Of a stretch of DNA of 64,000 nt, positions 1-64,000 are shown in pieces. The DNA is taken from the IMG/VR virus record IMGVR_UViG_3300042257_000094, positions 1 through 64,000 of that record; one strand, 5' to 3'. Every line of letters starts with the position of its first letter. The stretch's first letter is position 1. This DNA comes from a virus (Duplodnaviria > Caudoviricetes). The notes beneath the pieces were generated by a model. The model did no database searches and was not told the origin of the DNA. It saw nothing but the letters and a program-made list of their open reading frames with translations. A program made the position numbers and the translations under genes.

Positions 1-1113
1 TCGTTTGTTGCATACAGCACATAAAGTACAGGCACTGTCAATATCGTTTTCAAATACTTTACATTTTGCAAAAGGATCAATATGATGTACTATTAAGTCT
101 TTATCCGATCCGCAAATAACACATAAATGGTTATCTCTATTTAAAACCAATTCCCTAAACTCTGTAGGAAATGAGCGAATATCTTTGTCAAAAGGGGTAT
201 GCCCGGCAGGGTATTTATATTTATTAAAAATAGGACACTGTTTTTTACAATTTTCTGAGCAATACAAGCGACACTCTCCGGTCATGCCTCCATTAAGAGC
301 CTGAACCCTATTTTGAACTTCTCTGTTGGTAGGAATAAAATAATTTCCGCATAAGGAGCATTTAACTTCTAAAAAACCTTCCACCGTTTCTCTAGCACAT
401 TCATCAATAGTTAACTGGTGACCGTACGTACCAAATAAAGAAAAAGAGGAGTACCAAGCACCATTCTTTTTAAGAAATAACTCAGTATTTTCAGCATAGT
501 ATAATCTACTTCTTAAATTGGTACATTTTTTACACTGAGCACGATGATTATTTACTCCTAGAGTGCTGGTATGAAAAGACTCCCATTTTTTAAATTTACC
601 GCATACTGCGCACTCGCGTCCTTCTTCGGTTATTATAAACTCCTTTTTCTTTTTTGATCCTTGCTTTTCGCGTACACAATTTTTACAAAGGGATTTATGG
701 CCGGTTTTTGTATTATTTCTTATTGAAAAATTATTCCAAGGCAGAAATTGACCGCAATGAGTACATTCTCTTCCGTATTCATCCGTTCTGAATTTTTTTC
801 TTCTTTTCTCCTTGCCCCCGTTACATACCCGACAACGCGCCTTATATCCGGTTTTAGCAGCCTTTTGTTTATCAAAAGATTCCCATAATTTAAACTTCCC
901 GCAACAAGCACACTCACGTCCTTCTTCAGTTATTATATGTTTTTTACGTTCAATAGCTCCTTTTCTTTCTCTAGTACAATCTTTACATACAGGAGTTATT
1001 CCGAAACGCATACCTTTGTTTTTAGCAAACTCACTAAATGATTTATATTTATTACAAGCAGCACACTCCCTGCCTTTAGCATCATAATATAACCCATTTC
1101 TTAGATACGACAT
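1..1113 (-). CDS. HNH endonuclease with four tandem N-terminal CxxC..CxxC zinc-finger modules (runs off window start; not in ORF track)
   Basis: Manual translation from ATG at 1113 (MSYLRNGLYYDAKGRECAACNKYK...) is open to position 1; four GRECxxC..F....CxxC modules, then LEVKCSLC..RLYCSENCK..FRELVLNRDNHLCVICG..LIVHHIDP; paralogous to 29098..29883 and 46534..47493. Confidence 0.85.
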   Translation of the reverse strand, partial: MSYLRNGLYYDAKGRECAACNKYKSFSEFAKNKGMRFGITPVCKDCTRERKGAIERKKHIITEEGRECACCGKFKLWESFDKQKAAKTGYKARCRVCNGGKEKRRKKFRTDEYGRECTHCGQFLPWNNFSIRNNTKTGHKSLCKNCVREKQGSKKKKEFIITEEGRECAVCGKFKKWESFHTSTLGVNNHRAQCKKCTNLRSRLYYAENTELFLKKNGAWYSSFSLFGTYGHQLTIDECARETVEGFLEVKCSLCGNYFIPTNREVQNRVQALNGGMTGECRLYCSENCKKQCPIFNKYKYPAGHTPFDKDIRSFPTEFRELVLNRDNHLCVICGSDKDLIVHHIDPFAKCKVFENDIDSACTLCAVCNKR

Positions 1114-1262
1114 ATTACCTCACTTTATTTTCCTATTCCTAACAATTTAAACTAAAATAGAACTTCCATTAAAATCTCCGGCGTTATTGTGTTTTGCTGA
1201 AACTATATAAAAACTTATGCATCATATCAACAAATAAAACAAAAGTCAAGTTAATATGTAAT

Positions 1263-3890
1263 CTAATCTTTTATTCTCCAAATACCGTTTTCATCCCTAT
1301 CCCATACTTTTAAATCATACCACGACATATTGGGTTCTGGAGTCATCTCTACTTCGACTGCTAGTTTCTTTTTAAGAAAAGGAAATTGTTTGAACGTCCA
1401 ATCGGTCATGCCGTATTCCACTAAATCAAGGAAGTCTTGCTTTTCATCAGTATAAATTGAGCCTATATTAGAATCATGCACTTGCATCATTAATCTAGAA
1501 CGCATTTTATTTTTTCTTGCCTGTTCATTAATATAACAGGCTGAGGTCAGAAGAACAAAAGCTCCTGCGTTTTGAGAGGGGGAGTTCAGACATTTATTCT
1601 TACTCATTAGTCCTCTTCTTCGATAGCCAGAAGGAGTCTCAACATACCCGTTTTTCAAATAAATGTCAATAACTTTATTCTGATATTCTCGCCAAACTTT
1701 AAATTTATCCCAATATTCTTCTTCTTTCTCTTCCCAATAGTTAATAAAATCTCTTTCAGTTTTTATTCCGTTTATTCTGAGATGTTCTGCAAGAGTAATA
1801 TCATCTCCAGTAAGCACCTCGTTGTTAGTTAACCATTCCCATGTTTTCTTAGCACAAGCCCAATAATTAGACCCGTAAGCTTGTGCGAAGGAAATACCAC
1901 TCTTTGAAAAGTTACGAATCTGTTTCGATACTTGATCTGGATGAAAATCAAACCAAAACTGCGTAAACTCACTATGACAATCCACTTTCGGGTCATCTAG
2001 CATGTGCATAAAAACCGGATCATTACAAATAAATGCCAACAACCAAAGTTCAAGGGCGCTGTAATCTATCTCAGCAAAATGACAATCCTTATCCGCAATA
2101 ATCCCTCTCCTAATTGTTTTCTTTTGCAGAGGGTCGTGTTTGGATATATTTTGTAGATTGGGGTTGTTACATGACGTGCGCATTGTTTTGAGCATTACCA
2201 TGAATGAAGGATGCACTCTACCATCAACCTCAAGACGTTCAAATTGAGCTATATAGGTATTTACAATTTTATCCAATTTTCGCATCTCAAGAAGTTTCTC
2301 AGCACATTCACCTTTGAGTTCGTGCATTACTTCTTTATCTACTGAAACTTCGCCTTTTGCGGTTTCTTTTATCACTTCATGGTTACCATATTCAAAAAAT
2401 AACTTTCTAAGATCAGGAGAAGACCCATAATTAGGCTCTCGTCCCTCTTTAGCAACAAAGGAACGAACTTCTTTCGTTCTTGACATATCTAACAGTAAGG
2501 CATCATATTTTTCTTGAAGTTCGCTCTTGACTCCACGAAAGTATTCCATATCAACACACACGCCTTCTGCATGATAACGAGCCATCTCCTTTGCTATCTT
2601 GTTATACCACCACATGGCTTCTCTAGGAGAAAAATTCCTCTTAGAATCGCACTTAAAATAATGATATTGCTCTGCAAAAATGTAAGCATTAAGCAAAGCA
2701 TCTAAGCCGTTATAAAGAAGAAGTTTGTTAAGAGGAAACTCATGGATATAGTTCAATCCATTTTCTTGTTTTCGCTCAAAATAACTTTTAGCTTCTGAGC
2801 CATACCCTTTTTGTCCCTCATACATAAGAGCAAGATGCTTCAAACCTCTTGTTCCGGGAGTGCAATTCATTTGATTAGCAACAACCATCGAATCCCAATA
2901 ATACCCTTGAGTGTCGGTTTCAAATCCGACCAACTCCCAAGAATATTCAAGATTGATATTATGTGCTACCTTATTTATTTTTTCATTGTTAAGATATTCA
3001 ATCCACAGTTGTTTTATATGCTTCTGTTGATCTTCTGTAAAATGGTTTTGTCTTTGATAGGGAAAAGCGTAGGCTACTTGCGTTTCTCTATTATAATCGG
3101 ATATATCATAAATAGGAGCAAAAGCAATAGTTTCTATGCGAGAACCTTCTATAAAAATATCCGTCCCAGTTCCTTCGTAGTCATGGCAGCACCACTTAGG
3201 AGGATTTGTTTTTAATTCAGTTAAAGCATTTACGATCTCTTCATAGTCATACAAGCAATTAACTTTTGTTTTATGTTCTATCTCTTTCTTTACAGGCGTA
3301 TTAATATTTTTAGCAAAAAACTCAAGGTCTTTTTTCCAAAGGGCTGTCCAGAAAACATCATCTTCATTTTGCAACGCTGCTACAGGATGATGAATTGCTA
3401 CTACATTACAGCCGTACTCATAACAAGGGATTAGAAAATCTCTAAAATTTTCCACACTTATTCCTGTCACTTGCTCAACGCCGTTCTTTTCTCCAAAAAT
3501 AGCGTAGAGGGAAAGCGTTCCTAGACAAAGGATAGTGGAAGGTTTAATTTTTTTAATAGTATTTCGGACGCGGTTTCTGCAAAAATCGACATTCTTTTTT
3601 AGTTTATGGTTTTCAGAAACAGAAGTCCTACACCCCAAAGCACTTGTTACAAAACAATCTTCATAAAGATCAATTCCTACTTTTTTAAGTTCCTGCTCAA
3701 AAAGTTTAGTTGCTCCACCAAGAAAAAGGTTATTGTTTTCGTCCTGTTCTTTAGTAGGAGCCTTGGTAAGAATAAGAATCTTTTTTTTGCCTTTGCCGAA
3801 AACCCCGATCTGAGGATTTTTTGACTCTTTATAAAGCCCACAATTTCCACAATCGGGGTTATTATTTTTTATTTGTGTGAAAAATCCCAT
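1263..3890 (-). CDS. polA: Family A DNA polymerase with N-terminal family-4 UDG-like domain and 3'-5' exonuclease (SPO1-like architecture)
   Basis: N-terminal CxxCxL Fe-S motif; exonuclease HDYEGTG and YNGLDA; NPNLQNI; motif A EIDYSALE, motif B RNFSKSGISFAQAYG, motif C QVHDS. Confidence 0.93.
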   Translation of the reverse strand: MGFFTQIKNNNPDCGNCGLYKESKNPQIGVFGKGKKKILILTKAPTKEQDENNNLFLGGATKLFEQELKKVGIDLYEDCFVTSALGCRTSVSENHKLKKNVDFCRNRVRNTIKKIKPSTILCLGTLSLYAIFGEKNGVEQVTGISVENFRDFLIPCYEYGCNVVAIHHPVAALQNEDDVFWTALWKKDLEFFAKNINTPVKKEIEHKTKVNCLYDYEEIVNALTELKTNPPKWCCHDYEGTGTDIFIEGSRIETIAFAPIYDISDYNRETQVAYAFPYQRQNHFTEDQQKHIKQLWIEYLNNEKINKVAHNINLEYSWELVGFETDTQGYYWDSMVVANQMNCTPGTRGLKHLALMYEGQKGYGSEAKSYFERKQENGLNYIHEFPLNKLLLYNGLDALLNAYIFAEQYHYFKCDSKRNFSPREAMWWYNKIAKEMARYHAEGVCVDMEYFRGVKSELQEKYDALLLDMSRTKEVRSFVAKEGREPNYGSSPDLRKLFFEYGNHEVIKETAKGEVSVDKEVMHELKGECAEKLLEMRKLDKIVNTYIAQFERLEVDGRVHPSFMVMLKTMRTSCNNPNLQNISKHDPLQKKTIRRGIIADKDCHFAEIDYSALELWLLAFICNDPVFMHMLDDPKVDCHSEFTQFWFDFHPDQVSKQIRNFSKSGISFAQAYGSNYWACAKKTWEWLTNNEVLTGDDITLAEHLRINGIKTERDFINYWEEKEEEYWDKFKVWREYQNKVIDIYLKNGYVETPSGYRRRGLMSKNKCLNSPSQNAGAFVLLTSACYINEQARKNKMRSRLMMQVHDSNIGSIYTDEKQDFLDLVEYGMTDWTFKQFPFLKKKLAVEVEMTPEPNMSWYDLKVWDRDENGIWRIKD

Positions 3891-4144
3891 GTTTGTTATC
3901 TATTCTTTTCCTTTCAAAGGTCTTATAACCAATTACAAGATCGTAAGGATTCATACGATCTCCATAACAATCATGTAACATATCTGTGTTCAACGGTAGT
4001 TCCATGTTTACAACATAGGTGAAATGTCAATCCTTTTTCCTCAAACGTCTCTGTCATTGCGCCCCTCCCTGCTAGATAAGGAAATTAAGTAATTCTTAAC
4101 GGTTCGAATTATTCGAAATTATCAAATAATTGCCTACGCGAAAC

Positions 4145-4393
4145 CTAGAAGTCCTCGGTTTCGCGGGCTTCCTCGTACTGTTCAGCGAGAGTCTGCTGCT
4201 CCTGATAGGTATCATTCAATTTCCAACGAAGGTTTTCGATTTCAAGCAAATCGGTTGCTTCAAACGGTCCCATCCGTTCTCCATTATACAGTTCAACGGG
4301 GTGCCTGCGAGAGTGTTTAGCATCGTAGACCCGCTTTTCGTCTTCAAAGTAGAGGCGGGCAATCGAAGCATTGTTGAAATAGTTGTTGGGCAT
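4145..4393 (-). CDS. hypothetical protein
   Basis: ORF with GAGG RBS in minus-strand gene run; locally higher GC. Confidence 0.55.
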   Translation of the reverse strand: MPNNYFNNASIARLYFEDEKRVYDAKHSRRHPVELYNGERMGPFEATDLLEIENLRWKLNDTYQEQQTLAEQYEEARETEDF

Positions 4394-4481
4394 CCTCTGA
4401 AAGTAGTTTCCTACCTATATCGGCGTCTTCTTTGTCCATCTAAATTTAGGCTTTGCCATGATTTCCTCCGATGCTTGCGGG

Positions 4482-4760
4482 TTAGTTGACAGGCGGGAAA
4501 CGTTCCCACTTTTCGGCTTCTGCCTTGCACTCTTCCTCAGTTTCCCAAAGGGCGAATCCTGAAAGGCCGTCGGAGTCGCGGTACAGTGACCACGGGCCGC
4601 CGTGTTTGTTAATGCGCTCCGGCCACATCAGATAGTTTCCTTGTGCCCCGACCGCCTCAAGCCGCAAGTAATCAAGTCCGAATGTGTCATATCCCTTGGA
4701 AAACATGATCGTTTCGTCGAGTCTCACGTTGTTGGTGTCTTGCCATATAAGCATGTTCAC
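4482..4760 (-). CDS. hypothetical protein
   Basis: ORF with AGGAG RBS. Confidence 0.6.
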   Translation of the reverse strand: MNMLIWQDTNNVRLDETIMFSKGYDTFGLDYLRLEAVGAQGNYLMWPERINKHGGPWSLYRDSDGLSGFALWETEEECKAEAEKWERFPPVN

Positions 4761-4818
4761 TCCTGTTCTTATGTTCCTATTTATTTTTTATTTGTTTGAA
4801 AAATCCCATGTTCGTTAT

Positions 4819-5061
4819 CTAATCTATATCCTTTTTGGTTGTATCAGCGGTCAAAATATCAACCATATCATTTTCAAATCGTTCAAACTGCTTATCGGTC
4901 CATTCGCCCCATCCGGTTTCATCGTCTTCTGGATCGTCGTCGGGACGCTCGGGATGCCCTTCGTAGAATGTCGCAATGGCAACTCCCAGAGAATCGCAAC
5001 CGGGGAGCATGTCCAGAAAAAGGAGCTTATTTACTATGGCCTCGGCTTCACTACGTGTCAT
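4819..5061 (-). CDS. hypothetical acidic protein
   Basis: ORF in operon; D/E-rich. Confidence 0.6.
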   Translation of the reverse strand: MTRSEAEAIVNKLLFLDMLPGCDSLGVAIATFYEGHPERPDDDPEDDETGWGEWTDKQFERFENDMVDILTADTTKKDID

Positions 5062-5086
5062 CTTCCACCTTTGATTGTATCAGTGG

Positions 5087-5362
5087 TTATTCGTGGATAA
5101 GTCCACGGAGGCATTTCTTCGACTCCTTTTCGCCCGCATACGTGGCACCATAAAAGATACCGGATTCGTTGATGTAGTAGCGAAGCTGCGGACGGAAGCA
5201 CGACATCCTTTTCTTAAATGGAAAAGATTTGAGATATTGATACCTGTCCACCTTGTCGCAAGACGGCCACGAAATCATGAACTCAGGAAAATTCCCATCA
5301 TCCTCGGAACCAAGGAAACGGCACTTGTGGCAGGACCGAGGGGGTGCTTTCTTCATTGTCAA
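5087..5362 (-). CDS. hypothetical Cys-containing protein
   Basis: AGGAG RBS; CxxC motif. Confidence 0.55.
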   Translation of the reverse strand: MTMKKAPPRSCHKCRFLGSEDDGNFPEFMISWPSCDKVDRYQYLKSFPFKKRMSCFRPQLRYYINESGIFYGATYAGEKESKKCLRGLIHE

Positions 5363-5377
5363 CTCCTTTCTGGTAGT

Positions 5378-5605
5378 CTAATTCTGTGGCTTTTCCGGTT
5401 TTTCGGCCTTATCGCCGTTAATTACCGAGTGTGCCCATTTTTGAAATCTATTAAACAAATCCTCATAACAATAAGGAAGGCAGTCTGTCATTTCATGTAA
5501 ACGATATATTTCATCTCTACCTTTCTTATATACAGAATGGTCATCACTCATCATATAAAACCAATCTGCGGTATCGAGAAGTTCGTAATATTCTTTAAGA
5601 GGCAT
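5378..5605 (-). CDS. hypothetical protein
   Basis: start overlaps stop of upstream gene. Confidence 0.65.
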   Translation of the reverse strand: MPLKEYYELLDTADWFYMMSDDHSVYKKGRDEIYRLHEMTDCLPYCYEDLFNRFQKWAHSVINGDKAEKPEKPQN

Positions 5606-6489
5606 TAGAAAATCCTATCAATAATAGAAGTAAGATAATCCTGTGTTACAATAAAATCTGGTTCTTTTTCTTTCTTAGCCTTCATACTATCAATAAATTG
5701 CATAAAATATGCAAAATCCACCCCAATAAGTTGATCTTCAAGGATATCAAGATCATTAAGATCAATTTCATTTAACTGAAAAATCATCTTTAGATATTGT
5801 CCTGCGTTAATGTGCCAACCTCGTTTAATAAATTTCCGAGTACGAATAATAGAACAAAGCGGGTATTCTGATCCTGAATAAAAAAGATGACCGCTTAAAA
5901 GAGATTCTAAAGCTGCTTTATTGGTTACGACTTTTCCTTCCCAAGAAGTCCAATAGTTGGTGCAGTGAATAAAGTCATATGTTTCATGGATTTCTTCAGG
6001 TTCCCCATAAAATCGAATAACACATTGTACTTTTCCGGAAAGAGTGATTGCATTTGGGGATAGGAAGATGGGTTTATATTTGATATCCTCTTCTTCCTCT
6101 AATCCACTTTCATCTGCTTCTTCCAAAACATCATACACATCTTCAAAAGAAGTTTGTAGATATCCGGTGTCATCTTCTGATGCTACTCCTTTAGATGGAA
6201 TAAAAATTAAAATACGGCCAGTATCCTCATCGGCCCTAACTTCTGCTTTATGTCCGGTGTTTTTATTAAAAATACTCACATAGTATTCAGCAAGAGCGAT
6301 TACTGTTTCTTTATTGCGAAAATATATATCAAAATCCTTTACAGGCTCCCCTTTAAGCATAGAAGCAATTGCGCCACCTGTCACAATAGTATTTTGTTTT
6401 ACAAGTTTTTTAACTTTACTATCTTTAATAGAGTCTGTCCATTCGTTAATCTTTTTCCGAATAACTTTTTGAATCGTTTTAGTATTCAT
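5605..6489 (-). CDS. putative nucleotidyltransferase (Pol-beta superfamily)
   Basis: GGAIASML..KDFDIYF matches the hG[GS]..DhD NTase signature. Confidence 0.6.
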   Translation of the reverse strand: MNTKTIQKVIRKKINEWTDSIKDSKVKKLVKQNTIVTGGAIASMLKGEPVKDFDIYFRNKETVIALAEYYVSIFNKNTGHKAEVRADEDTGRILIFIPSKGVASEDDTGYLQTSFEDVYDVLEEADESGLEEEEDIKYKPIFLSPNAITLSGKVQCVIRFYGEPEEIHETYDFIHCTNYWTSWEGKVVTNKAALESLLSGHLFYSGSEYPLCSIIRTRKFIKRGWHINAGQYLKMIFQLNEIDLNDLDILEDQLIGVDFAYFMQFIDSMKAKKEKEPDFIVTQDYLTSIIDRIF

Positions 6490-6756
6490 TCATACTCCCA
6501 TTTCTTTTTTAAGTTTATCTTCACCTCCAACCAACACAATCTGCCTTGCATGTTTCTCAGAACACTTACATACTTCCATCACTTTGTCAAGAACTTTTTT
6601 ATCAAGCTCCTGTTTTTGTTTTTTCACAAAGAAATCAGGCGGTGTGTATCGTTCTGACACAGCGTCAATAAATTGACTTGGTACACTATTCAATTTTTGC
6701 ACAAGTTGAAAGTGTTTTTTAGAAAGGGTACCAAGTCTTCGTTGATAAAAATTCAT
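6490..6756 (-). CDS. hypothetical protein
   Basis: abuts downstream gene; operon context. Confidence 0.6.
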   Translation of the reverse strand: MNFYQRRLGTLSKKHFQLVQKLNSVPSQFIDAVSERYTPPDFFVKKQKQELDKKVLDKVMEVCKCSEKHARQIVLVGGEDKLKKEMGV

Positions 6757-6760
6757 CCCC

Positions 6761-7000
6761 TTATTCCTGGACAGCTACCCAACCGTTATTCATGTACTTG
6801 TTCCTAACAATCTGTGGGGCCGCAAGAGCGTAGAAAGGCACAGAAAGTCCCATAGTAAACACTGCCAAAACAAGACTGATAAAGAAGTGGGAACAAACAT
6901 TGTGAACAATAAAATAAAGAGGTCCAAACAGAATCGCCCACAGAATTGCCAGATTATTAACCTCTACCTCATAATCATTTGCCGGATTCTTGAAAGTCAT
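6761..7000 (-). CDS. small membrane protein
   Basis: two hydrophobic segments (WAILFGPLYF.., FFISLVLAVFTMG). Confidence 0.65.
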   Translation of the reverse strand: MTFKNPANDYEVEVNNLAILWAILFGPLYFIVHNVCSHFFISLVLAVFTMGLSVPFYALAAPQIVRNKYMNNGWVAVQE

Positions 7001-7023
7001 TTTATTCTCCTTTGTTTGTGTTG

Positions 7024-7920
7024 TTATTTTACGAATTTAGGAGCAACGCCAACCACTCCCATAAGTTCCGTACACATGCCAATAAATGTAATTGCCTTAT
7101 CAACTACAGATCCAGAACTACCATACCATTCCGCAGTTGTCAAGGAAATTTCTGGTTTATTTTTATCTTTTGCATATTCTGTGATAAGATATCTATATAC
7201 ACTCTCAAAATCATTGCACTTTTCAGCAAACCTAAAAATAGAGACCAAATCACCGGATTCAATATATCCAACAACCTCTTTGTAATCAGACTGAAATTCT
7301 TTCTTATCTGAGAAAACAAACGTCCCTGTATGGGAACAATATTCAAGCATGTTAATACAGGATCGGATATCAGGATAAGTATGTTCAATCACAGAAAGAA
7401 TTTCTTTGTTTTCGTATTCAACTTCTTCTTTATCCAGAATATCCTTACAGAGTTTCAGTAGTTTCCTTTTTGGAAATTGCTCAAAATGAAACTTTGTGCA
7501 CCGACTTTTGATAGGTTCTGTGAATTTATGAATATTATTGCCTGTAAAAATGAATCTACAGGTCTTATGAAACTGCTCAATAGTATTCTTCAAAGCATCT
7601 TGTGCATCCGAAGTAAGCCCGTCTGCTTCATCAATAAACACAATATTCATGTTTTTGGACAGGGATGATGCAAAGGATGCAACCCTGCCTCTCATTGTTT
7701 CAATTCCCCTGTCCCTAGAACTACCGTTAAGTTCCAGAACGGTACAGGGGATAGTAGATGTTAAAATCCTAACAAGAGTTGTTTTACCCGATCCTGCCTG
7801 TCCGGTTAGAATCATATTAGGGATATCCTGTTTCTCAATAACAGATTTAAAATATTCCCTATATTCAGGAATAAGAGACATTTCCTCAAGAGATGCTGGC
7901 CGGTATTTATCGAACCACAT
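7024..7920 (-). CDS. clamp loader AAA+ subunit (RFC small subunit / T4 gp44-like)
   Basis: WFDKYRP, Walker A GQAGSGKTT, LELNGS, Walker B FIDEAD, SRC arginine finger, PDIR. Confidence 0.92.
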   Translation of the reverse strand: MWFDKYRPASLEEMSLIPEYREYFKSVIEKQDIPNMILTGQAGSGKTTLVRILTSTIPCTVLELNGSSRDRGIETMRGRVASFASSLSKNMNIVFIDEADGLTSDAQDALKNTIEQFHKTCRFIFTGNNIHKFTEPIKSRCTKFHFEQFPKRKLLKLCKDILDKEEVEYENKEILSVIEHTYPDIRSCINMLEYCSHTGTFVFSDKKEFQSDYKEVVGYIESGDLVSIFRFAEKCNDFESVYRYLITEYAKDKNKPEISLTTAEWYGSSGSVVDKAITFIGMCTELMGVVGVAPKFVK

Positions 7921-8028
7921 ACTACCCCGCTATCATTTAAAAAATCCAATTAAACAAAGTATACGCACCATAACAGAGTGTCTACGTAGCGAAAGTAATT
8001 CAGATAACAAGTAAAACCATCTGCATAA

Positions 8029-8373
8029 TTACCTTTTATTATTGGGCGCACTTTCTGCCGCATCAAATAAAACACCAACCTCTCGCATCAATTCATTCGA
8101 GCATAGCGCTTTAAGATCAGTTAAGGTATGGGGGGTAAAAGTAATATTGGCAGTAGGACCATAACAAGAACAGTGATTCATGTCGTGGATGTCGTATTTA
8201 TCACCGATACGCATGAGAAGTTTTCCACTGCCCTCGTACTCCCCACGACCATACCAGTACCAAACCTCCTCAATTTGATATTCTTCAAGGAAACAAATAT
8301 TTAATTTATTCAACTCACAGGAATCCCAATATTCAGAATCAACAGGCATCTTTTTAATTCTATGAATCTGCAT
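8029..8373 (-). CDS. hypothetical protein
   Basis: ORF in operon with HCSCYGP motif. Confidence 0.65.
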   Translation of the reverse strand: MQIHRIKKMPVDSEYWDSCELNKLNICFLEEYQIEEVWYWYGRGEYEGSGKLLMRIGDKYDIHDMNHCSCYGPTANITFTPHTLTDLKALCSNELMREVGVLFDAAESAPNNKR

Positions 8374-8380
8374 TATTTTA

Positions 8381-9049
8381 TTACCTCACATCAGCTTGAA
8401 TTGCAAAATACACATCCTCAGCCACAACAAGAAGCATATCTTTAAAATCCACGTTATCAGAGAACTTAATACACATTTCCTGTTGCTTCTTGATCACATT
8501 AGAAAAGGTTTCCTTCTTCACAGAGACACTCTCACCTTCCCTAAGTCGGGTTTCGATGTCATAACGAATAATATTTCCGGTTTCGTCACCTGATTTGATT
8601 CCTTTCTCATCAAATGTAACAATATCGGATTCACAAATTTTTAGCAGGTCTTGAATATACCCTTTATCTTCCTTGGTAATGTAACATCGCTTGGTAAAAT
8701 GTTGAAGAATAGAGAACGGGTCCACGTCAGCACTCGGCCGGGTTGCAATGTAATTAACGGAAATAGGCTTATATTTCAGAGTTCCCCTTCCTTTTAGAAC
8801 AAGCCTGTCAGAAACCGTCACATCAATTTCTTCTTGCTTATTAAGATACTTGATAATATCTCGTAGAGTCACACCAATCGGCTCTTCTTGTGTCCAGTAT
8901 TCATCGTAGATACCAAACACAACAAGATCATTATCGATAGCTGCAATAGAAAGATTCTCATCACGTTCATCAAATACAACCGTCATAATGCGATTGGTGA
9001 AATAGAATTTGTTAAGAAACGAAAGCAGTCCTTGAGCATCAATTTTCAT
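8381..9049 (-). CDS. probable DNA sliding clamp (gp45/PCNA-like)
   Basis: 222 aa, alternating alpha/beta pattern, near the clamp loader; inferred from size and context only. Confidence 0.45.
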   Translation of the reverse strand: MKIDAQGLLSFLNKFYFTNRIMTVVFDERDENLSIAAIDNDLVVFGIYDEYWTQEEPIGVTLRDIIKYLNKQEEIDVTVSDRLVLKGRGTLKYKPISVNYIATRPSADVDPFSILQHFTKRCYITKEDKGYIQDLLKICESDIVTFDEKGIKSGDETGNIIRYDIETRLREGESVSVKKETFSNVIKKQQEMCIKFSDNVDFKDMLLVVAEDVYFAIQADVR

Positions 9050-9946
9050 TTAAATTTCTCCTTTAAGAAGTTGTTCTTTGTACCACTCAGGAAGTCCTTT
9101 GATAGACTCTCTGAGGAGTTCTTTACCAAAAATATTCCAGAGAGCTTCTTTGATATTCTCTTTTTCTTCTTCTTTAATATCCTGTTGAATTTCTTTAATA
9201 AGGTTACCAATATCTTTCGGAGATTCAGTAAGTTCTCCTTTTTCTTTTAGATGTTGAACAGCTTTGTCCCACCTAGCAGGAGTCTTATACTGTTCACAAA
9301 AAGTTCCCCACTTTCCCTTTCCAGTGTTTTCCTTTTTCCAATTCTTTCCATGAACCTCTTTGAATTTTTCAGAAACATATTTACCGCACATAATAGGAAA
9401 ATACTGCCCACCAAGAAAATAGTCTTTATTATAATTCTTAACTACCACGCCCTCTACTTCAACCGATCCAAGATACGACTTCCTTTTAATAAGAGAAAGA
9501 ACTTCTTCTGGTGTAGTAATTCCTTTATAAATAAGAGGAACTACATCTACTTCTAGATTTTCTGCATATTTAGTAAGTGTCTCATAATCAGAAACAAATT
9601 CCCCACCTTTCATCATACCGAAAAGCGCAATATTGTTTTTTGGAGTACGATCATAACACAGAGTATTATGTTTTGGCTTATTGAGATATTCTCCCCAAAA
9701 TTGAATGTTATCAGGGAGGCTATCCGCAATGCTTCGGATATAATCTACCCCTTTCTGGAACATCTTTTCGGGAGCATCCATATTAATAATTTTTCCTTTC
9801 GACCTACAAACAACTTTCCCATCAATTTTACCAAAAGAAAATTGAGAACCATCCACCTTTTCGGTGATTTCAACCTCGCTTTCAAAAATAGATTGAATGC
9901 GTTTCTGTCCGAGTGCCCAAAGTTTCGGAAAAGAATTAAACTCCAT
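9050..9946 (-). CDS. ATP-dependent RNA ligase (Rnl2-like)
   Basis: motif I TEKVDGSQ, FWGEY, VPLIYKG, EGVVVK, KYVSEKFKE. Confidence 0.85.
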   Translation of the reverse strand: MEFNSFPKLWALGQKRIQSIFESEVEITEKVDGSQFSFGKIDGKVVCRSKGKIINMDAPEKMFQKGVDYIRSIADSLPDNIQFWGEYLNKPKHNTLCYDRTPKNNIALFGMMKGGEFVSDYETLTKYAENLEVDVVPLIYKGITTPEEVLSLIKRKSYLGSVEVEGVVVKNYNKDYFLGGQYFPIMCGKYVSEKFKEVHGKNWKKENTGKGKWGTFCEQYKTPARWDKAVQHLKEKGELTESPKDIGNLIKEIQQDIKEEEKENIKEALWNIFGKELLRESIKGLPEWYKEQLLKGEI

Positions 9947-10525
9947 TTAAATTTCTCCTTCCTTTAGAATATACTTCTTAAACTTTTTATAGAAATGTTC
10001 TGTTTTCCCTTTACCTAGCCGTGAATTATACATGGTCTTCCAGTACCACGCAAGGGACCAAATCTGATCTTCGGTTATTTTTCCTATAATTACCTCTCTA
10101 TCAAAATCCCTATTGGTTCTCTCTTTATAATAAACCATTGCCAAAAGTATTTGATATTCAATGAGATGGATACAGCGTTCTTCACCGTAAGCCTCAATGT
10201 ATTTGTAGATCAACTTTTGAATATTCTTATGTCTCGGCAATACTCTCTTCTTTATATCAATATACGTTGATTTGTTTATTTGGTACACGCCAACGTCATA
10301 CTTACCGTTTCCAAGATTACTCCCCATGTCACTTTCTACAGCAGCAGTCCCTAAAAGAAGGTAGGTGAACATATCAGACTTTTCTTCTCCTGTCAACCCC
10401 ATCATCAATTCAATCCGACTTTTCAAAAATTCACGGTTGATTTGCCCGTCATATTTTGAATGTTCGGTTGCGGGTAAGAATGATATTGACAAGAGAAAGA
10501 TTATGATTGGTGAACTGTTAAGCAT
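9947..10525 (-). CDS. lysozyme/transglycosylase-like protein with N-terminal hydrophobic segment; candidate endolysin
   Basis: LLLGTAAVES (catalytic Glu), GVYQI, YWKTMYNSRLGKG. Confidence 0.55.
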   Translation of the reverse strand: MLNSSPIIIFLLSISFLPATEHSKYDGQINREFLKSRIELMMGLTGEEKSDMFTYLLLGTAAVESDMGSNLGNGKYDVGVYQINKSTYIDIKKRVLPRHKNIQKLIYKYIEAYGEERCIHLIEYQILLAMVYYKERTNRDFDREVIIGKITEDQIWSLAWYWKTMYNSRLGKGKTEHFYKKFKKYILKEGEI

Positions 10526-10608
10526 ATTACTCCTTATTTTTTATTAGCCCAAATTGTTCTCCCTTCTTTACATATTTATTGGATGTTGTCAAGAACTTTT
10601 TTCTATTT

Positions 10609-12189
10609 TTATTTACTTTTCTGTTCTCTTGATTCGTATCCTCCAAAATTCAAGTGATCTCTATAGGAATAGTACCAAGTATCGTACTTAAAATACCCGT
10701 GATTAAGGCATTGTAGGACGTATACGTGGTCTTTAGGATTAAATTGATCAAACCTGTTAGCTATCTGGTGTACCCTAACACAATTATGTGCCTGTAACTC
10801 TTTTTGTGTATCAATAGCAATAATATTGGTACACGTTGCCGCAATCCCAATGGATTCAGATATATGCGTCATATCTAAATATACTTCATTATACCCGCTC
10901 CTATTGCTGTGAATTGGAGACATTATACATATATTTCTAGTATCCGCACATCTTTTAGCCTCCTGCCATAGAGAATCAATACCAACTCGCTTATCAGTAT
11001 ATGCTGTGGGCTTTAAGATATTAATATAATCAATAACAACGATATCTGGTTGGAAATCCTCCACTGACTGAAGATAATCAAGCGTCTGTTCTACTTGCGA
11101 GAATGCGGCAGAAAATTGAGGAAAAGCCGTAATACGTATATTGCGAAGACCCTGCCACTTTAATGCTTTTTTTAACCTGTTTTTTGCATAATCTGGAGTT
11201 AGTACCGGACGCTCTTCCCACTTATCTAGAAAATCAATTTCATATTCATTATTCTTACCTCTACATATATCACAAGGAGCATAATCTTCATTTATAATAT
11301 CTTCTCTATTACGCCTTATCATATATCTTTCTTTATTTACCCTGTCTTTACGTCTACATTTGTTTTCTTTATTTTTTAAACAATCCCATGTTGCATATAA
11401 ACTCAAAGACTTATCTTCATCATAAGGCCTATTAAATGCTTGTAGCAGTAATCTCTCTTCACATTCATTTTTACTCATTTCTACCGACACTATGAGTGAT
11501 TTATATCCTTTATTGGCGGCTTCTAAGGCCACATCAAAAGCACAAAAAGTTTTTGATATTTTGGATGCACCAAAAATACCCATCAGGCCTCTTCTGCGAA
11601 TAGGTCCAATAATTTTTCCCATATCTCCATCAGGAGTAAATAATTCCGTATCCGATTTATCGAATACATTTGCTACAACGGTATCTATGTCTATAAGAGA
11701 GGATACATTACTAGTTTCTTTAGCTACTGTATTATATGAAAACAAAGACCTCTCTGCTTCTTCAATTCGGTTCAGAGAGAGGTTATTATTTACTCCTTCA
11801 ATAGTTTTTTCAAGCCCTTTTTTCTTTAGATAATTTAGAGTTTTATCAGTCCAGTAGTTTGCGTTGAAAGAGTTATCTTCTTCATCAAACATCATGGAAA
11901 TATGCAAAAGGAGTTCTTTAATCAGAGAACTTTCTTCTTCAGGAAGATTGGTTTCTTCTCTGTTAAATACATCTTGAATATGCTCACCAATTGGTTCATT
12001 ATATCGTTTAAAATAGTCAACTGACCAATCGGCAACTCTCTTTGAATAGGAAGCTGACAAAAACTCAGTGTTTAGAATGGGACAAACATTGAGACAAAAA
12101 CGCTTATTGGTTATCAGTCCAATAAGAATTTTCTTCTCAGTCTCCATATCAACTTTTTTTATTTTGATTGTCTTTTTGTCTTCACTCAA
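10609..12189 (-). CDS. replicative DnaB-family helicase (probable TTG start at 12189)
   Basis: Walker A variant GASKISKT, SVEMS, DIVVIDY, HSNRSG, ISESIG; Cys-rich insertion. Confidence 0.85.
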   Translation of the reverse strand: MSEDKKTIKIKKVDMETEKKILIGLITNKRFCLNVCPILNTEFLSASYSKRVADWSVDYFKRYNEPIGEHIQDVFNREETNLPEEESSLIKELLLHISMMFDEEDNSFNANYWTDKTLNYLKKKGLEKTIEGVNNNLSLNRIEEAERSLFSYNTVAKETSNVSSLIDIDTVVANVFDKSDTELFTPDGDMGKIIGPIRRRGLMGIFGASKISKTFCAFDVALEAANKGYKSLIVSVEMSKNECEERLLLQAFNRPYDEDKSLSLYATWDCLKNKENKCRRKDRVNKERYMIRRNREDIINEDYAPCDICRGKNNEYEIDFLDKWEERPVLTPDYAKNRLKKALKWQGLRNIRITAFPQFSAAFSQVEQTLDYLQSVEDFQPDIVVIDYINILKPTAYTDKRVGIDSLWQEAKRCADTRNICIMSPIHSNRSGYNEVYLDMTHISESIGIAATCTNIIAIDTQKELQAHNCVRVHQIANRFDQFNPKDHVYVLQCLNHGYFKYDTWYYSYRDHLNFGGYESREQKSK

Positions 12190-12338
12190 TCTTTGTTCTC
12201 CTTTTTTAATACATCTTCCCAATATGGAGAAAGCATAGCGGCATGATGTGTAGACAAATATACTGTATCGGCTATTCGCGTGGCTTTAAGTAATCTTAAC
12301 ACGGCCCCCCAATCAACATTTTTCATCGAATCCCTCCT

Positions 12339-12785
12339 TCACCTCTTTTTACGTTCTTTGTCTTGACTAGACAGCTTTATTTTATACCCACTTCTGTACA
12401 CCCTTTGACTATTAGTGATCCTTGTATGCTCACCATGCAAAACAAGCTCAAGGTTGTCAATATGGTTATTAGACCTGTTACCGTCAACATGGTGTACGTC
12501 CTCACAGTCATCAAGTTGCCTTCCTGGATACTGACTCATTATATATCTATGTTGCTTTACTCTTATCTGAGTGCAGTCATCAACCCACACACGCCCTTCA
12601 ACATACCCCCTATTATTAGTCCACCACGACTCTTTTTTCTTGTTGTGACCGCCGTTTTTAGACCACATACACGGCCTGGAGCAATATTTGCTTTTTTTAC
12701 TTCTTGGACGAAAAACACATCCACAAACAGGACACGTCTTATCAATTAATTTCCTGTTGTTTTTTCTCCCAAGGGAGTCTTTCAT
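12339..12785 (-). CDS. HNH homing endonuclease (HNH_3 type)
   Basis: CPVCG..YCSRPC; QHRYIM..EDVHHVDGNRSNNHIDNL. Confidence 0.85.
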   Translation of the reverse strand: MKDSLGRKNNRKLIDKTCPVCGCVFRPRSKKSKYCSRPCMWSKNGGHNKKKESWWTNNRGYVEGRVWVDDCTQIRVKQHRYIMSQYPGRQLDDCEDVHHVDGNRSNNHIDNLELVLHGEHTRITNSQRVYRSGYKIKLSSQDKERKKR

Positions 12786-12803
12786 TTTTAACTCCTTTAT
12801 TTT

Positions 12804-13388
12804 TTATTTCTTTTTATCTCTCATTTTAGCAAGCCTTTCACGAAACTCTTCCTTCTCTTCCTCAGTCATCTTAGTCCCATACCAAGGGTTTGCACCGTAC
12901 CTGTATGGATGAATCGAACACCCTTGTTCATTTCCATTCTTGTCTACATACAGGAAGTTAGGGCATTGACGAACATTTTCAAGAGTACCACCACCTTGAC
13001 ACATTCGGCAACGAAGCATAATTGCTTTCTTTTGTGTAATTTTTTGTGACCCAGCCGGAATATACCGAACTCCCCTTGTCCACGGATTCAATGGGCATCC
13101 TTCAGGATATACTCCACTATAATACTTCCCCCACTTCAAATCACAATCAATCTTTTCACTACTTTGTCCAGAGCATTCCACACAGTGTCGCCTAATAGCA
13201 ATGGTCCTTGTGTATTTTTTCAAAGGAGGTCCAATTTCAAGATAAAAGTCCTTCTCGTCATTAAAAGAAGTAAACTTGCCTTTTGAAATCTCATTCAAGC
13301 GTTTTTCATATATTTCCCAATTAAATTTATCAAGATATTTTTTTGTGGCTGTTCCATTTTGTTCTTCATATTCAATTTTTGTTTTCAT
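12804..13388 (-). CDS. Cys-rich hypothetical protein with an internally duplicated metal-binding motif
   Basis: AIRRHCVECSG..CPLNPW and AIMLRCRMCQG..CSIHPYRYG. Confidence 0.7.
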   Translation of the reverse strand: MKTKIEYEEQNGTATKKYLDKFNWEIYEKRLNEISKGKFTSFNDEKDFYLEIGPPLKKYTRTIAIRRHCVECSGQSSEKIDCDLKWGKYYSGVYPEGCPLNPWTRGVRYIPAGSQKITQKKAIMLRCRMCQGGGTLENVRQCPNFLYVDKNGNEQGCSIHPYRYGANPWYGTKMTEEEKEEFRERLAKMRDKKK

Positions 13389-13399
13389 TTATATTCTCC

Positions 13400-14051
13400 T
13401 TAATCACACTCCACAAGGTTGAGTACAAACCCCCTCCCCATTTGAGTAAATCGACGATTGTAAATAACTCTCCCATTATCTAGAACATCTTGTTTTATTT
13501 CCACATGGCCTTTATCTGCGTAACAACTATAGAGAACCCCCGTTCCATTTTTCTTAAACTGGATTCCTTTCTTGTGGAGATGCTTATTAAGTTCAATAGA
13601 AAGAATCGCTACCCACCTTCCCTGCCTCAACACGTTTTTCATGTTCATCGCGGAGCCGCTCAAGAGTCTTAATCATGGTTGAAGGATCACTCAACATTTT
13701 TTCAACCATATCCTCCGTTGCATAAATACCGTGCTTACGAATAATTGGCAGAACTTCGGATGTGACCCATTTCCTACACTTCTTAGCCTCCGGCTTTCGA
13801 GAACGGAGAATCAAGGAATACATTCCCGATTCATTGACAATAAACTTATCCTGTATTCCACCTTTAACGTCCGTATCAGGACTAGTAATCCACTCATCTT
13901 CATCCAAGTATCCTATGGCTATATGAGTATATTTAATACCCAATACCCCACAAACGTCTTTTGCCACAAACCACGGTTCAGTATCTTCACCTTGAATAAC
14001 TCGAATATCCCCTAGTTCCGCATGTTCAAAAATTTTAATATTCTTTCCCAT
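13400..14051 (-). pseudogene. Bro-N / KilA-C antirepressor split by internal deletion and frameshift
   Basis: 13593..14051 is Bro-N (PWFVAKDVC, NESGMYSLILRSRKPEAK..WVTSEVLP); the overlapping frame 13400..13663 carries an ANT/KilA-C-like end (ELNKHL..GIQFK..FTQMGRGF). Confidence 0.75.
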
Positions 14052-14067
14052 CTTTTCTCCTTTAAAA

Positions 14068-14439
14068 TTAGATTTCCCTCAACTTCCCATTACAATCAGT
14101 GTAAAACACCCTCTTAATCCCCAAATCCTCAATCATTCGCATACAGGCGTCACAAGGCTTAGCCAAGAGGAAATCGCCGTCATTGTTAACGCGACCTACA
14201 TATAACACAGCCCCCCTAGCTTTGTCAAGACATTTCAGCAGGGCCATGCGTTCGGCACATACACTGTCTTCCCTAGACCGCCATGTTTTCTTCAATGATT
14301 TTACATATCTTTTCTGATTATGGCCCGTGGAAATAATCTTACCATTTTTTATTACAACCGCGCCAAGTCGGTGTCGCATCTCACATTTATGAGCTTCCTT
14401 CCGAACATGGCGCAAAATCGACGGTATTGTCATTAACAA
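14068..14439 (-). CDS. zinc-dependent cytidine/dCMP-type deaminase
   Basis: HRLGAVV..GHN..CAE..AKPCDAC. Confidence 0.8.
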   Translation of the reverse strand: MLMTIPSILRHVRKEAHKCEMRHRLGAVVIKNGKIISTGHNQKRYVKSLKKTWRSREDSVCAERMALLKCLDKARGAVLYVGRVNNDGDFLLAKPCDACMRMIEDLGIKRVFYTDCNGKLREI

Positions 14440-14638
14440 TCTTCCATTCTTGTGTAAAAAAATATCTATTCATTTCATAAAAAACCAAATCTAACACAAT
14501 AGGATTCTCACTTTTTCGTAGTCGTTTTTTCATTAAATAGATATACCGCTTCGCAGTATTTAATTGCTCTTTTGTGTTGCAACTCTGAATAACTCTACGG
14601 CACTTGATTAGATTGTCTGATGCTTCTGAATATGTCAT
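14387..14638 (-). CDS. hypothetical protein
   Basis: AGGAG RBS; operon context. Confidence 0.6.
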   Translation of the reverse strand: MTYSEASDNLIKCRRVIQSCNTKEQLNTAKRYIYLMKKRLRKSENPIVLDLVFYEMNRYFFTQEWKIVNDNTVDFAPCSEGSS

Positions 14639-14711
14639 ACTTTACTCCTTATCGCAATTATAAGCTACATATACACTATAATAAATAATAATTACTTTTT
14701 TAGGCATATTT

Positions 14712-15047
14712 TCACCCCTTAACTACAAGTACGGGCCTAAAATGATCTACAACCTCTATAAGAATTCCTTCCTGTGCAGCAATTACCTCCGTAATATCTT
14801 TATATGCATCTGGGGATTCGTCTAACAGATTATTTAATGGGGGCGTAATAATATTTTCCATTTGATTAACTAATTCTGACATAGTCAGTTCTTTACGGGC
14901 CATCCGACGACTCATTTTACGCCCTGCCCCGTGTGAAGCCGATGACAAAAATTCATCATTTCCTAACCCCCGAGTAATCCATACCCCGCTACACATATTC
15001 GCGGGAATTACCCCGTACTGATCCTTATTTGCTTGCGTAGCCCCTTT
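14712..15047 (-). pseudogene. rtcB: C-terminal fragment of RtcB RNA ligase
   Basis: In-frame extension upstream of the listed ORF reads KGATQANKDQYGVIPANM..GLGN..SASHGAGR..DESPDAYK..VVKG (RtcB motifs). Confidence 0.88.
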
Positions 15048-15805
15048 ATCCGCTGCTTGGCTATCTCAAAGTATTCGGGGTCTATCTCAATGCCTATAAA
15101 TTTGCGTCCTGTTAGCTTAGCCATTTTTCCAGTCGTACCACTACCCATAAATGGATCAAATACAGTATCGCCTTCGTTTGACCAGCTTATGATGTGGTCG
15201 CGAGCAAGAGCTTCGGGGAATGGTGCGTTATGTTTAGTCTTGTCGTTTTTACCTACATCGTAAAACCAAATGTTAGGTTTTTGTTTTTCCGCATTCACCG
15301 TTGTTTTTTCTTGTCTTTTTCTTTCAGCATAGCTTGCTTCTCCTGCTTTGCTTCCACCTCTGTTTCGCTTTGTTCCTGCTGTTAATGAAGGTATTTTAAT
15401 CGGGTTAAATGTACTTGGTTTTCCTTTAGACCATACAAACATATATTCAAATTGCTGTTCGTATCTGTTGTGTGTTAATGGCATATAGCTATTTTTTGCA
15501 TACATCATTGTGTCATGCAGACGAAAACCACACTCCATAGCCCACAATGCTTGCTTAAAGCTAGTACCTGTCTCACTCCCCTTAATGGTTGCATCGCCAA
15601 CAACCCAAACGGCAACTCCACCATCGGAAGTGACGCGGTAGAGTTCAGCAATGACATCACGCCACACATGCTCCCCCCACTGGTCATTATTGCCGTTGTA
15701 CGTGCGTAGATTGTCGTATGGCGGACTGGTTACGGTTAAATCAATACTGCCGTCAGGAATCTCCTCCATGCACTCCAAACAATCGCCTAGCATTAGCTGG
15801 ATCAT
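15008..15805 (-). CDS. orphan DNA methyltransferase (beta class, SPPY; probably N4-cytosine)
   Basis: TSPPY, HNAPFP, DPFMGSGTT, FIGIE. Confidence 0.92.
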   Translation of the reverse strand: MIQLMLGDCLECMEEIPDGSIDLTVTSPPYDNLRTYNGNNDQWGEHVWRDVIAELYRVTSDGGVAVWVVGDATIKGSETGTSFKQALWAMECGFRLHDTMMYAKNSYMPLTHNRYEQQFEYMFVWSKGKPSTFNPIKIPSLTAGTKRNRGGSKAGEASYAERKRQEKTTVNAEKQKPNIWFYDVGKNDKTKHNAPFPEALARDHIISWSNEGDTVFDPFMGSGTTGKMAKLTGRKFIGIEIDPEYFEIAKQRIKGLRKQIRISTG

Positions 15806-15978
15806 TTCATTCCCCCATTCACAGCATACGTCACTGATTGCAGCATTTGCCCAGTATCAATCAGCGGCATGATTGCTAACTTTTTAAGAAACGGAAATCT
15901 AAGAGCACCATAGATCTGCTCTAATGCGCGAGGTTCAATCTTATCCTCTGAAATAGTTAATTTAAGCCTACTATCCAT
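15802..15978 (-). pseudogene. rtcB: N-terminal RtcB fragment fused to a foreign C-terminal peptide
   Basis: Manual translation MDSRLKLTISEDKIEPRALEQIYGALRFPFLKKLAIMP|LIDTGQMLQSVTYAVNGGMK*; GGAGA RBS; stop overlaps the MTase ATG. Confidence 0.75.
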
Positions 15979-16301
15979 TAATATTCTCCTTTATTTTTTG
16001 TTACCCTACAACTAAAACCAAACTTTGTCAACAAATATTTTGCAATTCTTCTTAGATTCTTCGGAGTGTCTCTCTTTTCAAATCACAGTACAATCTACCT
16101 ATGTGATTAAATACTTAGCGTTAGTACCTCCTATTTTATCAATCAAATGTATAAGTTACTTCCAATATTTACGTTCCCGGCGAGTGCCCTCCCGGGTTAG
16201 CGACAATATTAATCATAATGTACCATGTACACTCTATCAACTCCGTAGGAAGAACCTATATTGAAAGTAAATTGAACGGTTATCTTAAATATAAAAACTT
16301 C

Positions 16302-16330
16302 TTGACAACTAATCGCCTTTTTGCTAGAAT
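16302..16330 (+). promoter_or_regulatory. sigma70-type promoter at the start of the plus-strand arm
   Basis: TTGACA-17bp-TAGAAT with extended TG; near-duplicate at 22799. Confidence 0.75.
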
Positions 16331-16363
16331 CTAATCATCTTGAAGCAAAAAGGAGAAACAAAA

Positions 16364-16549
16364 ATGTCCAAGAAGAATGAAGTTGTTGCTTATATGGAAG
16401 ATAATTATCTTGTTGTTGGTGATAATAAGTATGACCTTGATGGTTTTATCGACCTCCGAGGCACAGGTATTACAGAATTGCCCGATAACCTGACCGTCGG
16501 AAGTGGTCTCCATCCCCGAAACACGTGTGGAGTTCTTTGCCTAGCATGA
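16364..16549 (+). pseudogene. truncated copy of the LRR gene (N-terminus plus about 1.5 repeats)
   Basis: MSKKNEVVAYMEDNYLVVG..ITELPDNLTVG closely matches 22861 onward; ATGA overlap with the helicase. Confidence 0.8.
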
Positions 16550-18165
16550 AATACTTTTACTTCAATTTACCAAAAAACAAACCACTCCATGAAGAATTAA
16601 CCTCTCTTTATGGAGTGGTCTTTCTCGTCCAACTAGAGCAGTACGCCGCCCCGGTGTTTCAGTTTGATTTTGTTTTCAAGACAATTTCCAAGTATTATCC
16701 AATAAACGCGAAAGTTCTCCTCAACTCCGCCCGATATGGAGACGTTAGAGAACATTTTGCTTGGTTAAAGGATAATATAAAAAATGTAAACAAAACAATT
16801 CCAAACTCCCATTTTAATTTCAAATCAAAGTTGACTCCGCTCCCATATCAAGAAAGTGGAGTTGAAATGATTCTGGATAGATATGATAAAGGGTATAAAG
16901 GAGCATTGCAAGGGGACGTTCCGGGGCTAGGTAAAACATTTCAAGCTATCCTCCTATATAATGCTTTTGTTTCTTATAAAAAATATGAAAAATTCAACAA
17001 AGATTCAAAAGTTCTCATTGTTTGCCCTAATTCTGTAAAAGGAAACTGGAAAAAAGAATGGGAAAAATGTGTTTGTAATAAAACAGAGGCATATATTATA
17101 GATAGCAATACGCCAAAATCAGCATTTGATCATCATAACATATTTGTAATAAATAACGATATTCTTCATAAACACAGATTTGTTCTACGCAAACAACAGT
17201 TTAGCTATGTAATTATTGATGAAATCCATTATTTCTGTAACTCCACTAGCAAGAGAAGTAAAGTTTTAAGGGATATCTGCTCTACTTCTGAGTTTGTTCT
17301 AGGAATGTCAGGCACTCCTTTAAAGAATTACATTAGAGATATTAGGCATATTCTTCAATTAATTGATCCTGATTTCATATGGGGAAATAAAAGACTATTT
17401 GAGAAAAAATTTTGTGATCTTAAAAAAGGTAAATACGGAATGATAAATACCGGGGCAAGCAATCAGCGGCTTCTTTCTCGTATTTTAAAAATGCACTATT
17501 TGATAAGGAGAACAAAAGAGGATATTGAAAATCAGCTTCCAGAAAAAAGAAGGGAGTTTCTATCTTTGGATGTAAATGAGTCAATGTCTGGTTTTTCTTC
17601 AATCAGCAAAATGAGGAATGTTCTTAAAAAAGAAGGTTTCTCTGATTTTTCTAAAATGGATGAAATTCCTGCTAAATTGAAGAGAAATAAAACCATTCAA
17701 AGGGCCAGAATCGATATTGGTTTGATGAAAGTTCCTTTTGTTGTTGAGATGGTGAATAGAAAAATAGAAAAAAATGAATCAGTTATTCTATTTTGTTACC
17801 ATAAAGAAGTGTTTGATAAATATAAGGAAATATATAAAGATAAAGCACTCTATATTTCAGGGGGAACGAACAGTAAAGATAGAACAAAATATGTTGAACA
17901 ATTTCAATCAGATAAAAAGAAACTTATTGTTTTGTCACTAGATGCTTGCTCAGAAGGCTTGACTTTAACGAAATCTCCCTATATGGTACAATCTGAAATG
18001 GATTGGAAAGCGGTTGTGCATAATCAAGCTGAGGATAGGTTTCACAGAGTCGGGCAAGAAAAGGAATGTTTGGTTGTCTATCCTTACATTGAAGGGACTC
18101 TAGACGAATATATTATTGGTTTGGTTGGATATAAAAATAAAACAGCAAAACGAATTGTGGGGTGA
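16546..18165 (+). CDS. SNF2/SMARCAL1-like helicase
   Basis: GDVPGLGKT, IIDEIH, SGTP, QAEDRFHRVGQ. Confidence 0.9.
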   Translation: MKYFYFNLPKNKPLHEELTSLYGVVFLVQLEQYAAPVFQFDFVFKTISKYYPINAKVLLNSARYGDVREHFAWLKDNIKNVNKTIPNSHFNFKSKLTPLPYQESGVEMILDRYDKGYKGALQGDVPGLGKTFQAILLYNAFVSYKKYEKFNKDSKVLIVCPNSVKGNWKKEWEKCVCNKTEAYIIDSNTPKSAFDHHNIFVINNDILHKHRFVLRKQQFSYVIIDEIHYFCNSTSKRSKVLRDICSTSEFVLGMSGTPLKNYIRDIRHILQLIDPDFIWGNKRLFEKKFCDLKKGKYGMINTGASNQRLLSRILKMHYLIRRTKEDIENQLPEKRREFLSLDVNESMSGFSSISKMRNVLKKEGFSDFSKMDEIPAKLKRNKTIQRARIDIGLMKVPFVVEMVNRKIEKNESVILFCYHKEVFDKYKEIYKDKALYISGGTNSKDRTKYVEQFQSDKKKLIVLSLDACSEGLTLTKSPYMVQSEMDWKAVVHNQAEDRFHRVGQEKECLVVYPYIEGTLDEYIIGLVGYKNKTAKRIVG

Positions 18166-18168
18166 TAA

Positions 18169-18411
18169 ATGTTTAACTGGTTGTTCAAGAACACCTGGCT
18201 TAAAATTAAAAAAGTATATTTTATCGAACGCGAAATGTTTTATCCAAACCAGATAAAAGTTTCCTCTACATATATACGTAGTGATAATATGCTAGAGTAT
18301 AAAAACTTGTACTCCACAAAAACATTTGATAATTACCTCGATGCCGTTAGATATGGGAACAGGCTGGCCAAGAAATATAATATTTTTTTCCTTGATCAAA
18401 CGGTAGAATAG
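18169..18411 (+). CDS. hypothetical protein
   Basis: tightly packed ORF in operon. Confidence 0.6.
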   Translation: MFNWLFKNTWLKIKKVYFIEREMFYPNQIKVSSTYIRSDNMLEYKNLYSTKTFDNYLDAVRYGNRLAKKYNIFFLDQTVE

Positions 18412-18421
18412 GTAAAATAAT

Positions 18422-19324
18422 ATGCTCGACGTAAGGGCTTTTCTGACTAAATTTGATGTTCCTTTTGCTGAACCGGGAACAGAGAACGTAGGTAAAAACT
18501 ATCTAGGCTTGCCTGTCTGTCCCTCTTGTGGGAAAGGAGGCAATCATTATGGTGTTAATATATTTACCGGAGCATGTTCTTGTTGGGTATGTCAGCACAA
18601 AGGTTCTGTTTATGATTTTGTAAAGCATTTTACAGGGGCTTCGTCCAAAGAAATATATAAAAGATTTAAAGAATCTAAAACCACGTTTCCTGTTTATCAA
18701 AAAGAAGAGATACAAGGCTCCTTGAAATTTCCTCACGGAATGGTTGATAATTTACCAAACCCACACAAAGAATATCTCAGGAACAGGGGTTTCGACCCTG
18801 ATTTTCTTGAACTTCGGTTTGGTTTGAAAGCCTTTGGAATGTTAAATAAGTTGTGGCAATATAGAATAATTGTTCCCATTTATATGCAAAACAAGTGTGT
18901 TTCATATTTAGGCAGAGCTATTTTTGATCACATGCTTCCTAGATATAAGAACGCATTAACAGAACATTCAATCATTCCGGTTAAACAGTGCTTATATGGA
19001 TTGGATGAAGTAGGAAACCATGCAGTTCTTGTTGAGGGACTGATTGATAGATGGAGATTTGGAAGTGGTGCAATAGCTACAATGGGTGTAGAAGTTACAA
19101 ACAAACAAATTGCTTTTCTAAAAAAACAGGGGGTCAATAAAGTAACAGTTCTTTTTGATAATGATTTAGCTGGTAAAACACAGGCTGAGAATGTTGCTAA
19201 TAAGATTTCATTATTGGGTATTAGAACAAATATTTTTATGTGGCATAAAGAAGACGTTATGAAGGATGTTGGTGAATGTGGTTTGGAGAAGGTCGAAGAA
19301 ATACGAAAGGAGATATTTAAATGA
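18422..19324 (+). CDS. DNA primase (zinc finger plus TOPRIM)
   Basis: CPSC..CWVC, YLRNRG, VEGLID, FDNDLAG. Confidence 0.9.
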   Translation: MLDVRAFLTKFDVPFAEPGTENVGKNYLGLPVCPSCGKGGNHYGVNIFTGACSCWVCQHKGSVYDFVKHFTGASSKEIYKRFKESKTTFPVYQKEEIQGSLKFPHGMVDNLPNPHKEYLRNRGFDPDFLELRFGLKAFGMLNKLWQYRIIVPIYMQNKCVSYLGRAIFDHMLPRYKNALTEHSIIPVKQCLYGLDEVGNHAVLVEGLIDRWRFGSGAIATMGVEVTNKQIAFLKKQGVNKVTVLFDNDLAGKTQAENVANKISLLGIRTNIFMWHKEDVMKDVGECGLEKVEEIRKEIFK

Positions 19325-19722
19325 GTCTACTTAAAGATGCTGAAAAGAATGTATTGAAGACGGCAAAAGAACTGGAACTTGCTCAAAAATATATGACGGC
19401 ACTCGCCCATTTTGGAAATACTGTTTTTCGATACGAAGAAGAAAGAGATGAATTTTTTAAAGGACTAAAAATTTGTAGAAACGCAGTATATAGTAGGTAC
19501 TGTAACGCTATTCTTGATTGCTTTATGTTTTCTAGTATTGGGGGAGAAGAAATGAAGGAGTATCAAAAAGAAATTTTTGCTACTCAGTTTAAGGAAGATG
19601 ATATTAAATACTCTGTTATGCAGTTTCTTGAGGAATGGGGAAATCTTCCGAGAGGATGGAAAAAATCTGATGAAGAGAAATTCAGAAAAGAGGCGGCAGA
19701 GTTTATTGAAAAAAACTCTTGA
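19321..19722 (+). CDS. hypothetical protein
   Basis: ATGA overlap with primase. Confidence 0.7.
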   Translation: MSLLKDAEKNVLKTAKELELAQKYMTALAHFGNTVFRYEEERDEFFKGLKICRNAVYSRYCNAILDCFMFSSIGGEEMKEYQKEIFATQFKEDDIKYSVMQFLEEWGNLPRGWKKSDEEKFRKEAAEFIEKNS

Positions 19723-19778
19723 CAACCTCTCCGGTTTCTGCTAGTAAATATTCTAACAAAAACAAAGGAGAATTAGGT

Positions 19779-19952
19779 ATGCCAACAGAAACATTGAATG
19801 TTTTTCTTACTGATGAGGAAATTATGAGTATCATTAAATCTCATCTTGAAAAAGTTTATGGTCCAAAAGGATGGGAATTTTGGTGTCTAAGTAATGGCGA
19901 ACTCCCTAAAGAACTTGGTTTTGATTTTAGTCGGGCTAGTATTTACCGTTAA
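19779..19952 (+). CDS. small hypothetical protein
   Basis: own promoter (TTGACA at 19719) and AGGAG RBS. Confidence 0.55.
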   Translation: MPTETLNVFLTDEEIMSIIKSHLEKVYGPKGWEFWCLSNGELPKELGFDFSRASIYR

Positions 19953-20133
19953 AAAAAGAAAAATAATTACTTGACAATTCTCTCAATATTTGTTATATAA
20001 AGAATGAAAGCATTGCCGAGCGGTAATGATTTTATCGAGGTCCGGGCGAAACCCACGTAGTTAAATTCGCCCAAATTTTCTCTTGACTTTTAGTTTGATC
20101 TTTGTTATAAAAATATTTAGTGTTGATGAGAAA

Positions 20134-20227
20134 CCGCTAGGTGCGGCTGCTCGACGGAACATGATTGAGGTTCAAATCCTCTTTGCCACTGGATTCGTGG
20201 TGCGGGGCCGACTCCCGCCGCCGCTAG
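20134..20227 (+). ncRNA. tRNA-like RNA (degenerate tRNA-Leu(CAA) or tRNA mimic)
   Basis: GCGGC/GCCGC closing stem; hairpins GAGG-TTCAAAT-CCTC, GCCAC-TGGATTC-GTGGT, GCGGG-GCCGACT-CCCGC; promoter TTGACT-17-TATAAA at 20083. Confidence 0.5.
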
Positions 20228-20316
20228 AATAACAAATTTCTTGACATATTATTTGAAATAATATTACTTGACAAACTGTGTAAAAAGTGGTAGAATATCT
20301 CCGATATAATTAGTTA

Positions 20317-20409
20317 CCTACCGTAGTGTAATTGGAAGCACGACGAGTCTTATAAACTCGAACGCCAGATTAGCGGTTAGCCACAGTTCGATTCTGTGCG
20401 GTAGGACCA
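20317..20409 (+). tRNA. tRNA with TAT (Ile) anticodon and long variable arm
   Basis: CCTACCG/CGGTAGG-A-CCA acceptor, GTGT/GCAC D stem, CGAGT-CTTATAA-ACTCG anticodon arm, CACAG-TTCGATT-CTGTG T arm; promoter at 20268. Confidence 0.85.
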
Positions 20410-20795
20410 ATCAACTTAATTTATTAGAGGTTTTTATGAGAATAGAACTAGAATACTCATATAATAAGGATTGGAGAATTCTTTATTAAAGAAAATAGAA
20501 AGTTAACCCATGAACAAAAAAGAAAAATATTTAATAAATCCGTAATAAAAATCTATAGAGAATATAATAGATTTACTATTTAATAAACGATTTTTAATTT
20601 CAACCTTTAGTCAAAAAGAAAAGGACGAGAATAAATGAGCAATGTGTGCGGGGTTCAAGTCCTCAACGCGGCTCCACATTTTCAGCCGGATTGTACTACA
20701 AAGGCTTGATGGGTGTAATAAAGGGATAAGGACGTGGGCCTGATAGGGAGTCCTTAGATGTAGAATAGGCGGGGATTCTATATCATAAAATTTCA

Positions 20796-20871
20796 GCTGG
20801 GTTAGCTCAGTTCGTAGAGCGGGGGTTTTGTAAACCTCTTGCTGTGGGTTCAACTCCCTCATCTGGCCCCA
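20796..20871 (+). tRNA. tRNA-Thr(TGT)
   Basis: GCTGGGT/ATCTGGC acceptor, GCTC/GAGC D stem, GGGGT-TTTGTAA-ACCTC, TTCAACT T loop, CCA end. Confidence 0.85.
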
Positions 20872-20951
20872 TATTTAAAAAGCCTATCGAGGGTATGGCG
20901 AACATCCGGTGTAATAAAATAAAACGCAGGTAGTTTCGAGCTTCTACCACC

Positions 20952-20984
20952 AAAGCCTGAGATTTGTTTCTTAGGCTTTTCTTT
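20952..20984 (+). terminator. intrinsic terminator closing the tRNA cluster
   Basis: AAAGCCTGAGA..TCTTAGGCTTT followed by T-run. Confidence 0.7.
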
Positions 20985-21060
20985 TATCCAAATTTTATCT
21001 TGACAAGTTACTCTTTTTTAGTTATATAGGTGTCTCAGTAACTAAAACAAAGGAGCTTGC

Positions 21061-21639
21061 ATGAATATCTTCGTTCTTGATCGTGATCCGAACAAAGCGG
21101 CACAATATCACAATAACACGCATGTTAGAAAGATGCTACTTGAAGGCTACCAAATGCTTTCAACCGTGATTTGGATGAAAGACATGACGTTTGCTGAATC
21201 CGCTTACGCCAACGGAACTCTTTATTGGCCCTCTCATTATAATCACCGCTGCACTCGTTGGGTTGAAGCATCCTATGACAATTTCCGTTGGATGAATGAT
21301 TTGGTGCAAGCCCTTTCACGAGAGTTCACATTCAGGCATCCGGAAGACAAGGTGCATCAATCTTTCCTGCGTTGTTCCCCTACTGTGAATATGTGGGAAG
21401 AATCATGCATTGAAGATGACGGTATCTGTTGGGAGCAAGAGGGTTTGACTGATTTTGCTCTCGCTATGCCTCCGCGCTATTACAAACAAACCCCCGATCC
21501 TGTGGAAGCATACAGAACCTATTATCGTGAATGTAAGCGATTCACCAAAGCAGGATGGGATATGGCAAAATGGACCAAGAGGGGGGAGCCTTATTGGTGG
21601 AAAGAAAAGACCAGTCTTTATGTCAGGGAGGATTCCTAA
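21061..21639 (+). CDS. pyrimidine-dimer DNA glycosylase / endonuclease V-like protein
   Basis: MNIFVLD..AAQYH..HVRKMLLE..QMLST, HYNHRCTRW, DPVEAYRTYY, KWTKR. Confidence 0.75.
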   Translation: MNIFVLDRDPNKAAQYHNNTHVRKMLLEGYQMLSTVIWMKDMTFAESAYANGTLYWPSHYNHRCTRWVEASYDNFRWMNDLVQALSREFTFRHPEDKVHQSFLRCSPTVNMWEESCIEDDGICWEQEGLTDFALAMPPRYYKQTPDPVEAYRTYYRECKRFTKAGWDMAKWTKRGEPYWWKEKTSLYVREDS

Positions 21640-22428
21640 ATGCCAGAAAAAATATCTCTCAAGAAAAAAGATATTCTTCAAGCTGTCACGGATGCGGGAT
21701 TTATCAAGTGTGAAACCTGTGGAACGTGGTACTTTGAACATGAAGAACATACTTGTGTGTTCCGAAAATTCAAAAAGAAGAAAAAAAAGAAGAAGCCTAA
21801 CGGGCAAGAATTTGTTACGAATAAGGATTGTGTGCTTTTTAAATATCCTCTCAAGAAACTTGAAGATATTGAAAAGGTGAAACGGTTCATTCTTGTGTCA
21901 AAGAAAAGTCCTGTGAAAGAAAGAAATTATTGTTTCTTCATTTGGGGAATCAATTCAAACCTTCGGGGCACTGATTTGATCGACATAACAATGGATGATC
22001 TTGGTGTTTGTGGAAAAGGGAAGGGCATATATGTTCCTGACAACGACTACTTCACAATTCGTGAGAAGAAGACAGGCAAGCTCAGGCGGGTGTATGTCAA
22101 TAATGCCATGAAAGACGCTCTCAAGGCGTGGGTAAAGCAAAGGGGCACACATTCCGGCTATCTCTTCAGTCAGGTCAAAGGGGATAAGTCGGCGGCCGTG
22201 TCCTTGGAATACTTTCGCTTCTATCTCAGAGATGTTGGATTGCATTTGGGCGTCGGATTGGGGTTGAGGGTTATGCGAAAGACCTGGGCATATTGGGCAT
22301 GGAAAAAAGGAGGATTGCCAATTGAAGTTATTTCTGAAGCAATGAACCACAGTTCCCCGGCAGTGACAAGGAGATATTTGGGAATTGACACAGAAGAAGT
22401 GAAAGAAGCCTTTATGGTTGAAATTTAA
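21640..22428 (+). CDS. tyrosine recombinase/integrase family protein
   Basis: NLRGTDL (R), EKKTGK (K), RVMRKT (HxxR variant), NHSS (H), TRRYLGI (Y). Confidence 0.85.
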   Translation: MPEKISLKKKDILQAVTDAGFIKCETCGTWYFEHEEHTCVFRKFKKKKKKKKPNGQEFVTNKDCVLFKYPLKKLEDIEKVKRFILVSKKSPVKERNYCFFIWGINSNLRGTDLIDITMDDLGVCGKGKGIYVPDNDYFTIREKKTGKLRRVYVNNAMKDALKAWVKQRGTHSGYLFSQVKGDKSAAVSLEYFRFYLRDVGLHLGVGLGLRVMRKTWAYWAWKKGGLPIEVISEAMNHSSPAVTRRYLGIDTEEVKEAFMVEI

Positions 22429-22445
22429 ACAAAAGGATAAATAGG

Positions 22446-22787
22446 ATGAAAATTTATATACTTAAAGGTCTTCAGGGAGAATATTCTTGTCGTGTAGATT
22501 GGAATTGCTGTGCCTTCACAAACAGAGAGAAAGCAGAGAAGTTGAAAAAGGAACTCAATGCTCTTGAAGATTGGCGTTGGCAATTCAATCCAGAGTTCAA
22601 TAAACTACTAAATAAACTACTAAATAAAGTTCCTTATGATACGCTTCCCCCCAGACACCCACATAAAGAAATAAAACATATTCCTAAAGGTAAATATCAC
22701 CTATTTAAGTACTACTTGGATTGTATTCCTGACGAATATGATCGAGCGTATTTTGACGTAGAAGAAATCGAACTTAAAGAGGACTAA
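22446..22787 (+). CDS. hypothetical protein
   Basis: RBS and operon context. Confidence 0.6.
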   Translation: MKIYILKGLQGEYSCRVDWNCCAFTNREKAEKLKKELNALEDWRWQFNPEFNKLLNKLLNKVPYDTLPPRHPHKEIKHIPKGKYHLFKYYLDCIPDEYDRAYFDVEEIELKED

Positions 22788-22860
22788 TTAAAAACTTCTT
22801 GACAACTAATCATTTCTTTGCTAGAACCTAATCATCTTGAAACAAAAAGGAGAAACGAAA

Positions 22861-24504
22861 ATGTCCAAGAAGAATGAAATTGTTGCTTATGTAGAAGATA
22901 ATTACCTTGTTGTTGGGAATGTTAAGTATGATTTGGAAGGTGATCTTGACCTCAGTCATACAGACATCACGGCACTCCCCGACAATCTGATTGTAGGAGG
23001 CGATCTTGACCTCTATAACACGGATATCGCGGAATTGCCCGATAATCTTACTGTTGGGGGTGATCTTGACCTAAGACGTACGGGCATCGCGGAATTACCT
23101 GATAACCTGACTGTCGGAGGGTACCTCAACCTTCAGAACACCCGCATCACAGCGTTGCCCGATAATCTGACTTTTAGTGGTAGTATCAACCTCCGAAACA
23201 CAGGCATCACGGAACTGCCTGATAATCTGACTATCGGCGGTTCTCTTGACCTCTCCAACACCCACATTACGGCACTCCCCGACAATCTGACTGTGGGAGG
23301 TTTTCTTGACCTTGAAGGTACAGCAATCACGGCGTTGCCCGATAATCTGACCGTCGGAGGTTCTCTTGATCTCTCCAACACCCACATCACAGAATTGCCC
23401 GATAACCTGACCGTCGGATATTCTCTTGTCCTCTACAACACACCCATCACGGCACTGCCTGATAACCTGACTGTTGGGGGGTGGCTTGACCTCGTAGACA
23501 CAGATATCACGGAATTGCCTGATAACCTGACTGTGGGGGGTTATCTCTTCCTTGAAGGCACGGACATCACGGAGTTGCCCGATAATCTGACAGTGAGGGA
23601 GTCTCTCTTTCTCAGAAACACTAATATCACGGAACTTCCCGACAATCTGACTATCGGCGGTGATCTTGACCTCAGAAACACAGGCATCACGGAACTGCCT
23701 GATAATCTGACTATCGGCGGTTCTCTTGACCTCTCCAACACCCACATTACGGCACTCCCCGACAATTTGATTGTTGGCGGGGGGCTAGACCTCGTAGACA
23801 CAGATATCACGGAATTGCCTGATAACCTGACTGTGGGAGGTTTTCTTGACCTTGAAGGCACAGCAATCACGGCGTTGCCCGACAATTTGATTGTTGGCGG
23901 GGGGCTAGACCTCCGAGGCTCAGGCATCACGGAATTGCCCGGTAATCTGACTGTCGGAGGTTTTCTTGACCTCTCCAACACCCACATTACGGCACTCCCC
24001 GACAATTTGATTGTTGGCGGGGGGCTAGACCTCCGAAACACAAACATCACGGAAACCTCCCACGTCAACAGAAAAGTGCCTGACATGCTGACGTGGCAGG
24101 GGGGCAGGTATATTCTGGTAGATGGGATCTTTTCCGAAGTTGTCCACAAGCGAGACCATATCTGGAAAGTCAAGCAAATCGGAAAAACCGAAACATCTTA
24201 TGTGGTGACTGACGGCGAAGGCCGCTTCGCACACGGTTCGACCATCCGGGAAGCCCGTGAAGACTTGATCTACAAAATCTCAGACAGGGACAAAAGTGAT
24301 TACAGAGGTCTTGCTATTGACCACGAATTCACCTTTCAGCAAGCCATTGAAGCCTACCGCGTGATCACCGGGGCGTGTGCACTCGGAACCAAGCAATTCG
24401 TGGCTGAGCAAAGTGAAGTGAAGGAAACCTATACCATCAAAGAGATCATGGAGATTACTAAAGGTCAGTATGGACATAACAAATTTGTAAAATTCTTTGT
24501 GTGA
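22861..24504 (+). CDS. leucine-rich-repeat protein, 19 x 20-aa repeats plus a non-repeat C-terminal domain
   Basis: LTVGGxLxLxxTxITELPDN repeats; own promoter at 22799. Confidence 0.9.
   Translation: MSKKNEIVAYVEDNYLVVGNVKYDLEGDLDLSHTDITALPDNLIVGGDLDLYNTDIAELPDNLTVGGDLDLRRTGIAELPDNLTVGGYLNLQNTRITALPDNLTFSGSINLRNTGITELPDNLTIGGSLDLSNTHITALPDNLTVGGFLDLEGTAITALPDNLTVGGSLDLSNTHITELPDNLTVGYSLVLYNTPITALPDNLTVGGWLDLVDTDITELPDNLTVGGYLFLEGTDITELPDNLTVRESLFLRNTNITELPDNLTIGGDLDLRNTGITELPDNLTIGGSLDLSNTHITALPDNLIVGGGLDLVDTDITELPDNLTVGGFLDLEGTAITALPDNLIVGGGLDLRGSGITELPGNLTVGGFLDLSNTHITALPDNLIVGGGLDLRNTNITETSHVNRKVPDMLTWQGGRYILVDGIFSEVVHKRDHIWKVKQIGKTETSYVVTDGEGRFAHGSTIREAREDLIYKISDRDKSDYRGLAIDHEFTFQQAIEAYRVITGACALGTKQFVAEQSEVKETYTIKEIMEITKGQYGHNKFVKFFV
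22921..24060 (+). repeat. 19 tandem 60-bp coding repeats
   Basis: exact 60-nt period (GAYAAYYTGA..). Confidence 0.95.
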
Positions 24505-24629
24505 GGATACCTAATAAAAACTATATAAAAAGTATAAGGGGATGTAAAATACCTCTTTCTTTTATTTTTGCTTGACAAACAAGTTTTATTCTGATATAAT
24601 GTGTTCTACATAAAAGGAGAAATAGATAA

Positions 24630-24854
24630 ATGACTAACGAAAGTAATAAAAATATGTCAAATGTCATTTTTAAATTGAAGTGTTATCGTTGTGATTATGA
24701 ATGGATTCCTCGCAAAGAGGAATTACCTAAAACCTGCCCACGATGCAGGGCCATTACGTGGAATAAGAAAGAAAAAACTACCAAAGGCGGCTATCGGGAT
24801 GGGCGATCAGAAACAATCTGGAAAGAACGAATCAAGAATAAAAAAGGAGAATAA
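24630..24854 (+). CDS. small zinc-ribbon protein (paralog A)
   Basis: CYRCDYEWIPRK..CPRC..WNK. Confidence 0.75.
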   Translation: MTNESNKNMSNVIFKLKCYRCDYEWIPRKEELPKTCPRCRAITWNKKEKTTKGGYRDGRSETIWKERIKNKKGE

Positions 24855-24858
24855 TTAA

Positions 24859-25527
24859 ATGTCTGAAATTAAACTTATTAATGGAGATTGTTTGGAGAAA
24901 TTACGGGAACTTGATAGAGCATCTATTGATGCTATTATCACGGATCCTCCTTATAATATAGCAAGAGATAATAATTTTACAACAATGGGGAGAGCTGGTA
25001 TAGATTTTGGAGAATGGGACAAAAACGCAGATATATTTTCATATATAGGGGAGGTATCCCGAATATTAAAAAAAGGAGGGTCTTTCGTCGTATTCAATGC
25101 TTGGCGTAATCTAGGTAAAATTGCAGAATATGCAGAAGATACAGGTTTCGTTACAAAAGATATGATTAGACTAGAAAAAACAAACCCTATGCCGCGAAAC
25201 AGAGATCGTAGATATATTACAGATTATGAGTGCGCTATTTGGTTTGTAAAACCCGGAAAATGGACGTTTAATCGACAAGACGATAAATATGAGCGACCTA
25301 AATTTGCATGCGGAATAGAAAAAGGGTATCACCCTACTCAGAAAAATGTAAAGTTAATGGAGTGGTTAATTAAAATACATACTAATGAGAATGATGTTGT
25401 AGTAGACCCTTTTATGGGAAGTGGAACAACGGGAGTAGCATGTAAGAACCTCAATCGTAATTTCATTGGTATTGAAATGGATAAAAATTATTTTGAAGTT
25501 GCAAAGAAGAGAATAGGCAAGGCATAA
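24859..25527 (+). CDS. orphan DNA methyltransferase (beta class, DPPY; probably N6-adenine)
   Basis: TDPPY, HPTQK, DPFMGSGTT. Confidence 0.92.
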   Translation: MSEIKLINGDCLEKLRELDRASIDAIITDPPYNIARDNNFTTMGRAGIDFGEWDKNADIFSYIGEVSRILKKGGSFVVFNAWRNLGKIAEYAEDTGFVTKDMIRLEKTNPMPRNRDRRYITDYECAIWFVKPGKWTFNRQDDKYERPKFACGIEKGYHPTQKNVKLMEWLIKIHTNENDVVVDPFMGSGTTGVACKNLNRNFIGIEMDKNYFEVAKKRIGKA

Positions 25528-25592
25528 AACCTCTTGACAAACAAGTTTTATTCTGATATAATGTTTCTTACCTATAATAAAAGGAAATAGGA

Positions 25593-25799
25593 ATGGATAA
25601 AGATATACGAATTATTGAGAAATGCCGATGTCTTCGCTGTTCATATACTTGGTGGCCCAGAAAAGATAAATCCGAAATTAAACTCTGTCCTAGATGTAAA
25701 AGTCCAAACTGGAACAAAGAAAGAACAAATTTACGAGGATTAAAACAAGGAACTACAACCTCTATTCACGAAATAAGAGATAGAAACAAAAGGAAATAA
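25593..25799 (+). CDS. small zinc-ribbon protein (paralog B)
   Basis: CLRCSYTWWPRK..CPRCKSPNWNK. Confidence 0.75.
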   Translation: MDKDIRIIEKCRCLRCSYTWWPRKDKSEIKLCPRCKSPNWNKERTNLRGLKQGTTTSIHEIRDRNKRK

Positions 25800-25801
25800 A
25801 C

Positions 25802-27784
25802 ATGGTAAACAATAAACAAGAATATAATATTACTCCCACCTCCAATATAGATTACGTCCATGAGTATTTTATTAAGGTTGCTCCTTATATGGCAAGAACC
25901 TTTGAAAATAACAATACCGTGATGGTACTTGCATATATTCTATCTAAATGCTCTATGATTACTCACAAAGGACGCGATAGGCAGGGATGGGCATATGTTA
26001 CGTATGGGGACATTTATACAAATACCAGAACACCCAGAAGCACCGCCGCAAGGTGCATAACACAATTAGTGAATAGCGGAGTTCTAGAAAAAGATACAAG
26101 GAATAATGGGGATCGATCCATCTGCTACTATAAACCTAACCAGAAATTAATAGACTCCCTCCGAGATGAGGATATCCATGTTTGGAATTTACTGAGAAAT
26201 AAGAATATCCAACCTACAAAGAAGAATTTTGATAAATACGCAAAAATATCGGTTGAAATTCGTGAAAAGAGTAAAGGCACCTGTTCCATAGTGGAACACC
26301 CCTATTCCATAGTGGAACACCCCCCCGAAGAAGGCACCTGTTCCATAGTGGAACACCCCTGTTCCATAGTGGAACGACCCTATTCCATAGTGGAACGACC
26401 CTATTCCACTGTGGCACCCTTAATATATAACTTAATAAATAACTCTAAAAGATTACTTCTAATAGATAAAGCAACTATAAATAGTTGCACGACTTTGCCT
26501 ATCGCTACCGCTCAGGCAGAAGTCGAGCACGTTAGTCAGGTTGCAAGCGAATCAATCCAAGGGGAAGTTTCCTTGCTAAATTCTAATGAAGATAAATCTA
26601 ATGAGAATCCTAATGAGAGTTCTCTTGTTACTTCTAATAATAATTCTAATCCTAGTTCTCCTTGTTTAATTAATAATAAAGATTCTTCAGAGGTCTTTCC
26701 TTGTTACTTAGATAATAATTTAATTTCCGCGCCGCCAACCCCACAAAATTCCGACTCGGTGGCAAAGTGCGGTCCTGACGGCGGGGTGGACGTGTCTGTG
26801 GAGGGGGGTGAACTTGCCTCTGGGAGCTGTAGAATCGATTCTAACTCCAAATTCGACCTAGTACCCCACTCGGACACTAAAACGCAAAATCACCCCCAAA
26901 AAAACAATCATATATTAAACCCTCAAAATCTGTTCAAATCAGGTAAGGGGAGCAAGAAAGAAGAAACAATGGCCGAACTCACGAAGATGAGGGAAACAGA
27001 CCCCAAGTTCATGCGAATTTACGATACTTGGGTTGAGCAAGGGTTTCCTGCCCACAAACCAAACACGGCAGTCTTTCGAGAAGCCAAGAAAGTGATTCCT
27101 CAGATTCTTGATGGAACTTTTTTTGAGGACAAGGCAGATGTGGACGGGTATAGTCGTGTTTATTCGGTGAGAGAAATTATCAAGGCAATAAAAAACTTCA
27201 AACTCGCTTTTGACGTTAACTATGAACCTGCTAATAAGAATTGGTTGAAGAAGCGAAAGAATCTTGCCAAGTTCTTTTTTGATCCGATGTTGCATACAAA
27301 GAGTTTGTTCATTGAGTTTTTGGAAGAGCCAAAACTTATTGAACCTGCAACTAAATCACCTGAAGCAAAATATCTGGAGAAATATCGAAAGAAATATGTG
27401 TATATGCCTGATTGGTTCAAGCCTTTATATGATATTTATGCAGAAGATGGAAGAATGATTCCTGAAGAAGAGTTCACTGAAGAACAAAATAAATGGGGAA
27501 TTGCTTATTACTTCAACCATTTCATGCTTGATTTTGAGGAAGACGATGAAGGGTTGGCGTTTGGTGAATTGCCTTTTGGTTGGTCCGATATGGAGATTCT
27601 TGTTTCTCTGTGGCGAGAGCGGGATGGGGTTACAGATGAAGAATTTGAGTATGATCCGAATTTGATGGGAAGTTGGGAAGATGTTTTCTATGCCATTCAA
27701 AGCAAGGTGAATGAGATGGGCAGCAAGATGACTCGGAGCCATTTGTTCAGTGAAAAGGTCTGGAATATGGTGTATGAAGACTAA
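25802..27784 (+). CDS. putative replication initiator (N-terminal winged HTH, internal iterons)
   Basis: YVTYGDIY..PRSTAARCITQLVNSGVLEK HTH-like; internal 21-bp repeats and AT-rich tract as in lambda O-type genes. Confidence 0.65.
   Translation: MVNNKQEYNITPTSNIDYVHEYFIKVAPYMARTFENNNTVMVLAYILSKCSMITHKGRDRQGWAYVTYGDIYTNTRTPRSTAARCITQLVNSGVLEKDTRNNGDRSICYYKPNQKLIDSLRDEDIHVWNLLRNKNIQPTKKNFDKYAKISVEIREKSKGTCSIVEHPYSIVEHPPEEGTCSIVEHPCSIVERPYSIVERPYSTVAPLIYNLINNSKRLLLIDKATINSCTTLPIATAQAEVEHVSQVASESIQGEVSLLNSNEDKSNENPNESSLVTSNNNSNPSSPCLINNKDSSEVFPCYLDNNLISAPPTPQNSDSVAKCGPDGGVDVSVEGGELASGSCRIDSNSKFDLVPHSDTKTQNHPQKNNHILNPQNLFKSGKGSKKEETMAELTKMRETDPKFMRIYDTWVEQGFPAHKPNTAVFREAKKVIPQILDGTFFEDKADVDGYSRVYSVREIIKAIKNFKLAFDVNYEPANKNWLKKRKNLAKFFFDPMLHTKSLFIEFLEEPKLIEPATKSPEAKYLEKYRKKYVYMPDWFKPLYDIYAEDGRMIPEEEFTEEQNKWGIAYYFNHFMLDFEEDDEGLAFGELPFGWSDMEILVSLWRERDGVTDEEFEYDPNLMGSWEDVFYAIQSKVNEMGSKMTRSHLFSEKVWNMVYED
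26281..26419. repeat. six 21-bp iteron-like repeats with internal dyad; probable origin
   Basis: CTRTTCCATAGTGGAACRMCC at 26281, 26302, 26338, 26359, 26380 and a degenerate copy at 26401; AT-rich tract follows. Confidence 0.8.
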
Positions 27785-27863
27785 GAAAGTTATTGACAAA
27801 AGCAGATAAAATATGTAGAAGGGTAGCTAGTTTAAATTAAAAAACAAGGAAGGAGAAAAACAA

Positions 27864-28124
27864 ATGAAAAATTTTAGTGTAGAGGATATTCTTAAAGAAG
27901 TGTTTATTGGGAAGAGGATTAAAGAAACTGAATTTGTTCCTGATACTGAAAATGAGCGGGAGTATTACAAGGATAAGTATATGGATTTTCCTTCGTACGG
28001 CAAGAGGGTTATTGGTTGTCGTTTGAAATTTAATGGGGAAGATACTGTAGTTGTTTTGCTGTTTGAAGATTATACTATTTCTGAATTTTATACAAATGAC
28101 ACTTTTACTTTTATGGAGGACTAA
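27864..28124 (+). CDS. hypothetical protein
   Basis: promoter at 27793, AGGAG RBS. Confidence 0.65.
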   Translation: MKNFSVEDILKEVFIGKRIKETEFVPDTENEREYYKDKYMDFPSYGKRVIGCRLKFNGEDTVVVLLFEDYTISEFYTNDTFTFMED

Positions 28125-28125
28125 A

Positions 28126-28320
28126 ATGAGCAATAACAACACAAATTCTGGTGGTATTGGTATTTTCGGACTTCTTGGAGTTCTTTTTGTGGGACTCAAA
28201 CTTACAGGACATATTGATTGGTCTTGGTGGTGGGTAACTTTTCCGTTTTGGGGCGGATTTGCTCTTGTGGTAATGATTATTTTTATCACTGCTCTTATGT
28301 CTTATTTTGTAGAGAGGTAG
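28126..28320 (+). CDS. small membrane protein
   Basis: GGIGIFGLLGVLFVGLKLTGHIDWSWWWV, two TM segments. Confidence 0.7.
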   Translation: MSNNNTNSGGIGIFGLLGVLFVGLKLTGHIDWSWWWVTFPFWGGFALVVMIIFITALMSYFVER

Positions 28321-28325
28321 TTTCC

Positions 28326-28850
28326 ATGCGGCTTTTTTACAAAATTGAGAGAATGTTTGACTACATCCGGTATGATATTCCCTATGGACTTAGAAACCTT
28401 TGGAATTGGTTTCCTGTTATTTGGAATCATCGAAGTTGGGATGCTGTTTTTAGTCTCATGGTTCTTAAAAAGAGTCTCACAGAGGTTAGGGACGCCATAG
28501 AAAGAAACGCGCGACACTTGGGATATGAGAAAAATGTGAGGAGAATGACCGTAGCTATTGAATGTCTGAAAAGGATTCTTGAGGAGGGTGATTTTTCTTA
28601 TACAGATATGGCGTTTGATAAGCATGACGAGAAATGGGGAGAGCTTGAGTTTAGTTTTAAAGATGTTGAGGGGGCTAATGGAAATCTTAGTGAAACGATC
28701 TTTTCTAGAGACAACGTGAATACTAAGGAAGACGAAGAGCAAGAAGAAAAAGAATATAAGTGGTGTTCTGAGAGAGAAAAGAAACTCAGGCAACAAGATA
28801 TTGATATTTTTTTTGATACCATGAAACATTTTAGGAAGTGGTGGGATTGA
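28326..28850 (+). CDS. hypothetical protein
   Basis: GAGG RBS; operon context. Confidence 0.7.
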   Translation: MRLFYKIERMFDYIRYDIPYGLRNLWNWFPVIWNHRSWDAVFSLMVLKKSLTEVRDAIERNARHLGYEKNVRRMTVAIECLKRILEEGDFSYTDMAFDKHDEKWGELEFSFKDVEGANGNLSETIFSRDNVNTKEDEEQEEKEYKWCSEREKKLRQQDIDIFFDTMKHFRKWWD

Positions 28851-28859
28851 GTATAATAT

Positions 28860-29069
28860 ATGCTATACACTGAAGATAGATTTATATGTAATCAATGTGG
28901 ATCTTCTGAGTGGAATATGTTAATGTTACAGGATACCGTTTGGAAAATAATTAGTAAATATAAAAGAGAATTTTTATGTGTCCCTTGTATGGAAAAAAGA
29001 ATGGGAAGAAAATTTAAGGAGTCGGAAATTAAACCAAATTTACTTTGTAATGATCGGTGGTGGAATTGA
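28860..29069 (+). CDS. small zinc-finger protein
   Basis: CNQC..LCVPCMEKRMGR. Confidence 0.6.
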   Translation: MLYTEDRFICNQCGSSEWNMLMLQDTVWKIISKYKREFLCVPCMEKRMGRKFKESEIKPNLLCNDRWWN

Positions 29070-29097
29070 TTATGTTTAGGAAAGTTGGGAGTTAATT

Positions 29098-29883
29098 ATG
29101 AGTGAAATAAATCCAAAGGATGTATCGTGTAAAAAGTGTACTAAATGTGGAGAATTTAAGTCTTTGGATGAGTTCTATAAATCGCCTACAGGAAAATTTA
29201 AAAGGGTTAGTAGATGTAAGGAGTGTTTTAGGCTATATCAAAGGGAATACCAAGAAGAGCTTCGATTAAATAATGAAAAATATAAAGAATATAAAGAATA
29301 TCAAAAAGAATATAGGAAAAATAATTTAGACAGACTTAGGAAACAAAAAGCAGAATGCGCCCGTATATGGCAAAGAAAACCTGCTAAATATACTACATAT
29401 AAAGATAAATTGACTTCTTTAGAATCCCCTAGAAAAGGAGAGGGCGGTATATTAGAGGTCAGGTGTGCAACTTGCCGGGAGTATTTTATTCCTAGTAAAC
29501 AAAATGTACAGAATAGAATAGATTCATTATATAGCAGTAACAGACGAGGGGAGTGCCGTCTTTATTGTTCCGAAGAATGTAAAACCTCTTGCTCTGTATA
29601 TAATCAAAAGAAATATCCAAAAGACTTGACTAAACCTATTAAAAGAGAATATTCTAAAGAATTTCGTGAAATGATTCTTGAAAGAGATGAATATACTTGT
29701 CAAGTTTGTGGTGAGAGGTTTGATTCTAAAGAATTGCAAGCGCACCACATCAACCCTGTTATTTGTTCCCCAATGGAACAAGTAGATATTGAAAACGGAA
29801 TTTGTGTTTGTAAAGAGTGTCATAATAAACTGCATGATCAAGATGGCTGTCGTTATCATGAATTACGGGATACTAAAAAATAA
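29098..29883 (+). CDS. HNH endonuclease, one N-terminal zinc-finger module
   Basis: CTKCGEFK..CKEC; RDEYTCQVCG..AHHINP..NGICVCKECH. Confidence 0.88.
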   Translation: MSEINPKDVSCKKCTKCGEFKSLDEFYKSPTGKFKRVSRCKECFRLYQREYQEELRLNNEKYKEYKEYQKEYRKNNLDRLRKQKAECARIWQRKPAKYTTYKDKLTSLESPRKGEGGILEVRCATCREYFIPSKQNVQNRIDSLYSSNRRGECRLYCSEECKTSCSVYNQKKYPKDLTKPIKREYSKEFREMILERDEYTCQVCGERFDSKELQAHHINPVICSPMEQVDIENGICVCKECHNKLHDQDGCRYHELRDTKK

Positions 29884-30096
29884 ATAAACGATAACTATAT
29901 TAAATCTATTTAATCAGAAAATATTTTTAACACTCATTTTCTAAAAAGAAAATAAGAAAATGGAAAAAATTCTAGCTCGATTATTATTTTCCAACTCACG
30001 CCCAAGCATAAACAAAAATCAAAAAACATCTTGACTTTCATTTCAGTTTGGACTATAAAATATCTCAACAAATCGAAACAAAAAGGAGTTCACAAC

Positions 30097-30291
30097 ATGA
30101 CCAAGAATGAAGTTGTCAAGGTTTTCATGGAAAGAGATGGAATGTCTGAACTGGAAGCACAGGGACTCTTCAATGAGATCATGGATGATGTTCAGAGCAT
30201 GATGGATGAGTGGGATTTCATTGGAGCAGAAGAAGTTTTTATGAGTGAAACCGGACTTGAGCTAGATTATCTTTTGAATGTGTTGATGTAA
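30097..30291 (+). CDS. small acidic protein
   Basis: promoter TTGACT at 30031, AGGAG RBS, terminator downstream. Confidence 0.7.
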   Translation: MTKNEVVKVFMERDGMSELEAQGLFNEIMDDVQSMMDEWDFIGAEEVFMSETGLELDYLLNVLM

Positions 30292-30317
30292 ACGAAAAGA
30301 CAAAACACAACAAAAAG

Positions 30318-30348
30318 AAAAGGAGCTTCATGTCGAGGCTCCTTTTTT
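30318..30348 (+). terminator. intrinsic terminator
   Basis: AAAGGAGCTT..AGGCTCCTTT followed by T-run. Confidence 0.75.
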
Positions 30349-30566
30349 GTGTCTTAATAGTAGGTAAATAGATAGATAAAAAAGAAAAGGCAAGAGGGAT
30401 AAAATCCTTTTGTCTTGTTTTGTATAAGAATATTTTTGTTAGATAATTTTTATTATTTTATATAGACAAATGTAACAAATCGTAAAATGCTTATATAGGA
30501 CTTCAGGGTAATGCGGATTTCGCGCCTAACCCGTGGGGGGCCGGCTCGATTCTAGACTTTCACCGG

Positions 30567-30636
30567 TGATAACCATTCTCAGCCGATATTGAGAATCATT
30601 TTCATTGATAACCATTCTCATTGATTCTCATTTTCA
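30567..30636. promoter_or_regulatory. array of four Fur-box-like 15-mers
   Basis: TGATAACCATTCTCA (twice), TGAGAATCATTTTCA, TGATTCTCATTTTCA versus 7-1-7 consensus TGATAATnATTATCA. Confidence 0.55.
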
Positions 30637-31069
30637 ATTAGAAAAATTGGAATTGAAAAATCGTCGGTATGATATTTTATAGAATATACGATACCTATAT
30701 ACGTTTACATAGTACGGAAAAAACGTAGGTCAAAAAATTGTCACTCTATTTTTTCAAAGATCAATACCTACCAAAATAATGACAAGCTGCGCGGAGGCAT
30801 ATTTTGCGCTCAATGTCAAGCGATGTTATGGCACAAAATGAAAAAAATGTCAAGAAAATTCGGCAAGCATAAAAAGAAATGCTTGTCAAGTATTATTTTC
30901 AAAAAATGATGATTTTTTTTGCCGGCATGCTACATCATATATATAAGCAAAAAATGAGATAAAAAACAAAAAATCTGAAAAAACCTATTGACAACTCCGC
31001 CAGTATTTGAGACAACAAAAACAACGGCAACGGGGAATAAACAAAAAACAAAAAACAGGGAGAATAAAA

Positions 31070-31294
31070 ATGACAAACTTTGCAGCCGCCACTATGACCG
31101 GTCTCCGCCGCAACCTCCGCAACTACTACGGCAAGCGCAACTATCGGATCACGGCAAGCGGCGAGGTGCATTACTACGGCAATCCTATTGACGAGTACGA
31201 CCGCACACATGACTACTGGCATTATTTAGGTCGCGTCGAATATGTCGATAACGCCGTGACAAGGGAACGCGGTACAGTTTGGCGTATTGTATAA
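31070..31294 (+). CDS. early-region hypothetical protein
   Basis: GGGAG RBS before ATG (MTNFAAATM..). Confidence 0.65.
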   Translation: MTNFAAATMTGLRRNLRNYYGKRNYRITASGEVHYYGNPIDEYDRTHDYWHYLGRVEYVDNAVTRERGTVWRIV

Positions 31295-31360
31295 AAAATC
31301 GCTTGACGCGGTAAACCGGATCAGATAGAACAAAAAAAACAAAAAAGAGGAGCCAGGAGA

Positions 31361-31783
31361 ATGCAGAAAAAAATTAACCATATCAAGCGCGAATTGCACG
31401 ATCAGTTTGCACGCTATAATCACGATTTTTCATCGGCAATTGGGTTTTATGTCGACGAACTGACCAAAAAATCTGAAGGATACGACAACGTCGAAGATGT
31501 TATTGCCGACTTTTCCATGGGATGCTCAAGCGGCGTTGTTTCCGGTCTGATTTATTATTCCGATACTATTCGTTTTTTTGAGGAAAATAGGCCGGGAATT
31601 GTTGAACTTTTGTTGGAATTGCAGGACGATACCGGAGAAAATTGGATTAATATTTTCCGCGACATTGACAAAGACGACATTTTTTGCGACGAGCCGCACA
31701 ATAAAAATCAATTGGCGTGGTATCTCTTTGAGGAACTCAATTATCGTGCTGAAATGATTTTGGAAAATACGGGGGAAAATTAA
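31361..31783 (+). CDS. early-region acidic hypothetical protein
   Basis: GCSSGVVSGLIYYSDT..NQLAW motif; AGGAG RBS. Confidence 0.75.
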   Translation: MQKKINHIKRELHDQFARYNHDFSSAIGFYVDELTKKSEGYDNVEDVIADFSMGCSSGVVSGLIYYSDTIRFFEENRPGIVELLLELQDDTGENWINIFRDIDKDDIFCDEPHNKNQLAWYLFEELNYRAEMILENTGEN

Positions 31784-31785
31784 AA

Positions 31786-31896
31786 ATGGAATGGCTCGAC
31801 GACTACGCGAAAGAATTGGAATGTTTTGATGGACTAGACGTTGATTGTCTTGGTTGTTATGAAGCGGAAGAAACGGAAGAAACGGAACAAGAGTAA
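31786..31896 (+). CDS. 36-aa highly acidic mini-protein
   Basis: manual translation MEWLDDYAKELECFDGLDVDCLGCYEAEETEETEQE; fills the gap between two genes. Confidence 0.5.
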   Translation: MEWLDDYAKELECFDGLDVDCLGCYEAEETEETEQE

Positions 31897-31923
31897 TAAC
31901 AGAAAAAACAAGGAGAACAAAAA

Positions 31924-32196
31924 ATGGAACGTAAAAACTATATGCTCAACGGACATAGTGTGTCTCTGAAAACTGCAAGTGATATCAAATGGTACCACCT
32001 TGAAAAAAATCCCGATTCTCACTTTTTCGACCGCGAGACTATGTTATTTTTTGGGGATACTATGGGTAATTTTGGGGTTTATTGGGATGAAAACGGCTAT
32101 CGCTGCATCTATCGCAAAAAACCCGTAAAAAACGGCTTGCGCGGCGGTTTCCGATTGCGTGATGAAGACGGCGATCTCATGCCGATTCGGAAGTAA
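31924..32196 (+). CDS. early-region hypothetical protein
   Basis: AGGAG RBS; HFFDRETMLFFG motif. Confidence 0.7.
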   Translation: MERKNYMLNGHSVSLKTASDIKWYHLEKNPDSHFFDRETMLFFGDTMGNFGVYWDENGYRCIYRKKPVKNGLRGGFRLRDEDGDLMPIRK

Positions 32197-32292
32197 AAAA
32201 TCAATTTTCAGCTTGACAGATGCAGGGCGATTGAAATAATATCGCCTTGCATCGAATGAAGTTAAAAATTAAAAAAACAAGGGGAACAAAAA

Positions 32293-32892
32293 ATGCGTAC
32301 AATCATCAAAGAGACAACGGTTTACAAGTTTGGGGAATTGCCGGACGAATCGCAGAAAAAGGCGTTGGATAACTACAGGGATATTAATGTCGATTATCCT
32401 GATTGGGATGATTATGTGATCGAATACTGGCAGGAAAAACTGGCAAGCATCGGTTTTGATGACGTTGAGATACAATACTCCGGCTTCTGGTCACAAGGAG
32501 ACGGCGCAAGTTTTACGGCCGATGTTGATTTTTTGAACCTCCTGCCTACGTATATTGATTATGCATTGGAACCTAACAGCAAACAAGCAAAAAGGTTGAT
32601 CGCGCTTGCCCTGGCCGGATACTTTGATGGAGCGTGGAAAATTGAAAGAATGTCTTATCATTACATGCATGAAAATACAATATCCTGCTCCGAAACATAT
32701 GGGCTTGATTGCCTTGTAAATAATGAGATACTCAATATTGAGCAAAATATCACGGACCTTGCGCGGCACTATTCGCGGGAAGTATACGCAAGCCTTGAAA
32801 AAGAATACGATTTTTTGACAAGTGATGAATCGGTAAAAAGAGCATTGATCATCAACGGATATGAATTTACACTTGACGGAAAGATTTATTAA
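32293..32892 (+). CDS. early-region hypothetical protein
   Basis: YSGFWSQGDGASF and LEKEYDFLTSDE motifs; strong RBS. Confidence 0.75.
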   Translation: MRTIIKETTVYKFGELPDESQKKALDNYRDINVDYPDWDDYVIEYWQEKLASIGFDDVEIQYSGFWSQGDGASFTADVDFLNLLPTYIDYALEPNSKQAKRLIALALAGYFDGAWKIERMSYHYMHENTISCSETYGLDCLVNNEILNIEQNITDLARHYSREVYASLEKEYDFLTSDESVKRALIINGYEFTLDGKIY

Positions 32893-32909
32893 AACAAGGA
32901 GAACAAAAA

Positions 32910-33470
32910 ATGAAAATCACTATCAATGCCAATGTTTTTTACGCCGTAGCATGTTTTTGCAGCGATGACGACGCGATGGAGGCGGTTACTTGTGTCCATG
33001 TGACACAAGATGCAATCCAGGCCACCAATGGATACGCTGCAATGCGATATACAAGACAAGACGGGGAACCTATTTTTTCGGACCGTGAATATCTGATCAA
33101 GCCCGATAAAAAAGTATTAACCAAGGCAAAACAAGAAAAGGCATTACACATGTGCGTGGATGAAGAAAACACACTCACGGTACTGGACAAGCACGGTAAA
33201 ATCATGATACAACAAAAAAATGCTTTGCGCGATTGGCAATTTCCGAACATGCAACATATATGGTCTTTTTTACAAAACGGACCGGTTGATATGCAATATG
33301 TTCCGGTGTTCTCAAAAATGTTGGAATTGATCGCAAAGCCGTTCCCGCACGAAAATGAACCCGTCAAAATCACATCAACCGGAGATGAAAAGCCGTTGAT
33401 AGTTGAATATATCTATCAACCGCGATATGATTGCCTTGTGATGCCAGTTTATCTTCCCGCCACGGAATAG
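32910..33470 (+). CDS. truncated DNA polymerase III beta-clamp-like protein
   Basis: ATNGY resembles ATDGH, FPNM resembles FPDY, terminal LVMPV resembles the DnaN C-terminus; about half of DnaN length. Confidence 0.55.
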   Translation: MKITINANVFYAVACFCSDDDAMEAVTCVHVTQDAIQATNGYAAMRYTRQDGEPIFSDREYLIKPDKKVLTKAKQEKALHMCVDEENTLTVLDKHGKIMIQQKNALRDWQFPNMQHIWSFLQNGPVDMQYVPVFSKMLELIAKPFPHENEPVKITSTGDEKPLIVEYIYQPRYDCLVMPVYLPATE

Positions 33471-35006
33471 CAAGAAAAAACAAAAAATCTTTTCCCGATA
33501 TCCTGACTATAACAAAACCTCTTGCCACAAACGACAAGGGGTTTTTTCATATTCATTGATTGAAAATGAAAATTAATATCAAAAAAAAGCACAAGCAAAG
33601 AGACAATACAAAGCACGCAACCAACCAGCACCAAACAACACCTATATACGCCCGTTCCCGGCGTTCTAAGGCGTTTTAAGTGATTCCTGATATATGGACA
33701 AGGGAAAGTGTGCAAAATGGATTCTGGGCGTATTTGCGGGCGATTTATGGGGCATGGGATGGATATGAGGAGCAAAGAGGCGGGAAAGCGGATCATATAA
33801 GGTAGGTGAGACTGAAAATCGTTATCAATTATAAAACGATGGGCATATAATGGATATATAATGAGTATAGCAGTATTCATGCGAGCACGCCTATTCCAAT
33901 AGCATATTTGATAAAAAATAAAAAATCCTAGAATCGGTATAAAAAAGATACTGTTGCAAAATGCAACACTTGTGCAAAAAGTTGCATTATCAATTTTTCT
34001 GATAGTAATCATCAAAAAAACTGATAATGCGTTTTGGGTATGATGATTATATAAGACCATACCCAAAACGCCCAAGCGATTGATATTCCTAGCTCATTTT
34101 TCCACGTCAATTCTAGCTTCCTGGCAAATAGTGGGTATGCCCGTACTATTCACCCATATTGCCAGGTTCTGATAGGCACGGGCAAGCCGGGAACCCTATT
34201 AATACGTTTACTGGATACCGCCTTGTACACATGGTCATAGGTGGCTATCAGGATATAATGAGTGATAATATCAAAGGATAGCAGGCAGTTACCTTGCTAG
34301 TGTGCCAGTATAGGAAGGCAGGCAATCAATATAGCCAGACCTATGGGACCATAAATATCTGATATAATTGGGATTTTGCTAGTTGAGAATGAGAATCAAC
34401 TACCCCACCCCCCTCCTTTGAATCTATACCTCCCCGGTAGGAAATATGGAGATAGGGACACCACCACATTTCTCCAGCAAATTTTTGAAATATTAGGAAT
34501 GGGGTGGTTATGTTCTTCTTGACATTTCCCACAATATACCTTATGATTTCAACTTATCTGGACAAGGTGGTTTAGATCTATTTCATGGTATTTTATATTA
34601 TTAGAACAAGGTGAAACAACAAAGGAGCTTATTTCAGGTTAATTAAAAAAGTTAAAACAGCAGGGGGATGTTAATTAAATAATTAGACTTTTTTAAATAA
34701 CACCACAAAAAACCAATCGTGTTACGGGAACGTGTTACGCAAATTCCGAAATCCCCTAGGGAGAGCAAAAATTAAAAGTGAGTGATACCAACGGTTTTGT
34801 AAAATTGCTGAGTTGCTGCATTTTTTGCAATATCTCAATTCGTGTGCAATGAGTGCTACTTTTTTATAAAAACGTGTTACATAATAGAGGTAACGAAGTT
34901 CAAATCCTTCTGTTTTATTGAATCACTTGACAAAATTAAATCTATATGCTAGGCTCTGCTCTAGTTAATGGATAGTATTTTGAAATCTAAAAAGAAGGAG
35001 AAGAAA

Positions 35007-35339
35007 ATGTTTGGTTATAGAATTATTTCAGATGAAGAGCTTGCTATCTTAAAGTACGAAAAATATGGAGCAGGTAGATATGTAGAGCAACTTAAAAAAG
35101 AGAATGAGATGTTACGGAACAAGGTGGATGTGTTGGAAAAAACCATTCACAAATATATGGAGGAAGAGGGGGAGGAAGCCCTTTGCGATCCTGAAATCAT
35201 GGGATGGGAAGAATCAAGTCCTTGCGATAACTGTAGGAATCATCATGATATAATTTTTGTACAGGAGGGAGACATAACCAATGAAATTTGTAATGAATGT
35301 GAAATGCCTGAAATGACAAATTGGGAACCCTGCGAATAG
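35007..35339 (+). CDS. hypothetical protein
   Basis: promoter at 34927; AGGAG RBS; C-terminal Cys pairs. Confidence 0.65.
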   Translation: MFGYRIISDEELAILKYEKYGAGRYVEQLKKENEMLRNKVDVLEKTIHKYMEEEGEEALCDPEIMGWEESSPCDNCRNHHDIIFVQEGDITNEICNECEMPEMTNWEPCE

Positions 35340-35360
35340 AAAAAAGAAGGAGAAATAGAA

Positions 35361-35768
35361 ATGGATTTCAAGAAAAATGATCGAGTTGTGAATGTTGCGA
35401 CAGGGGATGTTGCTCGGTTTGAAGAGGAATTGTCTGGAGGTTTATGTCTCGTATATGTTATCGATTATACGGGACGTAAGGTTCGGCTCGGGTGGGATAA
35501 GACGTTCATTCGTGAATTCTACGAGGAGCATAAGCAGCCTGAAGAGTTTGCGCCTACGGAAGAAGATGGGCGAAAAGGAACATATAAGTTTCATGTGAGT
35601 TTTTATTTGAGCATCGGTGTTAGGGTTGCTTATGGCTCCGATACTATGACTTCTGATTCCCCAGAAGTTTGTGAAGAGGATATCGAGTACTTTATTAGAA
35701 CAAAAGAAGAATACTTTGGTAAAGGCTCACGGGTGGTTGTTCTTAACATCATCCCGCTTGCTATTTAG
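35361..35768 (+). CDS. hypothetical protein
   Basis: AGGAG RBS. Confidence 0.65.
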   Translation: MDFKKNDRVVNVATGDVARFEEELSGGLCLVYVIDYTGRKVRLGWDKTFIREFYEEHKQPEEFAPTEEDGRKGTYKFHVSFYLSIGVRVAYGSDTMTSDSPEVCEEDIEYFIRTKEEYFGKGSRVVVLNIIPLAI

Positions 35769-35773
35769 GAGAT

Positions 35774-35995
35774 TTGAAAATGAATGTGAAATGGCGAAGA
35801 GTTGGAAGCGAGATTCCAAAGATGGACCACGCACTTCTTTGCAAAGGTGAACTGTCTAAATCCCCGATTATTGCGTGGTATGATTTAGGAAGCGACATGT
35901 TCTATAACTGTCATAACTTCCCGGTAAAAGCATCCCACTTTGTTTATATACTTGATGTGTTTGATGCAATTAATGAGAATGGGGGGCACGAATGA
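35774..35995 (+). CDS. hypothetical protein
   Basis: operon packing. Confidence 0.55.
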   Translation: MKMNVKWRRVGSEIPKMDHALLCKGELSKSPIIAWYDLGSDMFYNCHNFPVKASHFVYILDVFDAINENGGHE

Positions 35996-36216
35996 AAGAG
36001 GACACGGTAGAACACAGATTTACCTATCAGCGGCAGGAAGCCTTTGAGCAAATGATTGATGTATTGGTAGCAAAAGTGGAACCTCTTGATGCGCCAGAAC
36101 TTAGAAGTGTGTATGTGGACCGAGGGATGCGAATCATGTTGCTCAAAAGAGATAAGATTGCAGAAGAAACTTATGATGCTGAAACCAAAAAATATGAATG
36201 GAGGATTCTGATTTGA
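35992..36216 (+). CDS. hypothetical protein
   Basis: ATGA overlap. Confidence 0.6.
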   Translation: MKEDTVEHRFTYQRQEAFEQMIDVLVAKVEPLDAPELRSVYVDRGMRIMLLKRDKIAEETYDAETKKYEWRILI

Positions 36217-36217
36217 A

Positions 36218-37201
36218 ATGGCCCAATCTCTTGGTGAATTTGTAGAAGATATCGTCGGCGATTATTTTATCAACGATGATGAATATTTTGAATCAAAATA
36301 TCTTTTTGATTTTGATGAAGAAGAGGAGTGGGACGATGCGGGCGAGTTTGAAAAATTGTCTGCCCCCTCCTATTCTCCTTCTGTGTGTTCTATTGATTAT
36401 TGTGATAAAGAGGCCAATGAGAGTGGGTTCTGTGAATATCACCGAAAACTGGCTGAAGCAGGAATCATATTTGAAACCAGAAAACAAGAGACGAATTACT
36501 TTCGATCTTTTCAACCAAAAAAAGAAAAAGAAAAAAAGAACCGTTGCATAATCCCGGGCTGCCCCCAAGTTACCAAAACAAACTATCGAGTTCTTTGTCC
36601 AAGACATCACAGAGAAGTTGTAAAATATGGGCACACGATAACAGAAGGATTGGGTAGACATAGAGTATTCATTTATAAAAATAAAAAACGGAACCTGAAC
36701 TTTGGGGAAGTCGTTGTATATAGACCACAAATAAATGATTTTGTTTCTCTGATATTAGACTACCCATTCTACCACGAGGTTAGGCGATCCAAAATACTTT
36801 TTCTTGAACATGGTGTGCCGTGGATAATACAGAAAAGGGGAAAGAAGAAAAAGATAGCGAACCATGTGTTAGGTCTTGCTAATAAACATATTGTGTTTTA
36901 TAATAACAAAAATATATATGACTTGAGAGCTAGTAACCTGAAACCAATGGATAAGTTCAAGTTTGATTTTATAGATTGGAGCGCAAATAATTGGCTTAAA
37001 AATCATTCTTATATCCACTATGAAAAAAGTTCGCGGCACTGGTGTGTTGAAATGTTCGCTAATCTTCCGGAATCAAGGGTAAGAAGATATTTTAAAACAA
37101 AAAAAGAAGCAAAAATATTTAGAAACCTGGTCATAGAAGCGGTCTATGGAAAAGATATATTTTATTTAATACGAAAATATAAGAAAGGTGGATTTATTTA
37201 A
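36218..37201 (+). CDS. degenerate HNH-AP2 family DNA-binding protein with acidic N-terminus
   Basis: VFYNNKNIYDLRASNL (HNH_3-like, lacking His); C-terminal YIHYEKSSRHWCVE..RYFKTKKEA (AP2-like). Confidence 0.55.
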   Translation: MAQSLGEFVEDIVGDYFINDDEYFESKYLFDFDEEEEWDDAGEFEKLSAPSYSPSVCSIDYCDKEANESGFCEYHRKLAEAGIIFETRKQETNYFRSFQPKKEKEKKNRCIIPGCPQVTKTNYRVLCPRHHREVVKYGHTITEGLGRHRVFIYKNKKRNLNFGEVVVYRPQINDFVSLILDYPFYHEVRRSKILFLEHGVPWIIQKRGKKKKIANHVLGLANKHIVFYNNKNIYDLRASNLKPMDKFKFDFIDWSANNWLKNHSYIHYEKSSRHWCVEMFANLPESRVRRYFKTKKEAKIFRNLVIEAVYGKDIFYLIRKYKKGGFI

Positions 37202-37464
37202 TGAAAAAACTAAAAAAACTAAAAAAACTAAAAAATATAAAAGAGACAGTTGGGATGCTGGGAGGAAGTGGAGATCGATTCACATGTGTTTGGTGGAAAA
37301 GGCCGTTTGTGTTTCCCATCTATATTTATTGTTTTATTTATACACAGTTCTTTTGGATCTATCACATGGTGAATTTCCTCTTGTTTGGTGATATGTCGAT
37401 CTTTGATGTGGAAGACGCCGCCGGTGACATACGTACAGGGGGTGAGAGCAATGACTATGAATAA
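37201..37464 (+). CDS. hypothetical membrane protein
   Basis: hydrophobic central segment; operon packing. Confidence 0.45.
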   Translation: MKKLKKLKKLKNIKETVGMLGGSGDRFTCVWWKRPFVFPIYIYCFIYTQFFWIYHMVNFLLFGDMSIFDVEDAAGDIRTGGESNDYE

Positions 37465-37963
37465 TAATGATGATAAGAATAACAATAAAATCATTCCCAA
37501 ATTAAATACAACGGAGTTATCAAACAATGATTATGGAGTTATGTTTTGGGAGGCCACTCACAAGTGCTTATATAGTTGTCCCATGTGGGAAGATTGCCCT
37601 TACGCCGGAGTATCTATTAAATGTGATCTTTGTTATAGATTTCTTAATGAAGTAAAGAACGCGATTATCGTTTCTTTGGAGGATAATCGGGTTCAAGAAT
37701 ACCAAAAACATTTCTTAGGGACGGGGCTGTTCTCTCTCTGGAATCAGTGGATGCAATTGGAAATTATTCGTATATCATTGGAGTCCCCTATGTATAATAC
37801 ACCAAAAGGAGAACCTAAAGTTCATCCGGTTTATAAGGCGCAGCGGGAAGTTTTTGCAAGTATTAAGAATATATATGAATCTGTATTCGGTAAAGAAAAA
37901 GCACAACATATTGCGGATATAGATATCGGTGTAGATAGTTTAGAAAAAGCATTGAGATCATAA
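37451..37963 (+). CDS. terS: probable terminase small subunit
   Basis: TPKGEPKVHPVYK resembles the P27-family motif; upstream of TerL. Confidence 0.6.
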   Translation: MTMNNNDDKNNNKIIPKLNTTELSNNDYGVMFWEATHKCLYSCPMWEDCPYAGVSIKCDLCYRFLNEVKNAIIVSLEDNRVQEYQKHFLGTGLFSLWNQWMQLEIIRISLESPMYNTPKGEPKVHPVYKAQREVFASIKNIYESVFGKEKAQHIADIDIGVDSLEKALRS

Positions 37964-37975
37964 GGAGTAAGGTAT

Positions 37976-38170
37976 ATGACTTGCTATCGTAATGAAGAGC
38001 TAAGTGAGTTAGCTGGGATATATAAAGACAAACTGGAAGAGAGTCTTAATGAAGAGGGATACCCGGATGAACTACATTTTGAGGATGCGGGGGGAGAGGT
38101 AATTCGTTATTTGCGGGAGGGTGCATTTAACACAGATGATTATGACGAATATAAAATAGGGCGGTTGTAG
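37976..38170 (+). CDS. small acidic protein
   Basis: RBS; between terS and terL. Confidence 0.55.
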   Translation: MTCYRNEELSELAGIYKDKLEESLNEEGYPDELHFEDAGGEVIRYLREGAFNTDDYDEYKIGRL

Positions 38171-38183
38171 GGAGATAATTTGT

Positions 38184-40148
38184 ATGACAACAGTAAAACA
38201 GTTATCTTCGGAGGAGTATATTAGACAAAGGGACTTAATTATTGATCAATATGAAAAACAGAATATAAGTGAAGAAATATGTATTCGTAAACTTCAAAAT
38301 TTATATGCCAAGAGAGTTCCGCTTTATAGAAATGGTGGAACAGGATTTATTTTGTGGGCAGAAGAGAATGTCAGAGTTCTCGCGTATCTACCCGGAACAT
38401 CTATTCTCAAACCCACCTATCTTGCTGATTTGTCTCGTGAACCAGAGCCAATGACAGGAAGAACATGGTGGGATTTTTGGTGTTGGCAAAAAGATATTTG
38501 TCGGCAAGCGCTGAAACTTGACACAGACGGAAGACTCAAACATAACTTGGTTGTATTTTGTACAGAACGTGGTGAAGGAAAGTCCTTCATGGCGGTTCTT
38601 ATTCTTTTGTGGAAATTTACCGTATTCGCTAACCAACGTATATTTCTTGCGGCAAACTCAAAAGAACAGTCATCCTTTGCTCATCGTGAAGAAATGGATA
38701 AGATTATTAGAATTAGTCCGGTTCTACTTGCTCTTGTTGGAGGTGAAAAAAATATTCAGAAGAAAGAACTTGCAATCTATGATAGCCGGGGGTTGAAGAT
38801 TTCGTTCATTACAACCGTTTCTACTTTCACAGGTGTTCTTTCAAACGCAACAGGGTTCTCTTTTTCGGAGTTCTTCCAAGCAAAACCGGATGCCCCGTTC
38901 TTTAATGAAATCTATACCTCCATGCGTAACACACCTAACGCATTAGGTGTTATTGATTCCACTGTATCAACAAGAGACCATAAGTTATATAAACTTTATG
39001 AGGCTATTCAGAAAGGAGAAAAAGGAACAGATAGTTGGTTCTTTTACTATAAGTGTAACCCCACTGCTGATGTGAACAAGTATATGTCTCCAGCAAATAC
39101 ACAGAAACAGCTTGATGCCTTCCAAGCATCCACCGCAGCCAATCCAGTTGAATTTGATATGTTCTTCAAAAACACGTGGGATACAGCTCAGAAAGGCTTG
39201 TTCTCGGAAGAACTGGTAGATGCGTGTCATTATTTAGGTGCAAGTGGAAAACTACTGAATCAACAAGAGATAATGAAACAAAATGAAACATTAACTAAAC
39301 ATGTTTCAGATAATGTGTATGCTGACTATCAAGGATTTGAAAAACGCTTTAATCAAGATATTGTATATTTTGACAAGAAGGCATTAAAAGATATCGATGA
39401 GTATATTGCTCCATTGAATGAGATTGCTTATTTTGCCCCTGCGGATGCTGTTGCAAAACTTAGTGATCTTTTAGACACAGATTGGGCAATAGGACTTGGA
39501 CTTGATAGAAGTGACCCACTTGCAACTCGTTCTTCAGCACAGACAGTTTTAACTTGTGTTGCAAAAGGATTGCCTGGAAGTCGATCTAATCCACAGAAGT
39601 TTGTAGATATGTCAAAAGAAGATTATGACGCTCCTGATTATATTCATATTTTGATCGGTATTCATGTTTCTAGTAGTAGTAATAGTAATGACCTGCAAAA
39701 GATTATTAGTGAATGGGCCGATGAATATAACGGTATCGAATCGTTTTCTTCTGACCGCTATGGTGTAAGTGATTTGGCGGGGTGGTTGACGAGTGAAGAA
39801 ATTGTAGAAAAACCTGAAGTTGTTCATTTCTCACAACAGAAACAACAGGAAGTGTTTTCTATTCTCTATAACACCGTTGCCTATGGTAGATTCAAGATGC
39901 CAAGGATTCATATTGTTGGCGCAAAAGAAAGCGATATTCTTGTAGAGCAGCTCAAAAACTTTTCTGTTACTTATGATGGAAGAAAAGTGACTTATGGTAG
40001 TCCGGATAAAAAACACATGGGAGCGATTCAGGATGATGCTGTAGATGCACTTGCGATGGCTGTTTACGGCATGCGGTATTTGGGATTAGACGACTTTAGA
40101 TCGGTAGACGGTTCTTTATTTTTTGGAACGTATATTCCCCCACAATAA
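38184..40148 (+). CDS. terL: terminase large subunit
   Basis: WQKD..ERGEGKS Walker A, AANSKEQS, GLGLD nuclease Asp, QDDAVDALAM. Confidence 0.9.
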   Translation: MTTVKQLSSEEYIRQRDLIIDQYEKQNISEEICIRKLQNLYAKRVPLYRNGGTGFILWAEENVRVLAYLPGTSILKPTYLADLSREPEPMTGRTWWDFWCWQKDICRQALKLDTDGRLKHNLVVFCTERGEGKSFMAVLILLWKFTVFANQRIFLAANSKEQSSFAHREEMDKIIRISPVLLALVGGEKNIQKKELAIYDSRGLKISFITTVSTFTGVLSNATGFSFSEFFQAKPDAPFFNEIYTSMRNTPNALGVIDSTVSTRDHKLYKLYEAIQKGEKGTDSWFFYYKCNPTADVNKYMSPANTQKQLDAFQASTAANPVEFDMFFKNTWDTAQKGLFSEELVDACHYLGASGKLLNQQEIMKQNETLTKHVSDNVYADYQGFEKRFNQDIVYFDKKALKDIDEYIAPLNEIAYFAPADAVAKLSDLLDTDWAIGLGLDRSDPLATRSSAQTVLTCVAKGLPGSRSNPQKFVDMSKEDYDAPDYIHILIGIHVSSSSNSNDLQKIISEWADEYNGIESFSSDRYGVSDLAGWLTSEEIVEKPEVVHFSQQKQQEVFSILYNTVAYGRFKMPRIHIVGAKESDILVEQLKNFSVTYDGRKVTYGSPDKKHMGAIQDDAVDALAMAVYGMRYLGLDDFRSVDGSLFFGTYIPPQ

Positions 40149-40160
40149 CAAGGAAACTTT

Positions 40161-41384
40161 ATGCAAAAAGATTTTGTTCTCGACACGAATGTTCTTATTG
40201 ATAATCCAAATGCTATTGAAATTATTAGAAATGGAAAAGATGGAGGAGATGTAAATCATATCTGGATTCCTGAAACTGTATTGTCCGAACTTGATTCCCT
40301 TAAACGGAAAGATGGGTATAGGTCGGTAATAAAGAAAATAGCAGAGAACATTGAGAGAGGTATTGAGTATATTAATATTATCTATAATGAAACAGGCGGT
40401 CCATTAAACGATCCTTACATATACACGGATGTCTACGATAAGGCCGACGATAATATACTCTATTCAGTAATTGGTATTAAAGAGAAATACGGAACCGAAG
40501 CCATTCTTGTCACAAATGATAAATTAATGACAATCAAGGCACACTCTCTTGGTATTGAGGTACAGGATTTCAAAGAGAGCATTCCTTTTGACGAAGAACA
40601 CAAACTTAATACGGGGTTTGTTGATTCAGTAGAAGAGTTTGAATATCCGAATACGTTTTGTTGGGATTCTGGAACTCTTATTATGAAAAAGAGAGATGAT
40701 ATAAAACCTATCACATACACACATCAAGTATGGAAGACCAATCCTAAACACTATACGCAGAACGCAGCATTTGAACTTCTATTGGATGGGGATATTGATT
40801 TGGTATCTATGTCCGCTTCTGCCGGGATGGGAAAGACACACTGTGCAGTTGCTTCTGCACTCCATCATGTTCTTGAGAAGAAGATGTATGATAAGATTTA
40901 TATATTTAAGACAGTAGAAGATATTGGTCCTTCAATAGGATACCTTCCAGGCAGTCTCAATGAAAAACTGGAACCTTATGTAAAATATATTAAAAGCATG
41001 TTTTTCAAGTTACATAAACTTAGGAAAGGTAATAACAAGGTGTTTTTAGATGAACAGACACTAAACCCCGAGTTTGTAGAGATTCTTCCTTTGACATATA
41101 TTAGAGGAATGAACATCGACAATGCTTTTGTTATTATTGATGAAGCACAGAATATATCTAGACTCAATATGCGTTCCTTGTTGACTCGCATGGGGGATAA
41201 TGTTAAATGTGTTGTGTGTGGCGATCCCGATCAAGTCGATAATCCGAATTTGAACACAAAGAATAATGGACTTAATTGGATTATCAAATTGTTTAGTGGA
41301 GAGAAAAACTACGGACATATTACTTTAGGAGGAAATAAAAGTCGTGGACCCATATGTGATATGGTATTGAAAAATAAATTATAG
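40161..41384 (+). CDS. phoH: PIN-domain PhoH-family ATPase (PhoH2-like)
   Basis: VLDTNVL..ELD..ADD..LVTND PIN; AGMGKT, GYLPG, YIRG, IIDEAQN, GDPDQVD. Confidence 0.9.
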   Translation: MQKDFVLDTNVLIDNPNAIEIIRNGKDGGDVNHIWIPETVLSELDSLKRKDGYRSVIKKIAENIERGIEYINIIYNETGGPLNDPYIYTDVYDKADDNILYSVIGIKEKYGTEAILVTNDKLMTIKAHSLGIEVQDFKESIPFDEEHKLNTGFVDSVEEFEYPNTFCWDSGTLIMKKRDDIKPITYTHQVWKTNPKHYTQNAAFELLLDGDIDLVSMSASAGMGKTHCAVASALHHVLEKKMYDKIYIFKTVEDIGPSIGYLPGSLNEKLEPYVKYIKSMFFKLHKLRKGNNKVFLDEQTLNPEFVEILPLTYIRGMNIDNAFVIIDEAQNISRLNMRSLLTRMGDNVKCVVCGDPDQVDNPNLNTKNNGLNWIIKLFSGEKNYGHITLGGNKSRGPICDMVLKNKL

Positions 41385-41489
41385 AAAAATAGAAAAAATA
41401 TATAAAAATAAAATAAAACTTGACTTTTTGTGAGGAAATTGGTATAATGTCGCCAGTTTCCTCATAATTTTTATAAAAGGAGAAATAGC

Positions 41490-43097
41490 TTGATAAACGA
41501 AAATACAATGACTTATGAAGACCGACTTAATTATCTGAGTAATATGTCTGATGATGAGTTTATGCAGAAGGGAATGTTCACGATGGCGTTTAATTCAAAT
41601 GATCCTTCTGGAGATATATCATCTTTGAGGACATTTGGAACCGCTGATTACTCCAATTATGGTATTCGGGAACTTCAGGCAGAGTTATGGTCTGCTTTTA
41701 ATAATAACCCACAAGTATCATCTGCTGTGCGAGATTATGTGGGAAGAATGGTGGGGTTTGGATTTGAAGCTTACTCAGAGATTCCGGACATTCAAGAGAA
41801 AATTGAAGAAATTTCTTTTGATTATCGTAATCGTCTTCCTGCCATGCTTCCTAAATATGTAGGACGTTCTCAGATTGAAGGGGAACTTTTCCTTGTTCTT
41901 ACCGTACATTCTGATGGTTTTGTAGAGATTGATTTCCGCGACCCATCTACGCTTGACACTATTGGGTATGATAATAGTGGTATTATTTTCCATCCACGAA
42001 AACCCGCCATGCCTCTTGCTTATCAGTTTGTATACCAAGGGGAGGATTCTCAGCAGCATTATGAACTTATTCCTAGTGTATATGTAGCGCGATATCCTGA
42101 AATGAAAAAACTGCTTGAGAATGATATTCACTATCAGGAATCATATATTAGTGAAAGTAAAACTACTAATAGAAAATTTAACAAGGTTGGTGGGTATAGG
42201 CGATTTGTAATTCAATGGGATCGTGGTTGGTTAACATCTCGCAATCTGTCGTATATCCGAACCGTTCTCACTTGGGTTAATCTTTATGAACAACTTAAAA
42301 CGTACGAAATTAACCATAAAAAGAGCGCAGGATCATACCTGTGGGTACTTGAACCCGAAGACTTGAAGACTTTTAGGGCGTGGGTTGCCATGTCCGATGA
42401 AGAGAGAAAGAAGACGGGAATTATGCAAAAGAAGGAAGCAGGGGGTACTCTTATTGTTCCTCCGGGGTTTAAGTTGAAAGCGATTACGCCCAATCTTCCG
42501 CGCATCTCTGACTCCGATACGGACATTTTAGACTTTATTACTTCTGGTCTAAATACTACAGAAGATTCTCTTATGGGACGTAGTAATAGAAATAAGAGTT
42601 CTCTTTCTGAAACACATGGAACTCAAACGGATAGAATTAAAGATGAACTTGCCAATCTAGAAAGATTCCTTCGATTTGATTTTTGGGGCAACATTCTTTT
42701 TCTTTCTGCGGCGGTAGATAGTTCTTTTAAATATGAATATAAGATTAAAAAGGCTGTTGATTTCAATAAGAACACCAAAGAACCTGTTTTTAAGTTTAAG
42801 AAATTCAACGCAGAACGTCTTGTTGACTTTGCTTTCCCACAATCGCAGAATAGTGGTGTAGAAGAAACTGTTAGGGCATATCTTGGCAGTAAACATGGAC
42901 CTATTACTAAATCTCTTGGTATCCCGGCACAAGAAGTATCCCGTAGGTTAGGATTTAGTTCTTACCGGGAACTTAGACTTCGTAAAGCAGAAGAGGATGC
43001 ATTCTACCCCGAACTCAAATATGGCGTAGACGAAGAATCTGTTCAGGAGCAAGAGGAAGTCGAGAACTCAGTTACGACGCAAGAGAACGAGCAGTAA
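41490..43097 (+). CDS. portal protein
   Basis: 535 aa between TerL and protease; NNPQVSSAV..EGELFL; promoter TTGACT-17-TATAAT at 41420. Confidence 0.75.
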   Translation: MINENTMTYEDRLNYLSNMSDDEFMQKGMFTMAFNSNDPSGDISSLRTFGTADYSNYGIRELQAELWSAFNNNPQVSSAVRDYVGRMVGFGFEAYSEIPDIQEKIEEISFDYRNRLPAMLPKYVGRSQIEGELFLVLTVHSDGFVEIDFRDPSTLDTIGYDNSGIIFHPRKPAMPLAYQFVYQGEDSQQHYELIPSVYVARYPEMKKLLENDIHYQESYISESKTTNRKFNKVGGYRRFVIQWDRGWLTSRNLSYIRTVLTWVNLYEQLKTYEINHKKSAGSYLWVLEPEDLKTFRAWVAMSDEERKKTGIMQKKEAGGTLIVPPGFKLKAITPNLPRISDSDTDILDFITSGLNTTEDSLMGRSNRNKSSLSETHGTQTDRIKDELANLERFLRFDFWGNILFLSAAVDSSFKYEYKIKKAVDFNKNTKEPVFKFKKFNAERLVDFAFPQSQNSGVEETVRAYLGSKHGPITKSLGIPAQEVSRRLGFSSYRELRLRKAEEDAFYPELKYGVDEESVQEQEEVENSVTTQENEQ

Positions 43098-43099
43098 CC

Positions 43100-43228
43100 G
43101 TGGGAAAAATTAAAGGTATAGTAAACGACGAAGGACGAACTTGCACCGTGTGCGGTGAATTTAAGATGTGGGATGAGTTTTATGATTATAAAAGAGGCAC
43201 TAGAGGTAAGGAAAAAAATAATAGATAA
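43100..43228 (+). pseudogene. 42-codon remnant of the zinc-finger HNH family
   Basis: MGKIKGIVNDEGRTCTVCGEFKMWDEFY.. matches MEVIINEDGRTCNVCGKFKSWNNFY of 46534..47493, then stops. Confidence 0.7.
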
Positions 43229-43300
43229 AAAATAAAAAAAGTTATAAAAAGACTTGACAAACACATAATATTTTGATATAATACGCTATATCATTTATTC

Positions 43301-44500
43301 GTGAAAAATTCCCAATTTAATAAGGAAAACAATATGCCAGATAAATTTAAGGAAGTCCCTAAAGGGGCACTAAACCTGATTACAGAGAAAGATGCACACT
43401 GCTCTTTCTCTGTTAATGAAGGCGAAGAGTCCACGACAGATAACTTCAAGATGGTAGGGTATAGCGGTAAGATTATTCCTCAACATTGGTTTTGGGGAAA
43501 CCTTGCATTTGATTTAGATGGTTTCAAGTTCAATAAAGAGAAGTTTCCGATTCTTTGGGCACATGATGATAGAGATATGGATAATCTTCTTGGTTATTCC
43601 ACTACACCTAAGATTACAGATGAGGGACTTGTATTTACACAAGACGAAGTTACTTTTGTAGATAACGAACGCGTAACTCAATTTAAGGAATACTCTCGTA
43701 AGGGCGTTCCTTTTCAGGCTTCTATTCGTGGTAATCCTACTCGTATCGAGTATATTGAAGAAGGGGCTACCACTGAAGTCAATGGATATGAATTTGTCGG
43801 TCCCGGGCATATTTGGCGCGAAACAGAACTGGTAGAGTGTTCTGTGTGCCTGTTCGGCGCAGATGGAAATACTTCTTCACTTGTATTTACAGAGGATAAA
43901 GGGGAAATGGTGGAGCTAGATGCTTCTATTTTTATTTCATCCCCGAATGAGAATGGAAATCAAAATCACAACACGGAGAAAACTATGGATTATCTCACTT
44001 TCCGCAAGGAGCATCCAGAAGAAGCAAAGAAATTTACTGAGCTTGTTCTTGAGGATGCACAGAATAAGTTTGAATCTGAGAAGAGGGAACTTATCAAGGA
44101 ATACGGTGAAAAGGAAAAGGAATTTGCTGAAAAGGTTGAAGAACTTGAAGCAAAGGTGAAAGAGTACGAAAAAGAAAAACTTATTTTTGAAGAAAATTCC
44201 CGCAAGGAATTTGCTGAGAGGGTTTGGGGCGAAAAGCTGAAGGAAGCTGAAATTCCCGAACGCCTCCATGAAAAGGTCAAGGCTTTTGTTTCTGCTGAAA
44301 AGTTCGTTGGTGAAGACGGTTTTGACAAGGACTCCTTTGTTGCCGCTGTTGACAAGGAAATCGAATTTTGGGCCGAAACCAAGGAAGAGGAAAAGATTCA
44401 GGGTTCTGGTTCTTTCTCCAAGAAGCCCGTTTCTGAAAATGAATTTGGCGAAAAAGAAGCAGAAGATGCTGCCGATGCGCTGCTTTCTTTTGTACGCTAA
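43301..44500 (+). CDS. prohead protease with C-terminal scaffold-like coiled coil
   Basis: PILWAHD, FQASI, LVECSVCLFGAD; charged helical C-terminus; promoter TTGACA-17-TATAAT at 43254. Confidence 0.8.
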   Translation: MKNSQFNKENNMPDKFKEVPKGALNLITEKDAHCSFSVNEGEESTTDNFKMVGYSGKIIPQHWFWGNLAFDLDGFKFNKEKFPILWAHDDRDMDNLLGYSTTPKITDEGLVFTQDEVTFVDNERVTQFKEYSRKGVPFQASIRGNPTRIEYIEEGATTEVNGYEFVGPGHIWRETELVECSVCLFGADGNTSSLVFTEDKGEMVELDASIFISSPNENGNQNHNTEKTMDYLTFRKEHPEEAKKFTELVLEDAQNKFESEKRELIKEYGEKEKEFAEKVEELEAKVKEYEKEKLIFEENSRKEFAERVWGEKLKEAEIPERLHEKVKAFVSAEKFVGEDGFDKDSFVAAVDKEIEFWAETKEEEKIQGSGSFSKKPVSENEFGEKEAEDAADALLSFVR

Positions 44501-44519
44501 TATATAAAGGAGAATAATT

Positions 44520-45206
44520 ATGGCTATTACTGTTGCTGATGTTGTGACCTACGGCGATACTCCGCAAATTAATCGTGGTGTTCAGTACGATCAGGTCCAT
44601 TTATATACTGATGGGTTTCCCAATGATGCTACTATGTTCGCTTCTATTAAAATGAAAGCGGGATATGGCTGGATAGAAGCAGGAACTGTTGTTGCTGAGG
44701 ATGCTAATGGTGAGTTCGTTCCTTACGTTCCTACTACTTATTCGGATAACGTAGCAGTTTCCCCTCTCGTTGCAGATCATACTGCTGAGACTGCCACTGT
44801 TCAGGTTTCCGAACTTGAATCTGGTAAATATGCAGTTGGTGATGTGATCGTTCTTGCTAACGATGACCCCGATTATCTTGATGGTGGTGCTATTACGGAT
44901 ATTTCTGTTGCTAATGGTATCGCTACTATTACCTTCACTAATGCTTCCGGTGTGGGTGCAGATTTTACTACTGCAAAGAGCGCACATATTTACGTGAAGA
45001 CAGGTGCCTCCGGTAAGTTTTCTACTGCCGTATGTATCATTGATAAGCCTGTTGATACTGGTGTCGGTTCTAATGCGCTTGGCGCACAGGCTTCCGCTGT
45101 TGTTGCAAATGCCGTTATGTATGCGGCTCCTATGTTTAACCTCGATTCTGCTGCTCTCACCGCTCTTGGTGTAGCAAAGTTCAGCAATCGTGCATATATT
45201 AAGTAA
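44520..45206 (+). CDS. head decoration protein
   Basis: lambda gpD-like position before the MCP; AGTVVA..FVPY motif. Confidence 0.7.
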   Translation: MAITVADVVTYGDTPQINRGVQYDQVHLYTDGFPNDATMFASIKMKAGYGWIEAGTVVAEDANGEFVPYVPTTYSDNVAVSPLVADHTAETATVQVSELESGKYAVGDVIVLANDDPDYLDGGAITDISVANGIATITFTNASGVGADFTTAKSAHIYVKTGASGKFSTAVCIIDKPVDTGVGSNALGAQASAVVANAVMYAAPMFNLDSAALTALGVAKFSNRAYIK

Positions 45207-45218
45207 GGAGATATAACT

Positions 45219-46475
45219 ATGCCCAAGGGTTCCGTTATTCCAGAGTTGCACCTTAGCACTCTTCAAAAGTTTATCGAAAAATCCCAGACTCCACCTTCTA
45301 TGGTGCTGTCTAATATGTTCCCTACTAACAACGCGCCTAGCGACACAATAGAATGGGAAAGCCGCTACGGTTCTGCTGAAATGATTCCCTTCGTTGCTCG
45401 TGGCTCTCGTGGTCCTAGCTTCGGTGATGATGGTGTTGGTAAGCACTCCATGAAAGCAGCTTATTTTGCCACCGACAAATTCTACGGGGAGGAGTTCCTT
45501 AATAACCTCCGTCAGCCCGGTACTCGTGAGCAGAAGATGTCCGGTCAGTCTGAGATTGCTCGAGGTATGTCTCGCATGATGAACGCCGTTGATCGTCGCA
45601 GAGAGTACATGTTCAGTAAAATGCTGTTCGACGGGTCAATGTCTTACACTATCAAGGGTTCCTCTGCTGCCCCCACTTTTGCCTCTGTGTCTTGGGGTAT
45701 TCCTACCTCTCATCAAGTCACTCTTGGCTCTACCTCTTATTGGTATGGTACTTCTGCCGAAACTGCTGACCGCGATGTTTTTGCAGACGTATTTAACCTC
45801 AAGAACAGGCTTGCTGATTCCCTTGAGATGGAAGTTACTTCTCTCAATATGTTCCTTAACTCTCGACTTCTACAATCTCTTGTTAAGGATTCTGGTATTC
45901 GTGATCTGGTTCAGACTCAGAATATCTCCGAAGCCCAACTTGTGAATAATCCTGCTGGCACCATTGCTCAGATTCTCGGTGTCGGCTCTATTACTCCTTA
46001 TGATGCCTCTTACACCATCACCAGCCCTCTTGCACAGGCTTATACCTCCGGTACTACTATCTACGTTACTTCCCCTGAAGATTTCGTAGTGGGTGGTGAG
46101 GTTTGGCTCAAGAGTGGAGTTGACGGCGCAGCCGGTCCTCGTGCCACCATCACTGCGGTTAATATGGCTACTGGTGCTATCACTATTAGTGCGGCTCTTA
46201 CTGGTGTTACTGGTATTCCATTCAAGTCTCAACTTGCTATGCGCCAGTTCTTCTTAAGTCCTAAGAAGATTGTAGCAGTCGTGCCTAATGTTGATGGTAC
46301 GCCTATTGCTGAAATGATGCAAGCCCCTCACGGCAATGCTGGTATCTATGGTAAGCGTATGCGTACTAAGATGGAAGAGTATCCTGATGGTCAACGTCTG
46401 ATCATGGAGGACCTCTGCTTGCCCACGCTTTATTATCCTGCTGCTGTTTACCAACTGACTGTCCACGAAGACTAA
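45219..46475 (+). CDS. major capsid protein (lambda gpE-like)
   Basis: MFP..IEWE..IPFVARG, DRRREYM, LPTL; strong codon bias; followed by terminator. Confidence 0.85.
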   Translation: MPKGSVIPELHLSTLQKFIEKSQTPPSMVLSNMFPTNNAPSDTIEWESRYGSAEMIPFVARGSRGPSFGDDGVGKHSMKAAYFATDKFYGEEFLNNLRQPGTREQKMSGQSEIARGMSRMMNAVDRRREYMFSKMLFDGSMSYTIKGSSAAPTFASVSWGIPTSHQVTLGSTSYWYGTSAETADRDVFADVFNLKNRLADSLEMEVTSLNMFLNSRLLQSLVKDSGIRDLVQTQNISEAQLVNNPAGTIAQILGVGSITPYDASYTITSPLAQAYTSGTTIYVTSPEDFVVGGEVWLKSGVDGAAGPRATITAVNMATGAITISAALTGVTGIPFKSQLAMRQFFLSPKKIVAVVPNVDGTPIAEMMQAPHGNAGIYGKRMRTKMEEYPDGQRLIMEDLCLPTLYYPAAVYQLTVHED

Positions 46476-46482
46476 TTAAAAT

Positions 46483-46517
46483 AATAATGGGAGGGGTGAA
46501 ATTCCCCTCCCATTATT
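46483..46517. terminator. terminator hairpin after the MCP
   Basis: AATAATGGGAGGGG..CCCCTCCCATTATT. Confidence 0.75.
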
Positions 46518-46533
46518 GATAGGATTTTATTAA

Positions 46534-47493
46534 ATGGAAGTTATTATAAATGAAGATGGAAGAACCTGCAATGTATGTGGTAAGTTTAAATCATGGAATA
46601 ACTTTTATAAAAAATCAGGTGTTAGTACCGGAAGAGAAGCTAGATGTAAGGCATGTAGAAAAGAATATTTTGATAGTAGAAAAGATTTAAAGAAAGAATA
46701 CGATAAAGTCTATAATATAGGTAATAGAGATAGAAGAAAAGTATTAAATAGTCAATATTATATAGATCATAGGGAGGAAAGATTAGAATACCATAGAGAA
46801 TATCGAATGGATAATAAAGATAAAATAGCATCTCGAAAAAAAGAAAGATATAATGAAAATCCAGAATTATATCGAGAAAAGGCTAGGGAGTATTATAAGA
46901 ATAATCCAGAGTCCTACGCATCCCAGAGAAAATGGTATGGAGAATCCCCTGCTAAGTTTAAAACTTATGGACACAGATTACTTATTCAAGAAGACGAACC
47001 TACAGAAACAAAAGACGGATATATTGAAGTAAAATGTGCGCATTGTGAACGAAGATATATACCAAATACTAGAAGTGTCAGGAATAGAATTTGGGCATTA
47101 AATGAAGACAACGGGACAGAGAATAGATTTTACTGTTCGGAAGAATGTAAGATAGAATGTTCAGTTTATAGAAAACAAACATATCCAGAGGGATTCAAAA
47201 AGCCTCGCAAAAGAGAGTGCGGTGCTGAAATCCGAAAAATGGTACTAGAAAGAGATAATAACACTTGCCAATACTGTAACAAACAATTTGATGAAAAAGA
47301 TTTAATTGCTCACCATGAAAACCCGGTAGCTTGCTCTCCAATGGAGCAAGCGGATATACATAATATTAAAACCGCATGTAAGCGGTGTCATATTGATATT
47401 CATACAAACACACCGGGAATGGGGTACGGTGAATTAGCAAAGACGGCATTAATTAACGAAGAGATTATTGAAACCTTAAAAGGAGAAAATTAA
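46534..47493 (+). CDS. HNH endonuclease, one N-terminal zinc-finger module
   Basis: GRTCNVCGKFK..CKAC; RDNNTCQYC..AHHENP..TACKRCH. Confidence 0.88.
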   Translation: MEVIINEDGRTCNVCGKFKSWNNFYKKSGVSTGREARCKACRKEYFDSRKDLKKEYDKVYNIGNRDRRKVLNSQYYIDHREERLEYHREYRMDNKDKIASRKKERYNENPELYREKAREYYKNNPESYASQRKWYGESPAKFKTYGHRLLIQEDEPTETKDGYIEVKCAHCERRYIPNTRSVRNRIWALNEDNGTENRFYCSEECKIECSVYRKQTYPEGFKKPRKRECGAEIRKMVLERDNNTCQYCNKQFDEKDLIAHHENPVACSPMEQADIHNIKTACKRCHIDIHTNTPGMGYGELAKTALINEEIIETLKGEN

Positions 47494-47494
47494 A

Positions 47495-47785
47495 GTGAAG
47501 GTAAAGACACTTAAAACTGTTTCTGCATTTGGAGAAACCATTACCAAAGACAGTCTTTTTGAAGGTGATATTAAAGATTTCCCTAAGTGTATTCAAAAAG
47601 AAATCGAAGTTGGTTCATCTACTGTAGAAATCCTTGAAAAAGAAAATAAGAAAGAAGAAGTAAAAGAAGAACCTAAAGAAGAACCTAAAGAAGAACCTAA
47701 AGAAGCCTCCAAAGAAGAAAAGAAACCTGAGCCTAAGACCGTAAAGAAAGGTCGCCCGAAGAAAAAGGTCGCCTCTAAGAAATAA
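47495..47785 (+). CDS. small head-module protein with EEPK repeats
   Basis: GAAGAACCTAAA three times; K-rich tail. Confidence 0.65.
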   Translation: MKVKTLKTVSAFGETITKDSLFEGDIKDFPKCIQKEIEVGSSTVEILEKENKKEEVKEEPKEEPKEEPKEASKEEKKPEPKTVKKGRPKKKVASKK

Positions 47786-47804
47786 ATAGATATGGGGAAG
47801 GAAA

Positions 47805-48248
47805 ATGGCATCGACTATTGCAGATATATCCACGAATGTTCAAATTGAATTAGGTGAAATTAAAGATAGCCTAACTCAGGAAGAAATAACTAGAGCTATA
47901 AACAAGGCTATTATAGAATTAGGATATTCCTTCCCTGTTGCGGGACTAAAAGAGTATTGGCTTATCAATCGGTCTAAAAGGCATTGTGTCGAGATTCTTC
48001 TTTTAGGGGAATCGGAGAATTTTCAGTTTAATAAATTACATCTTCAACAAGCCTTTGAACACCTTAAATCACTTATTACTTATTACGATAAGGAGTTCTT
48101 ACAGGCACAGGAAGCTCAGCCGGAACTATTTCCTAACCTCACTGCTGATCTTCCCAACCCCGCAGATATGTTTGGTGTATATATAGGAAATGGATTTGTA
48201 TATTCTCCTACTGGAAAGGATATTACGTATTTGGAAGAGGATAATTAA
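47805..48248 (+). CDS. probable head-tail adaptor
   Basis: position and helical character. Confidence 0.55.
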   Translation: MASTIADISTNVQIELGEIKDSLTQEEITRAINKAIIELGYSFPVAGLKEYWLINRSKRHCVEILLLGESENFQFNKLHLQQAFEHLKSLITYYDKEFLQAQEAQPELFPNLTADLPNPADMFGVYIGNGFVYSPTGKDITYLEEDN

Positions 48249-48250
48249 CA

Positions 48251-48877
48251 ATGTCTCATATTGGTGAAAAAGTAAAGAAAGCGTATCAAGATAATGGGAC
48301 TGCTATTACCCCTATTAAGGGTGCTTCTCTTACTGAATACCCAACCGAATATATACTTACAGAACTTAGTAACCAAGCAACAAAAGTATTTATTCAGGAG
48401 TATTACCTGAAAGCCTTTGTTCCTTATGATTCTGTTCTTAAAGATGGGGATTATCTTAGGACGAATTACAACAACGATACTTATCTTGTTATGAACCTTA
48501 ATAATGAGGTTTTCAGAAATAAAGTAATCCAGCAACAGGGAACTCTTTATAAAAACAATACAACTGCTAGGATATATAGGTCGCAGAAAGTTCTAAACCC
48601 AAGTACCTACCTTGAAGAGTTGGTGTGGAATGATATTTATCAGATAGATATTCCGTGTACTGTCACTAATACTAGGTTTGGTTCTGAGGTTTCTGATTAT
48701 AATAACATTGGTGAAGTTCTTCTTGATGCCCTCCTTGTTTATATTTCTAGACACTATGACATAAGAGAATTTGATAGAATTACTTTTGGTTCAGGTGAAA
48801 CTTTGATGGTAGATAACGTAGATAAGTATAATTTCGGATATGCTTATGAACTTAAAATGGCCGAGGATAATAGGTAA
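48251..48877 (+). CDS. probable head-closure/neck protein
   Basis: position; beta-rich. Confidence 0.5.
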   Translation: MSHIGEKVKKAYQDNGTAITPIKGASLTEYPTEYILTELSNQATKVFIQEYYLKAFVPYDSVLKDGDYLRTNYNNDTYLVMNLNNEVFRNKVIQQQGTLYKNNTTARIYRSQKVLNPSTYLEELVWNDIYQIDIPCTVTNTRFGSEVSDYNNIGEVLLDALLVYISRHYDIREFDRITFGSGETLMVDNVDKYNFGYAYELKMAEDNR

Positions 48878-48887
48878 CAGAATAGAA

Positions 48888-49280
48888 ATGAGTCTCACAA
48901 TTTATGTAATTGATCGTGGCGGGGATAAGGAAAAAACATTTAAGAGCATTGAAGGGCTTGGTGCAACAGTAATTGAAAAGCCTTCCAATGTTTCTGTATC
49001 TGGATTGAATAATTGTGATACTGATTGGTACATGATTATTTTTACCGACGAGCACCTTCAGGATATTCTTGTTAAAGCTATTCCTGAGTTTATGCAGTCT
49101 GGATACGATTATTTTAGATTTTATCGTATTATGGATAATGGTGAGAAGTCCAGATATTTTGTTAACCCCCGCTTGTTCAGGAAAGAAGTAATTCTAAATC
49201 GACACGGTGAACCTAGTTCTGAATACATCGGAATTGATATTTTGGATGGTTACATAGAACACCATGACAATATCTATTAA
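48888..49280 (+). CDS. small glycosyltransferase-2-like protein (degenerate)
   Basis: DWYMIIFTDEHL resembles DWILxLDADE; PRLFRK. Confidence 0.45.
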   Translation: MSLTIYVIDRGGDKEKTFKSIEGLGATVIEKPSNVSVSGLNNCDTDWYMIIFTDEHLQDILVKAIPEFMQSGYDYFRFYRIMDNGEKSRYFVNPRLFRKEVILNRHGEPSSEYIGIDILDGYIEHHDNIY

Positions 49281-49827
49281 GATAAATCCCTCTTTTTATA
49301 GAGAAGTCAGAGACATTGCAAATAGAACGCAACGTCTTAGAAAAGAAGCGGAGTCCAAAGTAGGGGCTAGGGGGGATATAATTCGCGCTCTTTCACACGG
49401 ATATTTTACGATGGTACGCGATAATCTTCTATCTGGTAAATACCCTAAGAGTACAAAGTCATATAACAAAGACTATCTTAATTGGAAGATACGCAACTAC
49501 GGACATGCAGAGCCATGGTTTCTTGCCGGAGATTTATTTAGAAACATCCAGATATATGAAAAAGATGGTGGAAGGGCGGTAGGTATTCCAAAAGGGAAGA
49601 AAGTTGGGGGAAAGAGTTGGTTGTATGAAAAAGATGATCAATCTAAAGGATACAACGCCAAAGACATTTCCTATTATGCTTATTTGAATGAGTATGGTTC
49701 TCCAAGTGGAAAAATACCCGCTAGACCTGTTTTCACACCAACTCTTGCTGATTTTGTTCGAACCGAAGTGGATGATATTTTGAAAAAATCTTCACAAAGA
49801 ATGTTTAAGAGATGGGAAATTAGATAA
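49264..49827 (+). CDS. HK97 gp10-like tail completion protein
   Basis: GDLFRNI..YAYLNEYG..IPARPVF. Confidence 0.7.
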   Translation: MTISIKINPSFYREVRDIANRTQRLRKEAESKVGARGDIIRALSHGYFTMVRDNLLSGKYPKSTKSYNKDYLNWKIRNYGHAEPWFLAGDLFRNIQIYEKDGGRAVGIPKGKKVGGKSWLYEKDDQSKGYNAKDISYYAYLNEYGSPSGKIPARPVFTPTLADFVRTEVDDILKKSSQRMFKRWEIR

Positions 49828-50022
49828 ATGCGTGTATTTGATATTAGACCTTTAGATGTAGAAATTACAACTATTTTTACTCTTTCCGAACTACAGCACT
49901 TGAAAATGATTCTCAATGGTGCTATAATTCGCAAGGATATGTACGAGGAAGAAACAGTTAGAGTATATGAAAATTTTTTAGAATTAATAGAAAGTCTTAC
50001 TAAAGAAAGTGAAGAAAACTAA
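49828..50022 (+). CDS. hypothetical protein
   Basis: operon packing. Confidence 0.55.
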   Translation: MRVFDIRPLDVEITTIFTLSELQHLKMILNGAIIRKDMYEEETVRVYENFLELIESLTKESEEN

Positions 50023-50495
50023 TGCCTTTACCAGATATAAGTAAAGAAATAAATTTTAAGTTATCTGTTCGTAAGTTTTTTTACGAAATAGCCAACTCTT
50101 TCTCTCCTTCCCTTCCCCTTCTATTCGACACGGGGCTTCAGGTTCCAGTAGATTCGGAGTCTGAAGCCCCAAAATGGCTAACTGTTGAATTTGGAACGTT
50201 TATCGCCGGGTCGGTGAATGAAGCTTTGGTGGATGTTTATTGTTGTGCGAGAAAAGATGTTGGCTCAGATGTAGTTACAGAACTTAGGGATATTGTTGTT
50301 GGGAATTTTACTGATTCAACACAGTCCGATTCCACAAGACGTATTCCTATTTATGTAAATTTAAATACAAGTGAAGAAGAAATTATTGGATGGATGATTG
50401 CTGACATTGCGTACCAAAGTCCGTATATGAAGGCAACTGATGGAACTAAGTATAAACTTGTAACGATCAATTTAAAGTGGGGCGGTCAATATTAG
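50022..50495 (+). CDS. probable tail terminator
   Basis: immediately before the major tail protein; size. Confidence 0.55.
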   Translation: MPLPDISKEINFKLSVRKFFYEIANSFSPSLPLLFDTGLQVPVDSESEAPKWLTVEFGTFIAGSVNEALVDVYCCARKDVGSDVVTELRDIVVGNFTDSTQSDSTRRIPIYVNLNTSEEEIIGWMIADIAYQSPYMKATDGTKYKLVTINLKWGGQY

Positions 50496-50519
50496 GCCGC
50501 ACTAAATAAGGAGGCTTTT

Positions 50520-51416
50520 ATGCCCGGACCAAGAACCCAAAATCCACAGTCTCTTGCTATCGGCTTGATGGAGGTTAGGGTCGGACCTAGTGCTGCCAAT
50601 ATTAGCACTACTACTCCTGTACTGACCACCTCTCAGTCTCTTGGTGCGCTTTCTAGTGCATCTTATACTTTTAACCGCGAATATTATGAACACTGGTCCG
50701 ATTTCCCGATGATTAAGGACTATGTTATCCCTACTCAGGAAACCCAACAGATTACCTGTGAGTTTGAAGAGATGACTCCGCGGAATCTAGCTATCCTTCA
50801 GGGTATTGATCCCTCTTCCGCAGGTTCTTCTTGGACAGGTGAGGGTTACACCGTAGTATCTTCCGATTCCGGTACTTATAACACTTCTGACGAAATCGAT
50901 GGTGGCGCAGATGCAGAAGCAGATACCTATCGTGTTATTTTCCTCACTGCGACTACTTATTCTGTTTATTCCGATAAACGCGGTAAATTGACAGGTGACC
51001 AGATGGGTGAAGGTGATACTACCGCAACTTCTGTGTTTACTGATGGCACTACCGAACTTCTAAGCATCCCCTCTGGTTTCTTTACTGGAACGTGGGCTGC
51101 TGATGATGTGTTCACCTTCTACATGGCTAAAAAAGGCTACGACTCGGTTTCCTCTGGTGAAATTAAGATTGGTGACCTCAAAGCTCCTGATTATCTGCGT
51201 GTTGAAGGATATTATGTATTCCCCAACGCTACGAATACGATGACAGTAATCTTCCCTCGCGCTCAGGCCCGTACTGATAACGGTGAAATTGCCTTTGCTG
51301 CGGACACTAATGCTGCGGTCAGTATTACTTTCGAAGCAACTCCCGCCGATTCCACTATGTCCGGCGGTAACGCGGCGTGGGATTCTATGCCTCTTGGTCG
51401 AGTTGTGTTTGCGTAA
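50520..51416 (+). CDS. major tail (tube) protein
   Basis: strong codon bias, T/S/G/D-rich, followed by terminator and TAC. Confidence 0.8.
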   Translation: MPGPRTQNPQSLAIGLMEVRVGPSAANISTTTPVLTTSQSLGALSSASYTFNREYYEHWSDFPMIKDYVIPTQETQQITCEFEEMTPRNLAILQGIDPSSAGSSWTGEGYTVVSSDSGTYNTSDEIDGGADAEADTYRVIFLTATTYSVYSDKRGKLTGDQMGEGDTTATSVFTDGTTELLSIPSGFFTGTWAADDVFTFYMAKKGYDSVSSGEIKIGDLKAPDYLRVEGYYVFPNATNTMTVIFPRAQARTDNGEIAFAADTNAAVSITFEATPADSTMSGGNAAWDSMPLGRVVFA

Positions 51417-51434
51417 TAATAAAACTATATATAA

Positions 51435-51462
51435 AGGAGGGGGAGGCAACTCCCCTCCTATT
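51435..51462 (+). terminator. terminator hairpin after the tail tube gene
   Basis: AGGAGGGGGA-GGCAAC-TCCCCTCCT. Confidence 0.7.
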
Positions 51463-51482
51463 TAAAAGGAGAAATTAAACTA

Positions 51483-52180
51483 ATGTCTGAACTGATTGTC
51501 GAAACTAGGAAAGTTAAAGTAGGGATTAAGAAGGTAGAAGAGTTTGAAATTTATCCTCTTTCTTTTGGGCAGCAACGAAAGTTTGCCACAAAGATTGGGG
51601 AAATGATTTCTGAGTTTGCGGAAAAATCCGAAGACGCAGAAATATCCACTGTAGATATGGTAAATATGATCATGCAACTAATTGAAGATAATATTGTTGA
51701 GATTGTCAAAATGGTTGCTGATTATGAAATTGACCTTGATAACATCACTAACGACCAAGTAGTGGATATTGCCAACCATATTTATGAGATGAATTATAGT
51801 GGTGCGCTAAAAAACATGATGAGCCTCAAGAAAAAGGTCGTAAGTCTCTGGACATAGATGAAGTCCTGACTGCAATTCTTGAGGCATACCCACAGATAAC
51901 AATAAACAATCTGGTGCACGATCCTTGTTATAAAAGCGGGTTGACATTAAAACAGATAAACACGTTATTTGAGAAGTTTGTAATAAGAGAGCATAATAAA
52001 TATAGAATTTTAGGAAGTTTCCACGGCGTTAAAGTTCCATCTATCAGGGAAATGGAAAAACCTGAAGATAGATATAAGGACATGACTGAAGAAGAAAAAC
52101 AGTTGGAAACGGAACGGCAGATGAAACAGTTTGCGAAGGCGTTCGGCGGAAGTTCTTTAGAAGAAATGAAACCAACTTAA
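51483..52180 (+). CDS. tail assembly chaperone G (51483..51857) and GT via -1 frameshift
   Basis: slippery A AAA AAC at 51809-51815; the -1 frame stays open into the 51914..52180 ORF. Confidence 0.85.
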
Positions 52181-52291
52181 ACGTATCGAACACCCTTTAC
52201 GGAGATACGACCTTTATATAAATAAAAGATAAAAGATACCAATTTCATATTTACGGGATTGGTATCTTTTATTATTAGAGCGAGATTTAAC

Positions 52292-55200
52292 ATGAGTCAA
52301 TATAAGAATGAATTATTTGTGAAGTTTGGCGGGAAAGTCGATGGTTCTTTCAAAAAGGCCGTCAATGAGGTTTCCGCTTCTTTGCGTGGCATTGCCGGAA
52401 AAGGCGGTGGAGGCGGAACATCTCCCGAAGCCGCTTTAGGCGGTATTAGCAAGCAAGCTAAATCTGCCGGAAGAAATATGGGTTTCCTTAGCGGTGCTAC
52501 TAAATCTGTTGCAGGGGCTTTTTCTACTATTGCTAGGTTTTCTGTTGCGGGAGGTGTTTTTGCGGGAATCACCGGTGGAATTGTTGGTGCATTTAATTCT
52601 ATTGTTGAATTTGACCAATCTCTAAAAAATCTCCAGGCAATCACTCAGGCGTCTAATCAAGAAGTTGATGCTTTTGGCAGAAAAATGGTTGAGGTATCTA
52701 ACATGACCAAGTTTTCTGCTAACGAAGTGGCTGCTGCAATGGTATATCTTGGTCAGGCGGGTTTTACAGCAACTGAAACTCTTGAGACGATTGATGCGGT
52801 TGCTTCTGTTGCCACAGGTACTCTTACAGATTTTGCATTAACTGCTGATTTATTTACCTCTGCTATTCGTGCTTTTCAGTTAGATACATCCGAATCCGCT
52901 AGAGTGGCAGATATTTTTGCATCCGCAGTTAACCGTTCTAAGTTAACTATTCAGGGTATGCGTACTATTTTCAACTATGTGGGTGCGTCTGCCAGTCAAG
53001 CGGGGGTTGCTCTAGATGAGGCCGCTGCGGCGGCTGGGTTGCTTGCCAATAACGGTATGCGTTTTAGTACAGTTGGCACATCTATGCGTAACGTGCTTTC
53101 TAGAATGATTGCACCTTCCAATAAGATGCGAACCGAATTAGCATACATCGGATTATCTGCGGACGATGTGAACCCTAGGATTGTAGGTTTCCAGAAAGCG
53201 ATGCAGAATTTATCCAAAATTATTGTAGATCAGAAGACGGGTTTAGCAGATGCCGGGAAAGCATATAAACTATTCGGGTTACGTGGACAGCAAGCAGCGA
53301 ACGTATTTGTGCGTACGTTTACTTCTGGACAGTATGAACAAATGCTTGAGAATATTAATAATGTTGGTGCAGCTTTTAGGATGCAACTTAAACAGCAGGA
53401 AGGGTTAGGTGTAAGTTTAAAAAACCTTTGGGACAGAATTAAGAACGTTGGTGTTGCGTTGGGCGATTTGGGATTAACAGCAGTTATTCGTGGTACGATT
53501 GACGTATTATCTGACGCTGTAAAAAAAGTTCAAACGTTTATTAGGTCTATAATTAAGTTAGTTGATTGGATAGATATTGCTAAGGGGAATGTTGAAACTC
53601 AAACACAGGCTATAGCGGAGAATGGGGAGGAACTTCGTAACTTAGCAGTTGGATTAGAAAAGTATATTAAGGCGTATAAAAATCTACAGCAGGAGGGAGT
53701 AGATACGTGGGAGGCTCAAAAAGAGATTCAGCATTTGAATGAGAATTTGAGTGATTCGTTTGAGGATGCCGCCGACGTTGTAGAAAAGTATGGAAATAAT
53801 TTATCGGAATTGATTCCTAGGTTAATTCAACTAAAAAATGAGTCAGAAGTTAAAGCAACTCGCACTTTTGTAGAGGGGTTATCTCAAAATAGAGAAGATA
53901 TTATAAAAACTAGGAAAGAATTGTCGGGATTAGCTTCGGATATAAAAAGTTTAAAATATAGCATCCAACATGAACAAAATCCCCGGCTTTTGGGGTATAT
54001 GCAACATGAGTTAGAACTGCTGGAAAAGCGTGTTCCTGTTGTAGAAAAAAGATTAAAAGATTTATTGTTACAGAAAGATATTTTTATTTCTGAAATTGCA
54101 CGTGCGGGGGAGGGCGTGGTAGATCGTCGCCTCTCTAAGTTTTCTGAGGATGTTGATCGGGAGGTGTTAACTCCGTGGGAAACTACGCTAAGTCAGTTAG
54201 GGGAGGCGTGGCAGTCCGCATTTGATTCTTTGTGGAAAAAAGGAAATATTACCCAATTGGAAAAGTTTTTTGACGCCGCCAAGCAGGCCATAGTGTCTGC
54301 GGAATCCGCTCGTGAAACTATTGCTAGTATGGGGGGCGGACCTACTGAGATGGATAGGGCGGCTCTTGCTAAAACAAAAGAGGAGTTAGATTCTTTTTGG
54401 GAAAGTATATACGAGGATCAGAGACGGTCGGCAGAAAAATCTTTTCAAAGGATCGCCGCCGCGTATGATGCAACATTAAAGGCACAACTCTCCCAAGTAG
54501 AAAAAATAGAATCTGAAAAAGAGCATCTTATGCGGCGAGGGGGGGCGACTGAATTAAATATACTTCGTTCTAAGCGTCAATATTTAGATAAAGAATATTT
54601 AATATACGTAGAATATTATGATCAAATTATTCAATTAGCGGAAGAAACTGCTCAAGCACGGGGGGATGCTGAGAATGCGGTCGTGGAAAAGTATTTAGCA
54701 GAACGAGAAAAAAAAGAATCTGAGTATAATATACAAATTCTTAATTTAGAGAACGATATTTTTAAGGAGAGGATGCGTAATCCTGAAAATTTTGCGGATG
54801 CGTGGGAAAGTGCGATGCGGAAGTTAGAAAGTTCCACGGAAAGTTCTTTTTCCAAAGTTAGGGATTGGATAGTGGACGCTGTGGAAGAGTTCGCTGATTC
54901 TTCGGCAGATGCTTTTCTTGATTTTGTAGAAGGTACTAAGTCTGCCGCCGATGCTTTTAGTGATATGGCGTATTCCATTCTTAGAGATTTAACTAAGATG
55001 ATTATTAAGCAACAAATTATGAATGCGGTTATGTCTGGAATGAAAGCTATGGGCAATTCTGGAGGATTCCTTGGTACTGTCGGCTCGTTCTTCACAGAGT
55101 CTATGGGGATGAACCATAGTGGGGGCATGGCCGGTAAAGCGTCTTCTATTAAAAAGCAGATAGACCCCTCTTCTTTTATAAACGCCCCTAAGTTTCATAA

Positions 55201-55441
55201 TGGTGGAGAGGTTCCGGCTATTCTTGAAAGAGGCGAAGAAGTGAAAACCCGTGAACAGGCTGCACAGGATAGGGAGCCTAAGCAAACCAATGTTATTATT
55301 GAGAATAAGACAGGGAACCCAATTGGTTCAGCAAGAGCCACTACCCAAATAAATATGGGCGAGGAGGTAATTCGTATTGTTCTTGATGGCATTGATAGAA
55401 ATAGAAGCGGACTCAGAAAGAAAATTGCTACCGTTAGATAA
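52292..55441 (+). CDS. tail tape measure protein (TP901-type core)
   Basis: TKFSANEVAAAM..LGQAGF, ADIFASAVNRS, AAGLLANNG; follows TAC. Confidence 0.92.
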   Translation: MSQYKNELFVKFGGKVDGSFKKAVNEVSASLRGIAGKGGGGGTSPEAALGGISKQAKSAGRNMGFLSGATKSVAGAFSTIARFSVAGGVFAGITGGIVGAFNSIVEFDQSLKNLQAITQASNQEVDAFGRKMVEVSNMTKFSANEVAAAMVYLGQAGFTATETLETIDAVASVATGTLTDFALTADLFTSAIRAFQLDTSESARVADIFASAVNRSKLTIQGMRTIFNYVGASASQAGVALDEAAAAAGLLANNGMRFSTVGTSMRNVLSRMIAPSNKMRTELAYIGLSADDVNPRIVGFQKAMQNLSKIIVDQKTGLADAGKAYKLFGLRGQQAANVFVRTFTSGQYEQMLENINNVGAAFRMQLKQQEGLGVSLKNLWDRIKNVGVALGDLGLTAVIRGTIDVLSDAVKKVQTFIRSIIKLVDWIDIAKGNVETQTQAIAENGEELRNLAVGLEKYIKAYKNLQQEGVDTWEAQKEIQHLNENLSDSFEDAADVVEKYGNNLSELIPRLIQLKNESEVKATRTFVEGLSQNREDIIKTRKELSGLASDIKSLKYSIQHEQNPRLLGYMQHELELLEKRVPVVEKRLKDLLLQKDIFISEIARAGEGVVDRRLSKFSEDVDREVLTPWETTLSQLGEAWQSAFDSLWKKGNITQLEKFFDAAKQAIVSAESARETIASMGGGPTEMDRAALAKTKEELDSFWESIYEDQRRSAEKSFQRIAAAYDATLKAQLSQVEKIESEKEHLMRRGGATELNILRSKRQYLDKEYLIYVEYYDQIIQLAEETAQARGDAENAVVEKYLAEREKKESEYNIQILNLENDIFKERMRNPENFADAWESAMRKLESSTESSFSKVRDWIVDAVEEFADSSADAFLDFVEGTKSAADAFSDMAYSILRDLTKMIIKQQIMNAVMSGMKAMGNSGGFLGTVGSFFTESMGMNHSGGMAGKASSIKKQIDPSSFINAPKFHNGGEVPAILERGEEVKTREQAAQDREPKQTNVIIENKTGNPIGSARATTQINMGEEVIRIVLDGIDRNRSGLRKKIATVR

Positions 55442-55453
55442 AAAGGAACATAT

Positions 55454-56005
55454 ATGTCATATAGACTTAAAGACGCAACAAACATAACGTTAGGTCCAGC
55501 AGAAGTATTAATTGCTGACAGTGCTACATATATTAACGACATATCACCTGTATTAACACAGGACAATTACTTTGCATACAGCGAGTCCACCAATATTGTA
55601 TATACGACCACTTATAATGAAAGAATGGCGGTTGATAGTAATAACCTAATGGAAGATATGGTATCAGACAGAGCTTCCTGTACAATGGAAATGAATACAG
55701 TTGAGTTAAGTAGGGATGTTTTACTTCTACTGTCAAGCATTATGCCGTCTGTATCAGATACAAGTATTGCATTAAATAAAGTTACAGATGTTGATTTCAG
55801 AGTTGAAATAAATTATAATTATGTAGATAGACAAAAACAACTTCAGTTTGTTTTTCCTAAAGTTAGAATACGGAGCGGTTTAAATTTAGTATTAACAGGG
55901 GATGCAGAGGTCGCACAATCATTATATATGTATTCCCTCCCGGTATATGCCTCTCCGTGGGAAAACCATAATTTAGGTATTATGTATATGAACGGATTTC
56001 AATAG
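55454..56005 (+). CDS. tail-tube-like minor protein (paralog of the major tail protein)
   Basis: NITLGPAEVLI resembles SLAIGLMEVRV; FRVE..QFVFPK resembles LRVE..TVIFPR. Confidence 0.6.
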   Translation: MSYRLKDATNITLGPAEVLIADSATYINDISPVLTQDNYFAYSESTNIVYTTTYNERMAVDSNNLMEDMVSDRASCTMEMNTVELSRDVLLLLSSIMPSVSDTSIALNKVTDVDFRVEINYNYVDRQKQLQFVFPKVRIRSGLNLVLTGDAEVAQSLYMYSLPVYASPWENHNLGIMYMNGFQ

Positions 56006-56020
56006 AGGATAAAAATAGAG

Positions 56021-56356
56021 ATGAATACTTTTCCAACAAATATCCCTAAGCCTGTTTCTATAACAGAATCGTTTAATAAGAAACAACACAGAACCCCGTT
56101 TGAGGATGGTAGTGTCCAATCTAGGACCGCGCACACACGAGGCAGGGGTAAATGGGACTTGAGTTATGAAGTATTGAGTGTACCTGAGGTATATATTTTG
56201 AGAGATTTCTTTTATGCGAATCAAGGGGCGTTGTTTTATTGGACACACCCCGTAACAGGCACCCGATATGAGGCAAGATTCTCTAAGGATGAGTTTACTG
56301 CTGATATCATGTCTCCTACAAACTGTTCATTAACCTTACAGATAGAAGAGTCTTAA
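56021..56356 (+). CDS. distal tail protein (lambda gpM-like)
   Basis: FEDGSVQ..WDLSY..FYWTHP. Confidence 0.75.
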   Translation: MNTFPTNIPKPVSITESFNKKQHRTPFEDGSVQSRTAHTRGRGKWDLSYEVLSVPEVYILRDFFYANQGALFYWTHPVTGTRYEARFSKDEFTADIMSPTNCSLTLQIEES

Positions 56357-56358
56357 TA

Positions 56359-56994
56359 ATGGCAACTATTTTATCGTCTGAAGTTATTGCACAAAAGAAT
56401 GCTCTCGGTTCGGATGAGGCGTTTCTAGTATGTTTGGAAATAACCATTCCTGAAGTAACTGAACCTATTCGCCTCGTTTCCAATACAGAAAATATCAATT
56501 GGAGAGGGCATGAATGGGTTGCCTTTGCTTTTATATTAGAAGAAATATCTGAGCAAACAGAAGGCGAAATTCCTAGTGTTGAATTACGCGTACCCAATGT
56601 GGATAGAATTATTGAAGGGTATATTCAAGAGTATGATAAGTATGTAAAGGAAAATGGTCCAGCAGATATTACGGTAGGAATATACGTAGTATCAACAGCG
56701 ACTTTAGATAGTCCTGATTATGTAGCATACCACGAGTTCATTCTTATCCATCCAGTTTCGGATTCTAAATATGTTACGTTTACACTAGGTGCGCCAAATC
56801 CATATAGGCGTAGGTTCCCTTTGAACAGGATATTGAAAAATAGTTGTCGATTCAAATTCAAAGGGGAGCGTTGTGGTTATACAGGAACAGAAACATCATG
56901 TAATAAATCCTTAACTAGATGCCGGGAACTTAATAATTCTACTCGTTATGGCGGGTTCCCCGGTGCTGGCAGAGGGGGGCTTTCCCTTGTCTAA
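56359..56994 (+). CDS. minor tail protein (lambda gpL-like)
   Basis: CRFKFKGERCGY..CNKSLTRC..YGGFP. Confidence 0.85.
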   Translation: MATILSSEVIAQKNALGSDEAFLVCLEITIPEVTEPIRLVSNTENINWRGHEWVAFAFILEEISEQTEGEIPSVELRVPNVDRIIEGYIQEYDKYVKENGPADITVGIYVVSTATLDSPDYVAYHEFILIHPVSDSKYVTFTLGAPNPYRRRFPLNRILKNSCRFKFKGERCGYTGTETSCNKSLTRCRELNNSTRYGGFPGAGRGGLSLV

Positions 56995-57427
56995 AAAATC
57001 TATCGCAAAAGTTGTAAGTGAAGCAATGAGAACCCCTTTCGTTAGTTTGGGCAGAGAAGTTGGAAAAGGGTTAGATTGTTGGGGGCTTGTACATCATATA
57101 TCTAAAGAATCTTTTGATATGGATGTCCCGGATTTTAAGGTAGATGCACTTGATAAAAATAAAATATTTTTTCAGTTTCTACAGGCGATAGAAGAAGAAT
57201 ATTACGAAGTAGATAGAAAAGATGTACAGCCGGGGGATGTGGTTGCTCTTAATATGGTAATATCTCAACCGGATTTAGTGCAACATTTCGGTATAATGAT
57301 AGACGATAAAAAATTTGTACATACCTTACAGAAATCTGGTCCACACTTAACCAAACTTACTGATATTGGGTATAAAAACAGAATACGTGGATTTTATAGA
57401 TGGAAAGGAAAGAATAGTGATGACTAA
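56987..57427 (+). CDS. tail assembly NlpC/P60 protein (gpK-like)
   Basis: GR..GLDCWGLV..QPGDV..HFGI..FVH. Confidence 0.85.
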   Translation: MSKKSIAKVVSEAMRTPFVSLGREVGKGLDCWGLVHHISKESFDMDVPDFKVDALDKNKIFFQFLQAIEEEYYEVDRKDVQPGDVVALNMVISQPDLVQHFGIMIDDKKFVHTLQKSGPHLTKLTDIGYKNRIRGFYRWKGKNSDD

Positions 57428-60400
57428 TAAGTCTTTAGATATATATAATAGTAATACACAGAAAATTTCTAAAGAAGATAGTGGAAATTTCGTAAGCGTA
57501 ACATGCATTGAAAATATTTTCGATCCTCATAACAGCCAGAAAGTGGAGCTATATGAGCACGGGGAAACTCTTGCTCAACTAATTAGTAAATTTAATCCGA
57601 TCATGGCTAGTAATATGGAAGTCGTTGTTTCCATTGATGGCATGGTTGTAGAAGAAGATTCGTCTGAATTTAAGAATATTGTTCCCGCCAAAGGTAGTAA
57701 TGTTGTATATGCTACGGTTCCGCAAGGCGGGGGAGGCGGCGGGAAGAACCCCCTATCCATGGTCGCAATGTTGGCGGTAACGGTGGTTGCGGCTTGGGCG
57801 GCTCCTGCATTAGTTTCGGGAATTGGTTATGGTATTTGGGGCGGAGCAGGATCCCTTGTGGCTTCTAGTATTGCGGCTACAGCAGTGTCTTTAACTCAGG
57901 CGGCACTAACAGTAGCGGGGGGGATGTTAGTATCTTCTGTATTTGGTAGTTCTATGCCAGATGTAGGCGCACCTAATATAGAGAATGTAACATCTACCCC
58001 TACTTACGGGTGGGAGCGTGACCCAAACCAGCAAGAACAAGGAGTGGTTGTTCCTGTTTTATATGGTAGACATCGAGTAACCCCTCCTATTATCAATTCC
58101 TTTATCACCACTAAAGATGATAATCAGATTTATAATGCTCTATATTGTATAGCAGATCACAAAATTGATGCTATTGAAAATGTGTATATTAATGATAACC
58201 CGGCTTCTAATTATAAAGAGATTACGCTTAGTAAACGATACGGAGAAATAAATCAAGGTATTATTCCGGCTTTTTCAGATGTTATTTATAATAAGTCGGT
58301 TGATGTTAAGTTATCTACTGATTGGTCGCAAACAGAAACAGATGGAAATGCAGTAAACGGCATTGGCGTTAATATATTTATTCCAGCATTGTATTACGCG
58401 AATGATGCGGGCGGTTTATCAAAGCAAACTATCACATTAAACATACAGTATAGAAAAAAGGGAACTGAAGATTGGAATGATTTTGTTGAAAATAAGGTAG
58501 AATTAGAACAAATTTCATTTTCGGGAGAACCATATTGGTCTGTCGGGTACCCAGGTAATGGTGGTTGGGTAGAGGTAGAAGCTGGATCAAGTGTAAGAGA
58601 TGAACACGCGGAGGGGGAGCGGTATGCTTCTGATCAAGAAAAGTGCTATTGGAAGTGGATAGATTATGAATATACTAGAAAATGGATTTATGTTCCTATG
58701 CCATCAGGCCATAACATAAAAAAAATTGTTCAGTATAAAATTGATCCAATTATTTATAAAGAGGTCGTTGTACCATACTCTGATATTATTATACGTGGGG
58801 CTACGCAAGACCCAATTCGCAGGGATTATTATGCGTATGACGTTGAACCCGGAAAATATGAAGTTCGTGCTAGGTTAAAAAATGCTCCTCCAACAGGAAC
58901 TAGATACGGCAATGATACCTATTTCTCTGCACTTCAGGAAATTATTTATGATGATTTCACTTATCCCGGAACAGCTCTTCTAGGATTGGAAGCACTCGCT
59001 ACTGATCAATTAAGCGGCTCTGCTCCTACGGTTTCTGTGGAGGTGGAACGTGAAAATGTTCGTGTTTGGACAGGAGAGCAATACGAAGATAAGCCCGCTA
59101 ACAATCCGGCGTGGGCGTGTTATGATATTCTTCACAACGACATTTACGGAGGTAGTCAGCCTGTAAATAGATTCCTTCTTGAAGATTTTGAAGAATGGGC
59201 AGATTATTGTGAAGAGAATAAATTATTTGTAAATATTTATGTAGCCGCTCCATCCGATCTACGTAGTATTTTAGATGCTATATCTGTTATTGGGCATGGT
59301 TCTATTGTGCATAAAGGCTCTCAATATGGGGTGGTTATAGATAAAAAAGAAGAGATAAGTGTTCAGCATTTCATGTACACTAAAGGGAATATGATTGAGG
59401 GCACTTATTCTAATGCCCTTCTTGATACTACTGATAGAGCCAATGCAGTTGAAGTTACGTATTTTGACCAAACCCTTGACTATTCTAGACAAATTATTGA
59501 AGTATACCAAAGTGGTTACGATAGAGAGCAGACAGTAATTAATAAGAATAGTGTGACTCTTGTTGGATGTGTAGATAGAGAACAGGCCATTAAATATGGT
59601 AAAAGATTATTGCTTCAAAATAGATATCTAACACAGATTATTTCTTTTGAGGCGGGAATAGATTCTATCACGTGCTTCCCCGGTCAAGTTATCGACGTTT
59701 CTCATGATGTTCCTCAGTGGGGACTTTCTTCTGGTAGGATATTATCAGCCACCTCAAACGGGGTTAAATTACCGGAGAAAGTTGAGTTGTTGGGCGGGGA
59801 ACAGTATGCAATTCAGGTAAGGAAATCAATAGACGATTCTATTGAGACAGTTAATATAGTTACTCCTACGGTAGATACGACTACAGATGAATTAACATTA
59901 AATGGAACATGGGAAAGCACTCCTGAAAAGAATGATTTATATGCTTTTGGTAAAGTTAATAATGTAACAAAAAAATTTAGGGTGACTTCTATTACTCGTT
60001 CTGGTGATGAAATGACCAGAAGGATATCTGCGATTGAATATGTACCTGAAATATATGGAGATTTATCTGGACAATTACCTGAAGTAGAAGTCGGGGAATC
60101 CAAGTTTGTTTCTGATCTGTCTGCCAAAGAAGTGTGGGTATTTGCTAATGATGGTACTGGAAAATCCGTAATTAGTGTGGAATGGAACGGAAAGGCATTA
60201 TCTTGGAATGTATTCTTGAAATCAGAAGGTAAGCCGTGGGAGGTGGTAGGACAGGCCAATAAGAATTCATTTAGAATAGAGAAATCATTCACAGTCGGTA
60301 AAACATATCAAGTATCTGTGTCTCCTTATAATACTCCCGATTTACGTTTTGTTGAAACCATATATATAAAAGGTAAACAAGCACCTCCCTCTGACGTTCT

Positions 60401-61430
60401 TGGTTTCTCAGCCACCAGCACTAAGAGAAACGTAACTCTTACATGGGACCACATTCCTGATGTGGACCTGCTTGGTTATAATATTGTAGAGGGAGTTGAT
60501 TATAATAGAGGTAGACCTATTGCAACTGGGATTACTGAAAATGAGTTTTCTTGGGAACCAGCTGTATCGGGTACATATACTTTTTGGATAAAGGCAGTAG
60601 ATAGGACTTTTAATGAAAGTGTAAACGCCGCATCTGCTCAAGCGTCCATAGATATATCAGATGTATTTAATATTGTGGTGGATAGAGAAGAGATTCCTGT
60701 TTATGTACCAGATGCGACTTTATATAACTTGTATAATGACAGTTTAAATAATGTTGTGTCATGGATTCCTGGAATGGTGGATACGGATGTTAGTACAGAA
60801 ACTGATGTAACTCCCACACTCACTACATATAATGGAAATTTTGATAATGGAGTATACACTTCTGATATTATTGATTTAGGAACAAAAACCACATATACAT
60901 TAAGACAGTACGCGGAAAAAGATGCAATATTGACAAACCCCACAGATACTTCTTTTATATATGGTAGAACAGATATAACGTTCCCGTTAGACACAGATAT
61001 GAACATAACATCTCTTGCTAAATATAAATTAAAATATAGATATTCGGACGACGGGGTTTCATACTCCGACTGGAATGACTATACGAATATATCAGTAGTC
61101 AGTAGTAGGTATCTACAAGTTAGGGCAGAAACGGATATTCGAGTTTCTACCACTAATTATAATTTTACTTCTATTTACACCGTGCTGGATGTTGACGATA
61201 AGGTAAAAAAATTGTATAATCAAACAATTGCTGATACAGGAACAGAGTTCTTACTTAGCAGTGTTCCGATTACAATATATGTAACTTATAATGTAGGTGT
61301 AACAGTATTAGGAGCAGGGTTTGCCACGTATAGTGTAGATATTCAAAGCGATAGATTTATTGTATATGTATATGATGTTAATGGAAATGGAATTTCTAGA
61401 GACGTTAACTTGGAAATATCTGGGTATTAA
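57420..61430 (+). CDS. central tail tip/host-specificity protein (gpI plus gpJ-like)
   Basis: VPVLYG, YPGTALL, NNPAWACYDIL, PGQVIDV, FN3-like APPSDV..WIKAVD. Confidence 0.9.
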   Translation: MTNKSLDIYNSNTQKISKEDSGNFVSVTCIENIFDPHNSQKVELYEHGETLAQLISKFNPIMASNMEVVVSIDGMVVEEDSSEFKNIVPAKGSNVVYATVPQGGGGGGKNPLSMVAMLAVTVVAAWAAPALVSGIGYGIWGGAGSLVASSIAATAVSLTQAALTVAGGMLVSSVFGSSMPDVGAPNIENVTSTPTYGWERDPNQQEQGVVVPVLYGRHRVTPPIINSFITTKDDNQIYNALYCIADHKIDAIENVYINDNPASNYKEITLSKRYGEINQGIIPAFSDVIYNKSVDVKLSTDWSQTETDGNAVNGIGVNIFIPALYYANDAGGLSKQTITLNIQYRKKGTEDWNDFVENKVELEQISFSGEPYWSVGYPGNGGWVEVEAGSSVRDEHAEGERYASDQEKCYWKWIDYEYTRKWIYVPMPSGHNIKKIVQYKIDPIIYKEVVVPYSDIIIRGATQDPIRRDYYAYDVEPGKYEVRARLKNAPPTGTRYGNDTYFSALQEIIYDDFTYPGTALLGLEALATDQLSGSAPTVSVEVERENVRVWTGEQYEDKPANNPAWACYDILHNDIYGGSQPVNRFLLEDFEEWADYCEENKLFVNIYVAAPSDLRSILDAISVIGHGSIVHKGSQYGVVIDKKEEISVQHFMYTKGNMIEGTYSNALLDTTDRANAVEVTYFDQTLDYSRQIIEVYQSGYDREQTVINKNSVTLVGCVDREQAIKYGKRLLLQNRYLTQIISFEAGIDSITCFPGQVIDVSHDVPQWGLSSGRILSATSNGVKLPEKVELLGGEQYAIQVRKSIDDSIETVNIVTPTVDTTTDELTLNGTWESTPEKNDLYAFGKVNNVTKKFRVTSITRSGDEMTRRISAIEYVPEIYGDLSGQLPEVEVGESKFVSDLSAKEVWVFANDGTGKSVISVEWNGKALSWNVFLKSEGKPWEVVGQANKNSFRIEKSFTVGKTYQVSVSPYNTPDLRFVETIYIKGKQAPPSDVLGFSATSTKRNVTLTWDHIPDVDLLGYNIVEGVDYNRGRPIATGITENEFSWEPAVSGTYTFWIKAVDRTFNESVNAASAQASIDISDVFNIVVDREEIPVYVPDATLYNLYNDSLNNVVSWIPGMVDTDVSTETDVTPTLTTYNGNFDNGVYTSDIIDLGTKTTYTLRQYAEKDAILTNPTDTSFIYGRTDITFPLDTDMNITSLAKYKLKYRYSDDGVSYSDWNDYTNISVVSSRYLQVRAETDIRVSTTNYNFTSIYTVLDVDDKVKKLYNQTIADTGTEFLLSSVPITIYVTYNVGVTVLGAGFATYSVDIQSDRFIVYVYDVNGNGISRDVNLEISGY

Positions 61431-61443
61431 ATAGGAGATGTAA

Positions 61444-62751
61444 ATGTCACAAAACTTTTCACCGTTACAATCAGGAGTTACCGTATTCGGTGATTTATAT
61501 GGAATAATCAATAATAATATTGATGCAATTCGTTCACAGTGGAGTGGTACGTCTGCCCCCGGCAGTCCTGCTATAGGTCAGCCTTTTTATAATATAACAA
61601 ATAATACAGTAACTATTTGGAACGGCTCTACTTGGCAGGATCTGGCAGAGGCATCTATTACCGTTCTTACTCTTATGAACGAAATAGTTACCGCTCGTGG
61701 AGTAACCGATTCATTAAATGATAGGCTCAGCGTGTCTATAAATGATGATGGCACATTAAAGGGGGACGCACCTGTTGGGACGTGGTGGATGACTGAGCCA
61801 GATGCGGTATCTTATTCCGATTCTTCTACTTTTACAGTTAGTGGAAATAAAACTGCATTATATGTTCCAGATAGAGCCGTTCACTTATATCAAACAAGCG
61901 ATGCTTTTGGATACATTGCATCCTCCACATATGATGGCAGCAGTGATGTTACTACTGTAACGTTAACTCAACCAGTAATAGATAGTGGGCTTATTGGTGT
62001 GGAGTACGGGCAACCTCCCTTAAATGCCCCTGCTAGTTTGAAAGAATCTGATATTGGTGTAAAAATTTTAGCTCCGGATGGAGACGGATCTGGGTTATCT
62101 GGCTTTGGAACAGCGGCTACTCGGGACGTGGGGACGGCCCCGGGGAACGTGCCTGTGCTGGATGCGGAGGGCAAGCTGGCTGAGAGCGTTCTGCCAAGCA
62201 GCGGAGTACCGTCCGGGCTGATTATGCTCAGTTCAGACGGAACTGTGCCTGCCGGGTGGGAGAAGGTTGAAAACCCTTTAGACGTCGAGATTACTGGCAG
62301 AGTCTCACCAATAATGACAGGACCAACAACCGGGGATTGGACGGCAACGGAAAGCCCGACACCGTACGAAGGTGCTTTTTGGAAGGTGTTTGATGGGTCT
62401 CCTGACCAACCAAATTACTGGATAACACAGCAACCGTCTGATGTGTACGGTGTGTTGGAAAACACCGCATCTTCTTTCACCTTTGACAGATACAAAGTAA
62501 CAAGCACAGATCGCCCCTCTTATCATCCAAAAGACTGGCGGCTTCAGTATTGGGACGGGTCGGCTTGGCAGACTGCCCACACTGTTACCGATGCGCCTAG
62601 TTGGACAAGCAAGGAGACACGGTTGTATCTTCTGCCACAGACGGTGACGACACAAAAAATCCGTTTTTACATGGACGCCTCCAATGATATATATCTTGGA
62701 ATTTCTGAACTTGAATTGATACAAATGCCTGTATGGGTAAGGAAGCTGTAA
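61444..62751 (+). CDS. side tail fibre with C-terminal discoidin/F5-8-like domain
   Basis: GTAATRDVGT..GNVPVLD fibre motif; KVFDG..W..PKDWRLQYWDGSAW..ISELEL. Confidence 0.8.
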   Translation: MSQNFSPLQSGVTVFGDLYGIINNNIDAIRSQWSGTSAPGSPAIGQPFYNITNNTVTIWNGSTWQDLAEASITVLTLMNEIVTARGVTDSLNDRLSVSINDDGTLKGDAPVGTWWMTEPDAVSYSDSSTFTVSGNKTALYVPDRAVHLYQTSDAFGYIASSTYDGSSDVTTVTLTQPVIDSGLIGVEYGQPPLNAPASLKESDIGVKILAPDGDGSGLSGFGTAATRDVGTAPGNVPVLDAEGKLAESVLPSSGVPSGLIMLSSDGTVPAGWEKVENPLDVEITGRVSPIMTGPTTGDWTATESPTPYEGAFWKVFDGSPDQPNYWITQQPSDVYGVLENTASSFTFDRYKVTSTDRPSYHPKDWRLQYWDGSAWQTAHTVTDAPSWTSKETRLYLLPQTVTTQKIRFYMDASNDIYLGISELELIQMPVWVRKL

Positions 62752-62754
62752 AAA

Positions 62755-63120
62755 ATGAAGTATCACTACTTTGACAACGTAACAGGACAATATCTAGGGA
62801 CATTCGAAGGTGAACACTGCCCCCCCAGTGCCACAACAACCCCACCGCCGGAGCAGAGCGGCGCATGGTACTGGACTGGTGTGAGGTGGGTCAACGAGCC
62901 GCAAGGGAAGTACCCGGAGCCGACCCCCGCTGAAGCAGCTAAAGCACGGCAGGACGCGATTCTGGCCGAATTAGAATCTATGGACCGCTTTCTGCCGCGT
63001 AGTGTGGAAGACCTGTTGGACGCAGGTGTTGTCAAGCTTGCTGACCTGTCCCAGGAAAACCAGGATCGCTGGGCAAAGAAGTTAGCCCTGCGGAGTGAAT
63101 TGGCGGGAATTACTACATAG
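62755..63120 (+). CDS. tail fibre assembly-like protein
   Basis: follows the fibre; GQYLG..PP..WYWTG.RW. Confidence 0.6.
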   Translation: MKYHYFDNVTGQYLGTFEGEHCPPSATTTPPPEQSGAWYWTGVRWVNEPQGKYPEPTPAEAAKARQDAILAELESMDRFLPRSVEDLLDAGVVKLADLSQENQDRWAKKLALRSELAGITT

Positions 63121-63129
63121 GGAGATACT

Positions 63130-63438
63130 GTGAAAAAAATAATTAAAAAAATTACAGATTTTTTATTTTCTGTTTTTTCAGATAATGGAGGACGCCTATC
63201 GAGCATGCGTATTTTAAGCGCGTTTGCGATAGTGGTTCCTATTTTAGTCTGGACCGTTTATGTATTCGTAAATGAGTGGCAAGATTTTAACGAATCCTTT
63301 GCATTACTTATTTTAGGTGCTTTAGGTAGTAAGGCCGCACAAAAATGGGCAGAAAGCAAGAATGGTAGTACGAAATCTAACTCTACCAATAAAGAAGTTC
63401 CTCCTGAATTTAATGTCTCATCTGATAAAAAGGAATAA
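63130..63438 (+). CDS. holin
   Basis: two TM segments, LSSMR..KAAQKWAE, charged tail. Confidence 0.7.
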   Translation: MKKIIKKITDFLFSVFSDNGGRLSSMRILSAFAIVVPILVWTVYVFVNEWQDFNESFALLILGALGSKAAQKWAESKNGSTKSNSTNKEVPPEFNVSSDKKE

Positions 63439-63443
63439 TATTT

Positions 63444-63863
63444 ATGTTTATTTTTTCAGCGTTCCTTTCATTTTTTGGAGGCAAGAAGCAAGGTGTAATT
63501 GTTATCCTGCTGGGGATTGTTATTGCTTCCCTAGGCTTTCTCTATATGTGGGAAAAGACTTCTCATAGTAATACGAAAGTAGAACTTGCTAACAAAGTAT
63601 CGGAACTATCTACTATAAAAAATATAAATAAACAACTAGAACAAGATCAGGAAACAAAACAACTTGTTATTGATGGGCTACAAAACCAAATTGTTTCATA
63701 TAAAAAAGACTTTGAAGAATATAGAAAGCAATATGATAAAATGCTTGAGATTTGCAAGAATACAAGAGAGATAGATAAAGAAGATTCTAAACTGAGAGTA
63801 TTAGATGAGAAGTCAAATGAAGAATACATTAAAGCAATCAATTCTGTTCTTGGTTTTAAGTAG
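63444..63863 (+). CDS. i-spanin (Rz-like)
   Basis: N-terminal TM plus coiled coil after the holin. Confidence 0.75.
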   Translation: MFIFSAFLSFFGGKKQGVIVILLGIVIASLGFLYMWEKTSHSNTKVELANKVSELSTIKNINKQLEQDQETKQLVIDGLQNQIVSYKKDFEEYRKQYDKMLEICKNTREIDKEDSKLRVLDEKSNEEYIKAINSVLGFK

Positions 63864-64000
63864 CCTACTCTTTATTAATGGATGTGGTCCTAAAATAGTA
63901 GAACACACTATTACAGTAACTAGAGTTCCAGAACGAATTGAACCTCCTACTGATCCGGTTTATAAAAAGATTCCAGAAGGAGTTCATTTAGGCTCAAAGA
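63817..64000 (+). CDS. o-spanin lipoprotein (Rz1-like; truncated by window end)
   Basis: overlapping frame MKNTLKQSILFLVLSSLLFINGCGPK.. with lipobox INGC and Pro-rich tail. Confidence 0.75.
   Translation, partial: MKNTLKQSILFLVLSSLLFINGCGPKIVEHTITVTRVPERIEPPTDPVYKKIPEGVHLGSK

What the first reader, a model, noticed from the sequence alone, without database searches (positions are those of the whole stretch)
22799..24504. Mosaic variable-LRR gene: 19 shuffled 60-bp modules varying on the predicted binding face
Seen: the repeats keep the scaffold L-T-V-G-G-x-L-x-L-x-x-T-x-I-T-[EA]-L-P-D-N, with most variation at the x positions (D/Y/S/F/W/G; D/N/V/F; YN/RR/QN/SN/EG/VD/RG). The DNA is a patchwork. 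23195-23286 equals 23675-23766 (92 nt), and a 33-nt half-module recurs at 23761, 23881 and 24001 joined to different downstream halves. Established: these x positions line the concave ligand-binding face of LRR solenoids, as in lamprey VLRs and plant NLRs. Inference: a phage binder library diversified by inter-repeat recombination, possibly an adaptable anti-defence or host-interaction protein. It has its own promoter and lies outside the virion module.
Basis: partly seen in the sequence, partly recalled or inferred. Interest (0 to 1): 0.72.

Follow-up and report, generated by a model that had tools for sequence, protein, structure and literature searches.

The report
Phage LRR protein with recombining repeats
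This phage gene encodes a leucine-rich-repeat binding protein whose repeat array has grown and been reshuffled by ordinary recombination, joined to a conserved, unstudied phage-only domain; what it binds is unknown.

Summary
The 92-nt identity and the three 33-nt copies are exact. Seven in-register exact matches of 30 nt or more occur against 0.08 expected.

The AlphaFold model (pLDDT 93.3) is an LRR solenoid (SHOC2, YopM). The closest solved relative is Vibrio FlrP (E 2.4e-28).

Close relatives carry 11 and 14 repeats in another order, so the array is not invariant. It sits on a promoter-bearing cassette; a deleted second copy lies at 16285-16549.

The C-terminal domain defines a phage family of about 1000 clusters, with no Pfam, PHROG or PDB match. 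It is fused to several repeat types, and one phage contig holds at least 21 paralogues.

I found no diversity machine: no reverse transcriptase, and no within-sample variants in contigs. Selection at the variable positions of this array is unresolved (pN/pS 0.88, saturated).

Most likely it is an intracellular early accessory binder. The target is unknown.

The scan noted analogous LRR repertoires in jumbo phages before, but not this family.

The parts
22799..22827 (+). Sigma-70-like promoter: TTGACA (22799-22804), 17-nt spacer, TG-extended -10 TAGAAC (22822-22827)
   Evidence: Read. The strict scan does not list it, because its -10 hexamer ends in C. A near-identical promoter and leader, TTGACAACTAATC..TTTGCTAGAAT, lies at 16302. 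TTGACA-N16-18-TANNNT occurs 11 times in the window against 3.2 expected.
22847..22852 (+). Shine-Dalgarno AAGGAG, 8 nt before ATG 22861
   Evidence: Sequence. The leader is conserved in the second copy and in L001.
22861..24504 (+). Coding sequence of the 547-aa LRR plus C-domain protein (stop included)
   Evidence: One search found 608 homologues of 300-958 aa at E<=0.001.
22861..22935 (+). N-terminal cap, residues 1-25 (three short strands in the model)
   Evidence: strands 9-12, 15-18, 21-24. It aligns with the N-terminal head of Vibrio FlrP. It has no hydrophobic signal-peptide-like stretch (sequence).
22936..24054 (+). 19 in-register 60-bp LRR modules (the 19th is partial); net charge of the array -49, pI 4.05
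   Evidence: Solenoid model with pLDDT 93.3. Foldseek matches to SHOC2 (E 4.5e-10), Leptospira LRR proteins and YopM.
23656..24015 (+). Repeats 13-18: a recent mosaic block built from copies of repeats 5, 6, 7 and 10, organised as three 120-bp double units
   Evidence: all 7 exact tracts of 30 nt or more have one partner in repeats 13-18. Pairwise identities are 14/6 95%, 18/14 97%, 15/10 95%, 16/7 90%. The close relative P0001 lacks this block.
24058..24501 (+). Conserved C-terminal alpha/beta domain (residues 400-547) of no known family
   Evidence: 1002 cluster representatives at E<=0.001; in the 150 listed the match ends within about 60 residues of the C-terminal end. No Pfam, PHROG or PADLOC hit. 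No PDB sequence hit. Model pLDDT 93.2. Foldseek PDB best E 0.14. VIA-align best Z 4.7.
16285..16549 (+). Internally deleted second copy of the cassette: same promoter, leader, N-cap and about 1.5 repeats, joined to the last codons of the gene at the SNF2 helicase start
   Evidence: tblastn: residues 1-54 at 68.5% identity, 16364-16525. Alignment. In relative L001 a full gene occupies this site.

Best explanation
The gene encodes a cytoplasmic accessory protein of a siphovirus-like phage of about 84 kb. It is probably made early or in the middle of infection.

The N-terminal cap and 19 LRRs form a long, very acidic solenoid. The residues at repeat positions 3, 5, 7, 8 and 10 form a ligand-binding face. 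The conserved C-terminal domain supplies a constant function that is not yet known: an effector, an adaptor or an anchor.

The array is an evolutionary product of in-register unequal homologous recombination and segmental duplication between 60-bp and 120-bp units. The phage's own RecA-like and SbcCD-like genes could drive this. The gene travels as a promoter-bearing cassette that is duplicated, moved and deleted among relatives.

Shown here:
- the fold;
- the repeat anatomy;
- the recombination tracts;
- the differences between relatives;
- the cassette copies;
- the size and modular make-up of the family.

Inferred:
- that the protein binds a host macromolecule, or one from a competing element, during infection (host takeover or counter-defence);
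- that the C-domain acts on or through that target.
For: - Fold: AlphaFold model pLDDT 93.3, pTM 0.83. Foldseek gives SHOC2 E 4.5e-10, Leptospira LRRs and YopM. By sequence, FlrP E 2.4e-28, and SspH1, YopM and IpaH at 1e-4 to 1e-5.
- Variable face: the same five positions vary within arrays in 121 family proteins with 937 repeats. They are rich in S, Y, D, N, W, R and G.
- Recombination.
- Relatives: P0001 has 11 repeats. Its repeats 1-5 and its last three are collinear with the window's, and the middle differs. L001 has 14 repeats. Relatives in two other metagenomes show in-register alternative junctions, with net skips of 120, 120, 480, 600 and 660 nt.
- Cassette: the promoter and leader are duplicated. 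The window holds a remnant copy, and L001 holds three copies.
- No signal peptide.
- Non-structural setting: 0 of 74 neighbouring ORFs from 15 loci hit a head, connector or tail PHROG. Eight hit DNA-metabolism families: SSB, RecT-like, exonucleases and helicases. The Edno5 LRR gene lies between cI and exo/recT, and the TJE1 member lies beside ERF and an exonuclease.
- Paralogue expansion: at least 21 distinct copies on one 120-kb phage contig, which also carries NAMPT, PRPP-synthetase and NAD-synthetase genes.
- Recombination genes in the genome: RecA-like, Metallophos and SMC/AAA_23.
Against: - No partner, activity or expression datum exists. No RNA holder was listed.
- In this array pN/pS at the variable positions is 0.88 at pS of about 0.55, which does not separate relaxed constraint from diversifying selection.
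- Near-identical repeat pairs in the window differ 4 times in variable codons and 15 times elsewhere, so there is no excess.
- The family-wide excess (pN/pS 6-9 at positions 3, 5 and 7 among recent pairs) is carried almost wholly by one array, L058: 118 of 136 pairs.
- The extreme acidity may point to nucleic-acid mimicry rather than specific protein recognition.
- The C-domain has no recognisable fold, so 'effector or adaptor' is a guess.
- Neighbouring genes are not conserved.
Confidence: 0.55

Rival explanations
1. It is a virion-borne binder. The conserved C-domain docks the protein on or in the particle, and the variable solenoid recognises a host surface structure or is delivered into the cell. 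Jumbo phages may do this with modular LRR or beta-helix proteins.
For: The same C-domain is fused to several solenoid types, including 8-aa beta-helix-like repeats typical of fibres and adhesins. Goslar DUF7941 proteins combine a constant docking module with LRR or beta-helix domains (passages read). Earlier scan notes propose packaged LRR families in jumbo phages (unchecked). The closest solved relative, FlrP, is an extracytoplasmic structural binder.
Against: The gene lies in the early and replication region behind the same promoter type as the helicase operon. None of 74 neighbours in 15 other loci is structural. Members occur in records named Myoviridae, Siphoviridae and Podoviridae, whose particles share no obvious docking site. 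The N-terminus folds as an LRR cap, not as a leader.
Confidence: 0.15
2. It is an enzyme effector aimed by its LRR, with IpaH/SspH logic. The C-domain is a catalytic module, for example a Cys/His enzyme using the nearly invariant His458 and Cys506, and the LRR selects the substrate.
For: Invariant or nearly invariant H, K, Y, R and C residues sit in the motifs AHG.T..EA..DL.YK and YR.ITGAC..GT..F across 69-71 sequences. The Cys lies just before a helix and the His lies in a strand in the model. The order of parts, LRR at the N-terminus and a constant domain at the C-terminus, is that of SspH1 and IpaH, which are also sequence hits for the LRR part.
Against: No similarity to any enzyme fold was found: Foldseek best E 0.14 and VIA best Z 4.7. 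I could not check whether His and Cys are close in space, because no coordinates were available. There is no NEL domain.
Confidence: 0.15
3. It is a programmed diversification system. The array would be rearranged at high frequency within a population, by the nearby tyrosine recombinase or another machine, to give a true binder library.
For: A tyrosine-recombinase-family gene lies two genes upstream, at 21640-22428. The array is a mosaic. A partial copy elsewhere in the genome could in principle act as a donor.
Against: The repeats are direct, so site-specific recombination would delete rather than shuffle them. The recombinase is absent beside the orthologue in L001. No reverse transcriptase appears among 59 ORFs scanned. 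Contigs of runs X1 and X3 match the array at 99% or more, with no alternative joints in X1. Overall pS of about 0.55 between repeats shows that most units are old.
Confidence: 0.05
4. It is a neutral repeat expansion in a protein whose function resides in the C-domain. The LRR would be only a spacer or solubility module, and the variable positions would simply be unconstrained surface.
For: pN/pS of about 0.9 at the variable positions in this array. The recent duplicates re-use old residue sets. Forms with fewer than 45 residues before the C-domain are listed (21 of 148 representatives; many may be contig-end fragments).
Against: The same five positions vary in all arrays of the family, with a binder-like residue set. 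In three other arrays near-identical repeats differ preferentially at those codons: L058 238 against 0, L013 19 against 6, L054 10 against 3. Array lengths of 7-9 repeats are maintained across hundreds of family members.
Confidence: 0.1

Closest known systems
Vibrio alginolyticus FlrP (PDB 8Z5U/8Z5W/8Z60; bioRxiv 10.64898/2025.12.04.692373, abstract and section 10 read)
   Same: Same N-terminal head and the same 20-residue G.L.L..T.I..LP..L.V repeat. phmmer E 2.4e-28 over query residues 9-188. Foldseek gives 34% identity and rmsd 1.7 A over 156 columns (rank 49). FlrP is a protein-binding beta-solenoid.
   Different: FlrP is a cellular, Sec-exported 21.5-kDa protein with about 8 repeats and a basic surface. 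It binds the flagellar rod and FliF loops and has no C-terminal domain. The window protein has no signal peptide, 19 repeats, net charge -49 and the phage C-domain.
Bacterial-type LRR effectors YopM and IpaH/SspH1 (LRR plus NEL E3 ligase)
   Same: Short, roughly 20-residue LRRs with an LP motif. They are sequence hits at E 4e-5 to 5e-4 and structure hits. SspH1 and IpaH have the same order of parts: an N-terminal LRR for the target and a constant C-terminal domain.
   Different: There is no NEL domain. The C-domain is 148 aa and alpha/beta, with no match to any solved chain. The gene is phage-encoded and the host is a bacterium. That these effectors travel by type III secretion is recalled, not tested here.
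Flavobacterium psychrophilum tandem LRR protein locus (Altae-Tran et al. 2020, PMC10392669; passages read)
   Same: The number of internal LRRs varies (2-14). Hypervariable positions sit on one face of the solenoid. There are signatures of recombination, with strain-to-strain differences in number and sequence.
   Different: Those are bacterial cell-surface proteins with a secretion peptide and a T9SS signal, about 22-residue repeats, and illegitimate recombination with microhomologies. Here the protein is a cytoplasmic phage protein with in-register homologous tracts and a distinct constant domain.
Lamprey variable lymphocyte receptors
   Same: LRR scaffold with diversity concentrated at the x positions of the concave strand, and mosaic modules.
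   Different: VLRs are assembled somatically from flanking cassette banks (recalled). Here I found no cassette bank, no sign of within-population assembly and no dedicated machinery.
Poxvirus ankyrin-repeat/PRANC (F-box-like) multigene family (recalled from memory, no call)
   Same: Analogy of logic only: a viral multigene family with a variable repeat array for target choice and a small conserved C-terminal domain for a constant host interaction, expanded in large genomes.
   Different: Different repeats, different C-domain, eukaryotic hosts. No homology is claimed or tested.

Membership tests
Leucine-rich repeat (LRR) superfamily | Tandem 20-30-residue units with the LxxLxLxx(N/C)xL core | tested here: met
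   19 units of 20 residues with L4, L6, T9 and I11. Thr stands at the Asn position; that this is tolerated in LRRs is recalled.
Leucine-rich repeat (LRR) superfamily | Curated profile match above the gathering score | tested here: not met
   The best Pfam match is LRR_14 at 36 bits against a cut-off of 40. LRR_4 reaches 12.5 against 27. Some relatives carry precomputed LRR_1, LRR_4 or LRR_14 hits.
Leucine-rich repeat (LRR) superfamily | Curved solenoid with one parallel beta-strand per repeat | tested here: met
   AlphaFold model pLDDT 93.3. 85 PDB matches at E<=0.001; the listed ones are nearly all LRR proteins. Homology to the solved LRR protein FlrP at E 2.4e-28. This rests on a model, not an experiment.
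IpaH/SspH NEL E3 ligases | C-terminal NEL domain with a catalytic Cys | tested here: not met
   No NEL hit in Pfam. The C-domain has no PDB sequence hit. Only the LRR part matches SspH1 and IpaH.
Diversity-generating retroelement target | A nearby reverse transcriptase and a template repeat with adenine-specific differences | tested here: not met
   No RT domain in the 42 + 17 larger ORFs of the 83.9-kb genome. No template-repeat search was run. ORFs under about 90 aa were not scanned.
VLR-like or shufflon-like programmed assembly | Donor cassettes plus a dedicated enzyme, and variant arrays within one population | tested here: inconclusive
   There is only one 1.5-repeat remnant elsewhere in the genome. 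The recombinase neighbour is not conserved. Contigs of two runs show one form, but contigs drop rare variants and no raw or long reads were available.
Phage family defined by the 148-aa C-terminal domain (unnamed) | The C-terminal domain with the AHG.T..EA..DL.YK and YR.ITGAC..GT..F motifs at the protein's C-terminal end | tested here: met
   There are 1002 representatives at E<=0.001, 629 at 1e-10 and 101 at 1e-30.
T4-type packaged internal proteins (capsid-targeting leader) | A short N-terminal leader removed by the prohead protease | tested here: inconclusive
   The N-terminus is modelled as the LRR cap and aligns with the FlrP head. The phage has a gpE-type capsid protein. No cleavage-site test was possible.

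The most novel reading that the evidence does not exclude
The C-terminal domain marks a large, undescribed class of phage adaptors built as 'constant domain plus interchangeable solenoid'.

In this reading the variable repeat face, LRR here and other solenoids elsewhere, selects a host defence or housekeeping macromolecule. The constant domain inactivates it or hands it to a universal host machine.

Large phages would keep arsenals of 10 to more than 20 paralogues, and smaller phages such as this one would retune a single long array by recombination. This would be a bacterial-virus counterpart of the repeat-plus-adaptor multigene families of large eukaryotic viruses.

A sub-variant is that the strongly acidic solenoid (net charge -49) acts as a nucleic-acid mimic against DNA-binding defences. 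That would fit its position among DNA methyltransferase genes.
Probability: 0.25. Interest if true: 0.8.

Novelty: new variant of a known kind. Interest (0 to 1): 0.55.

Why it matters
Variable LRR proteins are the classic scaffold of host-pathogen recognition. Here one is fused to a conserved phage-only domain, and nothing is known about that domain.

The family has about 1000 clusters at 50% identity. It occurs in phage contigs and in MAGs labelled Bacteroidales, Clostridia-type Firmicutes and Desulfovibrio. One isolated actinobacterial phage (TJE1) carries a full member, and a gammaproteobacterial phage (Edno5) carries the same LRR type with a different C-terminus. The stretch or near relatives also turn up in wastewater, aquatic, oil-field, landfill and bioreactor metagenomes.

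If these proteins bind host factors, they would be a large untapped set of natural intracellular binders and probably of counter-defence functions. The C-domain would be a new functional module.

The locus is also a clean natural example of how a phage remodels a binding surface with nothing but homologous recombination.

Tried and rejected
- Homodimer of the C-domain (complex prediction): no verdict (score 0.03, mark 0.42). This is no evidence either way.
- Function of the C-domain: no Pfam, PHROG or PADLOC hit. PDB by sequence gave only chance antibody hits at E 0.08 or worse. Foldseek PDB best E 0.14. VIA-align against 48,161 chains gave best Z 4.7 (pallilysin) and about 4 for profilin-like sheets over model residues 4-75, all below the tool's own noise level. 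BFVD returned only family members, whose names ('E3 ubiquitin ligase', 'SspH2', 'Lamprin') I take to reflect their LRR parts. The ESM Atlas gave only uncharacterised viral clusters.
- Conserved neighbour genes: single-linkage clustering suggested a 12-contig cluster, but its representative matched only 4 other ORFs, so I rejected it.
- Terminator after the gene: the fold of 24500-24575 is no better than shuffles (z 0.07).
- RNA evidence: no RNA holder was listed.
- Megablast of window 15000-35000 against the phage collection: no match.
- Genome-contig scan with the window's own C-domain: no relative. A 9-sequence profile then found 16 loci.
- The X5 contig joining 22793 to 24571 (a cassette-less form) has only 30 nt on one side, and that target sequence occurs twice in the window. 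I treat it as a weak hint.
- Literature: four full-text searches found no description of this family.
- The long opposite-strand ORFs inside the array (216 and 210 aa) are by-products of the repeats.
Full report
**Setting.** The window is the first 64 kb of a single 83,914-bp virus contig. Its first 100 nt recur at 83,787, so the assembly closes on itself.

The genome encodes:
- family A DNA polymerase fused to UDG;
- an SNF2 helicase, a primase and a DnaB-like helicase;
- two N6/N4 DNA methylases;
- a gpE-type major capsid protein, a tape measure and a gpJ-like tip protein;
- anaerobic ribonucleotide reductase with its activase;
- RecA-like and SbcCD-like proteins.

So it is a siphovirus-like phage of an anaerobe. 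The stretch, or near relatives of it, occurs in contigs of 20 public runs from 16 studies. Wastewater runs hold 0.85-0.93 of its words, aquatic runs 0.58, and oil-field, landfill and bioreactor runs less.

**The observation.** ORF 22837..24504 (+) most likely starts at ATG 22861, 8 nt after AAGGAG, giving 547 aa. Tandem Repeats Finder reports a 60-bp period with 18.6 copies and a stronger 120-bp period. From 22936 there are 19 in-register modules, GGxLxLxxTxIT[E/A]LPDNLTV. The last keeps 13 residues.

- 23195-23286 = 23675-23766 (92 nt);
- the 33-mer is identical at 23761, 23881 and 24001;
- 23724-23793 = 23964-24033 (70 nt).

Seven in-register exact tracts of 30 nt or more are present. In 1000 shuffles that keep each codon column, the mean was 0.08, at most 2, and the longest was 54 nt. 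All seven involve repeats 13-18. That block is therefore a recent mosaic of copies of repeats 5, 6, 7 and 10, arranged as three 120-bp double units.

Elsewhere the repeats are old. Pairwise DNA identity is 57-82%, and synonymous differences are about 0.55 per site.

**What it is.** Pfam gives only a sub-threshold LRR_14 match, 36 bits against 40. The AlphaFold model built on 71 sequences is confident (pLDDT 93.3, pTM 0.83). It is a regular solenoid followed by an alpha/beta domain. Foldseek finds 85 PDB matches at E<=0.001, led by SHOC2, Leptospira LRR proteins and YopM.

By sequence the closest solved chain is 8z5u_0, at E 2.4e-28 over residues 9-188 including the N-terminal head. [quoted passage not shown] SspH1, YopM and IpaH follow at 4e-5 to 5e-4.

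The variable positions 3, 5, 7, 8 and 10 are the x positions of LxxLxLxxNxL, with L4, L6, T9 and I11 as the core. The model's strands fall at positions 19-20 and 4-5(-7). That these x positions face the concave side is established LRR knowledge.

The array is extremely acidic: 58 D+E against 9 K+R, pI 4.05. The median pI of arrays in the family is 4.41. There is no signal peptide.

Residues 400-547 form a conserved domain.
- A search of 1.84 billion representatives finds 1002 proteins at E<=0.001, 629 at 1e-10 and 101 at 1e-30. In the 150 listed, the match ends within about 60 residues of the C-terminal end.
- It has no Pfam, PHROG, PADLOC or PDB-sequence match.
- Its own model is confident (pLDDT 93.2), but no solved fold matches: Foldseek best E 0.14, VIA-align best Z 4.7.
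- Atlas and BFVD neighbours are uncharacterised viral proteins.
- Invariant or nearly invariant residues include H458, G459, A465, K472, Y499, R500, T503, G504 and C506.

By a crude motif sort of the 148 representatives newly fetched, the N-terminal partner is:
- this LRR type in 19;
- a related 20-aa 'SLTSIPEGFNPTVGG' type in 34;
- an 8-aa beta-helix-like type in 11;
- an 'LTSVGG' type in 8;
- fewer than 45 residues in 21 (many may be contig-end fragments);
- unclassified in 55.

Conversely, this LRR type is joined to other domains:
- a different C-terminus in Edwardsiella phage Edno5;
- a roughly 520-aa N-terminal domain in L013 and P0065.

One search found 608 homologues of 300-958 aa, all unnamed or 'hypothetical'. 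Among the best 120 plus the window, the repeat count peaks at 7-8, and the window has the most, 18 full repeats plus one.

The closest relative, P0001, is 86% identical, 395 aa as called, and sits on an 83,995-bp contig. It has 11 repeats. Its repeats 1-5 and its last three are collinear with the window's 1-5 and 17-19. The middle differs: three repeats against eleven.

L001, a 70.7-kb viral contig with flanks 88-98% identical, has 14 repeats in yet another order. Contigs from an aquatic run and an oil-field run show in-register alternative junctions. The array is therefore not invariant among relatives.

Within samples the picture differs. Unitigs of two wastewater runs from different studies reproduce array pieces at 100%, and X1 shows no joints. 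One of these runs may be the source sample, and contigs hide rare variants.

**The cassette.** The promoter (TTGACA, 17 nt, TG-extended TAGAAC), the leader and the first codons recur at 16285-16549. There the gene is internally deleted: cap plus about 1.5 repeats, joined to its last codons at the SNF2 start.

L001 carries a full copy at that site. It also has a shortened copy at the site syntenic with the window's gene; the same 22878 to 23920 junction appears in an oil-field contig. A third copy is cut by the contig end.

Copy number, position and length of the cassette all vary in this phage lineage. Many family loci end at contig ends, which suggests that assemblies often break inside such arrays.

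**Selection.** Within the window's array, pN/pS is 1.42, 0.46, 1.30, 0.72 and 0.73 at positions 3, 5, 7, 8 and 10. Pooled it is 0.88, against 0.15 for the scaffold, at near-saturated pS.

Across 34 arrays with DNA, recently duplicated pairs give pN/pS of 8.6, 6.3 and 7.8 at positions 3, 5 and 7. This rests mainly on one array, L058. Its 18 repeats are identical except for single nucleotides in codons 3, 5 and 7: 238 differences there and 0 elsewhere.

L013 (19 against 6) and L054 (10 against 3) agree. The window (4 against 15) and L001 (0 against 8) do not.

So diversifying selection on the face is indicated for the family, but it is not shown for this gene.

**Context and function.** The gene is about 15 kb upstream of the virion module.
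- In 15 other loci, 0 of 74 neighbouring ORFs hit a structural PHROG. I submitted 74 of the 100 selected, dropping 26: the 25 from L004, L011 and L012, which I judged redundant with L002 and L005, and L007:1-321.
- 22 of the 74 had hits: 8 in DNA metabolism, 1 methyltransferase, 2 host-takeover, 1 transposase, 1 endolysin, 2 lipoprotein, 1 Fe-S oxidoreductase and 6 of unknown function.
- Edno5's LRR gene lies between cI and exo/recT. TJE1's member lies beside ERF and an exonuclease, and is mis-annotated there.
- Some large phage contigs hold many paralogues: at least 21, 12 and 10 distinct copies. The first also carries NAMPT, PRPP-synthetase and NAD-synthetase genes.
- No neighbour is conserved.
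- No reverse transcriptase was found among the 59 larger ORFs scanned.

**Verdict.** This is a genuine LRR binder-type protein whose array has been expanded and re-sorted by recombination, on a mobile promoter cassette. It is not a library in any programmed sense, and neither its target nor its role is known.

Its main interest is the unstudied, widespread C-terminal domain and the modular, paralogue-rich family that the domain defines.

The scan had noted analogous LRR repertoires in jumbo phages. Four literature searches found no description of it.

Noticed in passing
window 16285-16549: An internally deleted second copy of the LRR cassette. It has the same promoter, leader, cap and about 1.5 repeats, and is fused onto the start of the SNF2 helicase gene. 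Relative L001 has the full gene at this site.
   Followed up: yes
window 24572-24600 and 25534-25562: Two identical 29-nt consensus promoters (TTGACA-17-TATAAT with TG). Each precedes a small CxxC...CPRC zinc-ribbon ORF (24630-24854 and 25593-25799). These are followed by a DNA methylase and a replication-initiator-like gene respectively.
   Followed up: partly
window 25802-27784: A 660-aa replication-initiator/DnaD-like ORF with an internal run of short peptide repeats (SIVEHP/SIVERP). This also opens long ORFs on the opposite strand around 26189-26417.
   Followed up: no
window 21640-22428: A short (262-aa) tyrosine-recombinase-family gene two genes upstream of the LRR gene, with a run of ten lysines (an A-rich tract in the DNA). 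It is absent from the syntenic place in L001.
   Followed up: partly
L058:4804-6444 (4.1-Mb metagenome chromosome): A family member whose 18 repeats of 60 nt are identical except for one nucleotide each in codons 3 (TCT/TTT), 5 (GAC/TAC) and 7 (CGC/AGC). That is 238 pairwise differences in those codons and 0 elsewhere.
   Followed up: partly
L017, L020, L025, L028, L029 (one 120-kb contig); L016, L019 (one 84-kb contig): Large phage contigs with at least 21 and at least 12 distinct paralogues of the family. The copies are on one strand and interspersed with NAMPT, PRPP-synthetase and NAD-synthetase genes, transposases and, on a related contig (L022), a Cas3-like helicase.
   Followed up: partly
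L024, L036, L037, L039, L040 (one 369-kb contig): tblastn matches about 2 kb long fall on 29 short ORFs of 60-234 aa. Either the genes are decayed or the element reads a stop codon as sense.
   Followed up: no
L063:2929-3666 (Tetrasphaera phage TJE1): A 245-aa family member (SLTSIPEGFNPTVGG repeats plus the C-domain). The record annotates it as a short orf51 and an opposite-strand orf50.
   Followed up: partly
window 1263-3890 (-): A family A DNA polymerase with an N-terminal uracil-DNA-glycosylase-superfamily domain in one 875-aa ORF.
   Followed up: no
G000 64001-83914 (L064): The rest of the genome carries anaerobic ribonucleotide reductase NrdD with a radical-SAM activase, dUTPase, an SbcCD-like pair and a RecA-like recombinase. 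This points to an anaerobic host and to phage-encoded homologous recombination.
   Followed up: partly
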